Shown: positions 1-64,000 of the stretch, piece after piece
Numbering within the stretch: the first letter of the stretch is position 1
How the letters are laid out: the number at the start of each line of letters is the position of its first letter
Origin: Verrucomicrobiota bacterium
GTDB taxonomy: Bacteria; Verrucomicrobiota; Verrucomicrobiia; Limisphaerales; Palsa-1400
Reading direction: 5' to 3'
Assembly (NCBI GenBank): GCA_049510745.1
Contig: JBEKYR010000019.1
Coordinates: forward strand, 26,697 to 90,696
DNA length: 64,000 nucleotides
The notes under the pieces: model-generated
What the model was told of the DNA's origin: nothing
What the model saw: only the letters and a program-made list of their open reading frames with translations
The model's database searches: none
Made by a program: the position numbers and the translations under genes

Positions 1-822
1 GCGGGCGCGTCGGCCTGCACGGACGTCACGGGCTTCGGCCTCTTCGCCCATCTGCTGCGGATGCTGCGGCCGGGCGGACTGGGCGCGGAAATTTTCGCGG
101 AGACGCTGCCGGCCTTCGACGGCGCGATGGACGCCCTGCGGCAAGGCGTGATTCCGGGCGCGATTGAGCGCAACCGCGAGTATGCCGGCGACGCGCTTCA
201 CGTTGCGCCGGGCGTAAACGAGGCCGCGGTGAACCTGGGATTCGACGCGCAGACTTCCGGCGGCTTGCTGATCGCCGTTCCGCCGGAGCGGCTGGAACGG
301 TTGCGGCAATCTCTGGCCCGGCGCGGCGCCGGCCATTTTGTCATCGGCAAAATCGTTGCTGAAGCCGGACAGATTTATCTTTCAGCGGCCGGCAACAACA
401 CGGCGGAAATTTCAAGATTGAATTCAACCCTTCAACCGCGGAACATTGATTCCATGACAACACCAAAGAAAAATTCCCCGCCCCGCCACGGCGATTGCTG
501 CGCGGGCGCGGGCGAAACCGCAGCCGGTTCCGCCGCCGAATCAGAAAAGGCCTTTGACGCGCTGATCCGGTCGGTGCGATCGGCGGGCGCGCTGGATGAA
601 AAGACGAAGGAACTTATTCTGTTCAGCCTGGTCGTGGGCAGCCGTTGTCAACCATGTTTTGAGGCGCATCTGCGCAAGGCGCGCGAACTGGGCCTCTCGC
701 AGGCGGAACTGGACGAGGCGGCGTGGTGCGCCATCGCCCTGGGCGGCGCGCCGGTCATGATGTTTTATCAGGAATGCCTGGAGCGGATTCAATCGGGCAA
801 GGCGGACCGGGCGCGACCTTGA
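1..822 (+). CDS. selD: Selenide, water dikinase (5'-truncated) fused in frame to a C-terminal carboxymuconolactone decarboxylase/AhpD-like domain
   Basis: Frame is open from base 1. It contains the SelD motifs ACTDVTGFGLFAH and DAQTSGGLLIAV, then a linker, then ALDEKTKELI...CQPCFEAH (CMD/AhpD CxxC). tRNA-Sec lies 4.6 kb away. Confidence 0.9.
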   Translation, partial: AGASACTDVTGFGLFAHLLRMLRPGGLGAEIFAETLPAFDGAMDALRQGVIPGAIERNREYAGDALHVAPGVNEAAVNLGFDAQTSGGLLIAVPPERLERLRQSLARRGAGHFVIGKIVAEAGQIYLSAAGNNTAEISRLNSTLQPRNIDSMTTPKKNSPPRHGDCCAGAGETAAGSAAESEKAFDALIRSVRSAGALDEKTKELILFSLVVGSRCQPCFEAHLRKARELGLSQAELDEAAWCAIALGGAPVMMFYQECLERIQSGKADRARP

Positions 823-932
823 GCGCAAATGCGGCGTTTTCCGCTGGAGATCTGCATAACTTGCCAAATCACCAATAAAAGCACGTCTTTCGACTCCAAT
901 CTTGGAATAACTTCATGCGAGAATACTTTTGT

Positions 933-987
933 ATAAAGTTATATAAAATAAACGTTGACGTACTTCACTAAAATGGTATAACTTTAT
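933..987 (+). promoter_or_regulatory. Sigma70-type promoter with inverted-repeat operator for the TA operon
   Basis: TTGACG (955-960), 16 nt, TATAAC (977-982) with extended -10 TG. Perfect 11-bp inverted repeat ATAAAGTTATA (933-943) / TATAACTTTAT (977-987). Confidence 0.65.
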
Positions 988-990
988 GCC

Positions 991-1236
991 GTGATTACAA
1001 CATTTAAAACCGACACGGTTAATTTTGGCGCCAAAGGCCAGGTGGTCATCCCCCGCCGTCTGCGCAGGGAATTTGAAATTGAGGAGGGGACGAAGGCGCA
1101 GGTGTATGTTGAGAACGGCCAGATTGTGCTCAAACCGATCACGTCGAAATTCATCAGAAGTTTGCGCGGCTCCTTGAAGGGCACCAAGGCGATGGAAACC
1201 TTCATGGCGGAACGGAAGCGGGAAAGGGAATTATAA
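991..1236 (+). CDS. AbrB/MazE/SpoVT-family antitoxin
   Basis: KGQVVIPRRLRREFEIEEG AbrB signature; overlaps the PIN gene (TAATG). Confidence 0.9.
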   Translation: MITTFKTDTVNFGAKGQVVIPRRLRREFEIEEGTKAQVYVENGQIVLKPITSKFIRSLRGSLKGTKAMETFMAERKREREL

Positions 1237-1637
1237 TGGCCACCAAGGTTCTGGACAGTTGGGCACTCATGGCGCTCTTCAATGAAGAACCCGCCGCCAG
1301 CGCGGTGGAAAAACTTCTGGCCCAAGCCGCTGCTGACCGGCACAAACTTTTGATGAGTGTGGTGAACTGGGGTGAAATTTATTATTCCGTGGCACGCGGA
1401 GCTTCCCGCGAAATGGCGGAACAAAAAGCCAAAGAAATTGCCGCCATGCCCCTTGAGATTGTGCCTGCCGATCTTCACCAGACTCACCAGGCTGCGATTT
1501 ACAAGGCCGCGTGCAGAATGTCCTACGCCGACTGCTTTGGCGCGGCCCTGGCCAAGATCAAAAACGCAGAGTTCGTCACCGGCGACCCGGAATTCAAAGA
1601 AGTTGAGAAGGAAATAAAAATCAACTGGCTGAAATAA
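1236..1637 (+). CDS. vapC: VapC-family PIN-domain toxin
   Basis: VLDSWA, NWGEIYY, SYADCF and VTGDPEF PIN motifs; 133 aa. Confidence 0.9.
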   Translation: MATKVLDSWALMALFNEEPAASAVEKLLAQAAADRHKLLMSVVNWGEIYYSVARGASREMAEQKAKEIAAMPLEIVPADLHQTHQAAIYKAACRMSYADCFGAALAKIKNAEFVTGDPEFKEVEKEIKINWLK

Positions 1638-1655
1638 TCGCAGCCCGAGAAAACT

Positions 1656-3950
1656 ATGGCATACGAAGAACTGGTCATTGATCTACTGAAGGCGGAGCGT
1701 GAGGAAGACGTTACTGCCGCGCTCACAGTCTATGGCTTGGAGAAATTCACTGATTCGAATTGGATTCCATATGGGGGAACGCTTTTTGAAAATAATTACG
1801 GATTGATAGGGACGCAACAGGCTGATTCGCTTGGCGCTCTAGTCGAAAAGGTCGTGAATTCGATTGATGCAGTTCTGATGCGGGAATGTCTAGCGAGAAA
1901 CCTCGATCCCAGAAGTAATCTTGTGCCGCGAACGATGAACGAAGCGGCTGAACAGTTCTTGAACATTCCAGAAGGCAATTTAGCCAAGCTGTCTCCAACA
2001 CAACGGACAGAACTGGCCGAAAAGAATATCAGCATCATCGTGACAGGGCAGAAGCCTGACGAAGGCAACCCATGCATCATAGTTGCTGACACCGGAGAGG
2101 GACAGAGGCCCGAAGACTTCAAAGACACCCTTGTTTCATTGCTTCGCAGCAACAAATGTTCTGTCCCGTTTGTTCAGGGCAAATTCAACATGGGCAGTAC
2201 TGGCAGCCTAGTGTTTTGTAGCCCGAACAAGAATTACCAGTTGATCATTTCACGACGTAACGCGGCAATTCCTACAGCCCGAAATTCAAAATGGGGATTC
2301 ACTTTAATCAGGAAGCGTCCTCCAATGAAGAATGAGAAGAATGAGCGTTATGAATATCTCGCGCCGAAAGGGAAGATCTGTGAACTCGATCTTGATGAAA
2401 TCCCAATTTTTCCAGACGCCGAAAATGTGCCCTACAAACGCCCAATCAAATGCGGGACGATCGTAAAGCTTTACGAGTATGACCTTCCGAGAAGTATAAA
2501 GACGATGGCGACCGCAGATTTCTACCGGGCTTTATCAACCAAGCTCTGGACGGTGGTCGTTCCGATGCGAATTTATGAGGCGCGGGGTTACAAAGGTCAC
2601 ACTCTTGAGAGCACGTTTTCTGGGATGAACATCCGGCTTGAAGATGACAAAGGTGACGTCCTGGAGGAAGGGTTTCCATGCAATTTTACTCTTAATATTC
2701 CGAAGGTCGGAATGGTTGATGGGCGCATTTGCCTATTCAAAAAGGACGCCGAAATCTCACGTTGGGTAAGTTCACGAGAGGCGATCATTTACACTATTAA
2801 CGGCCAGTCTCACGGCGCGCTGCCGAATGATTTTTTCCGACGCCAGTCAGTCAATCTCCCGTGGATACAGAAACAACTCTTGATCAACATTGATTGTTCG
2901 CGCCTCGACCAGCAATTGATCAACAGAATGTTTATGACCAGTCGCGACAGGCAGCGCGATGTTCAGGAAAAAGACTTCCTAGAGTCTGCCCTGGCCGAAT
3001 TTGTTCGCAAGCATCCGGGGCTTCGGGAGTGGAACGAGCGACGCCACAGAGAAACGGTCGAGGAACAGTTCGTGGAGGAATCAGAAACGATCGAACTATT
3101 TGAAAAATTAGTAGCGCAGAATCCAGCACTCGCTGAGATTCTCGGTGTTGGTCTCAAAATCAAAGTCCCAAAGCCCGGCGAACAGCCGACTTCAAAGTTC
3201 GAAGGCCAAAGATTCCCAACGTTTTTGAAACTCGAAGACGCCCATAACAACGACGATTTCGTCAAAAAGTGTCCCCAGAATTCCTATTGTCGCGTTACTT
3301 TATTAACCGATGCGGAAAACGATTATTTGGTCCGAGCGATTGAGCCGGGGAAACTTATCATCAGACCGGAAGCATTGGTCAAGAGTACTAGCCTCTACAA
3401 TGGCCGGTTGGAACTGCAACTAGCCCCGGAAAAAATGTACGATGTTGGTCACCGTATTGAAGTAAAGGTAATGTTAACCAGCCCGAACTCGACCGAGGGC
3501 TACTTTTCAGTTCGGTTTTGGCTGGAGATCGATTCGCCAGTGCAGCCAAAGAAGAGTCCTCCCAGCCCGCCCAAGCCGCCAAAAGTAACGACCGTGGCCC
3601 TGCCTGAAATCAAAGAAATCAAAAAGGATCAATGGGCCGAGGCTATCGAAATTACTTCCGACGATGATGTCGTGAAGATAATGAAGGACAACCAAGGGAC
3701 GACTTCTCTCGTGAACATGGATAATCGCCACTACCGCCGCTATGTTTACGCCAACCCCAAGCGAGAGCAGGAGATTAGAAACCTCTACAAGATCTCATCA
3801 ACAATCATGGGGCTTTGGCTGCTCGAACAGGTTGATAAAGGTGGTCTCCAGGAGGAAAACCGAAGATCGGTGAGTAACTCACTTGGCCGGCTTCTGCTTC
3901 CTTTGGTTGATTCACTAGGGAGCAAGTTGGCTGAATTAGAGCAAGGGTAG
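1656..3950 (+). CDS. GHKL (MORC/Hsp90/MutL-like) ATPase-domain protein with uncharacterised C-terminal region
   Basis: Bergerat motifs EKVVNSIDA, DTGEG and QGKFNMGSTG; visibly lower GC than flanks. Confidence 0.75.
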   Translation: MAYEELVIDLLKAEREEDVTAALTVYGLEKFTDSNWIPYGGTLFENNYGLIGTQQADSLGALVEKVVNSIDAVLMRECLARNLDPRSNLVPRTMNEAAEQFLNIPEGNLAKLSPTQRTELAEKNISIIVTGQKPDEGNPCIIVADTGEGQRPEDFKDTLVSLLRSNKCSVPFVQGKFNMGSTGSLVFCSPNKNYQLIISRRNAAIPTARNSKWGFTLIRKRPPMKNEKNERYEYLAPKGKICELDLDEIPIFPDAENVPYKRPIKCGTIVKLYEYDLPRSIKTMATADFYRALSTKLWTVVVPMRIYEARGYKGHTLESTFSGMNIRLEDDKGDVLEEGFPCNFTLNIPKVGMVDGRICLFKKDAEISRWVSSREAIIYTINGQSHGALPNDFFRRQSVNLPWIQKQLLINIDCSRLDQQLINRMFMTSRDRQRDVQEKDFLESALAEFVRKHPGLREWNERRHRETVEEQFVEESETIELFEKLVAQNPALAEILGVGLKIKVPKPGEQPTSKFEGQRFPTFLKLEDAHNNDDFVKKCPQNSYCRVTLLTDAENDYLVRAIEPGKLIIRPEALVKSTSLYNGRLELQLAPEKMYDVGHRIEVKVMLTSPNSTEGYFSVRFWLEIDSPVQPKKSPPSPPKPPKVTTVALPEIKEIKKDQWAEAIEITSDDDVVKIMKDNQGTTSLVNMDNRHYRRYVYANPKREQEIRNLYKISSTIMGLWLLEQVDKGGLQEENRRSVSNSLGRLLLPLVDSLGSKLAELEQG

Positions 3951-4126
3951 TTCAAGTCCGCGTCTCCGCGCCTTACAGAAGCTGCGGAATTGAGAGACAG
4001 GCTGGAAGCGCTGTCCCACGTTGAGGGGCATTGGGAACATCGAACTAAACACAAGCCTGGGTTGTTAAACAATCTTCACCCACTTTCAACCTTCACCTTG
4101 AGTTTTAGCCACCCTAAAGCGGATCC

Positions 4127-5011
4127 TCACTTTTGACACTCCTCATTAGACGTGGTTTGCGGCAGGGCAAAGCACGGTTCAATGGCGCCGCAGGTGGCGC
4201 ATTCCAGGCAGCGGATGCAGCCGGAAACGTTGACGGCCTGATCCACTTTCACACCCATCGGGCAGCGGCTGCGGCAGAGGTTGCATTCGACGCATTGCTG
4301 CGGATTGAACCGGAGATGAAACAGGCTCAACCGGTTGAAGAGCGCGAGCAACCCGCCGAGCGGACAAAACACGCGGCACCACGGCCGGTGAATGAAAAGC
4401 GCGGCCGCAAGAAAGGAGAGCAAAATGCCGCTCTTCAACCCGCTCATCAGCCAACCGTTGCCGGCAAGCAGGCTTTGCACGGAGTAAGGCACGCCGGCTT
4501 CCAGCGCGCCGGCCGGACAAAGCCGGCAAATGGAAATGACCTGCCTTTCAAATGGAATGCCGTTGAAACCCAGAATCAGCGGCAGAAGAATCACCAATCC
4601 TACCAGAACGAAGTAACGGCCGTAACCGGTCCAGGACGGCAGGATGATTTTCCGGGTGGTGATTTTGCCGAGCAAGTCCTGGAGAAAACCGAACGGACAA
4701 GCCCAGCCGCAAACGATGGAACCGCCGGCCGCGCCGACGAGCACGAGCACGCCGATCAATAAATACGGCACTTCCCCCGCCACTGGCAGCAGCGCCGCGT
4801 AGTTGGCCATCACACCCACCGGGCAGGCGAAGGCCGAGAGCGGGCACGAGTAACAGTGGAACACGCAGCCGGGAATGCCGTGCAGCCACCGGCCCAGCGG
4901 CGCGAGCCACAGGCCGAGAAAACCGGTTTGCACCCAGGGACGCCAGCGCGAGAGTTTTCGTCCGAGCGCCGCCGGCTTCCATTCAGGGCAATTGGGAACG
5001 GGACATTCCAT
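4127..5011 (-). CDS. Membrane 4Fe-4S binding protein (NapH/MauN-like polyferredoxin)
   Basis: CGWACPFG and WCRVFCPLG motifs, C-terminal CVECNLCRSRCP and CIRCLECATC, several TM segments. Confidence 0.9.
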   Translation of the reverse strand: MECPVPNCPEWKPAALGRKLSRWRPWVQTGFLGLWLAPLGRWLHGIPGCVFHCYSCPLSAFACPVGVMANYAALLPVAGEVPYLLIGVLVLVGAAGGSIVCGWACPFGFLQDLLGKITTRKIILPSWTGYGRYFVLVGLVILLPLILGFNGIPFERQVISICRLCPAGALEAGVPYSVQSLLAGNGWLMSGLKSGILLSFLAAALFIHRPWCRVFCPLGGLLALFNRLSLFHLRFNPQQCVECNLCRSRCPMGVKVDQAVNVSGCIRCLECATCGAIEPCFALPQTTSNEECQK

Positions 5012-5021
5012 GGGAACAGGT

Positions 5022-5040
5022 CGGCCACGCCACGTGGCCG
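5022..5040 (-). promoter_or_regulatory. Putative SECIS hairpin 3
   Basis: CGGCCAC-GTGGC-GTGGCCG, a perfect 7-bp stem with the loop at +21..+25 from the TGA at 5056-5054. Confidence 0.75.
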
Positions 5041-5044
5041 GAAT

Positions 5045-5419
5045 TCATCTTATTCAGGTGGGACAGGGCGTTTTTGCGCCGAGGTCCACGCGGATTTTCC
5101 ACGCCGGCGGCTGGGTATGGGCCTGTTGTTTGGCCCAGCGGTCAAGCGCCTCGCCGGGATTGGCCACGGCATCGAGTTTCGGCGGCGGCGGCGGCGCGAC
5201 TTGGTCCGGGTATTGCAAACCGCCGGAGGAGAAGGCTTTGACCAACTGCGTTTCCCACGCCGTGTTTCCGTCCGTGGTGTCCACGTTGGTCAGATGCCGC
5301 GCGCCGCTAAACAGCAGCGCCGCGCCGGTCAGCGCGACAACCAAGCCGGACCAGAAATCGTGGTCTTCCCGCGCGCGCGACGCGCGATTGACCGGTGGCT
5401 GGGGGACTCGCTTGAACAT
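5045..5419 (-). CDS. Putative small membrane selenoprotein, 124 aa, ending ...KTPCPT-U-IR (CxxU; Sec122)
   Basis: ATG at 5419, one TM helix, Cys-Pro-Thr-TGA, SECIS-like hairpin at conserved spacing, directly downstream of selC. Without recoding the ORF ends at 5054. Confidence 0.7.
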
Positions 5420-5437
5420 GCTACGGATTGGGGAAAA

Positions 5438-5534
5438 TGGCGGAGGTGGATGGGAATCGAACCCACCTGGGACTTTGTTGAGTCCCACGCTGGTTTTGAA
5501 GACCAGGAGCGCCACCAGGTCGCCCCACACCTCC
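5438..5534 (-). tRNA. selC: tRNA-Sec (anticodon UCA), 97 nt
   Basis: Acceptor GGAGGTG/CACCTCC, G discriminator plus encoded CCA, anticodon arm CTGGT-CTTCAAA-ACCAG, long variable arm TGGGACT/AGTCCCA, T-loop TTCGATT. Confidence 0.95.
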
Positions 5535-5694
5535 CCGGCGGACCGCCGCGCCGCTGGCCAATGGCAGGCGTGATTGATTTCCGGCGGGCCGCATCACACA
5601 GGTATATTGACAGATTGGAGCGGATAACTCAATCCGAATTTAGTCGCCAGCCGCGCCATAAATGGCAGACTGTTTGCACGTCAGGAAAGAATTT

Positions 5695-6531
5695 ATGGAC
5701 ATTCGAAAAGCCGTCATCACCGCCGCCGGTCCGGGCCAGCGGACGCTGCCGCTGCAAACGCTGGTTGACCGCGACGGCAAAACCAAGACCGCGCTCGGCA
5801 TCATCGTGGAGGAGGCGCTCAATTGCGGCGCGGAGGAAACCTGCGTGGTGGTCCATCCGGGCGACGCCGAGGCCTACCGCGCCGCCGCCGGGCCGCACGG
5901 CAAGCGATTGCAGTTCGTGGAGCAGGAGAAGGCGCTGGGCTACGGCCACGCCGTCTGGTGCGCCCGCGCCTTCACCGGATCGGAGCCGTTTCTGCTCCTG
6001 GTCGGCGATCATCTTTATCTGAGCCGGGAGAAACGCAGTTGCGCGCGGCAATTGGTCGAGGTCGCCGCGGCCGAGGCCTGCGCCGTTTCCGCCGTGCAGG
6101 CCACGCACGAAAGCAAACTGCCCTATTACGGCGTGGCGGGCGGGCGGCTGGCGGAGAACCGCAAAGGCCTTTACCTCATTTCCGAGGTGCTGGAGAAACC
6201 GACCCCGACCGTCGCCGAACAACGCCTCATCGTTCCCGGATTGCGCGCGGGCCATTATCTTTGTTTTTTCGGGATGCACGTTCTGACGCCGGCGGTGATG
6301 GATTTGCTGGGGGCGGAAATGGCCGCCGGCCAGGCGGCCAGCCTGAGTCAAACACTCGCCAAGCTGGCCAGCCGCGAGCGCTATCTGGCCTGCGAATTAC
6401 AGGGACGCCGGTTTGACATCGGTTTGAAATACGGCCTGCTGACCGCGCAACTGGCGCTGGCCCTGAGCAGCCCGGCCCGCTCCGAAGTGCTCGCCGGACT
6501 CGTCGAACTCCTCGCCCAGGAACCCCATTGA
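5695..6531 (+). CDS. Sugar-phosphate nucleotidyltransferase (GalU-like)
   Basis: [27 protein letters not shown] and EKP motifs. Confidence 0.85.
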
Positions 6532-6539
6532 TCACGCGC

Positions 6540-9500
6540 ATGGCCAGCCCGCTCCTCGACATCATCACCTCGGCGGACGCGAGAATTCGCAACCAGCCGC
6601 TCGACGCCTTTTGCGCCCGCGCCCCGGCAGATGAACTGCTGGCGGCCTGCGCGGAACTGGAGGGCTTCCGCCGCCGCAGCGACAATCTTTACGAGCGCGT
6701 CCGCGCGTTGTTCTTCCTTTACGCGATTCACCGTTTTCATCTGCCGGGGAAACTGCCCGCGGGCGCGGACGGCATGATTCCCTTCAAAGGATTCGAACAT
6801 CTGCTGCACCGCCGGTTTGAAGAGGCGCTCGACCAGTTTCTTTCCGCGCAAAAAAGCGGCGGCCCCAGCGACGCCCTTTGCAGCGCGCTGGCCGCCGTGT
6901 ATCAACGCATCGGCTTTCAGACGCTGGCCGACCAGGTGCGGCGCAGCGTCCGTTCGGTGCGCGGCAACCAATGGATGTTCCGCATGGGCCATCCGGAGGA
7001 TCATCCGTTGCGCGTGCGCCCGGAACTGCTGCAACGCGGCGCGGACGGCGCCTTCCCCGTGCTGCGCGAACGCACCCCGGTGCGGATGGATTTGAGCCAT
7101 TCGGGCTGGAGCGACATTTTCTTTCTCGGCATGGATTTTCCCGAAGGCGCCCGCGTGCTCAACGTCTCCATTGACCTGGGCGTTCACGGGCGCGACCAGG
7201 CGGCGCAGCCGCCGGTGGAGGCCTGCTTGCGGGTGATTGACGAACCGGTTTTGCGCCTGACCAGCGTGGACCTCGGCGCCACGGCGGAGATCAACAATCT
7301 GGCCGAGGTTTTTGATTTCGCCCGCGACTACCTCGGATTGCTCAAAGCGGCCGTCATCGCTGCCGGCATTGTGCCGCCGGGCATTGAAGGTTCGGGACTC
7401 AATCTGGCCGACTTGCTCGCGCGGGTCGCCGGGGCCGGGCGCGGCCTGGAATTGGTCAGCCACGTCAACGATATTCCGAAAGGCTCGCGCCTGGCGGTCT
7501 CGACCAACCTGCTCGCCTCGCTGATTTCCGTCTGCATGAGGGCCACCGGCCAGGCCAAGTCGCTGACTGGCGCGCTGGCCGAGGAGGAACGGCGCCTGGT
7601 GCTGGCGCGCGCGTTGCTGGGCGAATGGCTCGGCGGCTCGGGCGGCGGCTGGCAGGATTCCGGCGGCGTGTGGCCGGGCATGAAACTCATTTGTGGCGTG
7701 ACCGCGACGGAAGGCGATCCCGAATTTGGCATCAGCCGGGGCCGGCTCATGCCGGCGCACCGCATTCTGGATCGCCACGACGTTTCGTCCGAGACGCGCG
7801 AGCGTTTGCAGCAAAGCCTCGTGCTCGTCCACGGCGGCATGGCGCAAAACGTCGGGCCGATCCTCGAAATGGTGACGGAAAAGTATCTGCTCCGTTCCGC
7901 CGCCGAATGGGCCGGACGGCAGCAGGCCATCGGGTTGCTCGATGAAATCGTGTCGGCGCTGCGCGCCGGAGATGTGCGCGGGGTGGGCGCCCTGACCACG
8001 CGCAATTTTTGCGAGCCGATCCAAACCATCATTCCGTGGGCCAGCAACGCCTTCACCGAATCGGTCATCGCGTCCGTGCGGGACGAGTTTGGCGCGGATT
8101 TCTGGGGGTTCTGGATGCTCGGCGGCATGTCCGGCGGCGGGATGGGTTTCATCTTTGAGCCGCAACGCAAGGCGCGGGCGCAGCAGCGGTTGCAGGAAAT
8201 CATGTCGCAAACCAAGCGCGAACTGCAACACGCGCTGCCCTTTGCCATGGAGCCGGTGGTCTATGATTTCGCCATCAACGAGCGCGGCACCTGGGCGGAC
8301 CTGCTGCGCGGCGACGAGGCGTTGCTGCCGCGCGGCTACTACGCGCTGCATGTTCCGCGCTGGCTGCGGGCCGATCCGCAGGCGCTGACCAGGGCGCAGC
8401 GCGCCGAACTGGACAAGTTCGGCGCCGCCTGCCGCACGCGAACGGAATTGTCCGGCATGATGCAGACGCTCTTCGACCGCCTGCTGCCCCGGCTCAAATC
8501 CGAGGGCGGCTCCCAGCAAAGCCTGGCGGAATTGCTCGAACAAAACGGCTTCGACCGCGTGCAGCATGAGCAGATTCGCGACGATTTGAAAGACGGCCGC
8601 ATCGGCTTGGCCCAAAACCGCCTGCCCGCCAGCGCCGACATCAAGGACGTGCAGGATGCCGATGTGTTCAATGCCACCGGGCCGTTGGCGGAGGAATTGC
8701 GCCAGGCCGGCCTGGCCGCCCTCGCCCGCGGCGAACTGGCGGTGGTCACGCTGGCCGCCGGCGCGGGCAGCCGCTGGACGGAAGGCGCTGGTGTGGTCAA
8801 GGCGCTGCATCCGTTCTGCAAATTCAACGGCCTGCACCGGACGTTCATCGAAACGCACCTGGCCAAGAGCCGCCGTATCGGCCAACTGGCCGGCCAGACG
8901 CTGCCGCACTTCTTCACCACCAGCTACCTGACCCACGCGGCCACCGAGGAATTCCTGCGCCGGAAGAAAAATCATCATTATCCCGGACCGCTGCTCCTGT
9001 CGCCCGGCAGGTCCATCGGGCTGCGGATGATCCCGATGGTGCGCGACCTGCGCTTTCTCTGGGAGGAGATGCCGCAGCAACGGCTCGACGAGCAGCAGCA
9101 AAAAGTGCGCGACAGCCTGCGGGCCGCGCTCCTCAACTGGGCCCGTTCGGCGGGCGAGGGCGGCGATTACACCGACAATCTCCCGGCCCAATGCCTGCAC
9201 CCGGTGGGACACTGGTTCGAGGTGCCGAACCTGCTGCGCAACGGCGTGCTGGCGCGCTTGCTCGCCGAACGTCCGCAGTTGCGGCACCTGATGTTGCACA
9301 ACATCGACACGCTCGGGGCGGACGCGGACCCGGCGCTCTTCGGTTTGCATCTGGCGCAGGAGGGCTGCCTGACGTTCGAGGTCATCACGCGCCGGCTGGA
9401 GGACCGCGGCGGCGGCCTGGCCCGCGTTAATGGCCAGGTGCGGCTGGTGGAAGGACTGGCCATGCCGCGCGAGGAGGATGAGTTCCAACTCCGCTTCTAC

Positions 9501-9860
9501 AATTCAAACACCTGCTGGATCGACATCGACAAACTGCTGGCGGTTTTCGGCTTGAGCCGGGCCGACCTTTCCAAGGCGGAACACGTCGCCGCCGCCGTGC
9601 GCGCGCTGGCCGCGCGCATGCCGACCTACATCACGATCAAGGATGTCAAGAAGCGCTGGGGCCACGGCCAGGAAGACGTGTTCCCGGTCAGCCAGTTTGA
9701 GAAACTGTGGGTGAACATGACCGCGTTGCCGGAAGTGAAAACGCGCTTTGTCGTGGTGCCGCGCCTGCGGGGACAACAGCTCAAGGACCAGGCGCAACTG
9801 GACGGCTGGCTGCGCGATGGCTCGGCCGATTTCGTCAACCAGCTTTGTGCCTGGCCGTGA
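6540..9860 (+). CDS. Bifunctional GHMP sugar kinase / UDP-sugar pyrophosphorylase fusion
   Basis: [22 protein letters not shown] and GGMSGGG (GHMP); C-terminal [24 protein letters not shown] and QFEKL (UDPGP family). Confidence 0.85.
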
Positions 9861-9910
9861 ATACGGATTGATATTGCAGTAAGCCCTTCGATTTGCTAAT
9901 AGCCTGTCTA

Positions 9911-12010
9911 ATGGCAAAGCAAAAGACTGGTGGCTTATCATGGCGCTGGCTGGGAACCGCCGGGGTGGCTTGCTGGACGTGTGCGCTGTTGGTTGTGCTT
10001 TGCTCGGAAAACAGGCTTCGCGCGGCTGATTCTCTTCTTTCCGGTTCTCCGTCCTCAAACGCCGTCATGGCTGCGCTGGAGTATCAGGAAACAGACTCTG
10101 GCGTCATCAACTGGGGCGTTTCCCTGACGCCGCGGACCAGTCCTTTCAAAAAAGAGCCGGCGGCGGCTTCGGGCAAAATCATTCGCGGCGTTTTGAATTT
10201 CGGCGCCGATTCCAGCAACTCCATTCCCTTTCTCTGGCAGTGCCAGGCGGGAAAACTTTACCTCGACCTCAATCGCAACCAGGATTTGACCGACGATCCC
10301 TCCGGCCTGTTCTTGGCGCGCGCCGCGAAGCCGGATAATTACCAGACCTTTGCGAACGTCCACCTGCTTTTCAACACCGCTTCCGGCAGGTGCCGGGTGC
10401 TGGCGGACCTCTCCTTCTGGGACTACAGTGCGCCGCCAATTTGCAGCTTCGCGGTGCGCTCGTTCTGGCAAGGCAAACTGAGGTTGCAAGGGCGGGATTG
10501 GCAGGTGGGCATCGTCCCGAATATCCTGGACCGATCGGGCTTGTTCGAGAACAGCCGGTTGCTGCTGCGTCCCTGGGATAAACGAAGCCAGCCGTTCAAC
10601 GCGGATGATGGGTTGCTCGCCACTGTTCCCTTCTCGCGGAAACTTTTTGTGGATGGCCACGCCTATCAACTGGAGTGCGTCGCCCGTTCGCAAGACGGCG
10701 AAGCCAGGCCCGCGCTCCAATTCACGGAACAATCCGTCGCGCTGGGCGAAGTGAAAATCACCGGCCAATTCATCCGCCGCCTTGTTCTGCAGGGCGAGGC
10801 GTTCCTGGTGGTGCTCGATCAGCCGGCAGGCGTCGTGAAAATCCCGGCCGGCAGCTATCACCAGCCCGAGATCCTGCTCGAACAAGACGGCGTCGCGGCC
10901 TTCTCCCGCAATTCCGGCCAGTGGCAAATTGGCCGGCAGATTTCCGTGCGCGACAAGGCACAGGTGGCATTGAACGCGGGCGGGCCGTTGACCAATTCCG
11001 TCGCCACCGGCCGCCACGGTCAGGATTTGCGTCTGGATTATTGCCTGCTCGGCGTGGGCGGCGAAACTTACCAACTGGCCAGGCAAGATCGCTCCAAGCC
11101 GCCGGAGTTCGCGGTTTACAAGGGCGGAAAAAAAATCGCGTCCGGCAGATTTGAGTTTGGCTGAGGCAACACCTGCTCGCACTCATGGCGAGTGCCTCTC
11201 ACCGCCGGCGGCAAACTGTCCCTTGTGGCTTCGTCCGACCTCGGAGCGCTCGGTGCGAAGGAAGGTCCGGCGGTCATCTACGACTGGGTGTTGCCCAGCC
11301 TGGCGCCGCTGTTGCTGCCGTGGCTGGTCATTCTGGGATTGCTCACCTTGAAACGGAATCGTTGCGCGGCCGCGTGGTGGATTTGGCTGCCGCTCGGATA
11401 TGTGATCGCGTTTACGTTGGCGCCGCTGGACATCATGCCCGCGGGAACAGATTTTTTCCTGGATGTCATCGCGGCGCTGGCGGCGGGGCTGGGCGCGGTC
11501 TGGCTCCTGACAGATTATCTCCGGCGGCCACATCGGTTCGTTACGTTTCTGTGCCTCCTGCTCGCCTTGGCCGGTTTCAGCGCGCTGGCCTTTGTGTCCG
11601 CACAAAGCTGGAGTTTCACGTCGGAAACATTTGTGGCCGGCATCGTTCTGGCCGTGGGCGTGGTGGTCAGTGCGGTGGCGTTGAGTCTGGCCGGGCTGAT
11701 CTGCCGCGGCCGTTATCGTCGCGTCGGCCTTTATGGGTGGCTGCTCCTCTTGCTGGCCGTCATCTGGCTGGTGATCACCGGGCCTTTCTTTTTGTTCGCG
11801 CTCATCGCTTCAGGCGGAAGAGTGTCTTGGGGCGGATTCTTTGTTCCCGTTTTTGCGTTGGTGACGCTCCATTTCGCCACCCTGCTGCCGTTCCTGATCC
11901 TGTCCTCGGCCAGCCCGTTTTACCGCCAACGGCTCAAGGCCCTGCTGCACGTCACACCGGAAGCGCCGCCCGTGCTGGCGCCTTTGCCGGATGCCGGTTT
12001 AAAAACTTGA
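9911..12010 (+). CDS. Putative selenoprotein A, ~699 aa: exported domain, FEFG-U-GNTC (Sec418), then a multi-TM domain
   Basis: ORFs 9893-11164 and 11192-12010 are in one frame, separated only by the TGA at 11162-11164. The motif and hairpin recur in the next gene. Confidence 0.8.
11179..11195 (+). promoter_or_regulatory. Putative SECIS hairpin 1
   Basis: GCACTC-ATGGC-GAGTGC, loop at +21..+25 from the TGA. Confidence 0.8.
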
Positions 12011-12041
12011 ACTCGATGAACACCAAGCCAACCATGATGTT

Positions 12042-13313
12042 ATGAAACTTTCCAAACAACTGTTCCTGGCCGGAATGGTTCTCGCCGGCGCCGCCTTCGC
12101 GCAATCCGAGCAATGGCTGGAATACCACACCGGCGCCGAGGGCCGCGCCTACCAGCAGGTGGAACTGACCACCAATCCGCCCCCCGGCGTCGCTCTGCCG
12201 AAGTTCAATGCGCCGCCCTATTTCGCCCGCTGGCTCACGCCGATGGACCCCGCCGGCGGGCGCTGGCTCTGCCTGGACCGCACGCGCAAGTCCGGACCCT
12301 ATGACCGGCTGTTCTTTGACAACAACGGCAATGGCCGGCTGGACGACAAATCGCCCCTCCCGGCGCGGCTGGATTCCTCCTTCGCCTATTTTCCGCCAGC
12401 CCGCGTTGTGTTCAAGGGCGAGGACGGGCCGATCACCTATCATCTTGTCTTCCGCTTCTATCAATACGAAAAGAATCCCCCGCAATTGCTGGCCTCCTCC
12501 GCCGGCTGGTATGAAGGTCTGGTCAATTTCGACGGCGCGAAAAAGCGCATTCAACTCATCGACGGCAACGTCAACGGCACGTTCAACGACGTCGCCCCGG
12601 ACCCGTATGACTGCGACCGCGTCCAAGTCGAGGGCGACAAGACCAGCGAACGGTTTTTGGGCCGGATGCTGGAAGTGGACGGGAAGTTTTACCGGATCGA
12701 AGCCGCCCGCGACGGCGCGTTCGTCAAAGTGCAGAAGGCGGAGAACGTCACCCTCGGCCAGGTGCGTGTGCCGGAAAACATTTCCGAATTCGCCGCCTTC
12801 GGCCCGAACGGCCATTTCGTGCGCACACCGGCGGACGGCCAATTCACCTTGCCGGCGGGCCATTACCGGATTTTCCACTGGACGATCAGCCGCAAGGATG
12901 AAAAGGGCGCGCCGTGGACGCTCTCAGGCTATAATTTTCCCAAAACCGCCACCTTCGAGGTCGCCGCCGATAAGACCGCCTTGGTGCAAATCGGTGAGCC
13001 GGTGCAAGCCGTGCTCAAGGCGGCGGAGGGCGCCAAGCGTCAAGTCGATTTCAGCCTCAGCTTCGTGGGCCGGCAAAAGGAATCCATCGAGATGCTGTGC
13101 GACGGCCAGCGCCCGCGCGGGCCGAAATTGACGTTGGCCAACAGCGACGGGACGCTGTGTTATACGAACACTTTCGAGTTTGGATGAGGCGGCGTTTGCT
13201 CGCTCTCATGGCGGGAGCCTAAAAATGTGCGGCGTCCGTTGGTTGGCGGCGTCAAAATTTTCAGCCCGTTCCAGGTGCTGACGAGTCCGTTGACGCTCGC
13301 GCCAAAAAAATAA
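12042..13313 (+). CDS. Putative selenoprotein B, 423 aa, secreted, FEFG-U-GGVC (Sec382)
   Basis: Signal peptide. The TGA at 13185-13187 is followed by 41 open codons to TAA 13311-13313, 12 nt before the next ATG. Same motif as protein A. Confidence 0.8.
13202..13218 (+). promoter_or_regulatory. Putative SECIS hairpin 2
   Basis: GCTCTC-ATGGC-GGGAGC, loop at +21..+25; compensatory changes relative to hairpin 1. Confidence 0.8.
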
Positions 13314-13325
13314 ACTGATCATCGC

Positions 13326-16300
13326 ATGAAAACGACACGGCAATTCCTTCTGGTCTCTGCCGCTTGGGCGCTCCTGGGCGTCAGCACGCACGCCCAGACG
13401 CTGGAGCGGGTGGGGGTTCAAAAAGTGGCGGACACAGCCACGAACGCTGGCGCGCAAAAACTTACCGGAACGGTCACCGACGCCGCCGGCCATCCCCTGG
13501 CCGGCGCGACGGTGGAGTATTGGCGTTACGAGGGAAATCGGCTCCTGGCGAGTCCCTTGGAATTGATCGGGCAAATCACTACGGAAACGAACGGCGCTTT
13601 TGAATTCCAACTCTCGCGGGCGGCCGGATTCCTCCTGGCACGAAAGCCGGGCCTGGCCCCGGCCTGGATACAATTGGGCCAGCCGTATCCTTCCGTCGGT
13701 GACAGGGGAGAGAATTTGATGCTGACTCCGCCCGCGGCGCTGGCGGGCGTGGTGGTGGACGAAGCGGACAAACCTGTTCCAAACGCCCGGGTTTCCGTGG
13801 CCATTGCCATCTCCGAAATGTCGCAGGAGGAGGGAGCGCGAAGTCTTAATTATTTCACTGGCAAACCCGCGCGCGATTGTTTTGCCGCCCGCACGGATGC
13901 CGCCGGCCGTTTCCGCATCGAGAATTTTCCGACCAATGGCACGGCCGCCCTGACCGTTCAGGCGCCGGGAAAAGCTCTGCGCCAATCACCGCAGGAAGCC
14001 GGCGGCATGGACTCGCTGCCTTGGCGCGCGGGCCAGCAAGACATCAAATTGGTCGTGGAACCGGCCGGCAGCGTCGAAGGAAGGATTATCGTCGAGGGCA
14101 GCAATCAACCGCCGCCCGTCGCGCGGCTGACGTTGCAGCCCGATGGGCCGGGCTTTGCCGCGCTTGACGAGCGCGAGCCGGCGCCATCCGGCGCGGACGG
14201 CGCGTTCCAACTCAGCGACGTGCCCGCCGGTTCTTATCACATTCATGCCGTCTTTGGAACCAATGCCGTTCCGGAATGGGTCGCAGACATGGTTCCAGTT
14301 TCGGTTGAGTCCGGCCAACCCACGCGCGGCGTGCAGGTGACTGCGGTGCGCGGCGGCGTGCTGGAAGTGGCCGTGCTGGGTCAAAATGATCGCAAACCAC
14401 TGGCGCAAATTATGGTCAATGCCGTCAAGGAGAATTTTCAATCCGCCGCCAGTTCGGACAGCAACGGCATCGCTCTCCTGCGGCTGCCGCCTGGAGATTA
14501 TCAGGTGGCGGCGTTTCGTGAATCCATGCCCGCGAGCCAGACTCCCGCCAGCGTGGAAGCCGGCAAAACCAACCGCGTGGAGATTGAAATCGCCCCGCCG
14601 AGAAAAATCACCGGCATCGTCCGCCAACCGGACGGCCAGCTGGCGGCGGGGTTGCGGGTGAGATTGGTGGGTGGGTTTGGCCCCGGGGCGGGCGAAGTCA
14701 AGACCGATCCCGGCGGCCAGTTTAGTTTGGAATGGAATCAGCGCCGATTCGGACAGAACGACACGACTGCCTGCGTTCTCGTGCGGGACGCGGAACACAA
14801 TCTGGCCGTGGCGCAGGACATTGACGAAGACACCGGCCCGCTCGACCTGAAACTCGCGCCGGGGCTGACGCTGGCGGGCCGGGCGGAATCCGACGGCAAA
14901 CCCCTCACGAACGCGGCCGCCGCGCTGATTTTCTTTACCGGCAGAAGGGGCATGCACCTCGCCGGATTGAGCCGCGAAACCAACACGCCGGGCCGGTTTG
15001 AAATTCCCGCCATTCCGCCCGGACGAAAATACGGCGTCCTGGTCTCCGCTCCGGGTTACGGACAGAAGGCGAATTACGATGTGAATGCCGCCGCCGAAGG
15101 TGGCCGCATGGAACTGGATCCCTTTGAGCTTAAACCTGCCAACCTCAAACTCGCCGGCCAGTTGCTCGACGCGGACGACAAGCCGGTCGCAGGCGCCTAT
15201 GTGAATCTTTACGGAGAGGGCCAGCCCAGTGCAAACGCGCGCACGGACCGCGAGGGTCGCTTCCGCTTCGAGCATGTCTGCGAAGGCCCGGCTCGAATCT
15301 CGGCCAACAAGCAGAATTCATTCGGCAATATGTCGGCGGAAGGCGGCGACACCAACGTCGTTCTGCGGCTCGGTCAAACCCTCAACAACTCCCCGGGTTC
15401 CACCGCCCATAAACTCAAAGGCACTGTGACCGACCCCGACGGCAAACCCGCCGCCGGCGCGCAGTTGGCGGTGTTTCCGTCCTTTGATGTGAGTTGGACA
15501 AAGACCGCGACCAACGGCGCCTTCAGCCTCACTTGGTCGCTCCAGCCCTGGCAAATGCAGCAGTCAGGCGGCGCCGCGCTGCTGGTGGCCCGCGACCCGG
15601 CCCGCAATCTGGCCGCCACCGAAGAGTTGCCGGAGGAAACCACCAACCTCGACGTGAAATTGAAACCGGCCCTGACCGTCACCGGACTGGTTGAAAAAGA
15701 TGACGACTCTCCACTCGCGGGCGCGCAGGTCGGTGTCTGGCTCAAGGCGGGCAACATGTACGACCAGTTGAACCAACAAATGGCTGGGACCGACGCCCAA
15801 GGCCGCTACGAAATCAAGTGCCTGCCGCCGGATGCGTCATACATTGTTTTCGCCACCGCCAGCGGCCACGGTCGAAGCCAGCAGCAAGTTCAGAACGATT
15901 CCGAAACAAACCGCGTGGAACTATCGCCCTTCGTCCTCAAGCTGGCCGACCGTTTTTTGGCCGGCCAGGTGCTCAACGAAAATGACAAGCCCGTTTCCGG
16001 CGCGAACGTGTCGTTGAATGGCGAAGACCAGCCCCAAGCCAGCATGACCACCGACAGCAAGGGCCGCTTTCACTTCCAGGTTTGCGAAGGGCAGGTCCGC
16101 CTCTTCGCCAATTCCCCCCAAGGCGGTGAATTCGCGCAAGCCACCGCCGAAGCGGGCGACACCAACGTCGTGATGACTTTGAGTTCCCAGGCGGGGAATA
16201 TCCGCGAGACACCGCACCGCGCCTCGCTCAAAGGCAGTCCGCTGCCGGACTTGGCGGCCGTCAATCTCGCCGGCGACGCCGCCCCCGCCGGCCAGCCGGT

Positions 16301-16631
16301 GTTGTTATGCCTGTTCGACGCGGGCCAGCGTTCGTCGCGACACGTCGTCCACCAGTTGGATGGACAGGCCCCCGCGCTGCGGCAGCAAGGCGTCACGGTG
16401 CTGGGCGTTCAAGCCGCGGTCACCAGCGATGACATACTCAACGAATGGAAAAGCGCCAGTCCGGTTTCATTCCCGCTCGGACGCGTGGCGGAGAAATCCG
16501 AAAAATCAAAATGGGCCTTGGCCGTTCCGGCCTTGCCGTGGCTGATCCTGGCCGACGCCCATCATCGCATCATCGCCGAAGGCTTCCCGCTCGACGACCT
16601 GGACGCGCAGATCAAAACCCTGGCCAAGTGA
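13326..16631 (+). CDS. Secreted protein with tandem carboxypeptidase-regulatory-like beta-sandwich repeats and a C-terminal degenerate thioredoxin/TlpA-like domain
   Basis: Signal peptide, repeated G.V.D..GKP..GA.V and TD..GRF units; C-terminus LKGSPLPDL...PVLLCLFDAGQRSS...ALPWLILAD. Confidence 0.75.
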   Translation: MKTTRQFLLVSAAWALLGVSTHAQTLERVGVQKVADTATNAGAQKLTGTVTDAAGHPLAGATVEYWRYEGNRLLASPLELIGQITTETNGAFEFQLSRAAGFLLARKPGLAPAWIQLGQPYPSVGDRGENLMLTPPAALAGVVVDEADKPVPNARVSVAIAISEMSQEEGARSLNYFTGKPARDCFAARTDAAGRFRIENFPTNGTAALTVQAPGKALRQSPQEAGGMDSLPWRAGQQDIKLVVEPAGSVEGRIIVEGSNQPPPVARLTLQPDGPGFAALDEREPAPSGADGAFQLSDVPAGSYHIHAVFGTNAVPEWVADMVPVSVESGQPTRGVQVTAVRGGVLEVAVLGQNDRKPLAQIMVNAVKENFQSAASSDSNGIALLRLPPGDYQVAAFRESMPASQTPASVEAGKTNRVEIEIAPPRKITGIVRQPDGQLAAGLRVRLVGGFGPGAGEVKTDPGGQFSLEWNQRRFGQNDTTACVLVRDAEHNLAVAQDIDEDTGPLDLKLAPGLTLAGRAESDGKPLTNAAAALIFFTGRRGMHLAGLSRETNTPGRFEIPAIPPGRKYGVLVSAPGYGQKANYDVNAAAEGGRMELDPFELKPANLKLAGQLLDADDKPVAGAYVNLYGEGQPSANARTDREGRFRFEHVCEGPARISANKQNSFGNMSAEGGDTNVVLRLGQTLNNSPGSTAHKLKGTVTDPDGKPAAGAQLAVFPSFDVSWTKTATNGAFSLTWSLQPWQMQQSGGAALLVARDPARNLAATEELPEETTNLDVKLKPALTVTGLVEKDDDSPLAGAQVGVWLKAGNMYDQLNQQMAGTDAQGRYEIKCLPPDASYIVFATASGHGRSQQQVQNDSETNRVELSPFVLKLADRFLAGQVLNENDKPVSGANVSLNGEDQPQASMTTDSKGRFHFQVCEGQVRLFANSPQGGEFAQATAEAGDTNVVMTLSSQAGNIRETPHRASLKGSPLPDLAAVNLAGDAAPAGQPVLLCLFDAGQRSSRHVVHQLDGQAPALRQQGVTVLGVQAAVTSDDILNEWKSASPVSFPLGRVAEKSEKSKWALAVPALPWLILADAHHRIIAEGFPLDDLDAQIKTLAK

Positions 16632-16716
16632 TCGCCCCAACTTGGCGACGTCTTGGGAGCGCGACCGTCCCGTTCGCCTCCGCCGCCGTCTCGCCGGCGG
16701 AAAACTCCCGACGCTA

Positions 16717-17058
16717 TCACGGAACTTTGACCGTCAAATCCGCGTAATCCGCCTCATGTATCCGAAGACTCTCGCCGGAAACAAACTGCCATCCCTGTGC
16801 CCAGCCAAACTCCCTCATCTTCTTCGCCCCGATGACGAATTCCGCCTTCTTGGCTTCCCCGGTCGTCGGGCTTCTCGCCTCGACAAGGACCTTTATGGTT
16901 GCGTCGGAGTTGTTGTGAATCTGCGCGACTATGCTGCTGCCAACCGCCGCTTTGCGGAATGACACGGAGACGGGCAAATCCTGCTTTGGCTTGCAACCGC
17001 CGGCCAGAGCGGCCAGTGCAATGACGAAGACAATTCCGGCAATGATGGCTTTCTTCAT
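16717..17058 (-). CDS. Small hypothetical lipoprotein
   Basis: MKKAIIAGIVFVIALAALAGG-C, a lipobox-like signal. Confidence 0.65.
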   Translation of the reverse strand: MKKAIIAGIVFVIALAALAGGCKPKQDLPVSVSFRKAAVGSSIVAQIHNNSDATIKVLVEARSPTTGEAKKAEFVIGAKKMREFGWAQGWQFVSGESLRIHEADYADLTVKVP

Positions 17059-17278
17059 GCCCTCCATTACGGCAGAACAGCGGAAATCTTGCAAGCCGTC
17101 CTTACGCGCCGTCTGTTTTGACGCATTTCGCTTGTGTTCCTTCGGAAAAACGGCCAAAAGGGTGGCCGGGAATGAAGGTCCATTTTGTTGCCGCGGACAG
17201 GCGTCCAGTCCCGGTTGGTTTTTAGGCTTGCCGGGGTGAAGAGGGACACGTTGCCTTCCCGACGAAATGAAAACGTCT

Positions 17279-19105
17279 ATGAAAACAACAAAAGCATTAT
17301 TTGGAATTTTCGCCATTATGGCGGCTCTCGCGATTCAGACCCAGGCCCAAACTTTTCTCACCAACGGTCTGGTGGCGTATTACCCTTTCAACGGGAATGC
17401 GAATGATGCGAGCGGCAATGGCAATAACCTTGCCAACCATGGCGCAACGCTATGCGCGGACCGATTCGGCAACCCAAATCAAGCATACAGTTTCAATGGG
17501 AGCAGTTATCTTGGGTCTTCAACTGTGCCGTTAAGCCAAATTGACAACTGGACTGTGGTTGCATGGATAAATCTGGCATCGCTCAATCAAGTGGAAGCGT
17601 ATGTTGTCTGTATGGGTTATGATGATGGCGGTAGTGGCAATGGATATGCTTTGGGTGTCGCGGGAGGAAACCAGTTGGGCGCGTTTTTTGGCGGCGTAGG
17701 CGGTTTTCCCGGCGGATATGTGTTTCCCTCCACCAACCAATGGTATCAGGTTGTGATGTTGCGAAGTTCTGGATCAACAATGTTCTATGTAAATGGAGTT
17801 TTGACAACAAACGGCATTCTAAATACGCCGGGAACGCCAACTTCCTTTGAAATCGGTTCAGCCACTGGCATTCGGTTTTTTAACGGAGCAATTGACGACG
17901 TTCGCATTTACAACCGTGCCCTCTCGGCTTCAGAAGTTCAGGAACTTTACCAATACGAGTCGGTGCTCAAATCTTATCAGGCCACTGCCACCGCAGAGGT
18001 AATCAACGGGTTTGTGACGGGTGTAACCATTACCTATCCCGGTTATGGCTACACGAACACGCCGACCGTGACAATCACCGGTGGTGGCGGCAGTGGGGCG
18101 CAGGCCGTGGCCGTGGTCAGCAACGGGTTCGTCGTGGCCATCGACGTTTTGGATGCGGGCGCCGGCTACACCAACACGCCACTAATCGTCATCGACCCGC
18201 CTTTGTATCCTTATCCAGCCACAGCCGCCGCCAACGTTGTCAACGGGTTTGTGGTCGGCGCCACCATTCTCTATGGCGGTTCTCGCTACACGAACACGCC
18301 CACCGTGAAAATCATCGGTGGCGGCGGCAGTGGGGCGCAGGGCGTGGCCGTGGTCAGCAATGGGTGCGTCGTGGCCATCGACGTTTTGGATGCGGGTTCC
18401 GACTACACCAACACACCACTGGTCGTCATCGACCCGCCTTTTATTCCCAATCCAGTTTTGGGCGTCGTTGAACGCATGTCGTCCCTTGCGTTTTCCAACC
18501 TGACCCTTGGAGGTGTTTATCAATTGCAGCAGTTCGCCGGGGGGTATTATTGGACAAACCAGCCGGTCAACTTCACGGCTACAAACTCTGTCTATACGCA
18601 AGTGGTTTCTGGCACGATGGACAGCGGAGAATACCGCCTGGTGCTCAGTCCAGTTCCGGCCCAGGCATTCGCTGTGCCGGAGGTGGTCAATGGCTTTGTC
18701 GTCGGCGCAACCGTGACGAGCGGCGGCTCCGGCTATGTCACCAACCCGACGGTCAGCTTTGTTGGTGGCGGGGGCATCAATGCCGGGGCGGTTTCCCAAA
18801 TCTCCGGTGGCGTGGTGACGAGCATCACCATCACCAACGCAGGCATCGGTTACACCAACACGCCGATAGTTGAAATCGACCCGCCGCCCGCCATCGTCGT
18901 GTCACCCACCATCCAAATGGTGATGCGGATGGATTCCGCCGATCTGGCTCCGTATGACAATTATCAGATTCAATTCACACCTGCCCTCGGCGGAGCTTGG
19001 CGGAATTGGGATGGCGGATTATTCAGCCCGACGGACGTGACGAATTCACAATACCTTTTAGTCACGAATACGACAGCGTTTTTCCGCCTGCAATATGTGC
19101 CGTGA
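17279..19105 (+). CDS. Secreted LamG-like jellyroll protein with repeated V..I...G.GYT..P.V units
   Basis: GLVAYYPFNGNANDASG...FNGAIDDVRIYNRALS; three repeat blocks; C-terminal FFRL. Confidence 0.85.
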   Translation: MKTTKALFGIFAIMAALAIQTQAQTFLTNGLVAYYPFNGNANDASGNGNNLANHGATLCADRFGNPNQAYSFNGSSYLGSSTVPLSQIDNWTVVAWINLASLNQVEAYVVCMGYDDGGSGNGYALGVAGGNQLGAFFGGVGGFPGGYVFPSTNQWYQVVMLRSSGSTMFYVNGVLTTNGILNTPGTPTSFEIGSATGIRFFNGAIDDVRIYNRALSASEVQELYQYESVLKSYQATATAEVINGFVTGVTITYPGYGYTNTPTVTITGGGGSGAQAVAVVSNGFVVAIDVLDAGAGYTNTPLIVIDPPLYPYPATAAANVVNGFVVGATILYGGSRYTNTPTVKIIGGGGSGAQGVAVVSNGCVVAIDVLDAGSDYTNTPLVVIDPPFIPNPVLGVVERMSSLAFSNLTLGGVYQLQQFAGGYYWTNQPVNFTATNSVYTQVVSGTMDSGEYRLVLSPVPAQAFAVPEVVNGFVVGATVTSGGSGYVTNPTVSFVGGGGINAGAVSQISGGVVTSITITNAGIGYTNTPIVEIDPPPAIVVSPTIQMVMRMDSADLAPYDNYQIQFTPALGGAWRNWDGGLFSPTDVTNSQYLLVTNTTAFFRLQYVP

Positions 19106-19131
19106 GCGGCACCGTTACGGGCGGGACGGCC

Positions 19132-19839
19132 TCATTTGCCCTGCAGTTTCTTGAGTGCCTCCGCCGGAGCGTCGAGTTTGGTTGACCCAATGTCCTTGAT
19201 CTCAAATGTGCGGGTCATATCAAAGTCCTGCTCTTCCTGGTCGGGGCCCATAGTGATCTTGCCCTGGAGGTGCGATTCGAACTTGGTCAGCACCCCATCC
19301 TTGACCCAATACTTGACGGAACCCTTGGCGTTTTTGGGGGGCGGCGGCCCATTGGTGCCTTGGCTTGGGCCAAACGTCAGCGAATCCTTGGCTCCCTGGT
19401 CGGTCAGGTCGGCGCTGAAGGCTCCGGCTTCGCCCGCTTTGAGTTCTTTCGCCTTCAGCCGCGTGCTTTCGGCTTCATCGGCGGCCGTGCCGTAACGGGT
19501 GATCCACCCGGCCATCATCATGGACATGCCATCGGATGCGTCGGGCACGCGCCATTCGCCCTCGATCTTGAGGGCGACTTTGTTGCCTTTGAACACGGCG
19601 TCCAGGGTGTTGTCGCCCATTTCCTGGGAAATCACCGCATAGCCGTCTTTTTCGGTTCGCCCTTTGAGCGGCCCCGGCTCGAAGGGCGCGCCGGGCATCT
19701 TCAGGGTCATGGTCCAACTGTAATTGGTCGAGCTTTTGAGTTTGGCGATGGCGTCCTTGACGGCGTCGCCGGCGGAAGGATCAGCGGCCAGGACGGTTCC
19801 GGCGCTCAACGCCGCCACTAAGAAGAGGGCATTTTTCAT
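19132..19839 (-). CDS. Secreted hypothetical protein
   Basis: Signal peptide MKNALFLVAALSAGTVLA; 235 aa with coding-like composition. Confidence 0.7.
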   Translation of the reverse strand: MKNALFLVAALSAGTVLAADPSAGDAVKDAIAKLKSSTNYSWTMTLKMPGAPFEPGPLKGRTEKDGYAVISQEMGDNTLDAVFKGNKVALKIEGEWRVPDASDGMSMMMAGWITRYGTAADEAESTRLKAKELKAGEAGAFSADLTDQGAKDSLTFGPSQGTNGPPPPKNAKGSVKYWVKDGVLTKFESHLQGKITMGPDQEEQDFDMTRTFEIKDIGSTKLDAPAEALKKLQGK

Positions 19840-20044
19840 AAGTTTGATACGGTTGTTCATCGGGCAACAGATACCGCCGATGGTGTTTTGTTGCAAACTA
19901 TTTTGAAAAATCTGTTTTGAATAATCATCGCGGGTGGGCCGGAGCCGGGATTTTTTCCGTTCCAGAAAACCGGGATGCGCCCCGGGTTCGCCGATCTGTT
20001 CCTCCCGGCTTGCCACAGCGGGAGAATGCGGTAATCTTTCCGCG

Positions 20045-20419
20045 ATGAGCATGTTCAAAGTGAGCGTCGTCGCGCGCAACACCAAAGACGAAAGTTTGAT
20101 CGCTCCGCCCGTCGAGGTGCCGGTGGACACCGGCTCCGAATTGACCTGGCTGCCCAAGGACCTGCTGTCTGGCATCAAGGTGTCGCCGGTGCGCAAACGC
20201 GGTTTTACCACCGCCACGAAACAACAGGTGACGCGCGAGACCGGCTACGCCATTGTCAGCGCCGAGGGTTTTGAAACGGTGGACGAAGTGGTTTTCGCGG
20301 AGTCGGGCGACATGACCCTGCTCGGCGTGAGAACTTTGGAGGGCTTTGGCGTCATGGTGGACAACATCGCCCATCGGTTTGTTGCCACCACGACGATCGT
20401 AGCCGTTGCCGGCCAGTGA
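20045..20419 (+). CDS. Clan AA (retropepsin-like) aspartic protease
   Basis: VDTGSELTWLP and LLGVRTLEGFG motifs. Confidence 0.85.
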   Translation: MSMFKVSVVARNTKDESLIAPPVEVPVDTGSELTWLPKDLLSGIKVSPVRKRGFTTATKQQVTRETGYAIVSAEGFETVDEVVFAESGDMTLLGVRTLEGFGVMVDNIAHRFVATTTIVAVAGQ

Positions 20420-23274
20420 AACCCTGCCCCGCTTTGGCTGCCGCGTTTTTGGCGGCGGTGGCCGCCTCGGTAACCGCGGCTCCGGCCCAAAGTTCGCTGG
20501 AAGATTGCTGGAATAATCCCCCCGTCGAAGCGCGCCTCCGGGCTTATTGGTGGTGGCTCAACGGCAATGTGACCAGGGAATCCATCACCCATGATCTGGA
20601 GGAGATGAAGGCCAAGGGGTTCGGCGGCGCCGTCATCTTTGACGCCAATGGCGCGAGCCAGGAAGGCAACGGCCCCGTGCCGCATGGCCCGACTTTTTTT
20701 ACCCCGGACTGGCGCGAACTTTACAAGCATACCCTGCGCGAGGCCGATCGGCTTGGCCTGGAAATCAGCCTCAATATCCAAAGCGGCTGGAATCTTGGGG
20801 GTCCCATCGTCAAGCGCGAGGATGCCGCCAAGGAATATGTCTGGTCCGAAACGAAGCTCACGGGCGGCGCGCGGATCGAGCAGCCTCTGCCTTCGCCCAG
20901 GGCGCGGCAACATTTTTACCGGGACACTTTTGTCGTCGCTTATTCCCTCAAGGCCGGCGCGATTGCGGCCAAGCCGTTGCAGAATTGGAAGCAGAAGGCG
21001 TTGCAGGCGCCGCTCCAGCCGTTTTCGACGCCGGATTCGTCGCCGTTGTTTGCCGAAATCGCGGCCACGCCGGGCGAGGAAGACGCGCGCACGGTGGGTG
21101 TGGTTGATTTGACCGGAAAGCTCGGCGCCGATGGCGTGTTGCGCTGGGACGCGCCGCCGGGCCAATGGCAGGTCTTGCGTTTCGGCTACACGATAGGCGC
21201 CCATGCTGAGGTTTCGACTTCCAGCGAGGGGTGGAATGGCTACGCCCTCGATGTCTATGACGCGGGCGCGTTTGAGCGTTACTGGGAGGCGATTGTCGAG
21301 CCGCTCATTGCCGATGCCGGGCCGCTGGCGGGCCGCACTTTGAAGTATCTGCACACGGACAGTTGGGAAATCGAACTGGCCAACTGGACGCCGGCGTTGC
21401 GCGGGGAATTTCAGAAGCGGCGCGGTTATGACCTGGCGCCGTGGCTGCCGGCGCTGGCGGGGCGGATTGTCAACAGCCGCGATGAGAGCGACCGTTTCCT
21501 GGCCGATTACCGCAAGACGCTGGGCGACCTGGCCATCGACAATCATTACCGTTTGTTCTGCGACAAGGCCCACCAGCACGGCCTGCTGATTCATCCCGAA
21601 TCCGGCGGGCCGCACGCGGTGCCCATCGACGCGCAACGATGCCTGGGCTGGGACGACGCGCCGATGAGCGAATTCTGGGCGTGGTCGTGGGAGCACCGCA
21701 TTGGCGACGAGAACCGCTTTTTCATCAAGCAACCGGCCAGCGCGGCGCACACTTACGGGCACAGGCTGGTCTTCGCCGAGGGATTCACCGACATCGGGCC
21801 GCACTGGCAGGAATCGATCTGGTCCAATCTCAAGCCGTCGTTTGACAAGGCGTTGTGCGAAGGTTTGAACGTGCTGGTGTGGCACGCCTTTGTTTGTTCG
21901 CCGGACGACACCGGCATCCCCGGCCAGCAGTATTTTGCCGGCACGCACCTCAATCCCAAGGTGACGTGGTGGGGGAAGTCGCAGGCCTTTTTCAGCTACA
22001 TCAACCGCTGCCAGGCCCTGTTGCAACAGGGCCTGCCCTTCGCCGACGTGCTTTATTATTATGGCGACCACGTCCCGAATTTCGCCCAGTTGAAAAAATC
22101 CGATCCTGCGAAAATTCTGCCCGGCTACGACTACGACGTGATCACCGAGGAGGCGCTGCTGACGCGCGCCGGCGCGCGCGACGGACAAATCGTCCTGCCC
22201 GACGGCATGAGCTACCGCATTCTGGCGCTGCCAAACAGGAACTCGCTCTCGCTGCCGGTGCTGCGGAAGTTGAAGGAACTGGTGGCGGCGGGGGCCACGG
22301 TCATCGGCCCGCTGCCCGCCGAAGCCAGCGGACTGCAGAATTATCCAAAGAGCGATGAAACGTTGAAGGGGCTGGCGGGCGAGTTGTATGGCGGCAGCGG
22401 CATCATCACCAATCAAACCGCGCGGCAGGTCCTGCTGGCCAAGGGCCTGGCGCCGGATTTTGAATGGACGGCCAGCAGCGAGACCGGCGCGAAGCCGGAA
22501 ATCGATTTCATCCATCGCACGGCCGCCGGGGCGGAGATTTATTTTGTGGCCAATCGTTCCAGCAACGCGGTGGCGCTGGACTGCTCCTTCCGCCTGCATG
22601 GCCTGGCGCCGGAATTGTGGGACGCAGTCAGCGGCGAACACCATTTCGCGGCGGCTTACGCCGAAAAGGCCGGACGCACGACGCTGCCGCTCCATTTGGA
22701 TCCGTGCGGCTCGATGTTCGTCGTTTTCCGCCAAGCGGCGGCGCAGGCCCCGCCCGCGGCGTCCGGCAACTGGCCCGAACTGGCGGTGATGAGCGAGCTT
22801 TCCGGCCCGTGGACGGTCCACTTTGACGCGCATTGGGGCGGGCCGGAGTCGGCGCAATTTGACAAACTGGAGAGTTGGACGGCGCGCGCCGAACCCGGCA
22901 TCAAGTATTATTCCGGCACGGCGGTTTATGTGAAAACTTTCAATCTGCCTGATTCAAAACTCAAAACTCAAAACTCAAAATTGTTTTTGGACTTGGGCGA
23001 CGTGCGCGAACTGGCCGGGGTCAAAGTCAACGGCCGCTCCTGCGGCATCGTCTGGACGCCGCCGTTCCGGGTGGACATCACCGGCGCGGTCAAGCCGGGG
23101 GAGAACGCGCTGGAAATCGAGGCGGTGAACTTTTGGCCCAACCGGATCATTGGCGATCAATCCCTGCCGCCAAACGCGCGGTTCACCCGGACGAACATCC
23201 GGCGATTAAGGAAAACCACGCCCCTGATGGAGTCCGGCCTGCTCGGCCCCGTCCGGCTGCTCTCGGAAAAGTAG
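20416..23274 (+). CDS. Glycoside hydrolase, GH106 (alpha-L-rhamnosidase-like)
   Basis: YWWWLNGNVT, SGWNLGGP, HTDSWE, PMSEFW, AEGFT and C-terminal SGLLGPV; signal peptide. Confidence 0.85.
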   Translation: MKPCPALAAAFLAAVAASVTAAPAQSSLEDCWNNPPVEARLRAYWWWLNGNVTRESITHDLEEMKAKGFGGAVIFDANGASQEGNGPVPHGPTFFTPDWRELYKHTLREADRLGLEISLNIQSGWNLGGPIVKREDAAKEYVWSETKLTGGARIEQPLPSPRARQHFYRDTFVVAYSLKAGAIAAKPLQNWKQKALQAPLQPFSTPDSSPLFAEIAATPGEEDARTVGVVDLTGKLGADGVLRWDAPPGQWQVLRFGYTIGAHAEVSTSSEGWNGYALDVYDAGAFERYWEAIVEPLIADAGPLAGRTLKYLHTDSWEIELANWTPALRGEFQKRRGYDLAPWLPALAGRIVNSRDESDRFLADYRKTLGDLAIDNHYRLFCDKAHQHGLLIHPESGGPHAVPIDAQRCLGWDDAPMSEFWAWSWEHRIGDENRFFIKQPASAAHTYGHRLVFAEGFTDIGPHWQESIWSNLKPSFDKALCEGLNVLVWHAFVCSPDDTGIPGQQYFAGTHLNPKVTWWGKSQAFFSYINRCQALLQQGLPFADVLYYYGDHVPNFAQLKKSDPAKILPGYDYDVITEEALLTRAGARDGQIVLPDGMSYRILALPNRNSLSLPVLRKLKELVAAGATVIGPLPAEASGLQNYPKSDETLKGLAGELYGGSGIITNQTARQVLLAKGLAPDFEWTASSETGAKPEIDFIHRTAAGAEIYFVANRSSNAVALDCSFRLHGLAPELWDAVSGEHHFAAAYAEKAGRTTLPLHLDPCGSMFVVFRQAAAQAPPAASGNWPELAVMSELSGPWTVHFDAHWGGPESAQFDKLESWTARAEPGIKYYSGTAVYVKTFNLPDSKLKTQNSKLFLDLGDVRELAGVKVNGRSCGIVWTPPFRVDITGAVKPGENALEIEAVNFWPNRIIGDQSLPPNARFTRTNIRRLRKTTPLMESGLLGPVRLLSEK
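22954..22980 (+). repeat. Intragenic heptamer tandem repeat (TCAAAAC)x~4
   Basis: Read directly; encodes SKLKTQNSK. Confidence 0.9.
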
Positions 23275-23489
23275 AAGGAGCGAAGCCGGCTTCACACCGG
23301 CGTCATTGAGAACTCGACCAATCTCACCAGTTGGAGCATCCTCGCGCCGCTGTCGGTGACAAATGTTTCCGACCCGGGCAATGCCTGGTTGCTCCAGGCG
23401 AATTCTCCGGCGCAGTCCGCACCGGAGTATTTTCGGATTCACTAGATGTGGCCCGGCCTTTGAAATCCGGGATCAAGAAGCAGTCAAAT

Positions 23490-24965
23490 ATGAAAAACTC
23501 CGTTCGACGCAAAGTTGGCGCCGACCTGCACCGGAGCGTCACGCCCGCGGTGCGAGTCGGCCTTTTCGGTATTGGGCTGGACGCTTACTGGCCGCAGTTC
23601 CCCGGGTTAAAGCGGCGGCTGGAGAGCTATCTGGCCGTGGTGGAGAATCAATTAAAGCGGCCCGGCGTCAAGCTGATCAATCTCGGTCTGATCGATACGC
23701 CGGCCAAAGCCCTGGAGGCCGGGCACCGGTTCCGGCGGGAGGACGTGGATTTGATTTTCCTGCACGTGACCACTTACGCGCTTTCGGCCACAGTGCTGCC
23801 GGTGGTGCAACGGGCCAAAGTGCCCGTGATTGTTCTCAATTTGCAGCCGGCGGCGGCCATTGACTACGCCGCGTTCAACAAAATGGGCGACCGCGCGGCC
23901 ATGACCGCCGAATGGCTGGCCCACTGCGCCGCCTGCCCCGTGCCGGAAATCGCCAACGTCTTCCAACGCTGCGGCATCCGTTTTCACCAGGTGACCGGAA
24001 TGTTGCGCGACGACCCGGCCTGCTGGAACGAAATCGCAAGCTGGATCGACGCCGCGCAGACGGCCCGCGTCATGGCCCACAATCGCCTGGGGGTGATGGG
24101 GCACTACTACGGCGGCATGCTCGATCTTTATTCCGACTTGACTCAGCAATGCGCCGTTTTTGGCGGGCACATCGAAATGATCGAGGTGGACGAATTGGCG
24201 GCCTTGCGGCGCAAGGTCAGCGGAAGCCAGATCGCGGCGCGGGTGGCGAAGTTTCACCGGCTGTTTGACGTTCAACCGGATTGTCCGGCCGAGGAATTGC
24301 GGCGGGCAGCCCGCACGTCGGTCGCATTGGATCGGCTGGTGCAGGCGCATGATCTGGGTTCCCTGGCCTACTACTACATGGGCGAGGGCAACGCGGAGAA
24401 CGAGGATGCGATCAGCTCCATCATCCTCGGCAACTCGCTCCTGACGGCGCGCGGCATCCCGGTGGCCGGCGAGTACGAAATCAAAAACGCGCAGGCGATG
24501 AAGATCATGGACAGCTTTGGCGCGGGCGGGTCCTTCACCGAATACTACGCCCTGGATTTCACCGACGACGTGGTTTTGATGGGGCACGACGGACCCGGCC
24601 ACATCGCCATCGCCGAGGGCAAGACCAAAGTGCGCCCCCTGGGGATTTTCCATGGCAAAGTGGGCCGGGGACTGTCCGTGGAAATGTCGGTCAAACACGG
24701 GCCGGTCACGCTCCTTTCGGTGGTGCAAAGCGGGGATGGGCGGCTGAAACTCTTGTCCGCCCACGCCGAATCGGTGCCGGGTCCGATCCTGGAAATCGGC
24801 AACACCAACAGCCGTTATCGCTTTCCGCCGGGGGCGCGGGAATTTGTCAATCGCTGGAACTCGCACGGCCCGGCCCATCATTGCGCGGTGGGAGTCGGGC
24901 ACATTGGGGACAAGATCGACAAACTCGCCTCGCTCCTGGGCATTGAATCGGTGCGCGTGTGTTGA
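23490..24965 (+). CDS. L-arabinose/L-fucose isomerase family protein
   Basis: YWPQF, AGEYE, MGHDGPGH, GNTNSR and HHCAVGVGH motifs. Confidence 0.85.
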   Translation: MKNSVRRKVGADLHRSVTPAVRVGLFGIGLDAYWPQFPGLKRRLESYLAVVENQLKRPGVKLINLGLIDTPAKALEAGHRFRREDVDLIFLHVTTYALSATVLPVVQRAKVPVIVLNLQPAAAIDYAAFNKMGDRAAMTAEWLAHCAACPVPEIANVFQRCGIRFHQVTGMLRDDPACWNEIASWIDAAQTARVMAHNRLGVMGHYYGGMLDLYSDLTQQCAVFGGHIEMIEVDELAALRRKVSGSQIAARVAKFHRLFDVQPDCPAEELRRAARTSVALDRLVQAHDLGSLAYYYMGEGNAENEDAISSIILGNSLLTARGIPVAGEYEIKNAQAMKIMDSFGAGGSFTEYYALDFTDDVVLMGHDGPGHIAIAEGKTKVRPLGIFHGKVGRGLSVEMSVKHGPVTLLSVVQSGDGRLKLLSAHAESVPGPILEIGNTNSRYRFPPGAREFVNRWNSHGPAHHCAVGVGHIGDKIDKLASLLGIESVRVC

Positions 24966-25076
24966 ATTAAAGTCCCGGCTGTGTTTCCTAAAGTTTTTCC
25001 GCCGCCCGTCCGATGCCAAAGCGGGACGGTGATGCTCTCGCGCCGTCCGGCATGACACGAAGCGGGGGTTTACCGA

Positions 25077-26702
25077 ATGAAGAAACAGATTTGTTTCGCC
25101 GGCTTTGCCGAGGCGGAAGTGGCCGCGTTGCAGCCTGCGCTCGCGGCGCTGGGGGGCGCGTGGGAGTGCGTGTTTTCACCCGACGCGGCCTCGGCGCTGG
25201 CGGCGCTGGCGGCGGCTCACTTCGACGCGGCGGTGGCCAACTTGAGCCAGGGCGGAATCAACGATGCGGAACTCCTGCAGCAGGCCGCCGTCCGGCATCC
25301 GCGCACGTTGCGGTTTGTGCTGGGAAACGTTGCGGATCGGGAACTCATTGTCAATTGCATGGGCGCCGCCCATCAGTTCATTTCCAGGCCCTGGAAGCCC
25401 GCGGAGCTGGTTTCCATCATTGAGCGCAGCCTGGCCCTGGATGCCTGGCTCTCCAACGACAAATTGCGTTCGTTTGTGCCGCGGCTGGGAAAGCTTCCCG
25501 GCCTGCCGGCCACCTACTTTGAGGTCCTCAAACGAGCCGAGTCCCCCCATTCCAGCGTCGAGAGCATCGCCGAAGTCATCGCCCGCGATCCGGCCCTGAC
25601 GGCGCGGCTGCTGCAAATGGTCAACTCCCCCGCTTGCGGCTTGACCGAAATCATCACCAGTCCGGCCGAGGCGGTTTCCATGTTGGGATTGGAAACGGTC
25701 AAATCCCTTGTCCTCTGTTTGCAGTTGTTCGCCTACTCCGCTCCGGCGCAGGGGGCGAGCCTTTCGCTGGACCAACTTTGGCGCCACAGTTTCCGCGTGG
25801 CCAAACTCGCCTCCAAGATCGTCCTGCGCTGCATCGCCAGCGAGCGCATGGCCAGCGACGCCTACACGGCCGGTCTGCTCCACAACATCGGGCAAATCGT
25901 TCTGGCCACGAATCTTTCCCGCGAATACTCCGCCGTGGTCGAAGCCGCCCGCAACCGACAGTGCCCGTTGCAGGAAGCGGAATTGGAACAACTGGGCGTG
26001 ACCAGCAATCAGGTCGGAGCCTATCTGCTGGGTTTGTGGGGCATGCCTCTGCCGCTGGTGGAAGCCACGGCCCTCCATCATGCCCCCGCTTCGGCACTGT
26101 CAATTGAATTCTCGATGGTCACCGTCGTCCATGTCGCCAATGTCCTGGCCCACGAGGAAAACGGGCGCGTCAACGGACTGCCCCTTCCGAAACTGGACGC
26201 CGATTACCTGGCCACGCTGGAATTGCCAAAAAAGACCGACGCCTGGCGCAAACTCCTCGCCGCCGCCCCGCCGCTCAACGAGTCCGGTGGGGAGACTCGC
26301 GCCGCGCGCCGCGCGCCCGCAGCGGCGCCCGCGCAAAAAGAGGGCGCGCGCCCGGCCGGCAAGCTCCTCGTGGTTGCGGGGATCGCCGCGATCCTTGTGG
26401 CTGGCGTGGCGCTAAGGCGGAATGTCGTTCCCGTCCCGCAGCCAGCCGCTCCCGCGGTCGCGGCGGAACTTTCGGCATCGCCGGGAGGAACCGAACCGAC
26501 CAAACCGTCCACGGACGCGTCACCGTTTAATTCGATCACCGTCCAAAGTATTCTTTATAGTGCCGGGCACCCGGTCGCGCTGATCAACGGCCAGGCCCTC
26601 GATGTCGGAGAGCGCATCAACGGCGTGCAAGTCATCTCGATAGAACCCTCCAACGTGGTCCTGGCCTGCAACGGCGAACAGAAAACGTTCAGGCTAAAGT
26701 GA
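25077..26702 (+). CDS. Degenerate receiver + HDOD + TM + small C-terminal T2SS GspB/C-like domain
   Basis: DPALTARLLQMVNS, LWRHS, AGLLHNIG and LLGLWGMP (HDOD); C-terminal VQSILYS...ALING...VGERING. Confidence 0.8.
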   Translation: MKKQICFAGFAEAEVAALQPALAALGGAWECVFSPDAASALAALAAAHFDAAVANLSQGGINDAELLQQAAVRHPRTLRFVLGNVADRELIVNCMGAAHQFISRPWKPAELVSIIERSLALDAWLSNDKLRSFVPRLGKLPGLPATYFEVLKRAESPHSSVESIAEVIARDPALTARLLQMVNSPACGLTEIITSPAEAVSMLGLETVKSLVLCLQLFAYSAPAQGASLSLDQLWRHSFRVAKLASKIVLRCIASERMASDAYTAGLLHNIGQIVLATNLSREYSAVVEAARNRQCPLQEAELEQLGVTSNQVGAYLLGLWGMPLPLVEATALHHAPASALSIEFSMVTVVHVANVLAHEENGRVNGLPLPKLDADYLATLELPKKTDAWRKLLAAAPPLNESGGETRAARRAPAAAPAQKEGARPAGKLLVVAGIAAILVAGVALRRNVVPVPQPAAPAVAAELSASPGGTEPTKPSTDASPFNSITVQSILYSAGHPVALINGQALDVGERINGVQVISIEPSNVVLACNGEQKTFRLK

Positions 26703-27053
26703 TTTAGCCACCTTGGGCGCAATGAACACATAGACAAGCAGTTGCAGAATTTGTGGGCCAGCAAATTGTCTGATCTTTCGGCACGATCATCCCTGTCGGT
26801 TAATTCTTCGGTAGGGCGGAGTTGCTGCTCGGGAGCACGACAAAAAACTTCGCTTGGCCGAATTCATTGGGGATTTGGCAGAATAGTGTATGCGGTCCAA
26901 ATATACTCCCCCTTGGACGGCCAACCTAATAGAGGAAACCAGCCTTTTCGCGCAGAGGCGCAGAGCGCGCAGAGAAAAACTGTTTTCTTACTCCCTCTCT
27001 GCGCCCTTTGCAGTGCTATGTCGGGGAGTTTTGCTTTTTTAACAAAATTTTCC

Positions 27054-27140
27054 GACAGGATGAACAAGATGAACAGGATGAAGATGGAAATTCTCTTTTC
27101 TGAATCTGTTCTCAATCCTGTTCATCCTGTTCATCCTGTC
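27054..27140. repeat. Palindromic element: 26-bp inverted arms built from 9-mer tandem units
   Basis: GACAGGATGAACAAGATGAACAGGAT ... ATCCTGTTCATCCTGTTCATCCTGTC (1 mismatch). Confidence 0.9.
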
Positions 27141-27447
27141 CGTCTTTTTTTGGTTGCGGCTGCCGCGCTGGGCCTCTGTGCGAGTATTCCCACTCGGAGC
27201 GTTGTCACGCACCGGGGACGCTTCATTCCCTGGTCGGCACAACACGAAGAAATTTGTCCTGCTGTTGCGCCCATTCTCTCTTTCTTTGCGCTCCTTGATC
27301 TTTGCGGTAATCCTCACTTGCCTCCGAGTTCAATTTCGTGACCCAAGCAATGGCCAGCCGGGCAGCAAAACATGCCGAGCTGGACAAGGTGCTCGTCGGT
27401 AAGGCACTTTCCAAATGGATCAAAACTCAAACCACGAATATAAATAA

Positions 27448-27783
27448 ATGAATATGAACAGCACCGAAAAACTCGCTGAACTCCGGGCACTCCAAGCCAA
27501 AGCTGACGTCATCCGCCAAGAACTCGGAATCAGTCCGCGGGGCCAATTGCTATTTCTGGCAACTCCAGATGCCATCTCCGCCGACGTGGTTGTCGTTGAA
27601 CCCGACGGATTTGGTGGCGCAACAACAAGCGTTGTTGAGGGCAACTACCCAGTGGATTACGTTACGAAGTTTGAGAGGACTTTCCCGACTGAGGAAGAAG
27701 CTGTCGCGACCGCCGAAGCTCTGGCCTTCCAAGGCGCCAGCGCAAGCCAGGTCCTCGGCGCTCTTGCAGAGTCCGTTATTTGA
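27448..27783 (+). CDS. Hypothetical protein
   Basis: 111-aa ORF after an AT-rich leader; its 3' end overlaps the convergent nuclease gene. Confidence 0.55.
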   Translation: MNMNSTEKLAELRALQAKADVIRQELGISPRGQLLFLATPDAISADVVVVEPDGFGGATTSVVEGNYPVDYVTKFERTFPTEEEAVATAEALAFQGASASQVLGALAESVI

Positions 27784-28708
27784 GGACGCTCGCATACTCT
27801 CGCCGAAACTCATCATATACTATGCGCAGCACCTTTTCGCGGTCTTCTTCGTCGTCAAATTGCTGGCCGAGCTTCATCAATTCAGCTTTCGAAATCGACT
27901 GAATCTTCATGTTGATGAGGAATTCCTTGAACTCTTGCCTGATGTCATCAATGACGAGAATGACGTTTCCATCCTCAAGTCGCTGCCGGTCGAAATTGGC
28001 CTGAAGTTCTGACACGATGGCATTGCACGTCTTCTGGCTTTCGACACGCAATTTCTTGATTTGATAAACCACCCCAAAATTGGTGGAAATGTCCACTCCC
28101 TTGTCATGGGCCGCGGCTCGTGAATCTCGATAAATTTTGCAGGCAAACTTTTCAAGGTGAACGCGTAAGACTGCGAAACAGATGTACTCGAAGTTAGCGG
28201 GATTGATCTCAATATTCTGCTCCAAAAGCTTCAGGAACGCATCCCGGTCTGCGGCAAGTTGCGCGCGGAACTTCTTGTCCTCAAGCTTCGGAATCTCTCC
28301 GAGACGGCCGGCGATGTATTTTTGGATGTTTGATTCCATCCAGGGAATCAATTCACGGGCAAATAGTGTGTAAGGAGCGAGCAACTCGTAGCCTTCGTCG
28401 AGAGGCTTGAGAACTCGATACTTTGGAAGGGTGCGCCTTGAATACGCATCCTCCCATTTCGCGCCGAAATGGAGCGAATGTCCCATGAAGTTCTTCAAGT
28501 AGCGGACTGCATCCGCGTAAGCTGACTGCGTCTCCGCTTCTGAGAACTTGGTCTTTCCCGTAGCTTGATGAACTTGGAGGAGGCCGAGAGTCAGTGTTGG
28601 CGCGATGACCTTTGTCTTTGAGCGTTTTAACATTAACGAGAACTCGCGCTGACAATCAGCGAGACCTGTCACTTCCGACCTCTTTTTGGCCTTTATCTGG
28701 TTCGCCAT
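27776..28708 (-). CDS. Putative restriction-type PD-(D/E)xK endonuclease (reminiscent of HaeII family/Mrr)
   Basis: NFEYICFAVL...AHDKGVDI...YQIKK catalytic-type motif; lower GC. Confidence 0.65.
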   Translation of the reverse strand: MANQIKAKKRSEVTGLADCQREFSLMLKRSKTKVIAPTLTLGLLQVHQATGKTKFSEAETQSAYADAVRYLKNFMGHSLHFGAKWEDAYSRRTLPKYRVLKPLDEGYELLAPYTLFARELIPWMESNIQKYIAGRLGEIPKLEDKKFRAQLAADRDAFLKLLEQNIEINPANFEYICFAVLRVHLEKFACKIYRDSRAAAHDKGVDISTNFGVVYQIKKLRVESQKTCNAIVSELQANFDRQRLEDGNVILVIDDIRQEFKEFLINMKIQSISKAELMKLGQQFDDEEDREKVLRIVYDEFRREYASVLK

Positions 28709-29098
28709 ATGAAACAAGCTTACGCAGCAATTCTCCGTTCTGCGAGCAAATTGCCATTGCCGAAAATGGCTCGAGGTGCGAATCTCAGCCTCCCGAATCG
28801 TTCAAGCGACATTGGGGTAGCTTTTTCATCATCAGCCGGGCCTGCAGCAGTCCTTTTTCGCCGCAATTTCATTACGACCCCGCCAAATCTCACGCCAAAA
28901 AAACATCGCGCTTTTCCTTCCGTAGGTTTTGCGACTTGACTGAACTGTGCTGAAATCGGGCCATGATACGTTCAATGTCCAAAGGAACGGAGGGTGCCGG
29001 TGTGATGCGCTGGCGCCCCGCCGACCGGCATTCAGCCGAACCGCGAAGCGGCAAAAATTGCCGGTTCGGATCGCGTCCGACCAAGCCTCGGTCAAGGA

Positions 29099-29138
29099 AA
29101 ATCAAACCAAATCAGACTAAATCAGACTAAATCAAACC
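29099..29138 (+). repeat. Decamer tandem repeat (AAATCARACY)x4 followed by a G-tract
   Basis: Read directly in the intergenic region upstream of proB. Confidence 0.85.
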
Positions 29139-29300
29139 CCAGAACAACAGGGGGAGGGGGGGGCCAAACCCAGCGGTCAAGCCTGGTCAAATCAAGCCAC
29201 AGGGGTGGTCCAATCCGTGCCCGTCCATCCAGTCCATTCATTTGCTCATTCCCAAACTTGTAACTTTGGCCCGTTCACGGCATCCTTTCCCCGAAACGCA

Positions 29301-30374
29301 ATGCACCGTGCTTCGCTAAAAAATGCCACTCGCATCGTGGTCAAACTCGGCACCGGCGTCCTGACCGACAGCCGGAAGCAGCCGGATTTGAACCAATTGA
29401 CCCAGTTGGTCGCGCAGATCGCCGGCGTTCGCGCCCAGGGGAAACAGGTGGTCATCGTCAGCTCGGGCGCTGTGGGCGCGGGAATGGGGGTCCTGGGCTT
29501 TGAGAAACGGCCGGCGGACCTTTCCGCCTTGCAGGCCTGCGCGGCGGTCGGACAGCCGCGGTTGATGGGGATGTACGAAAAGCTCTTTGGCGAGGCGGGG
29601 TGCGGGGTGGCGCAGGTTTTGTTGACGCATAACGATCTCGAGCATCACGAGTGCCATCTCAACGCCCGCAACACCCTGGTCACGCTCCTGCGTCACGGAG
29701 TCGTGCCGATCATCAATGAAAATGACGCGATCTCATTTACGGAATTGAAATTCGGCGACAATGACAAACTGTCCGCGTTGGTCGCGTGCCTTTTGCCCGC
29801 TGACGCGCTGATTATTTTGACGACCGTCGATGGGTTGATCGAGAATTTCGGGAAAGCCAATCCCCGCACCATCAGCGTCGTCCAAAACCTGGACGCGACA
29901 GTGGAAAAGATGGCCCGGGGAACCGACAGCGCGACGGCGGTGGGCGGGATGGCGTCGAAATTGCAGGCGGCCAAGATGGTGGTGCGCGCCGGGATTCCGC
30001 TGATCATCGCTTCGGGCAAAAAGAAGAGCGTGCTGGCGCGGATTTTGGAGGGCCAGGATGAGGGGACGATGTTTGTCGCCCACCCGGCGAAGTTGGCGGG
30101 GCGCAAGCGCTGGATTGCTTTTTTCCATCATACCAAAGGCGCGCTGTTTGTGGATGACGGCGCGAAAAAGGCGTTGCGCGAGAACGGCAGGAGCCTGCTG
30201 CCGCCGGGCGTGGCGCGGTGCGAGGGGGATTTCGCCGCCGGCGAGGTGGTGCGCATCTGCGATCTCGACGGCACCGAGTTTGCGCGGGGCATTTGCGATT
30301 TTGATTCCGGTGTCGTCAGCGCGCGCCAGACCCGGGAAGTTTTGGTGCATCGGGACAACCTCGTCATCTTGTGA
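29301..30374 (+). CDS. proB: Glutamate 5-kinase
   Basis: RIVVKLGT, VSSGAV, PIINEND, FGDNDKLSA, GGMASK and a PUA domain. Confidence 0.95.
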   Translation: MHRASLKNATRIVVKLGTGVLTDSRKQPDLNQLTQLVAQIAGVRAQGKQVVIVSSGAVGAGMGVLGFEKRPADLSALQACAAVGQPRLMGMYEKLFGEAGCGVAQVLLTHNDLEHHECHLNARNTLVTLLRHGVVPIINENDAISFTELKFGDNDKLSALVACLLPADALIILTTVDGLIENFGKANPRTISVVQNLDATVEKMARGTDSATAVGGMASKLQAAKMVVRAGIPLIIASGKKKSVLARILEGQDEGTMFVAHPAKLAGRKRWIAFFHHTKGALFVDDGAKKALRENGRSLLPPGVARCEGDFAAGEVVRICDLDGTEFARGICDFDSGVVSARQTREVLVHRDNLVIL

Positions 30375-31030
30375 TGAAAGAGAATTCCGCCATCGGCGAT
30401 TTGCTGAAGGTCATGGCCAGATTGCGCTCGCCGCGAGGCTGTCCCTGGGACCGCGAACAAAACCATGAAACCTTGCGCTACCACGCGGTCGAGGAGGTCT
30501 ATGAACTGCTCGACGCCATCGAGGCGGGGGACGATCACGAGATGGCGGAGGAATTGGGCGATTTGCTTTTGCAGGTGGTGTTCCACTGCCAGTTGGCCCG
30601 CGAACGGGGGGCGTTTGACTTCGAGCAGGTGGCGCGGCGCATCACCGACAAACTTTTGCGGCGGCATCCGCACGTTTTTGGCGCAGTCAAAGTCAAGAAT
30701 GTGGATGAGGTCTGGGCCAACTGGGAAAAGATCAAGGCGGCGGAGAAGCACGGCACGCGGCACGCGCGGGCGTCGGCGCTGGACGGAATTCCCAAACATC
30801 TGCCGGCCTTGATGCGCGCGGAAAAACTGCTGAAAAAGGCGCGGAAGGCGAAGCTGCTCGAACCCGCCAAAGGCCCGCGGCCGGCCAAAGGCGCGCTGGC
30901 CCGGCGCCTCTTTGAACTGGCGCGCCAGGCCCAGGCCCGCGGCTGGTCCGCGGAGGATTTGTTGCGCCGCGAAGTCGGGAAACAGGAACGGGCGTTGCGG
31001 AGGCGCGAGCGCAGACAAGTTTCAACCTGA
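30374..31030 (+). CDS. mazG: MazG-family nucleoside triphosphate pyrophosphohydrolase
   Basis: GCPWDREQ, EEVYE, EELGDLLLQVVFH and RRHPHVF. Confidence 0.9.
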   Translation: MKENSAIGDLLKVMARLRSPRGCPWDREQNHETLRYHAVEEVYELLDAIEAGDDHEMAEELGDLLLQVVFHCQLARERGAFDFEQVARRITDKLLRRHPHVFGAVKVKNVDEVWANWEKIKAAEKHGTRHARASALDGIPKHLPALMRAEKLLKKARKAKLLEPAKGPRPAKGALARRLFELARQAQARGWSAEDLLRREVGKQERALRRRERRQVST

Positions 31031-31078
31031 GAAATTCCTTGTCGGCGGGGCGGGCCGGGGTTAGTTAAGCTCCAGTCT

Positions 31079-32188
31079 ATGACGGATCCTCGCTACGCCA
31101 AGTTGTCCGATTTGCTGGTCAAGTATTCCCTTGGCCTGAAGAAAAACGAACGCATTCTGCTGGAGATGACCGACGTGCCGGATGAGTTCACCGTCCAGTT
31201 GATGCGCGCGGCGCGGCGGGCCGGCGCCATCCCGCTGGTGGAAACCCGCCATACCCGCGTCACCCGCGAAGTCCTCCGCGGCGCCACCGGCCCGCACGCC
31301 GCCCTGGTGCGGGAGGTGGAACTGTTCCGCATGAAACGCGTGCAGGCCTACATCGCGGTGCGCGGGGCCGGCAACGCGAGCGAATCGGCCGATGTCCCGA
31401 GCGACCTGATGGCGCTCTATTCCAAGGCCACCCGGCCGGTGCATGATTACCGTGTCAATAAAACGCGCTGGTGCGTCCTGCGCTGGCCGAGCGCGAGCAT
31501 GGCCCAGGCGGCGAACATGAGCACCGAGGCCTTCGAGGATTTTTATTTCGACGTTTGCACCATGAATTACCCCAAAATGGCGCGGGCCATGATCCCTTTG
31601 CAGAAGCGCATGAACCGCGCCGACCGCGTCCACATAAAAGCCCCCGGCACGGACCTGCGCTTCAGCATCAAGGGCATCGGCGCGCTGCTGGCGGAGGGCA
31701 AACGCAACATCCCCGACGGCGAGGTGTTCTCGTGCCCGGTGAAGGACTCGGTGGAGGGCGTCATTCAATACAACACGCCGACGCTTTATGCGGGGACGAA
31801 GTTTGAGAATGTCCGGCTGGAGTTCAAGGAGGGGCGGATCATCCAGGCGACGGCGAACAACACCAAGCGCCTGAACGAAATCCTGGACACCGACGCCGGC
31901 GCGCGTTACGTGGGGGAGTTTTCCCTCGGCTTCAATCCCTACATTCTCAACCCGATGTGCGATATTTTGTTTGACGAAAAGATCGCCGGCTCGCTCCACT
32001 TCACCCCCGGCCAGGCCTACCAGCAGGCGGACAACGGCAACCGCTCGGCCGTGCATTGGGACATGGTGCTGATCCAGCGCCGGGAGTGGGGCGGCGGGGA
32101 AGTCTGGTTCGACGGCGAACTGATCCGCCGGGACGGCCTGTTCGTGCCGCGGGATTTGCAGCCGCTGAATCCGAAGAATCTGAAATAA
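31079..32188 (+). CDS. Aminopeptidase, M29 (AmpS/AmpT) family
   Basis: NIPDGEVF, GEFSLG, LFDEKI and SAVHWD. Confidence 0.92.
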   Translation: MTDPRYAKLSDLLVKYSLGLKKNERILLEMTDVPDEFTVQLMRAARRAGAIPLVETRHTRVTREVLRGATGPHAALVREVELFRMKRVQAYIAVRGAGNASESADVPSDLMALYSKATRPVHDYRVNKTRWCVLRWPSASMAQAANMSTEAFEDFYFDVCTMNYPKMARAMIPLQKRMNRADRVHIKAPGTDLRFSIKGIGALLAEGKRNIPDGEVFSCPVKDSVEGVIQYNTPTLYAGTKFENVRLEFKEGRIIQATANNTKRLNEILDTDAGARYVGEFSLGFNPYILNPMCDILFDEKIAGSLHFTPGQAYQQADNGNRSAVHWDMVLIQRREWGGGEVWFDGELIRRDGLFVPRDLQPLNPKNLK

Positions 32189-32193
32189 GCCGT

Positions 32194-33069
32194 TCAGCCC
32201 TTGAGGATGACCAGGAACTGCTTCATGGCCGGGGAGAGCACCTTGTTCTTTTTGTAAATCGCCGCCAGCGGCCGCACCAAGTCCACCCCCTCGATCCTCG
32301 CTTCCGCCAGGGTTTGTTTGGCGATTTCCTGCGTGATCGTCCCCTGCGGCACAAGCGAGATGCCGGCATCGATCTCCACCGCGCGTTTGACCGTCTCAAT
32401 GTTGTCGAACTCCATCACCGTCTCCACTTGCACATTGTGGTCCCGGAGCACCCGGTCGATCGCTTTGCGCGTCGGAATGTCCGGCTCGAAACTGATGAAT
32501 TTTTGCCCGGCCAATTGCGAGAGCTTGATCGACTTTGCCTTGGCCAGCGGATGGGTGGGATGGCAGATGAGCACCAGCGTGTCCTTGCGCAAGGGGACCA
32601 ACTCGATCTTGGGGTCGCGCGTCGGATACGCCACCAAGCCCACATCGACCACGTTGCCCAGCACGTCCTCATAGACCTGGTTGGCCCGGCGGTATTCGAT
32701 GTGGACGTTGACAGTGGGATAGGTCTTGAGAAACTTTTTCAAATAGGGCGGCAGCTCGTGCAGGCCGATGCTGTAAATGGTGGCCACGCGAATGGTGCCC
32801 GAAATGATGTCCTTGATCTCCTGCAGGCGGTTTTCGAGCGAGTCGTAGATTTGGATGATCTGCTTGCTGTAGGTGTAGAGCACCTGGCCCTCGCGCGTGA
32901 GGCGGAATTTCTTCTTGCTCCGCTCGATGAGGAGCGACTTGAACTGGCGTTCCAGCGAGCTGATCTGCTGGCTGACGGCCGATTGGGTGACGTTATTGAT
33001 CTGGGCCGCCTTGGTGAAGCTCTCCGTGTCGGCCAGATCACAATAAACTTTTAAGCTCTCGATCTGCAT
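32194..33069 (-). CDS. LysR-family transcriptional regulator
   Basis: SFTKAAQINNVTQSAVSQQI helix-turn-helix plus substrate-binding domain. Confidence 0.95.
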   Translation of the reverse strand: MQIESLKVYCDLADTESFTKAAQINNVTQSAVSQQISSLERQFKSLLIERSKKKFRLTREGQVLYTYSKQIIQIYDSLENRLQEIKDIISGTIRVATIYSIGLHELPPYLKKFLKTYPTVNVHIEYRRANQVYEDVLGNVVDVGLVAYPTRDPKIELVPLRKDTLVLICHPTHPLAKAKSIKLSQLAGQKFISFEPDIPTRKAIDRVLRDHNVQVETVMEFDNIETVKRAVEIDAGISLVPQGTITQEIAKQTLAEARIEGVDLVRPLAAIYKKNKVLSPAMKQFLVILKG

Positions 33070-33210
33070 GCGTTAATTCAACATCCGCGCCAGGATAATG
33101 TCAACTTATGATATGGCACAAGTGTTTTTTTGCAAAAACCGGCCTCTGAAGACCTCACCGCCCCCCACTGGACGCGCCTCCGCGGCGCCCGGTCCAGGGA
33201 GCGGGGAGGC

Positions 33211-35508
33211 TTATTCCGAAAGGACCTGTTTGACCTTGCGCAAGAGGTCCTGGCTGGTGAAGGGCTTTTGCAGATACCCCTCCTGCTCCGGAGAGTCGGC
33301 GGAACGCACGTAGCCGCTGGACCAGAGAATGCGCGTCCCCGGCTTCAGGCGCAGGATATGCTCAGTCAGTTCCCGTCCGCTCATGCTCGGCATGACCAGG
33401 TCGGTGATCACCAGGTCGATCTTTTTCTTCGAGCCGGAGAATATTTCCAGCGCCTTCTGCCCGCTGTTCGCGGTCAGGACGGTGTAACCGTAGGAGGAGA
33501 GGACCATCTGCCCCATCGTCAACAAGAGGTCTTCGTCATCGACAAAGAGCACCGTCTGGGTGCCGGTCAGGTCGGTGGGCGAAACGGGGGCCTCGCGCAC
33601 GATCCGCCTGCTGGCCGGCAGATAGAGGCGCACGGTGGTGCCGACCTCCGGCTGGCTGGAGACCGCCACGCCGCCGCCGTGATTGGTGACGATGCCATAG
33701 ACCCAGGCCAGGCCCAGCCCGCGATGGCGCGAGCCTTTGGTGGTAAAGAACGGCTCGAAAATGCGCGGCATCACCTCCGGCGCGATGCCTGCGCCCGTGT
33801 CGGAGAGTTCCACGCAGACGTAGTTGCCCGCGTTCAATTTCGCGGTGTGATCCTGGGTCGGCTCGGACAATTGGAGATTGCGCGTCTGGACGTTGATTTT
33901 TCCCTCGGCTTTGATCGCTTCGACGGCGTTTTCCAAGAGCTTGACGATGGCCTGCTGCATTTTGGCTTCGTCAAAACTGGCGGTAAAAAGTTTCCGCTCC
34001 AACTGGCGCGAGAGGGTGATCGGTTTTTGCAGCGAACCCTGGAAGGCCTCGATGGTCCGTTCCAGCAGATTGTTCAGGTTGCCGGCCACCTGCACCCGCG
34101 CGTCTTTTTCCTGGCGGCTGAACGCGGCCAGGTCGTTGGCGATCTCGGCCGCTTTGGCGGCGGATTTCTCGATCTCCACCAGTGAATTGCGCCAGGGATG
34201 GCTGCTTTCGGTCTTGCTCAACAAAAGCGAAGCATGCCCCAGAATGCTGGTCAGGGCGTTGTTGAAATCCAGCGCCACCGAGCGCGCCAGTTGCAGGGCG
34301 CAATCGAGTTTTTGCTTGTGCGCCAGGCTGGCTTCCACGGCGGCCGAACCGCCGGCGGCCGCGGCGGGTGGAGCTTCCAGTTTGGGCGGCGGGGCCGCGG
34401 GCGCGGCGGGCGCCGGCTCCTTGAGCAATTGGAGCAAACAAACATCCTCGCGCGCCGTCCCGCACAACTGCGCCACAAACACCGCCGGCAACCCGCTCTT
34501 GAGTCCGAACTTCAAGGCGGGCGGCTCCTCGCGCGGGGGCAGGCTGAGAAACTGCTGGGGCGAGTCCTGGTTTTGGAACGACCAAATCATGGCCAGATTT
34601 CCATCCTCCTTTTCGATCCCGGCTCCGAAGGCGCGCACGGCCGCGCGATTGGCGCGCAACACCTTCCCGGTCTTCGTCACCAGCACCGCAGGCCAATCCG
34701 CATTTTGCAGGACAAACTCATCCTCGCCGTTCCCGGTCGCAACGGGCGGAGGGGATGCCGGCGCCGGCGCCTCACTCCGAACCTCGGCGGGGAACATCTG
34801 TAACAGCGCGCCGCCCGCGCCGGCGGCGGGACATAATTGCAGCCGGAAAGGCGCCATCGTCCCCTGCTCCACCCGGAATTTCAGAGAAGCCGTGGATTCC
34901 TTCCGCGGCTCGGACAACAACTTCTCCAGGGATTCCGCGTCTTCGCAAGCACACAGCGCCGTCAAAGCGGCGCCTGCGGCCGTCGCCTTTGCGCCAAAGA
35001 GACGCTCCGCCGCCTGGTTGGCGCGGACAATGCCGGCGCGCGCGTCCACCAGCAAGACCGCCCAGCTTGCGTTAGCCAGGCCAAACGGCAGGCTGCCCTT
35101 CTCCGCGGCGGCGGATGGGACAGGCGGCGGAAGAGCCTCTTTGGGCGGCGGCGCATACGACAATTCCGGAAAAGCCGCGCCGGAATCCTTGAACAATTGC
35201 AAAACCAAATATGGATGACCCTCCCGCACCACCTTGACCAGATGAGCGACGAACTCCGCCGTGCCGCCGCCCGCGACGCGCAGTTTGACCCGGGTTGTTC
35301 CGCCATTGGACGGATCGCGCAGCAGACTGTCCAGCGGCGTCTGGTTTGCCTGGTCCCAGATCGAAGCCAGGTCGGGGCGGTCCGGGCGGCTGGAGAAGTC
35401 AAAGACGCGGCGCGCCGCCTGATTGATCCGGCGAATGCTGCCGTTTTCCTCCAGGAGCATGGCCGGCCAGGCCGCTTGTTCGAGAACGAAATCCGTTTCG
35501 CGCTTCAT
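33211..35508 (-). CDS. CckA-like hybrid sensor (3 PAS-like repeats, HisKA, HATPase, receiver) lacking the H-box histidine
   Basis: H-box reads SVALDFNN; DTGAGI, FEPFFTTK, GLGLA and receiver DLVITDLVMP are intact. Confidence 0.88.
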   Translation of the reverse strand: MKRETDFVLEQAAWPAMLLEENGSIRRINQAARRVFDFSSRPDRPDLASIWDQANQTPLDSLLRDPSNGGTTRVKLRVAGGGTAEFVAHLVKVVREGHPYLVLQLFKDSGAAFPELSYAPPPKEALPPPVPSAAAEKGSLPFGLANASWAVLLVDARAGIVRANQAAERLFGAKATAAGAALTALCACEDAESLEKLLSEPRKESTASLKFRVEQGTMAPFRLQLCPAAGAGGALLQMFPAEVRSEAPAPASPPPVATGNGEDEFVLQNADWPAVLVTKTGKVLRANRAAVRAFGAGIEKEDGNLAMIWSFQNQDSPQQFLSLPPREEPPALKFGLKSGLPAVFVAQLCGTAREDVCLLQLLKEPAPAAPAAPPPKLEAPPAAAAGGSAAVEASLAHKQKLDCALQLARSVALDFNNALTSILGHASLLLSKTESSHPWRNSLVEIEKSAAKAAEIANDLAAFSRQEKDARVQVAGNLNNLLERTIEAFQGSLQKPITLSRQLERKLFTASFDEAKMQQAIVKLLENAVEAIKAEGKINVQTRNLQLSEPTQDHTAKLNAGNYVCVELSDTGAGIAPEVMPRIFEPFFTTKGSRHRGLGLAWVYGIVTNHGGGVAVSSQPEVGTTVRLYLPASRRIVREAPVSPTDLTGTQTVLFVDDEDLLLTMGQMVLSSYGYTVLTANSGQKALEIFSGSKKKIDLVITDLVMPSMSGRELTEHILRLKPGTRILWSSGYVRSADSPEQEGYLQKPFTSQDLLRKVKQVLSE

Positions 35509-35580
35509 CCTGCGAGGGGAAGACTACCCTTTTTTGCGGAGGGCACCAAACAAAATTGGCGGGAAGTTGACCAAGCCCTC

Positions 35581-36063
35581 TCAAGGCAATGGGCCGAGCC
35601 GCGGATCAGCCTTGAACACCCGGTGCTTGCCGATGCTGATCTTTTTAAAGTCCGGATGCGCGGGATTCAGGATATAGTTGAACTCTTCCGGCACGACCGC
35701 ACTGGGCAGTTTCAGCACGGCGGATCTCCCGGAGCGCACCCAATTGTCGCCAACAGCCGCGTTGGTTTTCGGGTAAGGCCACCGCTTCCAGCCCGCGGGC
35801 AGTTTCGGGGGTGACCAGACCAGGGCGGCATCGAACTCGATTTCAATAATGACCGACCGAGGCGCCGGCCACTGGGTCAAATTAGCCCTCCATTCGAGGA
35901 TCGCCAATGAGATCGCACTGGATGTGTAAACAACAGCGACTCCCGTGGAATTCCAACGGCCGCTATACTGCCAAGCCCCGTCGCCTGAAAACGCGGCGCC
36001 AACGAATTGACGTTTCAGGATGCGGTAAGCTTGAATTCGCACCCCTGAGGCAACGCGGTTCAT
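35581..36063 (-). CDS. RES-domain toxin
   Basis: GRWNS, YTSS..LAILE, PSAVVP and NYILNPAHPDF. Confidence 0.92.
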   Translation of the reverse strand: MNRVASGVRIQAYRILKRQFVGAAFSGDGAWQYSGRWNSTGVAVVYTSSAISLAILEWRANLTQWPAPRSVIIEIEFDAALVWSPPKLPAGWKRWPYPKTNAAVGDNWVRSGRSAVLKLPSAVVPEEFNYILNPAHPDFKKISIGKHRVFKADPRLGPLP

Positions 36064-36485
36064 GAATAGACGCCGTGCTCGATTCGACCCAAAATGTTAT
36101 CCAACTCCCGCAGGCCGACCGCCGTTCGCGCGTACGCCAGCGGGGTTGCCCAACCCAGAGCCTGAATGGGATTCTTAAACCAGTGAATGGCGGCGGGTTC
36201 GCTTTCGAGCACATTCACCGCGCGATAAAACAGCCGGGAAAGCTCCCAAAGCCGCTCAGACTCGTTCAAGTTGAGCAATCCCTCATCCAGACGGCGCTGA
36301 AAGGTCCGCGGATTCAGACGCAGCAATCCGGCCATATCCTCCAGAGTGACTTCAAATTTGTGGGCCAACTCGCGCGCCAGCGATGCCGGCAAGCCGTTGG
36401 TAATGGCCTCAATGAGTTGCGCTTGGGGGAGTTCTTCAAGCTCCGTGAGCGTCTCCACGCTTTTGTCTGCAATTTCGTTTGCCAT
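36060..36485 (-). CDS. Xre/MbcA/ParS-like antitoxin
   Basis: HTH, ESERL, WF..P..ALG..TPL and LGRIEHGVYS; overlaps the RES gene. Confidence 0.92.
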   Translation of the reverse strand: MANEIADKSVETLTELEELPQAQLIEAITNGLPASLARELAHKFEVTLEDMAGLLRLNPRTFQRRLDEGLLNLNESERLWELSRLFYRAVNVLESEPAAIHWFKNPIQALGWATPLAYARTAVGLRELDNILGRIEHGVYS

Positions 36486-36617
36486 TCTGTCAGTCAGGAT
36501 ACGCCAAATTGTCCATCTGTCAAGGGCAGACAACCGCTTGAGACCTGGGTGGGCGCATCTCAGCAACTCAGTCACCCGTCAGGACTTCGGGAGCCAGCGC
36601 CTCGATCCACCCTGGAA

Positions 36618-36747
36618 AATGACGAATGACGAAACCCGAATGTCTAAAGAATGCTCAAATGACTCAATGACGAAAAGTCGGCCCGCCTGAATTTCGTCAT
36701 TGGGGCTTCGTCATTCCTTCGTCATTAGAGCTTAGACATTCGTCATT
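36618..36747. repeat. Palindromic element built from AATGACG units
   Basis: Left arm AATGACGAATGACG...AATGACGAAA; right arm TTTCGTCATT...CATTCGTCATT; 16-nt spacer. Confidence 0.85.
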
Positions 36748-37012
36748 CTTGCGGGCCTGTCGGCGGCCAGTCATAAACACTCATTGCCAATAGGGTTGCT
36801 AAAAATCGGGATGCGCCCGTTGTCGGTCGAAGATTGGGGTTTCATGGGCGGCGTTGTCAGAGGAGTGTGAAGCTGTGCCCACAGAGAAGCAATTTGACCG
36901 GCGCGCGTTCGGGTTATGGATGAATTTTTTTGATTTTCCTTGCGTTTGCCGTGGAATTCCTTTAAGGTGCTTTTGGGAATCGGGTTTTGAAGTGCGAAAG
37001 GCACATGACAGT

Positions 37013-37675
37013 ATGGCGGGTTTAACTTCAGCGCGTCCGACCGGGTCCGGGGATTCGAACGCGGCAGGGCGGCGTTTGCTTCACATTCCGGTCATTCACA
37101 GCCAGGCGGAGATGGGCAGCCTCAGTCCCACAATCCAGGCAATCACGGTGCGGAAGCTGGGCGCCAAAGGATGGGAGCGCAACGTGAGCTTGATTGATGG
37201 CATCTGGACGCAAATCGAGCAAACGATTGACCGCTGGTCGCTGCCCTACGAGAAAGTGCGCCTCTACCAGGATGGGTTGCCGGTATGCGGGCGGGAACTG
37301 GAGATTGTCTCGGAACTGGCCAAGGCCGGCAGCCGCAACCACCAACTGCTGCTGCGCCTCAAGGAACGCGGCGCCACCCTGATGGGAACCGAATCGGCCG
37401 GCCTGCTGGTGCAGGAGTATAATCTGAGCAAACAAATGCTGGCAGCCAACGACTCGGCGACGGCTGCGCGCTGGGAGTCCCGCCACCAGGAGAGCAGCCG
37501 TTCCTTGCTCAAACGCCGCGACCAAGCCATCGCCGAACGGATCAACCACACGCTCTGCCGGGGTGAAATCGGCCTGTTGTTTTTGGGGATGTTACATTCC
37601 TTGGAGCGCTGGCTGGCTCAGGACATCCAGGTCACCCATCCGCTTTATCCGCCATCTTTGGGGGGACACTCATGA
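37013..37675 (+). CDS. Hypothetical protein, first gene of the gas vesicle regulatory operon
   Basis: IPVIHSQAEMGSL, LYQDGLPVCG, RRDQAIAERI and LFLGMLH; ATGA overlap with the next gene. Confidence 0.75.
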   Translation: MAGLTSARPTGSGDSNAAGRRLLHIPVIHSQAEMGSLSPTIQAITVRKLGAKGWERNVSLIDGIWTQIEQTIDRWSLPYEKVRLYQDGLPVCGRELEIVSELAKAGSRNHQLLLRLKERGATLMGTESAGLLVQEYNLSKQMLAANDSATAARWESRHQESSRSLLKRRDQAIAERINHTLCRGEIGLLFLGMLHSLERWLAQDIQVTHPLYPPSLGGHS

Positions 37676-39096
37676 CCACTAGCAAGGAGAAAAGCCAGGT
37701 TCTGATTGTGGACGACGAGGAGGCGATCTGCAAGTTGATCTCCCATTTGCTGGAGCAGGAGGGGTTTGCCCCGCTGGTGGCGCTGGACGGAAAGACGGCG
37801 CTGCAACAAGTGCGCACGGCGTCGCCCGACATGATGATCGTGGACCTGAAGCTGCCGGATTTGGACGGGCTGGAAATCCTTCGGCAGGCCAAAGCCCTGG
37901 ATGAGGACCTGCCGGTGGTGATTTTGACCGCCCATGCGAAAGTCCACGGGGCAGTGGAGGCGATGCGGGCGGCCGCTTTCGATTATCTGGCCAAACCCTA
38001 CGACCATCAGGAACTGCTACAGGTCGTCCGCCGCGCCCTGGCCCAACGGCACCTGAGCCTGAAGGTCAAACGGCTGGCCCGCCAGAACAACACCAGCCAT
38101 GATCTGACGGAGATCATGGGTCCCAGCGCGGCCATCGGGCGGCTGATCGAGGACCTGAACTGCGTCGCCAAATCCAACTTCAGCGTCGTCATCATCGGGG
38201 AAACCGGCTCGGGCAAAGAAATCGTGGCGCAAGCCATTCACGGGAGCGGCCCGCGGGCCAAAGGCCCGTTTGTGCCGGTGGATGCCGGCGCAATTCCGGA
38301 GACGCTTTTTGAGGCGGAATTGTTCGGGCACGAAAAAGGGGCCTTTACCGGCGCGGTCGGCCGCAGGCCGGGCCGTTTTGAGCAGGCCAACGGGGGCACG
38401 CTCTTCCTGGACGAGGTCTTGAACATGCCGCTGGCCGCGCAGGCGAAAGTGCTCCGGGCGCTGCAAGAGAAGTCCTTTTGCCGGGTCGGCGGCACACAGC
38501 CAATCAAGATTGACGTGCGGGTGCTGGCGGCGGGCAACCAGGATTTGGATGCGGCCGTGGCGGCGGGACGGTTGCGGGCGGACCTCTTCTATCGGTTGAA
38601 CGAGTTCACGCTGCGGATTCCGCCGTTGCGAGAGCGCAAGGAGGACTTGCTCTACCTGGCGAAGCGGTTCCTGGATTTGACCAACCAGGAATTGAAAAAA
38701 GCGGTGCAAGGGTTTTCCGAGCCGGCCATCCGGGTGCTGCTCGATCACCCGTGGCCGGGGAATGTGCGCCAATTGCGCTCGACCATCCGGCGGGCCGTGT
38801 TGCTGGCCGGCGAGGTGGTGACCGAACAGCATTTGGATGTTCTTCGCGAGAACAATGAGGCTTGGCGGCGCGCGGCCTCACCCGTCAAGGCGCAAGGCGC
38901 GTCCGCCGGCGAGCTTTCGCTCAAGGAAATCGTGGCCCAAAGCAGGATGCTCGTGGAGCGGGAGGTCCTGTCACAGACATTGCGTCAAACAGGCGGCAAC
39001 AAAGCCAAGGCCGCACGCCTGCTTCGAGTGGACTACAAAACGATTCAATCGAAGATCAAACGTTACGGGATAGACACAAATGAGGAAACACAATGA
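37672..39096 (+). CDS. Sigma54-dependent response regulator (NtrC family; GvrA-like)
   Basis: Receiver domain, GETGSGKE, GAFTGA and Fis-type HTH. Confidence 0.95.
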   Translation: MTTSKEKSQVLIVDDEEAICKLISHLLEQEGFAPLVALDGKTALQQVRTASPDMMIVDLKLPDLDGLEILRQAKALDEDLPVVILTAHAKVHGAVEAMRAAAFDYLAKPYDHQELLQVVRRALAQRHLSLKVKRLARQNNTSHDLTEIMGPSAAIGRLIEDLNCVAKSNFSVVIIGETGSGKEIVAQAIHGSGPRAKGPFVPVDAGAIPETLFEAELFGHEKGAFTGAVGRRPGRFEQANGGTLFLDEVLNMPLAAQAKVLRALQEKSFCRVGGTQPIKIDVRVLAAGNQDLDAAVAAGRLRADLFYRLNEFTLRIPPLRERKEDLLYLAKRFLDLTNQELKKAVQGFSEPAIRVLLDHPWPGNVRQLRSTIRRAVLLAGEVVTEQHLDVLRENNEAWRRAASPVKAQGASAGELSLKEIVAQSRMLVEREVLSQTLRQTGGNKAKAARLLRVDYKTIQSKIKRYGIDTNEETQ

Positions 39097-39614
39097 AAAA
39101 AAAGAACCCAGGCAAAAATGAACCCGCGGGCGAAGCCGGCGGCAGTATTGGAGGCATCCTGTCGGGACTGACCGGCTTGGTGGAAAGGCTCAACGAGCTG
39201 GCGGAAACGGGCGGCGAACTGCGGCGCGGCGGCGAGATTCACGGCGCCGGCAAGGGGCTGAAAGGCATCTACGGATTTACGGTGAAGGTCGGCTTGGGCG
39301 AAGAGGGGGCGCACGTCGAGCCGTTCGGAAACATTCGCACCGACAAGGCCACCGGCCAGCCGGTGGTGGAGGAAATCCGGGAACCGGTTGTGGACCTGTT
39401 CGAGGAGAAAGACCACCTGCTGATTGTGGCCGAGATGCCGGGGATCGGGGCCGCGGACGTGCGGCTGGAGGTCAAGGACGACGTGCTGACGATCACGGCA
39501 ACCAAAGGCGACAAGAAGTACCGCAAAGAGATGCTCCTGCCCGGCAGTTATCCCAGGGAAAAAATGGGCCTCTCGTGCAACAACGGGGTGCTGGAAATCA
39601 AGTGTGTCAAATGA
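39093..39614 (+). CDS. Hsp20/alpha-crystallin protein (GvpH-like)
   Basis: VEPFGNI, REPVVDLFEE, VAEMPG and NNGVLEI; gas vesicle context. Confidence 0.85.
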   Translation: MKKKNPGKNEPAGEAGGSIGGILSGLTGLVERLNELAETGGELRRGGEIHGAGKGLKGIYGFTVKVGLGEEGAHVEPFGNIRTDKATGQPVVEEIREPVVDLFEEKDHLLIVAEMPGIGAADVRLEVKDDVLTITATKGDKKYRKEMLLPGSYPREKMGLSCNNGVLEIKCVK

Positions 39615-39628
39615 AGGGAGTCTGACCT

Positions 39629-41779
39629 ATGGATAAAACGGAATCCGCGCCCCTCAAACTCAAAGTGACGGAGGCCATCGTCAAAGACGTGGGGCGTGCT
39701 CTGGCGCGCATCGGGCCGGAAGACATGGAGCGGCTGCAAGTGGCCATTGGGGACACCGTCGAAGTGGCCGGCAAACGGGCCACCGTTTGCAAAGTGATGC
39801 CCGCCTACAAGGAACTGCGGGGCCAATCGCGCGTGCAACTGGACGGCCTGACCCGTGAGAACGCCGGGGCCGCGCTCGATGAGTTTGTCCAGATGCGCAA
39901 AATGGCCGTGCGCCCGGCCCAGCGCATCGGGCTGGCGCCGCTGACGATCGCGCCCGACGGCCGGGACCTGCAATACATCGGCAGACTGTTGGACGGCCTG
40001 CCGGTGCAGGCGGGAGACCGGATTCGGGCGGCGTTGTTTGGCAGCCGTTCCGCCGATTTCAAGGTGGAAAACACGCTGCCGCGCGGGCCGGTGCTGATTG
40101 TTCCGACAACCGAACTGGTGATCGGCAAGGCGGAGGTCAAGGAGCGCGCCCGGATGGCTGTGCCCTATGAAGACATCGGCGGCCTCAAGCCGCAGATGCA
40201 CCGCATCCGGGAGATGATTGAACTGCCGCTGCGTTACCCGGAAGTGTTCGAGCGGCTGGGCATCGACGCGCCCAAAGGCGTGCTTCTGCACGGCCCGCCC
40301 GGTTGCGGCAAGACGCTCATCGCGCGGGCCATCGCGCATGAAACCGAAGCCCAATTCTTTGCCGTGAGCGGGCCGGAGATCATCCACAAATTCTACGGCG
40401 AGAGCGAGGCGCATTTGCGCAAGGTCTTCGACGAGGCGACGCGCCAGGGGCCGAGTATCATTTTTCTGGATGAGATAGACGCCATTGCGCCGCGGCGGGA
40501 GCAGGTGGTCGGCGAGGTGGAAAAACGGGTGGTCGCCCAACTCCTGGCGCTGATGGACGGGCTGAACAAACGGCAGAATGTCATTGTCATCGGCGCCACC
40601 AACATTCCCAACGCCTTGGACCCGGCGTTGCGGCGGCCCGGCCGATTTGACCGGGAGATCGCGATTCCGATTCCGGACCGCCACGGGCGGCTGGACATCC
40701 TGGAGATCCACAGCCGGGGCATGCCATTGAAGCCGGATGTGGATATGAGCCGTCTGGCGGAGATCACGCATGGATTTGTCGGCGCGGACCTGGAGGCGCT
40801 CTGCCGGGAGGCGGCGATGATTTGCCTGCGGGACATTCTGGCCGACCTGGATTTTTCCCTGGCCAAAATTCCCTACGAGCGTCTGGCCAAACTGGAAGTG
40901 CGCATGGACCATTTCCTGACCGCCCTGCGGGAGGTCGAACCGTCGGCCATCCGGGAGGTGTTTGTCGAAGTGCCCAATGTGCGGTGGAGCGATGTCGGCG
41001 GGCTGGCCCGGCTGAAACAACGGCTGATGGAAGCCGTCGAGTGGCCGTTGCGTTACGCGCCGCTCTTTGAGCAGGCGGGAGTGCGCCCGCCCAAGGGCCT
41101 CCTGCTCTCCGGCCCGCCCGGCTGCGGGAAGACGCTTTTGGCCAAAGCCATCGCCAACGAAAGCCAGGTGAATTTCATTTCGGTCAAAGGCCCGGCGCTG
41201 CTCTCAAAATATGTCGGCGAATCGGAGCGGCAGGTGCGCGACGTGTTTCGCAAGGCCCGGCAGGCGGCGCCGTGCATCATTTTCTTTGACGAACTGGACG
41301 CTTTGATGCCGGCGCGCGGCGGCGCGGTTTCGGACACGCCGGTGACGGACCGTGTGTTGAGCCAATTCCTGGCGGAGTTGGACGGCATCGAAGAACTCAA
41401 AGGCGTTTTGGTGCTCGGGGCCACCAACCGGCTGGATCGGCTGGATCCGGCGCTGCTCCGGCCCGGCCGTTTTGACGAAGTGGTGGAAATCCCGCTGTCG
41501 GAGGAACCGGAGCGGCGCGAAATTTTTGAAGTCCATCTGCGCGGCAAACCGGTGGCGCGGAACGTCAAAATCAGCGACTTGGCGGCCAGGAGCGAGGGCT
41601 TCAGCGGGGCGCAAATCGCGTCGGTCTGCAATCTGGCGGCGCTCCGGGCGGTGCGCCGGGCGGTGGCGCTGGCCGGCGGCGGGGACACTGGCAAAGCGCC
41701 CGCGGCGCCTCAGGCCAAGGCGCTGATCGAGGCGGATGATTTGGAAGCCGCGCTGGCGGAAGTTTCTCCCAAGCCATGA
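39629..41779 (+). CDS. CDC48/VCP-family AAA+ ATPase
   Basis: N-domain, YEDIGG, two GPPGCGKT modules and RPGRFD twice. Confidence 0.95.
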   Translation: MDKTESAPLKLKVTEAIVKDVGRALARIGPEDMERLQVAIGDTVEVAGKRATVCKVMPAYKELRGQSRVQLDGLTRENAGAALDEFVQMRKMAVRPAQRIGLAPLTIAPDGRDLQYIGRLLDGLPVQAGDRIRAALFGSRSADFKVENTLPRGPVLIVPTTELVIGKAEVKERARMAVPYEDIGGLKPQMHRIREMIELPLRYPEVFERLGIDAPKGVLLHGPPGCGKTLIARAIAHETEAQFFAVSGPEIIHKFYGESEAHLRKVFDEATRQGPSIIFLDEIDAIAPRREQVVGEVEKRVVAQLLALMDGLNKRQNVIVIGATNIPNALDPALRRPGRFDREIAIPIPDRHGRLDILEIHSRGMPLKPDVDMSRLAEITHGFVGADLEALCREAAMICLRDILADLDFSLAKIPYERLAKLEVRMDHFLTALREVEPSAIREVFVEVPNVRWSDVGGLARLKQRLMEAVEWPLRYAPLFEQAGVRPPKGLLLSGPPGCGKTLLAKAIANESQVNFISVKGPALLSKYVGESERQVRDVFRKARQAAPCIIFFDELDALMPARGGAVSDTPVTDRVLSQFLAELDGIEELKGVLVLGATNRLDRLDPALLRPGRFDEVVEIPLSEEPERREIFEVHLRGKPVARNVKISDLAARSEGFSGAQIASVCNLAALRAVRRAVALAGGGDTGKAPAAPQAKALIEADDLEAALAEVSPKP

Positions 41780-42693
41780 ACGAAGAATCCAACGGCGCGT
41801 TTTACGTTTACGGGTTCACGCAGGCCGGCCTCGTGCCGGAAGCCGCGGAGGCGGCGATGAGTGAGGGCGGGGTTTCCGCAAGCCTTGCCAGCGCCGGGAT
41901 TGATGAGCCGCACGCGCCATTTTTCCGGCGCAACGGGAGAGTGGCGGCGGTCTTGAGCCGGGTTTCGCAATCTGAATTCTGCGGGCCAACCGGTGAAAAG
42001 AATCTGCAAGACCTGGCCTGGCTGGCCTCGCGCGCCTACCGGCACCAGGCCGTGCTGGAGCAGGTGATGCGCCTGGGCGCGGTGTTGCCGGCGCGGTTCG
42101 GCACGCTTTTTTCCTCGACGGCAAGCCTGGAAAGTTTTATGCGGCGACATGAAGCCGCCATGGCCCGGTTTCTGGAGCGCGTGCGCGGCCAGGAGGAATG
42201 GGCGGTGAAGGGCTTCCTGGATCAGGGGCGCGCGGAGGCGGAGTGGCTGGCTCGCCGGCGGTCAGAGGAGTCATGCCGGTCGGATGGGCCGCCCGGCGCG
42301 GCCTACTTGCGGGAACAAAGCCTGCGGATGCAAGCCAGGCAGGAATTGGACGACCGGCTCGCGGAGGCGTGCGGCGACCTCTTGGACGAGTTAAATCGCC
42401 TGGCTTCTGAAATTGTCCCGCGCCGGATTCTGGCGCGCGAAACACCGGACACGGCGCGGGAGATGGTGCTGAATTGGGCGGTGCTGTTGCCGTCAGCGGC
42501 GGTGGGGGATTTTCGCGGCCGGATCGAACGCGTGAACGCGGAACAAAATTCCGGCGGACTGGCTTTGGAAGTGTCTGGTCCCTGGCCCCCCTACAGTTTC
42601 TGTCCGGTCCTGGAAGCGGAGTCGGCGTCGGAAGGGGCCATAGTGGAGAAGGAAAGCCATGAGCGGAGAGAATGCGGATACAAAGCGGGATGA
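41776..42693 (+). CDS. GvpL/GvpF-family gas vesicle protein
   Basis: YVYG, H..VLE, VLPARFG, EEWAVK and SGPWPPYSF. Confidence 0.92.
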   Translation: MNEESNGAFYVYGFTQAGLVPEAAEAAMSEGGVSASLASAGIDEPHAPFFRRNGRVAAVLSRVSQSEFCGPTGEKNLQDLAWLASRAYRHQAVLEQVMRLGAVLPARFGTLFSSTASLESFMRRHEAAMARFLERVRGQEEWAVKGFLDQGRAEAEWLARRRSEESCRSDGPPGAAYLREQSLRMQARQELDDRLAEACGDLLDELNRLASEIVPRRILARETPDTAREMVLNWAVLLPSAAVGDFRGRIERVNAEQNSGGLALEVSGPWPPYSFCPVLEAESASEGAIVEKESHERRECGYKAG

Positions 42694-44125
42694 CAGCCTC
42701 TACGAGATGCTGTTGAATGCGATTCCATCGTCGGTATTGCTGATCGGGCGGGATTTGCGGATCACGTTGGCGAACCGCAATTTTCTGGAAAGGTGCCGGC
42801 GCACCAAGGAAGAGACGCTGGATCGGCGGTTGCCGGAGGTTTTTCCGCCCGCGATTTTGGATCACACGGAGATTGTGCGGCGCATTCAAAGCGTTTTTGC
42901 GACCAACACGCCAACCACCGGCGAGAGAATCACCTACCGCGCGCCGGGCGGACTGATGCGGATTTACTACTACCGGGTCCTCCCCTTGCCGGACCGGGAC
43001 AATGTGGAGTTTGCCATCCTGGTGATGGAGGACGTGACGGAACGGGAGCGTTTGAGCGAGGACATCCGGCGGATGGAGCGGCACCTGAGGATCGTGGTGG
43101 AGAGCACCAGCGAAATCATTCTATCGACCGACACCGAGGGCCGGATACTCAGTTGGAACCAATCCGCCGAGCAGATTTCCGGCTACACCCCGCAGGAAGT
43201 GGAAGGGAAGCACTTTTGGGAGTTTTGCGCCCCGGAGCATCAGGCCGGCGTGCGCCGGTTGTTTTCCGAACCGCAAGCGGCGAAAAGCTCGCAACGGCCG
43301 GAATGGAATTTGGTGACGAAAAGCGGCAAAGAGGTTCCCGTGTCCTGGATTTGTTCGCCCATGATGGACGACCGGGGCGAAACCATCGGCATTGTGGCGG
43401 TCGGGCGGAACCTGACGGAAAGCTTCAAGCTCGAAGCGCAATTGTTGCAGGCCCAAAAGCTGGCGGCCCTCGGGGTGATGGCCGGCGGCATTGCGCATGA
43501 GTTGCGCAATCCCCTGGCGATCTGTTCCTCCGCCGCCCAGTTCCTGATGCAGGAGGAAATCACGCCGGAGTTCCGCCGCCAGTGCGCCCAAAAGATGCAA
43601 CAGGGAATGCAACGGGCCTCCGGCATCATCGAACACCTCTTGAAATTCACGCGGCCTTCCGAGCGGGGCGACCGGGTCAAGTTGGACCTGGTGACCGTCC
43701 TGAAAGAAACGCTGGCGTTGGTGGCCGACCAGGCCAAGATTCAAAATATAAACGTCCGGGCACAACTGCCCGATGCGCCCGCGTTCGTGGATGGGGACGC
43801 TCACCTGCTCCAACAGGTATTCATGAACCTGTTCTTGAACGCCATCCACGCCATGCCCACCGGGGGCCAACTTGGGGTGGTCGTCGAGACGGCCCTCCAC
43901 CAGGTCAGCGTCCGGGTGACCGACACCGGGCACGGCATCGCGGCGGCGGACCTGGGCAACATTTTCGATCCGTTCTACTCGAAGTCCAACGGCAGAAGAG
44001 GCACCGGCCTGGGTCTGCCGCTTTGCTACGCCGTTGTCAAACAGCACGCCGGCACCATTGAGGTGGACAGCGCGACCGGACAAGGCAGCACCTTCACGGT
44101 GCGATTGGACCTGAGCGCGGACTGA
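42659..44125 (+). CDS. Double-PAS sensor histidine kinase (GvrB-like)
   Basis: Two PAS domains, GGIAHELRNPL, DTGHGI and GTGLGL. Confidence 0.92.
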   Translation: MSGENADTKRDDSLYEMLLNAIPSSVLLIGRDLRITLANRNFLERCRRTKEETLDRRLPEVFPPAILDHTEIVRRIQSVFATNTPTTGERITYRAPGGLMRIYYYRVLPLPDRDNVEFAILVMEDVTERERLSEDIRRMERHLRIVVESTSEIILSTDTEGRILSWNQSAEQISGYTPQEVEGKHFWEFCAPEHQAGVRRLFSEPQAAKSSQRPEWNLVTKSGKEVPVSWICSPMMDDRGETIGIVAVGRNLTESFKLEAQLLQAQKLAALGVMAGGIAHELRNPLAICSSAAQFLMQEEITPEFRRQCAQKMQQGMQRASGIIEHLLKFTRPSERGDRVKLDLVTVLKETLALVADQAKIQNINVRAQLPDAPAFVDGDAHLLQQVFMNLFLNAIHAMPTGGQLGVVVETALHQVSVRVTDTGHGIAAADLGNIFDPFYSKSNGRRGTGLGLPLCYAVVKQHAGTIEVDSATGQGSTFTVRLDLSAD

Positions 44126-44141
44126 TTCCTGAAGCGGAGCG

Positions 44142-44525
44142 ATGAGCCGCGAATACCTCATTGTGGATGACGAGCCGGACCTATGCTGGGCCTTGGAGAA
44201 TCTTTTGGCCTCCAAAGGGCTGCCTTGTCAAAAAGCCCAGACCGCCCAGGCGGCGCTGGACTTGATGAAGGCGCACCGGTTCCAACTCGCGTTCCTGGAT
44301 GTCACCCTGCCGGATATGGACGGGCTGGAATTGGCCAGGCGTTTGCGCAAGCTGGACCCCTCGCTGCGCTTCGTAATCGTCTCCGGGTACCTTAACAATG
44401 AAGCGGTGGCCGTGGCCCAGGCCCAGGCCGAAGGGCTGATTTGCGCCTGCATCAACAAACCTTTCCTGCACGAAGAAATCCTCAGCGTCATCGAGGACTT
44501 GGCGGCCGAGGACGGGGCGCCGTGA
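44142..44525 (+). CDS. Single-domain response regulator
   Basis: IVDDEP, FLDVTLPDMDG and KPF. Confidence 0.92.
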   Translation: MSREYLIVDDEPDLCWALENLLASKGLPCQKAQTAQAALDLMKAHRFQLAFLDVTLPDMDGLELARRLRKLDPSLRFVIVSGYLNNEAVAVAQAQAEGLICACINKPFLHEEILSVIEDLAAEDGAP

Positions 44526-44544
44526 GGAGAGGCCGCCACGCCAG

Positions 44545-44750
44545 TAGGGAGTGCGCGCCAGGGAACCCATTCCCTAGAAGGCGTCCGGCGGGCCGTGGCT
44601 GAATCCAGGAACCGGCGGAAAGCCCGGTGAATGGGACGGCCCGCAGGCGGCGGCAACTCCTCCCCCGGACATGGCATGACCTATGCAGGGGTTGTCGGCG
44701 AGAACGATTCCAGGTGTTCTGGAAGGGTCATAAGTAAGCGAAACATTAAA
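44545..44750 (+). promoter_or_regulatory. Sigma54 promoter region of gvpA (copy 1) with candidate activator site
   Basis: TGGCATGACCTATGCA (44672-44687) with correct -24 GG / -12 GC spacing; palindrome AGGGAA-N4-TTCCCT (44560-44575); conserved in copy 2. Confidence 0.8.
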
Positions 44751-44763
44751 AAGAAGAACGAAT

Positions 44764-44982
44764 ATGGCAAAAGTCACAAAAGCAACAGACTCCTCGAGTC
44801 TGGCGGAAGTGGTGGATCGAATTCTTGACAAGGGCATCGTGATTGATGTCTGGGCCAAGGTTTCACTGGTCGGAATCGAGCTGGTTTCCATTGAAGCCCG
44901 CGTCGTCATCGCCTCCGTTGAGACGTACTTGAAGTATGCCGAGGCCATCGGCCTGACGGCGACCGCGGCAGCCCCTGCCTAA
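44764..44982 (+). CDS. gvpA: Major gas vesicle structural protein
   Basis: [19 protein letters not shown]...[15 protein letters not shown]. Confidence 0.98.
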
Positions 44983-45081
44983 ACAAGGCGGAGGCGGAAA
45001 GTGTCGGGCGGGGAATTGATTCCCTTCTCCGCCTGACGCCACGGCGCAACCGGGAATCCTCGAACCAGGAAAGGTTTTTGC

Positions 45082-45489
45082 ATGACAAGTAATTTAACCA
45101 ATGACATGGAGCGGTTGTGCGGCCAAATCGCGGCGTTGCGGGACAGCCGCGCGGACCTGATGAGCCACCTCGCGGAAGCCCGCGTGGAAATGCAGGCGGC
45201 GGTCAGCCAGATGGTGGGCGGCTTCGGAGAGGCCCGATCCGAGATGGCCAAACAAACCAGAGCCGAACTGGGCGGATTTGTCGCGCGCGTCAAGGAAACG
45301 GTGACCGAGCTGCGGCAAACGGTCGCCAAGTTGCAGGAGGAGTTCCGGGATGACCTGGCGGGCGCCCACCGGGCGTGGCATGGCGCCAGCGCCGGGCACC
45401 GTCCGGCGCCAACGGTCTTAAAGACGTCGTTTCGGGCTGAGGAACCGTCCGACGAGTCGGCGCCCAAAGCAAAGAGGAAGAAACGGTAG
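45082..45489 (+). CDS. Alpha-helical protein, positional GvpC candidate
   Basis: Lies between gvpA and gvpN; amphipathic helical sequence with a basic tail. Confidence 0.6.
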   Translation: MTSNLTNDMERLCGQIAALRDSRADLMSHLAEARVEMQAAVSQMVGGFGEARSEMAKQTRAELGGFVARVKETVTELRQTVAKLQEEFRDDLAGAHRAWHGASAGHRPAPTVLKTSFRAEEPSDESAPKAKRKKR

Positions 45490-45670
45490 GAGCGGCGCGC
45501 CGCCGCCGTTTCTCGGGACAGTTCGGCCCCAATGACCGGGTTTTGGAATGGGATGGGTTGCATGGAATGGCTCCGCACGAAAGCGGTTGGGAGACTATCG
45601 GTCATTGGGGCTGCTCCGACCCGGATGCCCCCGGCCCCTTAATCAACGATAAAAACACTGACGCTTCCGC

Positions 45671-46708
45671 ATGAATGTTCGCAACTCCAAAGCGCCCGGA
45701 AAAGAAAGGGTGGAAAGCGCCCCCGACACCTTTTTGCCCGAACCGAGCAACGGGTTTGTGACGACGCCGTTTGTGGAGCAGATCGCAAAGCGGGCGCTGA
45801 CCTATTTGCAGGCGGGCTATCCGATCCATTTCGCCGGCGCCGCCGGCACGGGCAAAACCACGGTGGCGTTTCACGTGGCCGCGCAACTGGGCCGGCCGGT
45901 GTCGCTCATCCACGGGGACGATGACTTCGGCAGTTCGGACCTCGTCGGCCAGGACAGCGGCTACCGCAGGCACAAGGTCATTGACAACTACATCCATTCG
46001 GTTGTCAAAACCGAGGAGGAGATGAAGTCGCTGTGGCTGGAAAACCGGCTCACGACCGCCTGCCAAAACGGGGACACGCTCATCTACGACGAATTCAACC
46101 GCTCGCGGCCTGAAGCCAACAATCCGTTTCTGAGCATCTTTTCCGAGCGCATCCTGAACCTGCCCAAGCTGCGCCGCTCCGGCGGCGGCTACTTGCAGGT
46201 GCATCCGGAGTTCCGCGCCATTTTTACCTCCAATCCGGAAGAATACGCCGGGGTCCATAAAACCCAGGACGCTTTGATGGACCGGCTGATTACCATTCAA
46301 CTGGAACACTACGACCGGGAGACGGAGGTTGAGATCACCATCGCCCGCTCCGGCATCGGCCCGGACGACGCCGCCATCATCGTGGACCTGGTGCGCAAGC
46401 TGCGGCGCGTCGGCGTGAGCAACAGCCGGCCAACCATCCGCGCCTGCATCGCCATCGCCCGCGTGCTGACTTTGCGCGGCGTGCATGCCCAGCCGGAGGA
46501 TTCCATCTTTCAATGGGTCTGCCGCGATGTGCTGAATTCGGAAACGGCCAAGGTCACTCGTGACGGCCGCTCCATCATGCCCCAGAAGGTGGAGGAAGCC
46601 TTGCTCGGCGGTCTGCGCGCCCCGGCGGCTGCCATCCCGCCCATATCCCCTGCCCCGCGCCCTGCCACCAAGAAAGGAAACGGCCAATGCCTCCTCCAAA
46701 ACGAATAA
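45671..46708 (+). CDS. gvpN: Gas vesicle AAA ATPase GvpN
   Basis: GAAGTGKT, YDEFNRSRPEANN and TSNPEEYAGVHKTQDAL. Confidence 0.96.
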   Translation: MNVRNSKAPGKERVESAPDTFLPEPSNGFVTTPFVEQIAKRALTYLQAGYPIHFAGAAGTGKTTVAFHVAAQLGRPVSLIHGDDDFGSSDLVGQDSGYRRHKVIDNYIHSVVKTEEEMKSLWLENRLTTACQNGDTLIYDEFNRSRPEANNPFLSIFSERILNLPKLRRSGGGYLQVHPEFRAIFTSNPEEYAGVHKTQDALMDRLITIQLEHYDRETEVEITIARSGIGPDDAAIIVDLVRKLRRVGVSNSRPTIRACIAIARVLTLRGVHAQPEDSIFQWVCRDVLNSETAKVTRDGRSIMPQKVEEALLGGLRAPAAAIPPISPAPRPATKKGNGQCLLQNE

Positions 46709-47022
46709 TTCGCGGCGTCAAAGACATCCGCACCCGTTCCGGCACGCCGGACCAGGTGATTGTGCCTTACAAGGCCTACATGGCGATCACCGCCCTGGAG
46801 ATGGAAAAATTCCGTCGCGAAACGGAACGCGAAAACCTGACGCTCCGCTTGAACAACGTCAACGCCCGGCTCCAGACGGTGGAGTCGGAAAAAGCGGCCC
46901 TGTTGCAGCGCCTGGGCAAGGAAACAGGCGGCCGGCCCCTGCGGCGGCCGATCAAATCTTCCCGGCCAATCCGGGATTGTCTTGCGGCGGGCACTGCCGG
47001 CGGATTCAAATTCCAGTATTGA
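46687..47022 (+). CDS. Coiled-coil gas vesicle accessory protein (GvpV-like)
   Basis: Follows gvpN; AYMAITALEMEKFRR coiled coil. Confidence 0.6.
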   Translation: MPPPKRIIRGVKDIRTRSGTPDQVIVPYKAYMAITALEMEKFRRETERENLTLRLNNVNARLQTVESEKAALLQRLGKETGGRPLRRPIKSSRPIRDCLAAGTAGGFKFQY

Positions 47023-47046
47023 CACTGTTGCCACGGAGTCAGAGCC

Positions 47047-47826
47047 ATGAACACGACTTCCGAATCCGGCCCGCTCAAGGGCGGAGAATACCTTTATGCC
47101 ATCGCGGCCCTCGGCAAGGACCGCGCCTACGATGTGGCGGGCATTGACGGCGGCGCCGTTTATAGTGTCCGCCATGGCCCCGTGGCGGCGGTGGTCAGTG
47201 ATTGCGCCCGGCAAAAACTCCGCCCGGAACGCGCCCACCTGGCGGCCCACAAAGAAGTCCTCCAGCGGCTGATGCTGGACGGCACCGTGCTGCCGATGGC
47301 CTTCGGCACCATTGCCGACGATGTGAAAGCGGTGCGGCGGCTGCTGGCGCTCAACCAGGAAGTTTTTATGGAACAACTCGAGCGCGTGGCGGGCAAGGTC
47401 GAGATGGGTCTGCGCGTGAAGTGGGACGTGCCGAATATCTTCGAGTATTTCATTGATATTCACGCCGAATTGCGCGCCGCGCGCGACCGTTTGCTGGGGA
47501 ACCAGCGCGAACCGCGCCCCGAGGACAAGATCGAACTGGGGCAATTGTTCGACCGCATCCTCAACGAAGACCGCGCCGCCCATTCTGAAAAGCTGGAGGA
47601 GGCGCTGGCGCCCTGCTGCGCCGAAATCAAGCGGTCGCCGCTCCGCAACGTCAACGAGGTGGCCAATCTTAATTGCCTGGTCGCGCGCCACGAGCAAAAG
47701 CAACTGGAAGAGGCGGTTTTCCAGGCCGCCAGCCTGTTTGACAACAACTACGCCTTCGATCTGAACGGACCGTGGGCGCCCCACAATTTCGTGGAGATGG
47801 ACCTCAAACTCAACGGCCGCAAATGA
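47047..47826 (+). CDS. gvpF: GvpF/GvpL-family gas vesicle protein
   Basis: YLYAI, AHKEVL, VLPMAFG and GPWAPHNFV. Confidence 0.9.
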   Translation: MNTTSESGPLKGGEYLYAIAALGKDRAYDVAGIDGGAVYSVRHGPVAAVVSDCARQKLRPERAHLAAHKEVLQRLMLDGTVLPMAFGTIADDVKAVRRLLALNQEVFMEQLERVAGKVEMGLRVKWDVPNIFEYFIDIHAELRAARDRLLGNQREPRPEDKIELGQLFDRILNEDRAAHSEKLEEALAPCCAEIKRSPLRNVNEVANLNCLVARHEQKQLEEAVFQAASLFDNNYAFDLNGPWAPHNFVEMDLKLNGRK

Positions 47827-47838
47827 ACCGGATGCCCG

Positions 47839-48099
47839 ATGCTGCTCCTGGACAAACTCCTGCTCTCTCCCCTTTACGCCACCGTCTGGGCGGCCCGCCA
47901 GGTCCATTACGCCATCCAACAAGAGCAGGCGGCGGAACCGGAGCGCATTACCGCCGACTTGAGCGAGCTTTACATGATGCTGGAAACAGGCCGGCTGGCC
48001 GAAGCGGAATTCATTGCCCGCGAAAAGGAGCTGCTCGACCAGTTGGACCGGATTGAGGAGCGGGAGAACGGCTCCAACAAGACCAGAGAAGGGAGATGA
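47839..48099 (+). CDS. gvpG: Gas vesicle protein GvpG
   Basis: MLLLDKLLLSP...LYMMLETG...E.EF..RE.ELLD.L. Confidence 0.9.
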   Translation: MLLLDKLLLSPLYATVWAARQVHYAIQQEQAAEPERITADLSELYMMLETGRLAEAEFIAREKELLDQLDRIEERENGSNKTREGR

Positions 48100-50042
48100 G
48101 CGCGCCGGCTCCATCCTTCCTGGCGGACCAGGGGATCAGACTCCTGCTCTTCGGCGGCAAGGGAGGAGTGGGAAAAACCTCGTGCGCCACGGCGACGGCG
48201 CTGCAACTGGCCAGAGACTCTCCCGGAACGGCTTTTCTTCTGGCCTCCACCGACCCGGCCCACTCGGTGATGGACAGTCTGGCGGGGGCAGTGCCGCCGT
48301 CCAATTTGCAGGTCATTGAATTGGACGCCCGGGAATGTCTGGCCGCCTTCAAGTGCCGGCACGGCCCCAAGCTCTACGCCATTGCCTCGCGGGGGACCTT
48401 TCTCGACCACTACGACATCAGCCGCTTTTTGGACCTTTCCCTGCCGGGGTTGGACGAACTGATGGCTTCGCTGGAAATCGCCGGCTGGGTCGCCGCCCGG
48501 CGTTACCAAACCATCGTGGTGGACACCGCGCCCACCGGCCACACGCTCCGATTGCTGGCCATGCCCGCGTTGCTCCACAACTGGCTCGGAGCCCTGGACG
48601 CTTTGCTGGCCAAACACCGCTACATGAGACAGCTCTTCAGCGGCGCGGTTAATCGCGACGAGATTGATGTCTTCCTGGAGGAACTGGCCGGCTCTGTCAA
48701 ACAGATGGAAGCCTTGCTCCGGGATTCCAGGCAGAGCCGGTTTGTGCCCGTGATGCTGGCCGAACAGATGAGCCTCGGCGAAACCCGCGCCCTGCTGGCG
48801 GAACTGCAACGCGCGCAGGTGCCGGTCAACGATATTGTCGTCAACCGGCTGTTGCCGGAGAATGAATGCCCGGTTTGCGCGGACGGGCGCGTCCAGCAAA
48901 GCCGCATCTTGAATGAGATACTCAGCAGCCGCGATTTGTCCCCGTACGCCTGGTGGGGCGTGCCCCTGTATCCGAAAGAAGTTTGCGGCGCCGACGGCCT
49001 GCTTGCGTTTTGGGGAGGATTGACGCGCCTGACCCGGATGCCGGTTTGTCCTGAAACGCCAATTCCCCCGAACCGTCCGCGGGTGGAAAGGGCGGCCCGC
49101 CCGCCCGGCGAACAATCGTTGCTGCTCTTCGCCGGCAAAGGCGGCGTGGGCAAGACCACCCTGGCCTGCGCCACCAGTGTGCGTTTGGCCCAGGACTCGC
49201 CCGCCCGCGAGGTGCTGCTTTTTTCCACCGACCCCGCCCACTCGCTGGCCGACTGCCTGGGAGCGCCGGTCGGCCCCGCGCCAAAACGGATTTGTCCCGG
49301 GCTGACGGCGCTGGAGATTGACGCCGAAGCCGAATTTCGCGCCCTGAAGCAACTTTACAGCGAGGAGTTGCAGTCCTTCCTCAGCTCGCTCTTGCCGGAA
49401 ATGGACCTGGCCTTTGACAGGGAAGCGATGGAACGGATTGTGGACCTTTCGCCGCCAGGGCTGGACGAAGTCATGGCCCTGGCCCGCGTGATGGACCTCT
49501 GCGACCAACACCATTACCGCACCCTGGTGCTGGACTCCGCGCCCACCGGGCATCTGATCCGGCTGCTGGAAACGCCGGAGTTGGTTGATTGCTGGTTGAA
49601 GGTCTTTTTTGGCCTGTTCCTCAAATACAAACAGATTTTTCGCCTGCCCAAGGTGTCGCAACGGCTGGTGGAAATATCGAAAGCCCTCAAACGCCTGCGG
49701 GCGCTGCTGGCCGATCCGGCCCAGTGCGCCCTTTACGGCGTGGCCATCCTCACGGAGATGGCCTTTGAAGAAACGAAAGACCTGTGGGCGGCCTGCCAGC
49801 GGATGCAGGTCAACGCGCCGTTGCTCTTCCTCAATCTGGCCACGCCGCCGGGCGACTGCCGTTTGTGCTCCGCGCTCCGGCGCCAGGAATCTGTTATCGG
49901 ACAAAAATTCCGGCGGGCGTTCCCCGCCGCGGCGCAAGTCGTGGTTTATCGGCGCGGGGAGCCTCGCGGTTTGGAGCGTTTGGGCGAACTCGGCCAGGAA
50001 CTCTATGCCGCCCCAGTCACAACGGAGGCGAACCATGCGTGA
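48096..50042 (+). CDS. Tandem two-domain ArsA/GET3-family ATPase
   Basis: GKGGVGKT, STDPAHS and D(T/S)APTGH each occur twice. Confidence 0.92.
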   Translation: MSAPAPSFLADQGIRLLLFGGKGGVGKTSCATATALQLARDSPGTAFLLASTDPAHSVMDSLAGAVPPSNLQVIELDARECLAAFKCRHGPKLYAIASRGTFLDHYDISRFLDLSLPGLDELMASLEIAGWVAARRYQTIVVDTAPTGHTLRLLAMPALLHNWLGALDALLAKHRYMRQLFSGAVNRDEIDVFLEELAGSVKQMEALLRDSRQSRFVPVMLAEQMSLGETRALLAELQRAQVPVNDIVVNRLLPENECPVCADGRVQQSRILNEILSSRDLSPYAWWGVPLYPKEVCGADGLLAFWGGLTRLTRMPVCPETPIPPNRPRVERAARPPGEQSLLLFAGKGGVGKTTLACATSVRLAQDSPAREVLLFSTDPAHSLADCLGAPVGPAPKRICPGLTALEIDAEAEFRALKQLYSEELQSFLSSLLPEMDLAFDREAMERIVDLSPPGLDEVMALARVMDLCDQHHYRTLVLDSAPTGHLIRLLETPELVDCWLKVFFGLFLKYKQIFRLPKVSQRLVEISKALKRLRALLADPAQCALYGVAILTEMAFEETKDLWAACQRMQVNAPLLFLNLATPPGDCRLCSALRRQESVIGQKFRRAFPAAAQVVVYRRGEPRGLERLGELGQELYAAPVTTEANHA

Positions 50043-50628
50043 TTTCCCCCCCCAGCGAACCCGGCACATTTCCTTGTGCGAAGCCTTGGATCGCGTCCTG
50101 AACACCGGCGTCGTGGCGCTCGGCGACGTGACGTTGTCGGTGGCCGACGTGGACCTGATTTACCTGGGGCTGCAACTGGTCGTCACTTCCATTGAAAGCG
50201 GCCGGGAACTCGCTCCGGCAACCGCCGGGCCGCAACTTGGCCCCGATTCGCGCGGCGGCCCGCGACTGATGCCAAGAGAGGAAAGGCCAGCCATTCCTGT
50301 AGTAGAGCGGCCCCCCGGCTCGTCTGTTTCCGGTGCCACTGGCGAAGAAACCGAACTCATTGCCGACGCCATTGCCAGCGCCGATTCCGACCGGAAAAAG
50401 AATGGGCTGGGGCAATTGGTTTTGACCTTGATGAAACTCCTTCACGAGCTGCTCAAACGCCAGGCCCTCCGGCGCATCGAAGGCGGCGCCCTCACCGCGG
50501 CCCAGATCGAGCGGATGGGCGTGACGCTCATGAACCAAGCCCGCGAGATTGAGAGGCTGCGGAAAGATTTCGGCCTGCCGGAAGAAGACCTGAACCTCGA
50601 CCTCGGCCCGCTGGGCAAACTGCTCTGA
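50035..50628 (+). CDS. gvpK: Fusion of a GvpA/J-like domain with GvpK
   Basis: N-terminal LDRVLNTGVVALGD..LSVADVDL; C-terminal GLGQLVLTL..LL..LL.RQALRR...LNLDLGPLG. Confidence 0.88.
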   Translation: MRDFPPQRTRHISLCEALDRVLNTGVVALGDVTLSVADVDLIYLGLQLVVTSIESGRELAPATAGPQLGPDSRGGPRLMPREERPAIPVVERPPGSSVSGATGEETELIADAIASADSDRKKNGLGQLVLTLMKLLHELLKRQALRRIEGGALTAAQIERMGVTLMNQAREIERLRKDFGLPEEDLNLDLGPLGKLL

Positions 50629-50632
50629 CACC

Positions 50633-50965
50633 ATGACCTCGCAACGACACATCGAACATTCCACCAGCGGCGCCACCTTGGCCGACCTGCTCGAACGAAT
50701 CCTGGATAAAGGCATCGTCATCGCCGGCGACATCAAGGTGAAGATCGTGGACATCGAGTTGCTGACCATCCAGATTCGGCTGCTGGTCTGTTCGGTTGAC
50801 AAGGCCAAGGAGATCGGCGTGGATTGGTGGGTCAATCACCCCGCTTTCAGCCGTCACCAGCAAGAGCAGCTCTCGGACTCCGTTTTCAAGCTCGAAGAAC
50901 GGCTGGCCCGGATCGAGACGCGCTTGCCCGCCCCGGCTCCAGCCGGTTCTCCCAAGGCGCCATGA
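50633..50965 (+). CDS. gvpJ: GvpJ-like gas vesicle protein
   Basis: [18 protein letters not shown]...SVDKAKEIGVDWW. Confidence 0.85.
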   Translation: MTSQRHIEHSTSGATLADLLERILDKGIVIAGDIKVKIVDIELLTIQIRLLVCSVDKAKEIGVDWWVNHPAFSRHQQEQLSDSVFKLEERLARIETRLPAPAPAGSPKAP

Positions 50966-51112
50966 TGCCGCCACCGGCGCCGGAGATTTTTTCTTCTTGT
51001 CATTTTTTCAAAAGCCCGGGCCGGCTATTTGCCGCCGCGCTTGCCGTTGTTCTCCCCTGCCCTTTTGCCGTTTCCTTCTCAAGAAACCACTGATGAGAAA
51101 TGCGGGCTAATA

Positions 51113-51320
51113 TAGGGAGCGCCGGCCAGGGAACCAATTCCCTAGAAGGCCGCCGGCGGGCCGCGGCTGAATCTGAAAACCGGCGGAAAGCCCAATGAAT
51201 GGAACGGCATCGCCAGGCGGCGGCAGTCTCCCCCCGACATGGCATGACCTATGCGCAAGCAACGGGCGAGAACGATTCCAGGTTTCCTTGAAGGGTCATA
51301 AGTGAGCGAAACATCAAAAT
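51113..51320 (+). promoter_or_regulatory. Duplicated copy of the gvpA sigma54 promoter region (copy 2)
   Basis: Colinear with 44545-44750; TGGCATGACCTATGCG (51240-51255); AGGGAA-CCAA-TTCCCT (51128-51143). Confidence 0.85.
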
Positions 51321-51421
51321 CAAAGAATGTGAAACGCCCGGTTCAACCAAGCTGCATTCTTCCGCCCATGCCGCACCCGCCTGTTCGTATAACGACTGCT
51401 AAGAGAACATTAACCACACGT

Positions 51422-54400
51422 ATGAAAATTACCGCCCTAAAAAGACAAACGCGTCGATATGCGCTCAACCAGATTGAATTGCCGGCAGGAAGACCGGAAC
51501 CCGTCCACGCTGACCGGCGCCAAGTGCCGACCGAATGGCCGGACCCGCCTAAAGCGTTACACCTGGCGCTGCTGATTATCCGCGGCAGCCTGGCGGCGCT
51601 CGTGGCGGCAGGCGCGCTTTGCCTCCCGGAGACCGGCCTGGCAGCTCCCTATTATCAGTCGCCCACCTTCACCACGCAGCCGGCGAGCCACGCGGTGAGC
51701 GCGGGTAACACGGCAACTTTCACGGCGGGCGCGTCGGGCAGCCCCGTTTACCAGTGGTACTTCGCGTTCAACGGAGTGACCAACCTGATCGCGGGAGCGA
51801 CGGACACTTCTCTAAACGTGCCGGGCAACTACATAAACCAGGGAAATTATTTCTGCGTGGCCAGCAATTCCTACGGCGCGACGACTAGTTCGGTCGTTAC
51901 GTTGGACGTTCAATACGGGTGGACCAGCTTTAACTACACTGGATATTATGAGGGCTATACCGTTCCGCCCGGCGTCACCAACCTCGCGGTGGATGCCATA
52001 GGATCGGGCGCCGGAAGCGGCGGCAGCGACGCCGGTGTCTGTGGCGGCGTGGGCGGCCCGCGCATTTGGTTCTGGGGCGTTGTGGGAGTGAACGACGGCG
52101 GCACCGTCTCAATGTACCTGGGTGGCTATGGCGGCAACGGCGAAAACCAAGTTACCGGTACCGGCGGCGGACAGGGTGGATGGTCTGCCTGGACCGGTGG
52201 TTGGAACGGCGGCAACGGTGGCGCTGCCGGTGCCTCCGGCTCATCTGGCGGCGGCGGCGGCGGCGGCCCGGTTAGCTTAATTATATTTCCTTCAAGCTTG
52301 TCCAATCCAGACTTGGTTTTGGGTGGAGCGGGTGGCGGCGGCGGTGGCGGCAGTCAAGGTCGATGCGGGACTGGCCAGGGCGAAGCGAGTTATCCTTTGC
52401 CCAGTTCTGATGGGTATTATCCCAACGACGCCTATAATGGCGGCCAAGGGGCCACTTCATTTGGCGATGGCGGCGGCGGCGGCGGCGGCGGCGGCGGAAT
52501 ATGGGACCCATCTTGGGGCGGTGGGTTTGGCAACGGTGACACTGTTGGCGGCGGCGGATCGGGCGGCTATTCGTTTCAACCGGACAATATCGTGCCACCG
52601 GGCAACCCTTGGAATTACAACTACGCCAGTGACGCACAAAGCTCGGCGATGTGCGCCTTTCGTCCGGCGCCTCTGGCCTTGATCTCGATGCCGGGCACAA
52701 ACATCGGCGTTCTGTCCGGCCAGAGCTTGTCGTTGACCGCGCAGATCTTTACCCAGGACACAGTTGAATACATTGCTTGGTATTGCAACGGCAACTATTA
52801 CAACGAACCCACGGTGAACTCCTTGGGCAATGGTGTTTATAACTCCACGCTCGATCGCGGAACCGGCTACACGAATGGCGAGGTCTGGACGGTTCAGATT
52901 GAGACTTACCTCTATTCTTATTGGGGCGAAGAGATTTTTCCGGTCGCCATCAGCACGCCGACCACGGTGTCCGTGCTTTTGACGGCTCCAGTGATCACCA
53001 GCGAGCCGACAAACCTGACCGTGTTCAGCTCCAGCAACGCCTCTTTCAGCGTGACGGCGACTGGGGCGGTCCCGCTCAGTTACCAGTGGTGGGCCAATGA
53101 GGCCGAGATCAGCGGCGCCACCAACGCGAGCTTCAGCCTGGCCGGCGCCCTGATGAGCGATGCCGGCAGCTATACCGTGGTGGTGAGCAACGCCTATGGC
53201 AGTGTGACCAGCAGCGTGGCGGCCTTGACGGTGAATCAAACCACCCCAGCGGTCAGCGCCTGGCCTGTCGCCAGCGGCATTATCTACCCGCAGACCCTGT
53301 CGGCTTCCGCCTTGCTCGGCGGCAGCGGCAGTGTGGACGGCACGTTCGTCTTCGCCAACCCCGCGGCGATTCTGAATGTGGGCACGAACCTTGTTTCGGT
53401 TGTGTTCACGCCGAATGACGCAGCCGACTACGCCACAGTCAACGGCGCCGTGGCCATCTCCGTGGCGCAAGGCGTGGTGGGAATCACGGCCCTGCCGACC
53501 GCTTCGCCCATCACCTTCGGCCAGAGCCTGGCCTCCTCGAGCTTGACCAATGGCAGCGCGACGGTGGACGGCAACTTCACTTTTGCCAACAACAGCGTGA
53601 CGCCGGCCGGCGCGGGGAGTTACAGCGCGGTGGTATTGTTCACGGCCACGAACACCAACTACTCGGTCTTTACGACCAATATCGCGGTCACGGTGAACAA
53701 GGCGACGGCCACGGTCGTGTTGAGCGGCACCAACCAGAACTACTCCGGCACGGCCACGAGCGTCACCGCCACCCCCACGCCGGCTGGTTTGGAGGTCGAT
53801 GTGACTTACAATGGTTCCAGCATCCCGCCCGTGACGGCCGGCTCCTACGCGGTGGTCGCCACCGTCAACGACACGAACTACGCGGGCGCCGCCACCGGCA
53901 CGCTCCTTGTAGGCAAAATCCCACTGCTTGTGGCCGCTCAGAATGCGACCAATGGCTACGGCGCGACTAATGCTCCCTTCACGGTCGTCGCCAATGGATT
54001 CACGAACGGCGAGACGCTGAACGCCCTCTCCGGCAGCTTGACCTTCACCGTTGAGGACACCAACAACACCGTGATCTCCGTGGACACCAACACCCCGGCG
54101 GGGACCTACACGATCATTCCCGGCGGCTTGGCCTCGAGCGACTACACGATCACCTATACCAACGGCGCCTTGACGATACTTCCCGCAATCTTGACGGTGA
54201 CGGCGGATAGCTTGACCAACGTCTATGGGTCGCCCATGCCGGCTCTGACCTGGAGCTACCAGGGATTTACGAATGGCGAAGGCACCAATGTGCTCTCCGG
54301 CGCGCCGAGCCTGAGCACCAATCTCTCCTCCGGCAGCCCGGTCGCGGGCAGTCCTTATGCGATTACCATCACCAACGGGACGCTGAGCGCCAGCAACTAC

Positions 54401-57400
54401 GTGTTCCTCTTCAATTGCGGAACTTTCACCGTCCTGCCGGCTGCCCTTGGCGTGAACGCCAACAGCGTGACCAATGTGTATGGATCGCCCCTGCCGGCGC
54501 TGACCGGTTCAATGGCGGGCGTCACGAACAACGATCCATTGTCGGTCTCCTTCACCACCGTCGCAACCCGGAGCAGCAACGCCGGCGCTTACGACATACT
54601 GCCCCTGTTCAACGACCCGAGCCTGCTGGCCAATTATACAGTCACCACCAATGTGGGGACGTTCACCGTAACCCCGGCGCCCCTGCTCGTGACCGCCGAC
54701 AATCAAACCCGGGCCTACGGCTACGCCAACCCAACGCTTACGATTACTTATAGTGGATTTGCGGCCGGCGATGACGCCACCAAACTGGACGTGGCGCCCA
54801 TTGCCACGACGAGCGCCACGCTGACATCTCTTCGGGGCCTGTATCCCATTTCCGTTGGTGGCGGCGTGTCCGGCAACTACACCTTTACTTACGTCAACGG
54901 CTCACTGACAGTCACCAAGGCGCCGCTGACCATCGTGGGCAACAACGCCAGCCGTCCCTACGGCGGGGCCAACCCGGCCTTCTCAGCGACCATCACCGGC
55001 GCCATGAACAACGACAATATCACCGCGCGGTTTTCCACTTCGGCAACTACGAACAGCGCGCCCGGAGACTATATCATTCAGCTTTCAGTAAGTGATCCCG
55101 GTGGCAAGCTCGGCCAGTACGACACCACACTGAACAGCGGAATCTTGACCGTATCCGGAGCGTCTTTGATTGGCACTGTGGAGAATGTCAGCCGGGCTTA
55201 CGGCCAAACCAACCCTGTGTTCACCGTCACTTACGGCGGGTTTGTCAACAGCCAGGACGCAAGCCTGGTCACCGGGGACCTGATCTTCGCCTGCACCGAC
55301 ACCAATGGAGTCAGCGTGGACACCAACTCGCCCGTTGGAACCTATCCCATCCTTGTGGCCGGCGGCCAAACCGCGCCCAACTACATCATCCAGTACACAA
55401 ACGGCACGCTCACCGTGACGCAGGCGGTATTGACGGTGGCGGCGAATGCCACCAACCGCGTGTATGGCGCCGCCAACCCGTCCTTCACCAGCATCATCAC
55501 CGGCTATGTCAACGGCGAGGATTCCAACGTCCTGAGTGGCACGTTGAACATTGCCAGCCCGTCGGACGCCACCAGCCCTGTGGGCACGTATTCGATCATC
55601 CCGAGCGGCGTGTCGGCCACCAACTATTCCATCAAGTTCTCCAATGGCGAATTGACCGTGACGCAGGCGCCGCTGTTTGTTTCCGCCAGCAACGCCAGCC
55701 GGCTCTATGGACAGTCCAATCCCACGTTGACCGGCTCTGTGACGGGCTTGGCCAATAATGACAATCTGGGCCTGACTTTCGTCACCGCGGCCACACCGGC
55801 AAGCCCGGTCGGGAACTATGATATAGCTCCCGCGTTCGGCGATCCTGACAGCAAACTGAGCAATTACCAACTCACCAACAACAACGGGACTCTGACGGTG
55901 GGCCAGGCGCCCCTGACCGTTGTCGCCGCCAATCAAACGCGGATTTATGGACAGTCCAATCCCACGTTGACCGGCACGGTCAGCGGCGTGGTGAATGGCG
56001 ACAATATCACCGCAAGCTACAGCACGACCGCCACGGCGGAGAGTCCGGTTGGATCGTATAGCATCGTGCCGTTGGTCAACGATCCACAAAGCAAACTGGC
56101 CAATTACGCCGTCAGTTCGACCGATGGAACGCTTGCGGTCACAACCGCGTCGTTGGTGGTCACAGCCAGCTATCAGACCCGGGTTTACGGAGCGACCAAT
56201 CCCACATTCACGGCCACGTTCAACGGTTTCGTGAATGGCCAGACTTCCAGTGTTTTGGGCGGCACCTTGTCCGTCACAAGCCCGGCCGATCCCGCCAGCC
56301 CGACCGGAACCTATCCGATCATCCCCGGCGGATTGTCAGCCTCCAATTACTTGATTAGCTATGCGAATGGAACCCTGACCGTTTCGCAGGCGGCCTTGAC
56401 GGTAACGGCCAATCCGGCGGCTCGCAGCTATGGAGCCACAAACCCGGTATTCAGCGCCACGATCTCGGGTTTCGTTAATGGAGACAACACCAATGTGATC
56501 AGCGGCCAGGCGGCTCTGAGCACATCGGCGGGCGTCTCCAGCCCGGTTGGAACCTACGGCATCCTCGCGGCGCAAGGAAACTTGAGCGCGGTCAACTATA
56601 CTTTCAGTTTCAATAACGGGACCTTGACGGTGACGCCGGCGTCATTGACGGGCAGCGTGCAGAATGCCGCGCGCGCCTATGGCCAGACCAACCCCGTGTT
56701 CAGCGTCAGCTACTCGGGTTTTGTCAACAGCCAGGACAGCGGCGTCGTCTCTGGTCCGATCGCGTTCAGTTGCCTGGACACCAACAACGCCCCAGTCGAT
56801 ACCAACACGCCGGTCGGCGTGTATCCCATCGACGTGATTACTCCGCAGACCGCGCCCAACTACACCATTGGTTATGTGGACGGAACGCTGGCTGTCACCC
56901 AGGCGGTGTTGACGGTCTCGGCCGATCCTCAGAGCCGTCTCTACGGCACAACCAACCCGGCCCTCACTGTCACCTACAGCGGGTTCCTCAACGCCGACGG
57001 CACCAATGTCATCAGCGGTCAGCCTGATCTCAGCACCGCGGCCTATGACGCCAGCCCTGTTGGCAGTTATGCCATCGTGGTTGGGCTGGGCAGCCTCAGC
57101 GCCACCAATTACTCCTTCAGCCTGACCAACGGCACCTTGACCGTGGGCAAAGCCCTCTTGACGGTCACGGCCGACAACCAGACCCGCCTCTACGGCCAGA
57201 CCAACCCCGTCTTCACCGTCCAGTACAGCGGATTTGTGGAAGGCGACAATGCGAGCGTGTTGAGCGGCGCTCCAACCCTGAGCACCTCGGCCGACACCAA
57301 CACCCCGGTTGGAACCTACGACATCGTGGCGACCAACGGAAACCTGACGGCGACCGACTATGCGCTCAGCTTCGTCAATGGCACGTTGACGATCAACCCG

Positions 57401-60400
57401 GCGCCGCTGACCATCACCGCCAATGACGCCACTCGCCAATACGGCATGACCAATCCGCCGTTCACGGTCACGCCGCAGGGTCTTGTCAATGGACAGACCA
57501 CCAATGCGCTCGCCGGGACGCTGACCATCACCACTTCGGCCAATGCGCACAGCAATGTCGGCGCCTATGCCATCGTGCCGGGTGGATGGACCTCGAGCAA
57601 TTACACCCTGAACTTCACCAACGGCACCCTGACCGTCTCGCAGGCCCCGTTGACGGTCACTGCCAACAATACGAACCGCATTTACGGCCAAGCTAACCCG
57701 GCATTGACCGGCACTCGCAGTGGCATCATATACGATGACGAGCTGACACTCAGTTTCGGCACCGCCGCCACTGCGGGCAGCCCGGTCGGACCGTATGCGG
57801 TTTTCCCCATCTTCGCCGATCCGCAGGACAAGCTCGGCAATTACCTGGTCACGACCAACACGGGCACGTTGACGGTGTCACCCGCGTTGCTGACGGTTAC
57901 GGCTGACGACCAGACCCGCGCTTACGGCCAGCCAAACCCGTCACTGACCGTCCATTACAGCGGATTCGCAAACGAAGACGGTCCCACGAATCTGAACGAA
58001 CAACCCATTGCCAGCACCCAGGCCAGCCCGACGAATTTCCTCGGCCAATACCCGATCACCGCCGGCGGCGGGGCTTCGTCCAACTACACGTTCAGCTACA
58101 TCGCCGGCGCACTGACCGTGACGCAAGCGGATTTGACCGTCATTGGCGATGACGCCGCGCGGGCCTATGGCCAGAGCAACCCCGTTTTCACCTCCACGAT
58201 CACGGGTGTGGCCAATGGTGATAACATCACGGTCGGTTACTCAACAATTGCAGTTCCGGCCAGCCATCCGGGAGGTTACGTCATTGAACTTGTGATGAAC
58301 GATCCTGATGGCAAGCTGGGCGAGTACAACCTGACGCTCGTGAGCGGGACGCTGACGGTCACCAATGCTGCCTTGGTTGTTACGGTGGACAATCAGAACC
58401 GATTGTATGGCCAGCCCAACCCGCCGTTTACAGTGCAGTACAACGGGTTCGTCAATGGCCAGGGCACCAATACTCTCCGGGGTGCATTGACCTTCTCCTG
58501 CCGCGACAGCTTGAACAACCCGGCCGGCACTAACACGGCAGTGGGTTCCTATCCCATCACCGCCGCCGGACTGACCGCCACCAATTACACCATCCAATAC
58601 GTTCCAGGAACGCTGTCGATTGGCAGAGCAACTCTGAACGTCACCGCAGCCAGCGCGCAACGGACTTACGGCGCCAACAATCCCACCTTCACGGCCACGA
58701 TCAGCGGCTTCGTCAATGGGGAAACCGCAAGTGTTTTGGGCGGAGCTTTGTCGGTTACAAGCCCCGCAGACCACAACAGCCCGACAGGCGCTTATTCGAT
58801 CATTCCCAGCGGTTTGACATCGGGAAATTACGCTGTGAACTTCCACAACGGCACGTTGACGGTGACACCGGCGTTGTTGACCGGCGCCGTGGCAAGTGTC
58901 GAGCGCGCCTACGGCCAGACCAATCCCGTGTTCAGTATCAGCTACTCGGGTTTCGTCAACAGCCAGGATAGCAGCGTCGCCTCCGGTTCGCTGGGATTCA
59001 GTTGCCTGGACACAAACAGCGCTGCTGTCGATACCAACACCCCCGTCGGAGCGTACCCCATCCATGTGACCACTCCCCAGACGGCGCCCAACTACACGAT
59101 CACCTATGTGGACGGAACACTCACCGTCACGCAGGCCGTGTTACTCGTGACCGCCGACAATCAGAGCCGTCTCTATGGCGCCACCAACCAGACCTTGAGC
59201 GTCACCTACAGCGGGTTCCTCAACGCCGACGGCACCAATGTCATCAGCGGCCAGCCCGATCTCAGCACCGCGGCCTATGACGCCAGCCCCGCCGGCAACT
59301 ACGACATCGTGGTTGGGCTGGGCAGCCTCAGCGCCACCAATTACTCCTTCAGCCTGACCAACGGCACCTTGACCGTGGGCAAAGCCCTCTTGACGGTAAC
59401 GGCCGACAACCAGGTCCGCCTCTATGGCCAGTCCAACCCCGCTTTCACCGTTCACTACAGCGGATTCGTGGACGGCGATCAGGAAAACGTGTTGAGCGGC
59501 GCTCCAGCCCTCACCACCGTGGCCGACACCAACACCCCGGTTGGAACCTACGACATCGTGGCGACCCATGGAAACCTGACGGCGACCAACTATGCGCTCA
59601 GCTTCGTCAACGGCACGTTGACGATCAACCCGGCGCCACTGACCATCACCGCCAATGACGCCACTCGCCAATACGGCATGACCAATCCGGCCTTCACGGT
59701 CACGATCCAGGGCTTTGTGAATGGTGAGACCACCAATGCGCTGGCTGGAACGCTGACCATCACCAGTTCGACCGATCCGACCAGCGACGTTGGCGCCTAT
59801 GCCATCGTCCCGGCCGGCTGGACGTCAAGCAATTACACCCTCGACTTCATCAACGGCGCCCTCACCGTCACACAGGCCCCGTTGACTATCACTGCCAACT
59901 GCGCCGTCCGCCAGTATGGCACTCCCAACCCGGTGTTCGGCGGAACTATCAGCGGGCTGCTCAACGGCGATGTGATCACCGCCAGTTTCACCTGCTCGGC
60001 GATTCAGTCCAGCCCCGCTGGCGTCTATACCATCGTGGCCAGCCTCGATGATCCGGAGAACTACGCCGTAACGCTCGTCAACGGCTCGCTCACTATCACC
60101 GTGGCCCTGATACCGACCGCGACGCCCGGCTTCTATGTCGTCGGCAGCGCGCCGGTCTTCGTCGATACCAACGCCTCCGTCACCGATGGCGGCAACCTCA
60201 ACTTCAACGGTGGATCGCTCACGATAACGATCCTGACCAATGCCACTGCCCAGGACGCGCTCGACATCGAACCGCAAGGGACTGGCGCCGGCCAGATCGG
60301 TGTGCAATCCCTCAATGTCACTTACGGCGGCGCGGCGTTCGCCACCTTCTCCGGCGGCCAGGACCTCAACCCGCTGGTGTTCCTGTTCAACACAAACGCC

Positions 60401-61045
60401 ACCGCGGAGTCCGTCACCGCCCTGATGCGGCAGTTGACCTTTGCCACCGACAATACAAACACCAACTACCGCGTGATCCAGACGGCCCTGACCGTCGCCG
60501 GAAACACAGTGACGGCTCGGTACGAATTCACGCTGGACAGGCCGCCTGTGGCCGGCAACACCGTGATCACCGCCGCGCAAGGCGCAACCATCCAGTTTTC
60601 ATTCAGCCAGGTCTTGACTAACGCCTCCGATGCTGATGGCGACACCCTCACGATTGGCGACTTCAGCGACCTGTCCGCCAACGGCGGATGGGTGACCACC
60701 AACAACCTGGCCTTCACCTACGCTCCGCCGCAGGGGTTGACCGGCCAGGACCGGTTTGCCTGCATCGTTGCGGATGGCCGGGGTGGAGAGTGCGTGGGCG
60801 TCATCATCATCAACTTCAGGCCCACCAACAGCCTGAACATCAATATGTCGGCCGGCGAGAGCACGGGCGCCAAACTCACCATGGCCGGAATTCCCAATCG
60901 AGTTTATCAAATCCAGGCGTCCACGAACCTCGTGGTTTGGACAACCCTGAGCACCGTCACGGCTGACCCGGCGGGCATCATCGAATTTCTGGATGCCGCT
61001 GCGAAGGACTATCCGCACCGGTTCTACCGCGCAGTGGCGCAGTAG
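51422..61045 (+). CDS. Giant secreted adhesin-like protein: Ig domains, Gly-rich domain, >20 MBG-like repeats, cadherin-like domain
   Basis: Repeated LTVTA....R.YG..NP...G.Y.I......NY......GTLTV units; C-terminal STNL..W...FYRA. Start codon is uncertain (frame open from 51302). Confidence 0.9.
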   Translation: MKITALKRQTRRYALNQIELPAGRPEPVHADRRQVPTEWPDPPKALHLALLIIRGSLAALVAAGALCLPETGLAAPYYQSPTFTTQPASHAVSAGNTATFTAGASGSPVYQWYFAFNGVTNLIAGATDTSLNVPGNYINQGNYFCVASNSYGATTSSVVTLDVQYGWTSFNYTGYYEGYTVPPGVTNLAVDAIGSGAGSGGSDAGVCGGVGGPRIWFWGVVGVNDGGTVSMYLGGYGGNGENQVTGTGGGQGGWSAWTGGWNGGNGGAAGASGSSGGGGGGGPVSLIIFPSSLSNPDLVLGGAGGGGGGGSQGRCGTGQGEASYPLPSSDGYYPNDAYNGGQGATSFGDGGGGGGGGGGIWDPSWGGGFGNGDTVGGGGSGGYSFQPDNIVPPGNPWNYNYASDAQSSAMCAFRPAPLALISMPGTNIGVLSGQSLSLTAQIFTQDTVEYIAWYCNGNYYNEPTVNSLGNGVYNSTLDRGTGYTNGEVWTVQIETYLYSYWGEEIFPVAISTPTTVSVLLTAPVITSEPTNLTVFSSSNASFSVTATGAVPLSYQWWANEAEISGATNASFSLAGALMSDAGSYTVVVSNAYGSVTSSVAALTVNQTTPAVSAWPVASGIIYPQTLSASALLGGSGSVDGTFVFANPAAILNVGTNLVSVVFTPNDAADYATVNGAVAISVAQGVVGITALPTASPITFGQSLASSSLTNGSATVDGNFTFANNSVTPAGAGSYSAVVLFTATNTNYSVFTTNIAVTVNKATATVVLSGTNQNYSGTATSVTATPTPAGLEVDVTYNGSSIPPVTAGSYAVVATVNDTNYAGAATGTLLVGKIPLLVAAQNATNGYGATNAPFTVVANGFTNGETLNALSGSLTFTVEDTNNTVISVDTNTPAGTYTIIPGGLASSDYTITYTNGALTILPAILTVTADSLTNVYGSPMPALTWSYQGFTNGEGTNVLSGAPSLSTNLSSGSPVAGSPYAITITNGTLSASNYVFLFNCGTFTVLPAALGVNANSVTNVYGSPLPALTGSMAGVTNNDPLSVSFTTVATRSSNAGAYDILPLFNDPSLLANYTVTTNVGTFTVTPAPLLVTADNQTRAYGYANPTLTITYSGFAAGDDATKLDVAPIATTSATLTSLRGLYPISVGGGVSGNYTFTYVNGSLTVTKAPLTIVGNNASRPYGGANPAFSATITGAMNNDNITARFSTSATTNSAPGDYIIQLSVSDPGGKLGQYDTTLNSGILTVSGASLIGTVENVSRAYGQTNPVFTVTYGGFVNSQDASLVTGDLIFACTDTNGVSVDTNSPVGTYPILVAGGQTAPNYIIQYTNGTLTVTQAVLTVAANATNRVYGAANPSFTSIITGYVNGEDSNVLSGTLNIASPSDATSPVGTYSIIPSGVSATNYSIKFSNGELTVTQAPLFVSASNASRLYGQSNPTLTGSVTGLANNDNLGLTFVTAATPASPVGNYDIAPAFGDPDSKLSNYQLTNNNGTLTVGQAPLTVVAANQTRIYGQSNPTLTGTVSGVVNGDNITASYSTTATAESPVGSYSIVPLVNDPQSKLANYAVSSTDGTLAVTTASLVVTASYQTRVYGATNPTFTATFNGFVNGQTSSVLGGTLSVTSPADPASPTGTYPIIPGGLSASNYLISYANGTLTVSQAALTVTANPAARSYGATNPVFSATISGFVNGDNTNVISGQAALSTSAGVSSPVGTYGILAAQGNLSAVNYTFSFNNGTLTVTPASLTGSVQNAARAYGQTNPVFSVSYSGFVNSQDSGVVSGPIAFSCLDTNNAPVDTNTPVGVYPIDVITPQTAPNYTIGYVDGTLAVTQAVLTVSADPQSRLYGTTNPALTVTYSGFLNADGTNVISGQPDLSTAAYDASPVGSYAIVVGLGSLSATNYSFSLTNGTLTVGKALLTVTADNQTRLYGQTNPVFTVQYSGFVEGDNASVLSGAPTLSTSADTNTPVGTYDIVATNGNLTATDYALSFVNGTLTINPAPLTITANDATRQYGMTNPPFTVTPQGLVNGQTTNALAGTLTITTSANAHSNVGAYAIVPGGWTSSNYTLNFTNGTLTVSQAPLTVTANNTNRIYGQANPALTGTRSGIIYDDELTLSFGTAATAGSPVGPYAVFPIFADPQDKLGNYLVTTNTGTLTVSPALLTVTADDQTRAYGQPNPSLTVHYSGFANEDGPTNLNEQPIASTQASPTNFLGQYPITAGGGASSNYTFSYIAGALTVTQADLTVIGDDAARAYGQSNPVFTSTITGVANGDNITVGYSTIAVPASHPGGYVIELVMNDPDGKLGEYNLTLVSGTLTVTNAALVVTVDNQNRLYGQPNPPFTVQYNGFVNGQGTNTLRGALTFSCRDSLNNPAGTNTAVGSYPITAAGLTATNYTIQYVPGTLSIGRATLNVTAASAQRTYGANNPTFTATISGFVNGETASVLGGALSVTSPADHNSPTGAYSIIPSGLTSGNYAVNFHNGTLTVTPALLTGAVASVERAYGQTNPVFSISYSGFVNSQDSSVASGSLGFSCLDTNSAAVDTNTPVGAYPIHVTTPQTAPNYTITYVDGTLTVTQAVLLVTADNQSRLYGATNQTLSVTYSGFLNADGTNVISGQPDLSTAAYDASPAGNYDIVVGLGSLSATNYSFSLTNGTLTVGKALLTVTADNQVRLYGQSNPAFTVHYSGFVDGDQENVLSGAPALTTVADTNTPVGTYDIVATHGNLTATNYALSFVNGTLTINPAPLTITANDATRQYGMTNPAFTVTIQGFVNGETTNALAGTLTITSSTDPTSDVGAYAIVPAGWTSSNYTLDFINGALTVTQAPLTITANCAVRQYGTPNPVFGGTISGLLNGDVITASFTCSAIQSSPAGVYTIVASLDDPENYAVTLVNGSLTITVALIPTATPGFYVVGSAPVFVDTNASVTDGGNLNFNGGSLTITILTNATAQDALDIEPQGTGAGQIGVQSLNVTYGGAAFATFSGGQDLNPLVFLFNTNATAESVTALMRQLTFATDNTNTNYRVIQTALTVAGNTVTARYEFTLDRPPVAGNTVITAAQGATIQFSFSQVLTNASDADGDTLTIGDFSDLSANGGWVTTNNLAFTYAPPQGLTGQDRFACIVADGRGGECVGVIIINFRPTNSLNINMSAGESTGAKLTMAGIPNRVYQIQASTNLVVWTTLSTVTADPAGIIEFLDAAAKDYPHRFYRAVAQ

Positions 61046-61071
61046 CCGGCGGACTCGCCATCCAGGAGTTG

Positions 61072-61111
61072 TCCAGATGTTCTGAAAGGATCATGAGTGA
61101 GCGAAACATCA
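61072..61111 (+). repeat. Third, partial copy of the 3' end of the duplicated promoter/leader
   Basis: TCCAGATGTTCTGAAAGGATCATGAGTGAGCGAAACATCA matches ~44709-44748 and ~51277-51316. Confidence 0.75.
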
Positions 61112-61121
61112 GTTGTCTCCC

Positions 61122-62591
61122 ATGAATTCCCAGGATCTCTTAATACCAATGCGCGAGCCATCGCCGGCCGGGGATTCAACCCAAACCGCGGCTCGTGATG
61201 AAGGCGGGATAAAAAAGAAGAATCAAGACGCGCACAGGCCCGGCCACGACATGGGCATTGAGCGGGCGGAGGCGCGGACGAAGCAAGCCGAGGCGCGGAC
61301 GAAGCAAGCCGAGACGCGGACGAAGCAAGCCGAGACGCGGACAGAGCAAGCCGAGACGCGGACAGAGCAAGCCGAGACGCGGACGGAGCAGGCTGAGACG
61401 CGGACGGAGCAGGCTGAGGCGCGGACAGAGCAGGCTGAGGCGCGGACAGAGCAAGCCGAGACGCGGGGTGAGCAGGCGATACACGCCTCAGAACTGAGTT
61501 ATCGGCGGCTTTTCGAAGCGGCCAAGGATGGCATCCTGATTCTGGACGTTGAGACGGGACGCATCAACGATGTGAACCCTTACCTGGTTGAACTATTGGG
61601 ATTTTCCCGCAACGAAATGATCGGCAAGACCGTCGCGGAACTGAGTCCGTTCAAGGACATGGAGTCGAACAAGGTCATGCTTGGGCAGTTACAAAAGGAC
61701 GGATATGTCCGCCATGAGAACCTGCCGCTGGAAACGAGGGATGGCCGCCACATTGCCGTGGAGTTTGTCAGCAACGTGTATCAGGACGGTGAAAAGAGAG
61801 TGATTCAATGCAACATCCGCGACATCACGGAGCGCAAACGGCTGGAGGAACAGCTCCGCGTTCTCAACGCCGACCTGGAACAGCGCGTGGCCGAACGCAC
61901 CGCCCAACTGCAAGCCACCAACGAGGAACTGGAAGCGTTCAGCTACTCCGTCTCCCACGATTTGCGCGCGCCGCTGCGCCATGTCACGGGCTTCGCGGAT
62001 TTGTTGCGAAACGAGGCCGGGCCATCCCTTTCCGAAAAGGGCCTCTCTCATCTGCGGACGATTGCCCAAGCGGCGGAACGGATGGGGGATTTGATTGACG
62101 ACCTGCTGGCGTTCTCCCGCGCCGGGCGCGTGGTCCTGCAAAAAACGGACGTCAATCTCGACGAGTTGGCGCGGGAGATAATGAGGGAGTTTCAGGCGGA
62201 CACAACGGAACGAAACATCGTCTGGCACATCCACCCGCTGCCGACGGTGCGGGCCGACCATAACCTGCTGCGCCAGGTGCTGGCCAATCTGATCTCCAAT
62301 GCGGTCAAGTTCACCAGCCGTCGCACCCAGGCCACGATCGAAATCGGTTGCAGCGCCGACGCCAACGGGGGAACGGTGATTCTCGTTCGCGACAACGGGG
62401 CCGGGTTTGATCCGCGTTACGCGGACAAGCTCTTTGGCGTCTTTCAACGCCTGCACAACACCGTCGAGTTCGAGGGCACGGGCATCGGCCTGGCCAATGT
62501 CCAGCGCATCATTCGCCGGCACGGGGGACGGGCCTGGGCGGAAGGCGCGGTGGAGGGCGGCGCGACATTCTATTTTTCAATCCCAAAATAA
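61122..62591 (+). CDS. PAS histidine kinase with N-terminal heptad-repeat coiled coil
   Basis: PAS, SYSVSHDLRAPLR, DNGAGF, LFGVFQRLH and GTGIGLA. Confidence 0.92.
   Translation: MNSQDLLIPMREPSPAGDSTQTAARDEGGIKKKNQDAHRPGHDMGIERAEARTKQAEARTKQAETRTKQAETRTEQAETRTEQAETRTEQAETRTEQAEARTEQAEARTEQAETRGEQAIHASELSYRRLFEAAKDGILILDVETGRINDVNPYLVELLGFSRNEMIGKTVAELSPFKDMESNKVMLGQLQKDGYVRHENLPLETRDGRHIAVEFVSNVYQDGEKRVIQCNIRDITERKRLEEQLRVLNADLEQRVAERTAQLQATNEELEAFSYSVSHDLRAPLRHVTGFADLLRNEAGPSLSEKGLSHLRTIAQAAERMGDLIDDLLAFSRAGRVVLQKTDVNLDELAREIMREFQADTTERNIVWHIHPLPTVRADHNLLRQVLANLISNAVKFTSRRTQATIEIGCSADANGGTVILVRDNGAGFDPRYADKLFGVFQRLHNTVEFEGTGIGLANVQRIIRRHGGRAWAEGAVEGGATFYFSIPK
61266..61475 (+). repeat. 21-bp tandem repeat x10 encoding AE(A/T)RT(K/E)Q
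   Basis: Read directly in DNA and protein. Confidence 0.95.
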
Positions 62592-62603
62592 ACGGAGGCC
62601 TGA

Positions 62604-63140
62604 ATGAACGTGCGAAACATCCTGCTTGTGGAAGACGATCCGCGCGACGTGGATCTGACACTGGCCGCGTTGGACGAGCATAATCTGGCCAACAAGGTTC
62701 TGGTCGTCCACGACGGCGCGGAGGCCCTGGATTATCTCTACTGCCGTGGGAAATTCAAATCCCGCACCGGCGGCCATCCCGTCGTGGTCCTGCTGGATCT
62801 CAAGATGCCGAAGGTCAACGGACTGGACGTGTTGAAGACCATCAAGGCCGACGAGTGTTTGAAGGTCATACCTGTCGTCGTGCTTTCGTCCTCGCGGGAA
62901 ACGCCGGACTTGGTCGGGTGTTACCGGCACGGCGTCAACGCCTACGTGGTAAAGCCCGTCAATTTTGCCGACTTCATGAAGGCGGTCAAACAACTCGGGA
63001 TCTTTTGGGCCGCCATCAACGAGCCGCCCCCCGGCGCCTCGGGGGAAGATGGCGCGGTTCAAAATGGCCGAAAGGTTTTTCTCGGAAAGGAAGAAGTCAT
63101 CCATGAAATGCCCGCTCCACATCCTGCTTTTGGAGGATAA
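62604..63140 (+). CDS. Single-domain response regulator (Rcp1-like)
   Basis: ILLVEDD, LLDLKMPKVNG and NAYVVKPV. Confidence 0.92.
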   Translation: MNVRNILLVEDDPRDVDLTLAALDEHNLANKVLVVHDGAEALDYLYCRGKFKSRTGGHPVVVLLDLKMPKVNGLDVLKTIKADECLKVIPVVVLSSSRETPDLVGCYRHGVNAYVVKPVNFADFMKAVKQLGIFWAAINEPPPGASGEDGAVQNGRKVFLGKEEVIHEMPAPHPAFGG

Positions 63141-64000
63141 TGCAAACGATGCCGCGCTCATTCTTTCCATTTTGGAAGCCGAGGGCATCGCTTGTGCGGG
63201 CACCCGCGTGGAAAATCGCGATGATTTTGTGGCGGCGCTCGAACGCGGCGGCGTTGACTTGATCCTTTCGGACTGCTCCCTGCCCGCCTTCGACGGAATG
63301 TCCGCCTTGAAAATCGTGCGCGCCAAATGGCCGGCTATTCCTTTAATTTTTGTGTCCGGGACGCTGGGCGAGGAACGGGCCATTGATTCGCTCAAGAGCG
63401 GCGCGACAGATTATGTCCTCAAGGGACGTCTCTCGCGTCTTGTCCCCGCAGTGCGCCGCGCCATGCAGGAAGTCGAAGATCGGGCCGAGCACCTGCATTT
63501 GGTGGCGCAGTTTATCGAAGTGCAAAAGATGGAAGTGATCGGCCAGCTTGCCGGCGGCGTGGCCCATGACTTTAACAACATCCTTGCCGTCATCATGGGT
63601 TACAGCGATTTGACGATGGAGCATCTCGGCCCGGAGACGGTGCTCAGGGGCCATCTGGAGACGATTCGGGCGGCGGCCGAGCGCGCGGCCGGGTTGACCC
63701 GGCAACTGCTCATCTTCAGCCGCAAACAGGCCGTGCAACTCGTGGTCCTGGACCTCAACGAGGTGGTGACTGGCCTGGACAAAATGCTGCGGCGGCTCAT
63801 TGACGAGAACATCGAACTGACGGTTGTTCCCGGAAAACAAATCGGCCACGTCAAGGCCGACTCCGGCTACGTCGGACAGGTGCTGATGAACCTGGTGGTC
63901 AATGCCCGCGACGCCATGCCCAACGGCGGCAGGCTCACCATCGCCACAAACGATGCCACGCTCGATGAAAACTACGCGCGCGCCCACAAGGGGGCCATTC
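63103..64000 (+). CDS. Receiver + histidine kinase hybrid (3'-truncated by the window end)
   Basis: Missing from the ORF track because it has no stop in the window. Reads MKCPLHILLLED...DLILSD...GQLAGGVAHDFNN...NLVVNARDAMP. Confidence 0.9.
   Translation, partial: MKCPLHILLLEDNANDAALILSILEAEGIACAGTRVENRDDFVAALERGGVDLILSDCSLPAFDGMSALKIVRAKWPAIPLIFVSGTLGEERAIDSLKSGATDYVLKGRLSRLVPAVRRAMQEVEDRAEHLHLVAQFIEVQKMEVIGQLAGGVAHDFNNILAVIMGYSDLTMEHLGPETVLRGHLETIRAAAERAAGLTRQLLIFSRKQAVQLVVLDLNEVVTGLDKMLRRLIDENIELTVVPGKQIGHVKADSGYVGQVLMNLVVNARDAMPNGGRLTIATNDATLDENYARAHKGAI

Follow-up and report, generated by a model that had tools for sequence, protein, structure and literature searches.

On the reverse strand of the window, by which we mean the whole stretch of 64,000 nucleotides analysed here, a selenocysteine tRNA gene (tRNA-Sec, selC) is followed by a small open reading frame (ORF), called CPTU after its predicted ending, and by a gene for a 4Fe-4S membrane protein. 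The original prediction had read this as a putative selC operon, and all of its elements are present: the tRNA-Sec, the 18-nt gap, the one-helix ORF, the C-P-T-TGA-Ile-Arg-stop ending, the hairpin and the 4Fe-4S membrane gene. The features of the locus are listed below with the evidence for each.

1..822, + strand: 3' part of selD, fused to an AhpD/CMD domain (family matches)
4127..5011, - strand: 4Fe-4S membrane protein, 294 aa, PF12801 (Pfam, alignment)
5022..5040, - strand: SECIS-like hairpin, wholly 3' of the likely true stop (folding, covariation)
5045..5047, - strand: likely true stop codon (TAA/TAG in 37 of 55 loci, TGA in 18 of 55)
5054..5056, - strand: predicted Sec codon TGA, U122 (TGA in 55 of 55 distinct loci)
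5045..5419, - strand: CPTU protein, 124 aa if read through (ORF, homologues; topology predicted from charge)
5438..5534, - strand: tRNA-Sec (selC), ending in CCA (ARAGORN; Rfam)
9911..12010, + strand: X1, predicted selenoprotein, F-G-U-G-N-T-C, TGA at 11162-11164 (read-through, loop scan)
12042..13313, + strand: X2, predicted secreted selenoprotein, F-G-U-G-G-V-C, TGA at 13185-13187 (signal peptide by eye)
13326..16631, + strand: large exported repeat protein with PF13620 repeats (Pfam)

The tRNA-Sec carries the anticodon TCA and was found by both ARAGORN and Rfam (RF01852, 70.7 bits against a cut-off of 47). Its CCA and the ATG at 5419 are exactly 18 nt apart; in relatives this gap ranges from 24 to about 450 nt, the spacing being variable and adjacency alone kept. 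SelA, SelB, SelC and SelD are all present in the source genome, with selABD 3-8 kb from the small ORF and selA and selB just left of the window. Across the order, SelA occurs in 17 of the 18 genomes with CPTU versus 105 of 301 overall, and the lone exception is 57% complete. SelA was not found in genome G006 (91% complete) despite a CPTU gene and a tRNA-Sec. The 20 genomes in which the Fe-S gene and SelA occur together all sit among the 23 best of the 105 SelA scores, hinting at a SelA subtype that may travel with the cluster.

Several regions around these genes have features of their own. The selD-AhpD/CMD fusion (L001:16002-17516) has a C-terminal domain like that of the MduS and ArsM-AhpD selenoproteins, with Cys and not Sec at the catalytic position. 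In several relatives selD and the Fe-S gene lie tail to tail; in the window they are separated by a region of low GC (900-4100; 49% versus 60% for the genome), which encodes a 764-aa protein with a weak GHKL-ATPase match and a small gene pair, matching no family, that we take to resemble a PIN toxin-antitoxin module. Between selC and X1 (5662-9860, + strand) are a GalU-like nucleotidyltransferase and a sugar-kinase/UDPGP fusion. The C-terminal domain of the large repeat protein (16161-16631), also without a family match, is presumably thioredoxin-like, and in 17 of 18 aligned copies it has Q-R-P/S-S-R at the site expected for CxxC.

Codon pattern and hairpin of the CPTU gene

The CPTU ORF reads M...KTPCPT-TGA-ATA-AGA-TGA, giving a C-terminus of C-P-T-U-I-R if the first TGA is recoded. 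It has a single hydrophobic helix (residues 22-40), and its charges point to a layout in which the N-terminus would lie inside, followed by the helix, an outer amphipathic segment, a Pro-rich linker and the C-terminal CPTUIR. We pooled 59 loci, some retrieved by protein search and others as the genes preceding Fe-S homologues; the 55 distinct ones come from Verrucomicrobiota and two unassigned metagenome contigs, and are kin, hence not independent. The first stop is TGA in all 55 (preceded by C-P-T in 54 and C-L-T in one), with one additional locus in agreement. The second stop lies two residues further on in 47 loci, one residue in seven and immediately after the TGA in one, and is TAA in 28, TGA in 18 and TAG in 9. 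A TGA that never changes, next to a second stop that varies freely in codon and shifts in position, is what recoding would be expected to produce. Hydrophobic-basic residues are also conserved 3' of the first TGA. In the source genome TGA is the commonest stop, ending 1472 of 2560 long frames (57.5%); of these 1472 frames, 103 run into another stop within three codons, 65 are followed by a comparable hairpin and 3 show both.

All 120 close homologues among the matches listed end in C-P-T, as do 84 of 106 representatives found with a profile, the others being 6 variants and 16 with other endings (mostly fragments or frameshifts by eye). The usual comparison of Cys and Sec forms fails here because a Cys-containing homologue was not found: a C-x-T-C ending occurs in 0 of the 120 homologues among the matches listed and in 0 of the 106 representatives, and the CPTC variants raised by the original prediction did not turn up among the homologues. 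Longer or fused CPTU forms were also not found at E<=0.001 among 8000 candidates, which is weak evidence on this point. Three weak CPTU matches (G033, G293 and G214) were dropped, and the one that was inspected lacks the C-terminus.

The hairpin has a stem of 7-8 bp, and its loop begins 20-21 nt after the first TGA and merely 11-12 nt after the second. In the available text of PMC13188914, the bSECIS model is given as a stem of 4-16 bp and a loop of 3-9 nt, located 16-37 nt from the UGA, with a folding energy of at most -7.5 kcal/mol. The window hairpin falls within these ranges for stem, loop, distance and energy, and by the distance range given there the first TGA fits and the second does not. 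It folds at -15.2 kcal/mol (z -2.8), with 3 of 200 shuffled sequences equally stable. A hairpin follows the TGA in all 55 distinct loci, with the loop beginning 19-25 nt on in 54. Among 18 loci, which are kin and from which the stem columns were themselves picked, 97.6% of stem cells pair and double-sided changes occur at 5 of 7 pairs; none of 500 shuffles scored as high, and slid controls pair at 24-55%. The window loop, GUGGC or UGG, has G in its first two positions. Most relatives have an AUGGC or ACGGC loop with G in third place, which would satisfy the strict bSECIS rule only if A and C close the loop.

A promoter was not found on the coding strand at the locus. In two peat metatranscriptomes there are contigs of relatives, mostly below 90% identity, one covering the tRNA and the ORF start and another the ORF end and the Fe-S gene start; DNA may be present in these data, and contigs by their nature do not demonstrate a transcript.

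With TGA as the first stop in 55 of 55 loci and covariation of the hairpin in 18, the sequences make the C-terminal CxxU that was originally proposed very likely, and we have little doubt that the CPTU ORF encodes a selenoprotein. CPT-TAA or CPT-TAG endings, or homologues without the hairpin, were named beforehand as evidence against this, and neither appeared among the 55 distinct loci. Three points speak against Sec: the lack of a Cys homologue among those collected, the third-place G in the loop of most relatives, and G006, in which SelA was not found.

The 4Fe-4S partner and its linkage to CPTU

Named relatives belong to Verrucomicrobiota (Limisphaerales and subdivision 3), with records from peat, bog and groundwater. 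In the 301 genomes of the order we found the small gene in 18, the Fe-S gene in 22 and SelA in 105, and each genome with CPTU has the Fe-S gene as well. Of the four in which only the Fe-S gene was found, three carry a shorter CPT-TGA gene upstream, and the fourth is at a contig edge. TGA codons flagged within two Fe-S genes proved to be their normal ends. Neighbours were examined in 29 genome loci (linkage to X2 was counted by hand): the Fe-S gene is next in 28, a further 5' neighbour in 22 is tRNA-Sec, and 13 have sel genes downstream in convergent orientation. Among 10 genomes from further afield in the phylum, seven have a CPT-TGA gene of 80-110 aa ahead of the Fe-S gene, frequently following selB or preceding X1. 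Two others (G473 and G660) have a CPS-U-GG protein in that place and no convincing CPTU match, and the remaining one (G365) has no adjacent CPTU, its CPT-TGA gene and hairpin being located elsewhere in the genome. Two metagenome contigs carry a more distant form with the same gene, hairpin and Fe-S partner.

The CPS-U-GG proteins form a selenoprotein family of their own (CPSU-GG; L071:772-1353, L072, and L077 near 8372), with the motif C-P-S/T-U-G-G-x-G-G-Y, a 42-48 aa tail and a hairpin. In loci L053 and L058 all cluster genes are in several pieces, which are probably long-read assembly errors and not decay.

The Fe-S gene starts 33 nt past the second stop of the CPTU ORF. Its product has two CX3CP motifs and a C-terminal two-cluster ferredoxin domain, invariant in 40 of 40 aligned rows except for C265. 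Five more cysteines (C53, C56, C63, C162 and C165) are invariant in all 40 rows, and a sixth predicted outer-face Cys occurs at a variable place. The distribution of charges suggests that the five invariant cysteines face outward; a simple hydropathy scan gave four peaks and missed the first predicted helix, and the outward-facing topology is itself a prediction. A solved structure of the membrane part was not found, the single-chain model has a pLDDT of 53.7, and Foldseek and a wide search gave nothing usable.

The partner has two CX3CP motifs, several helices and a C-terminal ferredoxin domain in common with NapH/MauN (TIGR02163), NosR, RdhC and YccM. The original description of it as NapH/MauN-like did not hold at the level of family membership: it scores 44.5 bits versus a TIGR02163 cut-off of 213, with the N-terminal 85 residues unmatched. 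NapH was not found in 151 genomes of the class, so the alignment with the partner was made without any NapH sequence. In contrast to the partner, E. coli YccM does not have the five outer cysteines, and the neighbour of the partner is a selenoprotein.

The proposed pairing of the two proteins is supported by their adjacency in 28 of 29 loci and by co-folding, which gave a complex score of 0.76 (runs of 0.83, 0.76 and 0.76) versus 0.00 for the best of three controls. For calibration, 116 of 157 solved complexes attain this mark, against 2 of 215 mismatched pairs, and these figures apply only approximately with our own alignments. At least 77% of contacts are shared among the runs, and partner pLDDT is at least 79. 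CPTU was modelled in its 121-residue standard-code form, without U-I-R. Its helix (25-36) packs antiparallel on partner residues 83-94 in the model, and its segment 56-66 packs on 62-70; the interface lists include CPTU 7-18 and 118-121 and partner 63, 162 and 225-285, and give no residue pairing. The model supports binding of CPTU to the Fe-S membrane protein, and we consider it probable that CPTU is the small subunit of a membrane Fe-S complex.

The best plasmid match of the partner, 37.6% identical and with all five outer cysteines kept, is an Fe-S protein of Peptoclostridium acidaminophilum (WP_025437090.1). Directly before it is a small one-helix CxxC protein of the CD1871A family (NF040920; WP_168023683.1), and a TlpA gene is near the pair. 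CD1871A is a 45-aa protein with CxxC, in contrast to the 80-125 aa and CxxU of CPTU. Judged by this one clostridial example, CPTU would fill the CD1871A slot ahead of the five-Cys Fe-S protein, with homology unsupported by HMM or profile: the NF040920 model (cut-off 32 bits) matched neither the window CPTU nor 48 aligned members nor two short forms (control 63.4), and had no hit over the cut-off in 401 genomes of the phylum, and a profile comparison gave a 78% match over little more than the helix. By analogy, the CPTU pair can be regarded as a Sec counterpart of the clostridial CxxC and 4Fe-4S pair. No literature on the CD1871A name was found.

The surrounding cluster and its possible function

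The X1 and X2 genes diverge from selC in the window and are co-directional with it in relatives. The N-terminal part of X1 is beta-rich and its C-terminal part hydrophobic. The X2 model (pLDDT 91.3) is all-beta and places Sec in an Ig-like domain at the C-terminus; residues 299-402 gave generic Ig-like matches alone (best Z 9.3, rmsd 2.1, 75 aligned), the remainder being barely tested. Look-alikes of X2 are found in unnamed Planctomycetota and Verrucomicrobiota clusters. Conserved coding sequence continues past the TGA in both genes, the F/Y-G-x-G sites in long frames of the scanned loci have TGA in 34 of 34 cases, and CPTU, X1 and X2 have a common loop 20 nt after the TGA. Read through, X1 and X2 match no NCBIfam family. 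The suggested link of the CPTU pair to exported selenoproteins is supported by the presence of X2 upstream in 16 of the 21 loci whose upstream sequence extends to 6 kb or more (the other 5 have no X2 nearby), and X1/X2 linkage is seen in other classes too.

Directly before selA (L001:7203-12472, + strand) are genes for a double-cubane reductase (NF040772, 401 bits versus a cut-off of 350), a methyltransferase, two dehydratase-like subunits and an activase, and the block is found again in part in 9 of 39 loci (5 of 29 and 4 of 10). Double-cubane proteins are tightly tied to genomes with SelD (available text of bioRxiv 10.1101/2022.07.06.499078) and also to the SAO locus (same source, and available text of PMC10418091). 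Like the SAO locus and other selenoprotein neighbourhoods (Haft and Gwadz; Haft and Tolstoy), this cluster has grouped selenoprotein genes that are truncated at TGA in databases, and as in SAO-type loci a double-cubane protein and an activase are alongside. It differs in having no ABC transporter, in its motifs and in its phylum, and no Sao (SaoL, SaoB, SaoP, SaoC, SaoT, SaoX), Tso or Mdu family was found at cut-off among the scanned neighbours.

A scan of the source genome for this specific loop yielded 64 sites; the three cluster genes were the only ones that looked credible. A general genome-wide selenoprotein scan recovered one of these three and is too insensitive to show absence. No internal stops were found in 2 molybdopterin and 14 AhpC-TSA matches.

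Our leading reading, held tentatively, is an outward electron relay to a C119-U122 selenenylsulfide that reduces X1 and X2; a reducing relay to exported selenoproteins of some kind is plausible. In the relay for which we infer topology, chemistry, electron direction and acceptor, low-potential cytoplasmic electrons would enter the two [4Fe-4S] clusters of the partner, pass both CX3CP motifs at the inner face and cross to the five-Cys site at the outer face. This site would reduce the C119-U122 selenenylsulfide on the flexible CPTU tail, which in turn would reduce the U-x-x-x-C centres of the co-encoded exported X1 and X2. DsbD and CcdA are membrane reductant carriers, and the relay would do a similar job using Fe-S clusters in place of thioredoxin; the likeness is one of proposed role alone, with no sequence relation to the CPTU pair. 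The source genome has a separate DsbD domain (PF02683) on contig C11, which we count against the relay. We also count against it the 5 of 21 loci without X2 nearby, the divergent X block of the window, set apart by the two sugar-nucleotide genes, and the different CxxU protein beside the Fe-S gene in G473 and G660. In the available text of PMC5928378, CX3CP is without an assigned function even in NapH relatives, so electron transfer across membranes by such polyferredoxins is a proposal.

Sec is able to ligate clusters in heterodisulfide reductase A and hydrogenase delta subunits. C119 and U122 could likewise be metal ligands that join the five or six outer cysteines in completing a site for an Fe-S cluster or another metal, giving an all-cluster wire with no selenenylsulfide turnover. 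The five invariant cysteines, the sixth and the two tail residues would add up to seven or eight ligands, the modelled interface lists both the tail and C63/C162, and the available part of a 2026 review table has CxxU in heterodisulfide reductase A and hydrogenase delta subunits. We nevertheless judge it rather unlikely, as the linker of the tail can be just a few residues or as many as about 50 long, a variability in keeping with a swinging arm, and in the related CPSU-GG proteins a soluble domain follows the motif.

Capture or conversion of a selenium or organometal compound is distinctly unlikely as the main function, and would be compatible with the relay as its purpose. The exported selenoproteins would bind the compound, the membrane pair would reduce it or pass it inward, and the double-cubane reductase, methyltransferase and SelD-AhpD would process it. 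The double-cubane protein above cut-off, activase and methyltransferase directly before selA, the recurrence of parts of this block in both sets of related loci and the reported tie of double-cubane proteins to SelD genomes are in favour, as are the three cluster genes being the only credible selenoprotein candidates in these low-sensitivity genome scans. Against it, no transporter was found among the scanned neighbours, and investing selenium in three selenoproteins merely to acquire more of it makes little sense if hardly anything else in the cell uses it.

Still less probable is that the partner works like NapH, oxidising quinol to supply a periplasmic terminal reductase, and that the selenoprotein stands in for NapG. 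Quinol oxidation has been proposed for NapH and NosR (available text of PMC5928378), and the partner shares with them the membrane module, with two CX3CP motifs and two clusters; the low TIGR02163 score and unmatched N-terminus argue against it, and no reductase or napG/mauM-like gene was found among the scanned neighbours. That the TGA is a plain stop, with the protein ending at C-P-T and the hairpin a processing or stability element, is hardly credible: the frequency of TGA as a stop, the missing Cys variants and the score of the same hairpin as a weak terminator on the opposite strand favour it, but the TGA is invariant while the second stop varies freely, conserved residues lie beyond it, the loop distance is fixed, X1 and X2 have the same loop equally far from a TGA that lies within conserved coding sequence, and the coding strand has no U-tract.

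Significance of the new predicted selenoprotein families

No NCBIfam or Pfam family passes for CPTU, CPSU-GG likewise matches no NCBIfam model, and the available part of a 2026 inventory table has no row that fits CPTU, X1/X2 or CPSU-GG. These phyla are not mentioned in the available text of PMC13326102 and PMC12013277, and our literature search found no description of the family; candidate lists in paper supplements could include these families. CPTU proteins are always annotated as ending at the TGA stop. With no Cys homologue found and Sec 0-2 residues from the end, they are missed by searches for Cys/Sec pairs. At least three selenoprotein families are added by this analysis: CPTU, X1/X2 (G-U-G-G-x-C) and CPSU-GG.

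We regard the CPTU pair as the Sec form of a module that is annotated but uncharacterised, lying within a selenoprotein neighbourhood that is itself new. Within the NapH/NosR/YccM module, one uncharacterised branch gains a testable partner and a conserved five-Cys site, and the double-cubane reductases, whose natural substrates are unknown, gain a second, unrelated selenium context. A broader reading, possible but on balance doubtful, is an undescribed transmembrane reducing route in which the Fe-S protein and its Sec arm would serve exported Ig-fold selenoenzymes whose product is handled by the double-cubane reductase, with a Cys-only form in clostridia (CD1871A, 4Fe-4S protein and TlpA). If true, this would be an alternative to DsbD that needs no thioredoxin, and it would place the double-cubane enzymes in a substrate context.

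Follow-up and report, generated by a model that had tools for sequence, protein, structure and literature searches.

The window analyzed here is a 64,000-nt stretch of contig JBEKYR010000019.1 from a bacterium of the Verrucomicrobiota. Its features are collected in Table 1. Three candidate selenoprotein genes, termed A, B and C, lie close to genes for selenocysteine (Sec) insertion; selA and selD are adjacent, and the Sec machinery is found within 10 kb. Genes B and C are paralogues, and gene A is unrelated to them. An Rfam search over positions 4000-14000 matched tRNA-Sec alone, and no SECIS family.

Table 1. Features of the locus, in window coordinates except for selA and selB.
Feature	Position	Strand	Description
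selA, selB	G000:C19:22523-25899		Just upstream of the window
selD, 3' part	1..822	+	Cys-type, fused to C-terminal AhpD/CMD domain
Membrane 4Fe-4S protein	4127..5011	-	Fer4_5; NapH/MauN-like, below cut-off; follows gene A in relatives
Putative SECIS 3 (gene A)	5022..5040	-	Wholly 3' of stop codon; 7-bp stem; loop GUGGC at 5033-5029; G-C may close a UGG triloop
Gene A	5045..5419	-	124-aa candidate selenoprotein; no Pfam/NCBIfam family
True stop, gene A	5045..5047	-	UGA here; TAA in 20/24 close homologues
Probable Sec-UGA, gene A	5054..5056	-	Residue 122 of 124; C-terminal CPT-U (CxxU)
tRNA-Sec (selC)	5442..5534	-	Anticodon UCA; RF01852, 70.7 bits; directly upstream of gene A
Gene C	9911..12010	+	699-aa candidate selenoprotein; hydrophobic segment at the N-terminus, then a part rich in beta structure and some six membrane helices towards the C-terminus; start codon inferred
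Probable Sec-UGA, gene C	11162..11164	+	Residue 418 of 699; motif FEFG-U-GNTC; frame open for 281 further codons
Putative SECIS 1 (gene C)	11179..11195	+	6-bp stem; loop AUGGC at 11185-11189 (+21..+25); G at +23
Gene B	12042..13313	+	423-aa candidate exported selenoprotein, all-beta; Sec in last, Ig-like domain
Probable Sec-UGA, gene B	13185..13187	+	Residue 382 of 423; motif FEFG-U-GGVC
Putative SECIS 2 (gene B)	13202..13218	+	6-bp stem; loop AUGGC at 13208-13212
Gene D	13326..16631	+	1101 aa; CarboxypepD_reg repeats; conserved neighbour in 24/27 loci; no in-frame UGA

A first-pass annotation of this DNA had pointed to a hairpin with an RUGGC loop at +21 to +25 after three UGA codons. All three hairpins are present in the window sequence exactly as it claimed, including the exchange of an A-U for a U-A pair and of a U-A for a U-G pair between stems. 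They are absent from the five TGA stops it had taken as controls; that at 19105 has the loop word ACGGC at +21, on a stem of just 3 bp. The spacing between UGA and hairpin is 20 nt at all three window sites. The predicted energies are -9.1 kcal/mol (z -2.3) and -8.4 kcal/mol (z -2.2) for SECIS 1 and 2, both calculated from +12, and -15.2 kcal/mol (z -2.7) for SECIS 3. When the whole 45-mer at site 13187 is folded, a different structure has the lowest energy. There is no U-tract after the hairpins on the sense strand, and we therefore rejected a reading of them as terminators. The annotation had missed a second in-frame UGA (5047-5045), three codons past that at 5054; this second UGA is where gene A truly ends. 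Most relatives have TAA in its place, with a spacer of variable length beyond it, so we rejected both a U-x-x-U motif in A and an in-frame fusion of A to the 4Fe-4S gene.

We propose that the hairpin is the SECIS element of a compact selenocysteine module, with a probability of about 0.93 on sequence grounds. Alternatively, the UGAs could be ordinary stops, with the hairpin acting in mRNA stability, processing or translational coupling, or arising as a by-product of a conserved SWR peptide. The genome-wide enrichment of the motif, being weak, gives this alternative some encouragement. When no coding filter is applied there are seven after TGA at +21 compared with 2.3 expected, and other offsets reach six; the genome-wide excess is thus weak, and the real proof has to be comparative. 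In addition, B and C are paralogous, so that two of the three sites are not independent. The three sites nevertheless exceed chance. Hairpins with an RTGGC loop and a stem of at least 6 bp occur 165 times on 11.25 Mb of strand, about 1.5e-5 per position. At gene-like ends the link to TGA, on which the earlier proposal turned, is upheld: an RYGGM loop at +21 on a stem of at least 6 bp follows 3 of 2086 TGA codons, exactly the window sites, and 0 of 983 TAA and 0 of 747 TAG codons. A covariance model (R1, which includes coding signal, and with which 150 candidates per genome were scored) recovers the three window sites by construction, the next match having E = 0.65. It detects one unrelated small gene adjoining selD in a second genome (G036), with its hairpin at +21 (E = 0.02), and misses variants with NGG loops, finding none of the six genomes that have them. 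An ab initio scan for read-through gave 273 candidates, mostly gene boundaries among those listed.

The comparative evidence is much harder to reconcile with ordinary termination. In relatives the hairpin is present at 24 of 24 FE[FY]G-TGA sites and 11 of 11 CPT-TGA sites, two of them at +20 and one on a stem of 4 bp. Of the phylum-wide matches listed, all 22 have TGA as the codon. A metagenome pattern that was blind to the hairpin and allowed TGA, TGC or TGT found TGA at 105 of 105 family sites among the matches listed, with a stem of at least 5 bp at +21 in 98 of the 105. Neither TAA nor TAG was seen at the Sec position in any family site examined, and there was no Cys form among the matches listed in the database, phylum-wide, distant-homologue, metagenome and pooled sets. 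It is true that 120 of the 120 FE[FY]G homologues among the database matches listed are annotated as ending at that motif. Yet the codons downstream of the UGA are under protein selection: codons +1 to +4 vary freely yet retain G-G-x-C. In gene A the CPT motif is invariant at the C-terminal end of 40 of 40 aligned members.

The stem itself covaries. In an alignment of 66 sites (drawn from 70 rows, four off-register rows being left out) the six core pairs are retained in 395 of 396 cells, with two-sided change in five of seven pairs; the covariation score was reached by none of 500 shuffles, which ignore relatedness. Compensation extends to silent positions. Tyr TAC pairs with Val GTA (78 cases) or GTG (11), while His CAC pairs with GTG in 31 of 32. 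The Arg of SWR is encoded by CGA in 115 of 124 sequences, a codon with a share of 3.7% in this genome. The suggestion that the SWR peptide partly reflects the RNA can thus be taken further, since it appears to be largely imposed by the RNA; distant homologues have SGR, SGG or LGQ in its place, with loops GGGUC and CGGCG. In gene A the hairpin is non-coding, and shifted by 1 nt among homologues. As it lies 3' of the true stop it is not a protein artefact. Taken with the lack of a sense-strand U-tract and the domain structure of B described below, these observations leave termination at ordinary stops a most improbable explanation.

The predicted structure of the read-through product of B has a completed Ig-like domain with pLDDT = 93, while in the model of B cut at the UGA the pLDDT falls to 55-80 at its end. 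In these models, then, the UGA splits an Ig-like domain. Foldseek gave no meaningful match for the predicted fold, and a search of PDB sequences gave none. VIA-align with B residues 298-402 returned generic Ig-like matches alone (Z = 9.6), a comparison that barely touched the other domains. In the ESM Atlas B falls into uncharacterised clusters, mostly from Planctomycetota and Verrucomicrobiota, and there was no usable match for A. The N-terminal sequences of A and B make both candidates for export; a simple hydropathy scan found no segment above threshold in either protein.

A SelB-type signal could in principle serve to read UGA as a different amino acid, i.e. as Cys by a tRNA-ReC/SelC*-like species, or as Trp by general recoding. 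SECIS-dependent decoding of UGA as Cys exists according to the part of PMC13582414 consulted, and reassignment of UGA to Trp in some Verrucomicrobiota is reported in the consulted part of PMC13462651. Against both possibilities, this genome has one UCA tRNA only, which scores as tRNA-Sec, and selA and selD are adjacent. TGA is moreover its commonest ordinary stop, ending 2086 of 3816 gene-like frames; with the single UCA tRNA this means that there is no general recoding. We therefore give Cys or Trp decoding very little credence. Among 61 genomes the families occur in just one of 37 that lack SelD, and that genome is 64% complete and has tRNA-Sec. The earlier idea of a SelB-binding element is borne out to the extent that the hairpin is very likely the SECIS of this genome, given the adjacent Sec machinery, the universal UGA and the covarying stem in homologues; the contact with SelB is inferred.

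A strong form of the first-pass proposal would make RUGGC at +21 the SECIS code of the whole lineage, and would have it read by a SelB of altered specificity. An RYGGM loop is indeed present at 174 of 187 coding sites, and is common to unrelated genes in this genome and G036. However, different loops stand at +21 in homologues of these proteins, and what is constant in the aligned sites is G at +23 rather than RUGGC. This G is found in 187 of 187 stems of a pooled set, whose count of 195 sites is based on the matches listed and takes in loci found with the covariance model itself. RYGGM is best described, from these alignments, as the form that an N-N-G-(G/U/C)-N pentaloop commonly takes locally. 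The annotation also suggested a UGG triloop closed by R-C. This is predicted where R = G, but not where R = A; positions 21 and 25 are G-C or C-G in 64 of 187 sites, and A.C in 107 of 187. Nor is the element that of the lineage, as an RYGGM hairpin at +21 is lacking from ten Sec-SelD genes found within this order and even within this family. Nine of the ten have a GU loop at +33/34 and the tenth has CGGCG at +20, and these genes accompany a different SelB clade. We also rejected RYGGM as the mark of a SelB clade of its own, because the two loop types, RYGGM and NGG, are interspersed along the SelB tree with three changes (these are fast trees, with long-branch warnings), and the two sets of SelB proteins have the same recognition-helix motif. 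The C-terminus of the SelB encoded here matches that of solved SelB (E = 6e-20) and retains the S-R-K-aromatic motif, so that its WH4 domain looks canonical in sequence. A lineage-wide code with an altered SelB is thus unlikely.

A known type of signal therefore very likely directs the insertion of Sec by the ribosome of this bacterium at the UGA linked to the hairpin, as far as sequence can tell. By analogy with the SelB of E. coli and Moorella, SelB carrying GTP and Sec-tRNA would use its last winged-helix domain to bind the apical loop, and would recognize chiefly the invariant G at +23, borne on a stem of 6-8 bp. The stem begins some 14 nt past the UGA, a point that would be just clear of the ribosome, and the bound SelB would deliver Sec to the UGA when this is in the A site. 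Where the hairpin falls within coding sequence the RNA dictates the SWR peptide, and in gene A the hairpin sits after the stop. B is probably exported and C membrane-anchored, with Sec and Cys predicted to lie on a loop of the Ig-like domain, and the CPT-U protein A may be coupled to the membrane 4Fe-4S protein.

Known selenoproteins were absent from this genome among the six families tested, and A, B and C may therefore be its whole selenoproteome. SelD is of the Cys type, and the matches to the FdhA, MvhD/FlpD, AhpC-TSA, HdrA and HesB families have no in-frame TGA; a single TGA that came up in the HdrA search marks the junction of two genes. With UGA read as Cys, neither A, B and C nor five distant homologues matched any NCBIfam/Pfam or catalogued selenoprotein HMM. 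Literature searches outside the BSepDB data, the Sec annotations of RefSeq, subscription journals, the supplements to the Haft preprint and the S9 table of PMC4807772 turned up no account of either the families or the element. FE[FY]G-U-GGxC and CPT-U are hence candidates for two unrelated selenoprotein families with no Cys form among the matches listed. A Cys homologue is the usual supporting criterion for calling a selenoprotein. Databases cut both families at the UGA, and the Cys homologues used by discovery pipelines are missing; such genomes consequently look as if they keep the Sec machinery for nothing.

The double-cubane reductase (NF040772) co-occurs with the families, in 24 of 25 genomes versus 0 of 23. 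From the motifs and neighbours only, we tentatively suggest, as the likeliest role but one about which we remain somewhat doubtful, an envelope redox or metal-handling relay. A and the 4Fe-4S protein might pass electrons across the membrane to the U-x-x-x-C centres, in connection with the cytosolic double-cubane reductase. A broader and more speculative possibility is a selenium module complete in itself, which Verrucomicrobiota and probably Planctomycetota have gained and lost as a unit. It would keep a dedicated SelB clade, a SECIS of fixed geometry and a Cys-type SelD solely for Sec-only surface proteins that standard Sec/Cys searches do not see. Together with a methyltransferase, the double-cubane [8Fe-9S] reductase and the activase of that reductase, these proteins might form a pathway not yet described, reductive or organometal in nature, that runs from envelope to cytosol. 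The tight link to the double-cubane proteins provides a second, independent context for enzymes with unknown physiological substrates. In the compensatory changes, silent-site covariation and non-coding copy, a mutational map is already at hand for a bacterial SECIS from beyond the model organisms. Though a variant of a known signal, the element is unusually well determined, and mRNA structure is seen here dictating protein sequence.

The hairpin is a variant of a known element, and both protein families are absent from the selenoprotein catalogues checked. In the bacterial consensus of Zhang and Gladyshev 2005, to the extent that it is summarised in the part of PMC13188914 consulted, a single stem-loop lies 3' of the Sec-UGA, with a 6-8 bp stem, a loop of 3-5 nt, a conserved G followed by G or U and an energy below -7.5 kcal/mol, all of which are shared here. 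The three hairpins, with their 20-nt spacing and the energies given above, also fall within the canonical bSECIS model (3-9 nt loop, 4-16 bp stem, 16-37 nt from the UGA, at most -7.5 kcal/mol). That consensus places a G in the first two loop positions. This is so at 5054, where G-C closes the UGG triloop; at 11164 and 13187 the G is third in the predicted 5-nt loop AUGGC, unless A.C closes a triloop. A further difference is the nearly fixed spacing of G at +23 across unrelated genes. The E. coli fdhF SECIS has U17, G23 and U24 in the consulted part of PMC8659212. Like that element, ours has an upper stem beginning shortly after the ribosome footprint and one essential apical G; however, the stem is unbulged, the G is three nt further from the UGA (+26, taking the U of UGA as 1) and is usually in GG, not GU. 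The selenoproteins may be compared with the 119 families in Table 1 of PMC13188914, as far as that part goes, where catalogued CxxU/UxxC redox proteins share the CxxU of A and a Sec near a conserved Cys as in B and C. They differ from B and C in the UxxxC spacing, the Ig-like rather than thioredoxin fold and the lack of a Cys homologue among the matches listed. A scan of 21 proteins encoded at this locus and at related ones matched none of the Sao families. The SAO system (10.1101/2022.07.06.499078, in the part consulted), which is characterized by a conserved cassette of nine sao genes, nevertheless provides a close parallel. The SaoC SECIS has, like that of gene A, a perfect 7-bp stem and a G-containing triloop 3' of the stop that follows a near-C-terminal Sec. 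Its loop is at +18 compared with +21 here, and the selenoproteins of the present locus are Ig-like exported or membrane proteins plus CPT-U. In both systems the selenoprotein cluster is tightly linked to NF040772 double-cubane proteins.

Each of the UGA codons at 11164 (gene C, forward strand), 13187 (gene B, forward strand) and 5054 (gene A, minus strand) is followed by a hairpin with its loop at +21 to +25 after the UGA, as the first-pass annotation had described. Folded from +12, as the ribosome would expose the RNA, the hairpin is the minimum-energy structure at all three sites (−9.1, −8.4 and −15.2 kcal/mol respectively; z-scores −2.2 to −2.7); for the entire 45-mer at 13187 a different fold is preferred. 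The element is not as frequent after the other stop codons. Among gene-like ends in the whole genome an RYGGM loop with at least 6 bp at +21 follows 3/2086 TGA, which are exactly these three sites, 0/983 TAA and 0/747 TAG. Relaxing the offset to +20 to +22 adds one further such site, by chance, and the genome-wide excess is weak if the coding filter is removed (7 observed, 2.3 expected). The stop at 19105, taken earlier as a control lacking the element, indeed has no stem, yet the loop word is present at +21.

Features of the window and of related loci (window positions unless a locus or contig is named; G000:C19 is the source contig, on which the window spans 26697-90696; G036 is a relative)
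Feature	Position	Description
SelD	1-822 (G000:C19:25896-27518)	Cys-type; Cys-rich N-terminal extension, C-terminal AhpD/CMD domain
Genes between selD and 4Fe-4S gene	991-3950	Small AbrB-like and PIN-like pair (named by appearance), lower-GC 764-aa gene
Gene A	5419-5045	124 aa; C-terminus CPT-U-I-R; unrelated to B and C
tRNA-Sec	5442-5534	Directly upstream of gene A
Genes between selenoprotein genes	5701-9860	Inserted GalU-like nucleotidyltransferase and 1106-aa sugar-kinase/pyrophosphorylase fusion
Gene C	9911-12010	699 aa; U418; FEFG-U-GxxC; C-terminal membrane part
Gene B	12042-13313	423 aa; U382; FEFG-U-GxxC
Gene D, C-terminal domain	16060-16631	Thioredoxin-like look; no CxxC, no Pfam match
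Gas-vesicle-like cluster	45662-50042	GvpN-, GvpF/L- and ArsA-like (by appearance)
Double-cubane reductase genes (L325)	G000:C19:17103-22471	NF040772 (over cut-off), two paralogues, activase, class I methyltransferase
Small frame beside selD in G036	L391:2563-2787 (G036:C11)	74 aa; G-C-G-U; hairpin at +21
Extra FE[FY]G-U paralogue in a relative	L111:14655-16148 (-)

The UGAs in A, B and C are very probably decoded rather than ordinary stops. In 60 relatives one TGA is present in every match to B/C except one short partial match, and in every match to A; in the phylum genomes 22/22 matches have TGA, found in 14/401 genomes. A hairpin-blind metagenome pattern allowing TGA, TGC or TGT gave at least 110 distinct sites from at least 119 loci. 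Among the sites listed 105 were scored as family members, all with TGA, and Cys codons appeared as two TGT matches, neither a family member. Database homologues of B among the matches listed terminate at FE[FY]G (120/120), and 62/81 representatives of family A terminate at CPT, the remainder being mostly fragments or other frames. Codons following the UGA vary silently, with G-G-x-C retained. The read-through model of B is confident (pLDDT 93), and the UGA sits within a predicted Ig-like domain (residues 298–402); in a truncated model, made from a different alignment, confidence falls at this domain. Among 37 genomes searched that lack SelD, a single one carries these families, a 64%-complete genome in which tRNA-Sec is present.

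The hairpin is under selection at the RNA level. It is found in relatives at 24/24 FE[FY]G and 11/11 CPT sites, and at least 5 bp are formed at +21 in 98/105 of the blind metagenome family sites listed. Of the remaining seven, five show a single mismatch or a weak stem, whereas in two (L289 and L310) the hairpin is displaced by one codon downstream. The latter are natural spacing variants, with one extra codon and the loop at +24. In an alignment of 66 sites, from which 4 off-register rows of 70 were excluded, six core pairs hold in 395/396 cells and 5/7 pairs exhibit two-sided change, with a covariation score reached by no shuffle or slide, controls that ignore kinship. Across the 124 SWRV sites, the Tyr codon TAC is matched by Val GTA or GTG and the His codon CAC by GTG, while Arg is encoded by CGA in 115/124 and Ser by TCA or TCG without exception; the usage of GTA, CGA and TCA in the source genome is 1–4%. 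Variants such as RWPE have a flipped closing pair and an altered protein sequence. The earlier suggestion that the SWR peptide may partly reflect the RNA is borne out by distant homologues: with the stem in an unchanged position, their loops of GGGUC, CGGCG or CGGGC make the peptide read SGR, SGG or LGQ. In family A the hairpin is located 3′ of the true stop (TAA in 20/24) and slides by one base, lying at +21 in 21, +20 in 2 and +22 in 1 of 27 rows; the rest are two distant members with imperfect stems and one probable chance match. In the pooled sites, partly selected by a covariance model of the hairpin, +23 is G in 187/187 and +24 is G in 182, and positions 21/25 are A.C (107), G-C (62), C-G (2) or other (16).

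In G036 the covariance model found one small gene, unrelated to the others, adjacent to selD (E 0.02). This frame stands before a methyltransferase/double-cubane/selD cluster, has no NCBIfam match and is a candidate further selenoprotein family. The SelD of G036 shares the architecture of that in the window.

The selA, selB and selD genes lie immediately upstream, extending into the window, and the tRNA-Sec is the only one of 76 tRNAs with a UCA anticodon. B and C are paralogues, and a membrane 4Fe-4S protein gene comes after gene A. The gene order in relatives is C-B-D-A-4Fe4S, facing selD/selB, whereas the window has gene A set away from the rest, together with the 4Fe-4S gene and selC. The genes at 991-3950 suggest a local insertion, and the pair at 5701-9860 is not in the module at related loci. 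The placement of selC immediately 5′ of gene A is conserved, and the N-terminal extension of some database entries of family A is mistranslated tRNA-Sec. Further FE[FY]G-U paralogues occur in relatives (also at L034, L040 and L042), for example with MPFG-U-DGTC, up to five per genome, and some B homologues have Laminin_G_3 domains fused after Sec.

The element had been proposed to be that of the lineage, but ten Sec-SelD genes of the same order, two in the same family, do not have it. In nine of them a GU loop sits at +33/34; the tenth has its loop, CGGCG, at +20. The SelBs of these genomes form a separate group of 10 versus 20 from family-bearing genomes, with 100% local support in trees made by a fast method that carry long-branch warnings. 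Loci L068 and L070-L077 represent this second Sec system, with its own SelB clade, Sec-SelD and GU-loop hairpin. Among the 20 SelBs from family-bearing genomes, the RYGGM and NGG loop types are interspersed (3 changes). The last winged helix of SelB retains the motif of the solved structures (1lva and 1wsu, presumably Moorella thermoacetica). At E ≤0.1 the covariance model gave no match in 14 genomes with other SelB or SelD types, or in 11 Sec-negative relatives.

The Sec system of the source genome may be a dedicated module. No in-frame TGA was found there in the six families examined (SelD, FdhA, MvhD, peroxiredoxin-family, HdrA and HesB-family), nor an in-frame stop in SelD of 23/23 family-bearing genomes where it was found. 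The double-cubane genes lie just upstream of selA. NF040772 is present in 24/25 family-bearing genomes, the one without it likewise giving no SelB, SelD or tRNA-Sec match, and in 0/12 genomes with the other Sec system and 0/11 Sec-negative relatives; we chose these groups, and the genomes are kin rather than independent. The families are patchily present within genera.

We put the probability that the hairpin is a real SECIS at roughly 0.93. Its geometry, covariation and invariant G, together with the universal UGA and the Sec machinery, are the observed basis for a mechanism in which, by analogy with established SelB biology, SelB would bind the loop and insert Sec; a second UGA in gene A, just 11 nt from the loop, would act as the stop codon. 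The CxxU and UxxxC centers, the membrane 4Fe-4S partner and the double-cubane enzyme hint at an envelope redox or metal-handling relay as the role of the proteins, a tentative assignment at slightly less than even odds.

The protein families served are apparently uncatalogued and Sec-only. No match was found in NCBIfam 20.0 or Pfam, no matching entry was seen in the available part of a 119-family selenoprotein table (PMC13188914), and the published literature searched, with BSepDB data and RefSeq outside its scope, gave no description of the families or the element. The spacing, stem, loop size and energy of the element all fall within the bacterial SECIS consensus (PMC13188914); its G in the first two loop positions is present at 5054 but not at the AUGGC sites. 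The G of the element lies three bases further out than G23 of the E. coli SECIS (PMC8659212), and atypical SECIS classes are acknowledged (PMC12013277, PMC13326102). The SaoC SECIS also lies 3′ of the stop, a precedent for gene A, and the SAO system provides one for the double-cubane link (10.1101/2022.07.06.499078). This is a known type of element, the SECIS, in a new variant, within a module tied to double-cubane reductases.

Follow-up and report, generated by a model that had tools for sequence, protein, structure and literature searches.

The window analysed here, a stretch of 64,000 nucleotides from a Verrucomicrobiota bacterium, contains two tandem genes, A and B, each with an in-frame TGA that is almost certainly read as selenocysteine (Sec), together with a putative third selenoprotein gene, D, and genes of the Sec machinery (Table 1). 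Read-through of TGA 11162 joins the open reading frames 9893/9911-11164 and 11192-12010 into the single gene A, the 3' half of which is a separate gene in gene-caller output. Read-through of TGA 13185 adds 41 aa to B and leaves 12 nt, rather than 138 nt, before the next gene (13326). The motifs flanking Sec are FEFG-U-GNTCSHSWRVP in A and FEFG-U-GGVCSLSWREP in B. The TGA positions, the joining of the frames, the motifs and the change in gap had been reported in a preliminary description of the locus and were all reproduced, as was the presence of tRNA-Sec and selD nearby. The two proteins had been called adjacent and otherwise divergent; they are adjacent, but their homology reaches beyond the motif to span the whole ectodomain (B residues 89-395 against A, E 5e-6). 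N-terminal hydrophobic stretches suggest that both are exported. The result of a promoter and terminator scan was no better than chance.

Table 1. Features of the locus, numbered from the first letter of the window unless another contig position is given.
Feature	Position	Strand	Description
selD, 3' part	1..822	+	Cys form, C-terminal CMD fusion
NapH-like 4Fe-4S membrane protein	4127..5011	-	immediately downstream of D
SECIS-like hairpin of D	5023..5039	-	matches the A and B hairpins in register and loop type; beyond the real stop of D
Gene D	5045..5419	-	about 124 aa, membrane-anchored, ends C-P-T-U-I-R; start codon approximate
Predicted Sec codon (TGA) of D	5056-5054	-	
tRNA-Sec (selC)	5438..5534	-	19 nt upstream of D, same strand
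Gene A	9911..12010	+	699 aa, ATG 9911 to TGA 12010, U418; N-terminal hydrophobic segment, all-beta ectodomain, predicted Ig-like Sec domain (about 358-462), about seven membrane helices
Predicted Sec codon (TGA) of A	11162..11164	+	
SECIS-like hairpin of A	11179..11195	+	6-bp stem, 5-nt loop beginning 20 nt past UGA
Gene B	12042..13313	+	423 aa, U382; signal-peptide-like N-terminus, all-beta protein, predicted C-terminal Ig-like Sec domain (residues 319-423)
Predicted Sec codon (TGA) of B	13185..13187	+	
SECIS-like hairpin of B	13202..13218	+	register identical to that of A
Gene C	13326..16631	+	1101 aa, CarboxypepD_reg repeats and C-terminal thioredoxin-like segment (fold judged by eye)
selA, selB, double-cubane reductase (NF040772), activase, methyltransferase	G000:C19 17.2-26 kb		just upstream of the window, same contig

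Evidence that UGA encodes Sec in A and B came from homologues, from RNA structure and from the distribution of selA, and the three agree with the recoding of both codons that had been proposed earlier. The host genome carries all of selA, selB, selC and selD, and SelABCD would recode the UGA by means of a hairpin overlapping the coding sequence. The Sec column holds TGA in 22/22 matches from a 401-genome sample of the phylum and in 18/19 matches from a separate search, the odd one being a decayed N-terminal fragment. Conserved coding sequence lies on both sides of the in-frame TGA across homologues, some natural homologues read straight through the column free of stops, and neither TAA nor TAG was seen there among homologues. 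TGA forms also track selA, the gene by which alone the Sec machinery was judged in carriers outside this genome: it is present in 13 of the 14 carrier genomes of the phylum sample, compared with 23/401 overall, and in 61 of the 63 planctomycete genomes with a TGA copy, among those listed, compared with 220/301 overall, the carriers including relatives, such that these counts are not from independent samples. Exceptions are G602 and G668, which carry TGA forms with no selA detected, G150, in which selA is broken, and G605. A stop codon of another kind at this column, a lack of 3' conservation and a lack of association with Sec machinery were the observations that the preliminary description had considered damaging to its proposal, and none of the three was made. 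It had also expected standard pipelines to truncate the proteins at FE(F/Y)G, and 119 of 120 database homologues of A among the matches listed end at F[EQA][FY]G; thousands of database proteins are cut short at the Sec codon, with A split into two false genes.

The hairpin loop lies 20 nt past the UGA, inside the 16-37 nt range of SECIS elements. Pairing is found in 108/108 alignment cells, with compensatory change at four of the six pairs, and the complete 6-bp stem occurs in 37/38 copies, compared with a mean of 1.1 under a synonymous recoding control. The stem is absent from two Cys forms, in genomes G677 and G830, both of which lack selA. When folded in isolation, the hairpins of A and B are unremarkable (z -1.3 and -0.8, respectively), and the minimum-energy fold of the B region is a different structure. 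The loop of both is AUGGC, with its first G at position 3, whereas the published bSECIS model has G at position 1-2, a placement that the loop fits when its first and last bases pair (GUGGC in 101/181 copies).

Structure models of the Sec-bearing proteins (pLDDT 96 and 92) place Sec in a Gly-rich G-U-G-G turn of a beta-hairpin on a predicted Ig/FnIII-like domain, with B as a probable soluble exported form and A as the same module joined to a polytopic membrane domain. The best structural matches of the Sec domain are Ig/FnIII sandwiches (Z 8-9), folds that resemble the Ig domains of adhesins and S-layer proteins. Foldseek gave no meaningful match for the whole proteins, whole-protein searches gave no clear fold match for the membrane domain of A or the N-terminal 297 residues of B, and a PDB sequence search with a 150-row profile returned nothing under E 0.46. 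DsbD/CcdA relays combine an extracytoplasmic, Ig-like domain (the N-terminal domain of DsbD), in which a beta-hairpin bears two redox residues, with a polytopic membrane portion and a partner of thioredoxin type, and the arrangement predicted at this locus is comparable. It differs from them in that the membrane domain of A has no invariant or near-invariant Cys, no DsbD family match was obtained, Sec rather than Cys is used and the spacing is shorter. The best 50 structural matches are generic Ig folds, and nDsbD is not among them.

The preliminary description had proposed that A and B belong to a family of extracytoplasmic selenoproteins, which it did not recognise as a described one. The family is large, comprising 1,606 clusters at E≤1e-10, with up to nine copies per genome in hosts from Verrucomicrobiota and Planctomycetota; the family was not found in the selenoprotein catalogues searched, and no Pfam or NCBIfam model matches it. 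A current catalogue lists 119 bacterial families, including UxxC/CxxU proteins of the Trx-, Prx-, DsbA/DsbG- and TlpA-like types (Table 1 of PMC13188914). The present proteins share with these an in-frame UGA, a downstream hairpin, SelABCD dependence and often a nearby Cys, and further parallels are the CxxU of D and the TlpA or Redoxin fusions of some members. In contrast, the modelled Sec domain is an all-beta Ig/FnIII-like sandwich rather than a thioredoxin fold, and its motif is F-x-[FY]-G-U-G-G-x-C with a dispensable Cys; Sec on an Ig-like sandwich does not appear to be identifiable as a fold among listed selenoprotein families. The G-U-G-G turn is compatible with the GUxG motif of hypothetical protein DG (NF049953), described with deep-Sep (PMC12013277). 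Identity with DG was rejected, as its 172-position model fails to match the locus at a threshold as loose as E 10 and NF049953 is absent from the NCBIfam scan results for A, B and relatives. In this family current catalogues may lack one of the larger groups of bacterial selenoproteins, and in D a second, small one.

The constant of the family is Sec itself and not the UxxxC spacing that had been emphasised earlier, which characterises the main subfamilies without defining the family. A nearby Cys is present in 175/181 main-subfamily copies, most of them retrieved by a pattern demanding Cys, and in 34/38 copies retrieved without such a pattern. Of 43 planctomycete TGA copies, 22 have the +4 Cys and 21 lack it. 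Dipeptide variants (CU and UC) exist as well. Among non-Sec domains, 7/38 have Cys and 7/38 Gly at the Sec column, the remainder having other residues; so few Cys replacements are unusual for a catalytic Sec. Cys forms occur in the selA-less genomes G677, G830 and G605, and the canonical Cys pattern gave one match in a collection of 185,579 genomes. Because Cys homologues are scarce, pipelines built on Cys/Sec pairs would miss the family, a reliance that deep-Sep states as a limit of its own (PMC12013277). Domain fusions are varied: Cys forms P0147, P0155 and P0267 carry AhpC/Redoxin domains, the distant member L226 combines a Cys-Sec dipeptide with a ResA/TlpA domain containing WCGPC, and LamG domains are attached to certain B forms.

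D, overlooked in the preliminary description along with the wider cassette, is probably the third selenoprotein of the window; it carries a CxxU motif and lies between tRNA-Sec and the NapH-like ferredoxin gene. It was found in 14/24 carriers of the family compared with 1/10 selA-positive non-carriers and 0/14 other genomes, and was not found in the remaining 10/24 carriers. The NapH-like gene is present in 17/24 carriers (not found in 7/24) compared with 4/10 selA-positive non-carriers, and its orthologues lie within the cassette in other genomes, the G165 copy being 77% identical. A read-through fusion of D to the NapH-like protein was rejected, since a second stop follows 1-2 codons on in 14/14 copies. 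Small CxxC membrane proteins of the CD1871A family (NF040920) adjoin 4Fe-4S membrane proteins. D resembles them in being a small membrane protein whose redox motif is C-terminal and whose gene immediately precedes a PF12801/NapH-like one, but it is 80-125 aa long across homologues and ends in CPTU, and NF040920 has no match in this genome. Gene C adjoins B again in nine loci; its thioredoxin-like segment has no CxxC and no Pfam match. The cassette supplies concrete candidate partners for A and B.

The reading preferred here, to which a probability of roughly 45% is assigned, is that A and B act outside the cytoplasm as the outermost stage of a selenium-based redox relay. Electrons would come from the NapH-like Fe-S membrane protein, D would move them across the membrane surface or along it, and a selenol exposed on A or B would attack a disulfide, sulfur or selenium compound of the envelope or environment, the intermediate being resolved by the +4 Cys where present and elsewhere by a partner thiol. 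The AhpC/Redoxin and ResA/TlpA fusions, the CxxU of D and the co-occurrence of the NapH-like gene provide the redox link. The frequent loss of the +4 Cys, the few Cys replacements, the lack of an invariant Cys in the membrane domain of A, the lack of CxxC in gene C and the carriers missing D and the NapH-like gene count against it. A broader proposal is more tentative, namely that these proteins make up a widespread and previously undescribed envelope system with several selenoproteins in Planctomycetota and Verrucomicrobiota, a DsbD-independent, selenium-based electron exit comprising two new Sec families (Ig-fold and small CPTU) and a NapH-like membrane ferredoxin; in many hosts the Sec machinery would be kept chiefly or solely for this system. 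This could also account for the presence of selA in 220/301 of the planctomycete genomes sampled and in a small group of Verrucomicrobiota.

Fairly unlikely is a role in metal handling, in which soft metals or organometalloids (Hg, As, Cu or Se compounds) would be bound or attacked at the cell surface by the exposed selenol and handed over to a cytoplasmic double-cubane reductase and methyltransferase, as in SAO systems. NF040772 is present in 19/24 carriers compared with 3/10 selA-positive non-carriers and adjoins family genes in this genome and many loci, accompanied by an activase and a methyltransferase of the ArsM/DVU1556 type; retention of Sec where Cys is lost and the CU/UC variants also fit. 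One report associates the SAO locus (SaoB/X/P/L/T/C) with double-cubane reductases in a matching way (Haft and Gwadz, 10.1101/2022.07.06.499078), and SAO resembles the present cassette in its multiple selenoproteins, exported members, truncated ORFs and association with NF040772 and activase. However, the same report describes double-cubane genes as tracking SelD generally, so the link may mirror selenium use or anaerobiosis rather than the family. The cassette has no constant uptake ABC transporter or efflux pump, an NMT1-type binding protein being found in three loci only, and the redoxin fusions favour thiol chemistry. It also differs from SAO in lacking both a MerB-like lyase and an invariable ABC transporter, and its hosts are PVC-superphylum bacteria. 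Identity with SAO was rejected, as no SaoA/B/C/D/E/L/P/T/X model matches A, B, C, D or the neighbours scanned in this genome; one weak, sub-cut-off SaoX-like match lies beside another locus.

It is rather improbable that the cassette serves selenium supply, capturing or reducing extracellular selenium species to feed SelD or a Se-containing Fe-S cluster. A family gene lies ≤16 kb from selA in 7/23 genomes, D is 19 nt from tRNA-Sec, no selenoprotein beyond A, B and D was found in this genome, and the system seems to decay alongside sel genes in G150, G602 and G605. Clustering with sel genes, however, is expected of any selenoprotein island moving as a unit, and Sec-dependent uptake would itself require selenium for its synthesis.

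A non-catalytic role, with read-through of UGA as a selenium-dependent switch that determines whether a structural surface protein is produced at all, anchored in the case of A and complete in that of B, is quite improbable. The 31/38 non-Sec domains that remain full length with a residue other than Sec or Cys at the column would suit it, as would the adhesin- and S-layer-like Ig folds and the LamG fusions, but Cys replaces Sec in the three selA-less genomes, the nearby Cys is kept both in the pattern-biased set and in that retrieved without a pattern, and the codon is fixed in one turn across two phyla. That TGA is a true stop, or encodes Trp or Gly under a variant code, with the downstream similarity a separate element, is largely refuted, since the modelled Ig domain would be cut before its last strands, stop-free homologues exist and neither TAA nor TAG occurs at the column, even though the 3' half of A is called as its own ORF and UGA-to-Trp recoding is reported for some Verrucomicrobiota (PMC13462651). 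A variant code was rejected: of 1754 long ORFs in this genome, 1001 terminate in TGA.

Genes A and B, the tandem pair with the FEFG-TGA column, represent a real, apparently uncatalogued selenoprotein family inside a multi-selenoprotein cassette, whose functional role we infer. The two neighbouring ORFs of the preliminary description, each ending at an in-frame TGA, were found as described, and by comparative evidence UGA is evidently recoded as Sec in both. In the source genome (G000), selA, selB and selD gave scores exceeding the cut-offs and are consecutive, directly 5' of the window and running into it. A variant genetic code was excluded because TGA, which terminates 1001 of the 1754 ORFs that are at least 500 aa long, is the commonest stop here.

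Selenoprotein genes and tRNA-Sec in the window
Feature	Position	Strand	Description
Gene A	9911-12010	+	699 aa; single in-frame TGA at 11162 = U418
Gene B	12042-13313	+	423 aa; single in-frame TGA at 13185 = U382
Gene D	5045-5419	-	small membrane protein, very probably a selenoprotein, ending C-P-T-TGA-I-R-stop; between tRNA-Sec and NapH-like gene
tRNA-Sec	5438-5534	-	

The source names of close homologues indicate Verrucomicrobiota, and 119 of the best 120 database homologues of A (420 found) end at F[EQA][FY]G. The proposal that homologues would carry TGA at this column was borne out. When 301 genomes of the class were searched with B, 12 held a total of 19 matches; 18 of these have exactly one TGA and the other is a decayed N-terminal fragment. 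A profile built from 18 domains picked up 22 matches, each with a single TGA, in 14 of the 401 genomes sampled from the phylum. In Planctomycetota, 98 of 301 genomes gave matches to the profile, with up to 9 copies per genome; 150 matches were listed and 20 further ones were not, and the weakest of those listed include distant relatives without a stop. When the profile was run on 1.84 billion cluster representatives, 3,650 matched at E≤0.001, of which 1,606 reached E≤1e-10; among the best 150, which were inspected and include at least one repeat protein probably outside the family, 114 stop precisely at the Sec column. A TGA-specific DNA pattern, which itself biases counts from this set, recovered at least 129 metagenomic stretches, and a Cys-form motif scan found 1 relative among 185,579 genomes. 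Planctomycete loci L209-L214 encode stop-free proteins of 700-830 aa, without a Pfam match, in which the beta region that precedes Sec is shared and the motif absent.

A SECIS-like hairpin with a 6-bp stem and 5-nt loop accompanies the TGA, its loop beginning 20 nt past UGA, a distance that falls within the 16-37 nt of the bSECIS model (PMC13188914). The first G in the A and B loops is at position 3, a point against the hairpin. Across 18 aligned copies, 108/108 cells are paired, with both-sided changes in 4 of 6 pairs, and this paired fraction was reached by 0 of 500 shuffles; pairing dropped to 25-67% in slid controls, over which the hairpin has an advantage from being chosen by eye in the same alignment. 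Copies found without the DNA pattern retain the full stem in 37 of 38 cases, versus a mean of 1.1 (maximum 4) under synonymous recoding, as do 168 of all 181 copies, versus 7.2. Also against the hairpin, single-sequence folding of A and B was unremarkable, the best fold of B being another structure. Cys forms from genomes G677 and G830 have lost the stem (2 and 3 of 6 pairs), but two apparently recent changes, L028 and L066, retain it. Because the conserved hairpin overlaps it, the 'SxSWR' protein motif is partly an RNA constraint.

Sec is the constant of the family and the Cys at +4 is not. The proposed UxxxC spacing is common in Verrucomicrobiota (34/38 copies) and does not define the family, being present in just 22 of 43 planctomycete TGA copies drawn from the 30 best loci and 20 distant loci selected by hand. 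Distant subfamilies have YG-U-GGGGW, YG-U-GSQ, or CU or UC dipeptides, and in 38 stop-free domains from top representatives the column is Cys in 7, Gly in 7 and other residues in the rest. A quick tree of 104 domains, unrooted and with the motif columns retained, placed A-type and B-type domains in separate supported groups, with non-Sec forms scattered among Sec forms and at least five changes required by branches of good support; this is compatible with Sec having been lost repeatedly, without proving that direction. One distant member (L226:2002-3597, -; FGGC-U-SG) has a ResA/TlpA domain with WCGPC fused past the TGA. B-type genes at L008, L009, L099, L124, L183 and L184 run ~510-540 aa beyond Sec, with a LamG domain in those scanned. 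A hairpin also accompanies CPS-TGA-GGSGGY in exported proteins (L231:12657-13238, +; L040 near 985, +); these are possibly a further CxxU subfamily, their similarity to the Ig Sec domain being weak (hhalign probability 40%).

The predicted fold of B (residues 22-423, 150-row alignment) is all-beta (pLDDT 96), with U placed in a turn joining two strands and the Cys at the start of the following strand; its Sec domain gave generic Ig/FnIII sandwich matches (best Z 8.9, rmsd 2.6 over 90 residues). In the model of A (Sec domain and membrane part; pLDDT 92), the same sandwich precedes seven long helices, and the membrane part holds no invariant Cys. Neither A and B nor the corresponding domain in relatives matched any Pfam or NCBIfam family, A and B themselves being given to Pfam as stop-bounded pieces and to NCBIfam as read-through forms, and a PDB sequence search gave no match. 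The suggested novelty withstood comparison with published lists, as no catalogued family matched in Table 1 of PMC13188914 (119 families), including the Haft and Tolstoy 2025 families as NCBIfam/Pfam models. Between that table and the accessible text on deep-Sep (PMC12013277), the only similar motif is GUxG of DG, hypothetical protein NF049953, and identity with DG was rejected, as the DG model did not match. Full-text literature searches gave no account of the family, nor do the available portions of PMC13188914, PMC12013277, 10.1101/2022.07.06.499078, PMC13326102 and PMC13745706; the text of Haft and Tolstoy 2025, BSepDB sequences and bioRxiv supplements, outside the comparison, may bear on novelty.

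The suggested co-occurrence of TGA forms with Sec machinery was upheld: in the 401-genome phylum sample, selA was found in 23, the family in 14 and both in 13, these and the following counts including related genomes and so not being independent samples. Intact selA is present in 22 of 24 carriers checked; in G150 a broken selA adjoins a family gene, and selA was not found in G602, a carrier that is 92% complete. In Planctomycetota, where selA is far more frequent (220/301), manually compiled lists place it in 61 of the 63 genomes for which a TGA copy was listed. Five carriers in this sample lack selA: the column holds Cys in both G677 and G830, the motif is gone from G846, the Cys form of G605 lies on a contig where several frames are broken, and G668 retains TGA copies, unexplained. 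Planctomycete selenoproteins may be mostly unannotated.

Recurrent neighbours of the family, in loci that include 20 long ones selected by hand, many for proximity to selA, are selABD; a double-cubane reductase, activase and methyltransferase; gene C, next 3' of B; and a NapH-like 4Fe-4S membrane protein. All lie inside ~26 kb in G000. The reductase occurs in 19/24 carriers versus 3/10 selA-positive non-carriers, the NapH-like gene in 17/24 versus 4/10, and a family gene lies ≤16 kb from selA in 7/23 genomes. A B12-binding protein and methyltransferases of URO-D-like type are part of some planctomycete cassettes (L234, L237, L247).

Gene D is very probably a third selenoprotein, with Sec at CPT-TGA; coding conservation is no test here because read-through adds a mere 2-3 residues. 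In G000 a hairpin in register with those of A and B comes after its stop, all 14 distinct copies have TGA, 1-2 codons, a stop and a hairpin, and CPT is the C-terminal end of 118 of 120 homologues listed (at least 333 database clusters found). D is present in 14/24 carriers versus 1/10 selA-positive non-carriers, and in 0/14 further genomes. No selenoprotein other than A, B and D was found in G000 (94% complete): its SelD has Cys at the catalytic site, no internal stop interrupts its molybdopterin, MvhD, AhpC/TSA and NiFe-hydrogenase matches, and a heuristic scan, judged by eye and of low sensitivity (D fails its filter), gave no further convincing candidate.

Export, partners and chemistry of the family are likewise what we infer. 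The favoured function, an extracytoplasmic selenol redox relay (probability roughly 0.45), is suggested by fusions to redoxin and TlpA domains, by the partner that carries CxxU and by the membrane ferredoxin. Of the two main rivals, metal or organometalloid handling, as in the multi-selenoprotein locus SAO, is a lesser possibility, and a role in selenium supply is less likely still. A non-catalytic selenium switch is unlikely, and absence of any recoding of the TGA is highly improbable.

SelD (window 1-822, +; contig C19 of G000, ~25.9-27.5 kb) carries an N-terminal extension rich in Cys (CICD...CPC...CPC) and is fused at its C-terminus to CMD/AhpD; L090 repeats the whole layout and L245 the CMD fusion. 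The stretch 991-3950 (+), from selD to the NapH-like gene, holds a toxin-antitoxin-type pair, AbrB-like (by eye) and PIN (Pfam), and a 764-aa ORF whose GC appears lower and which matched no family significantly. Between tRNA-Sec and gene A (5662-9860, +) are a GalU-like gene and an 1110-aa sugar-kinase/UDPGP fusion. Hsp20/GvpH-like, CDC48-like AAA and GvpL/F genes at 39093-42693 (+) suggest a gas-vesicle-related cluster, and an ORF of 3247 aa occupies 51302-61045 (+).
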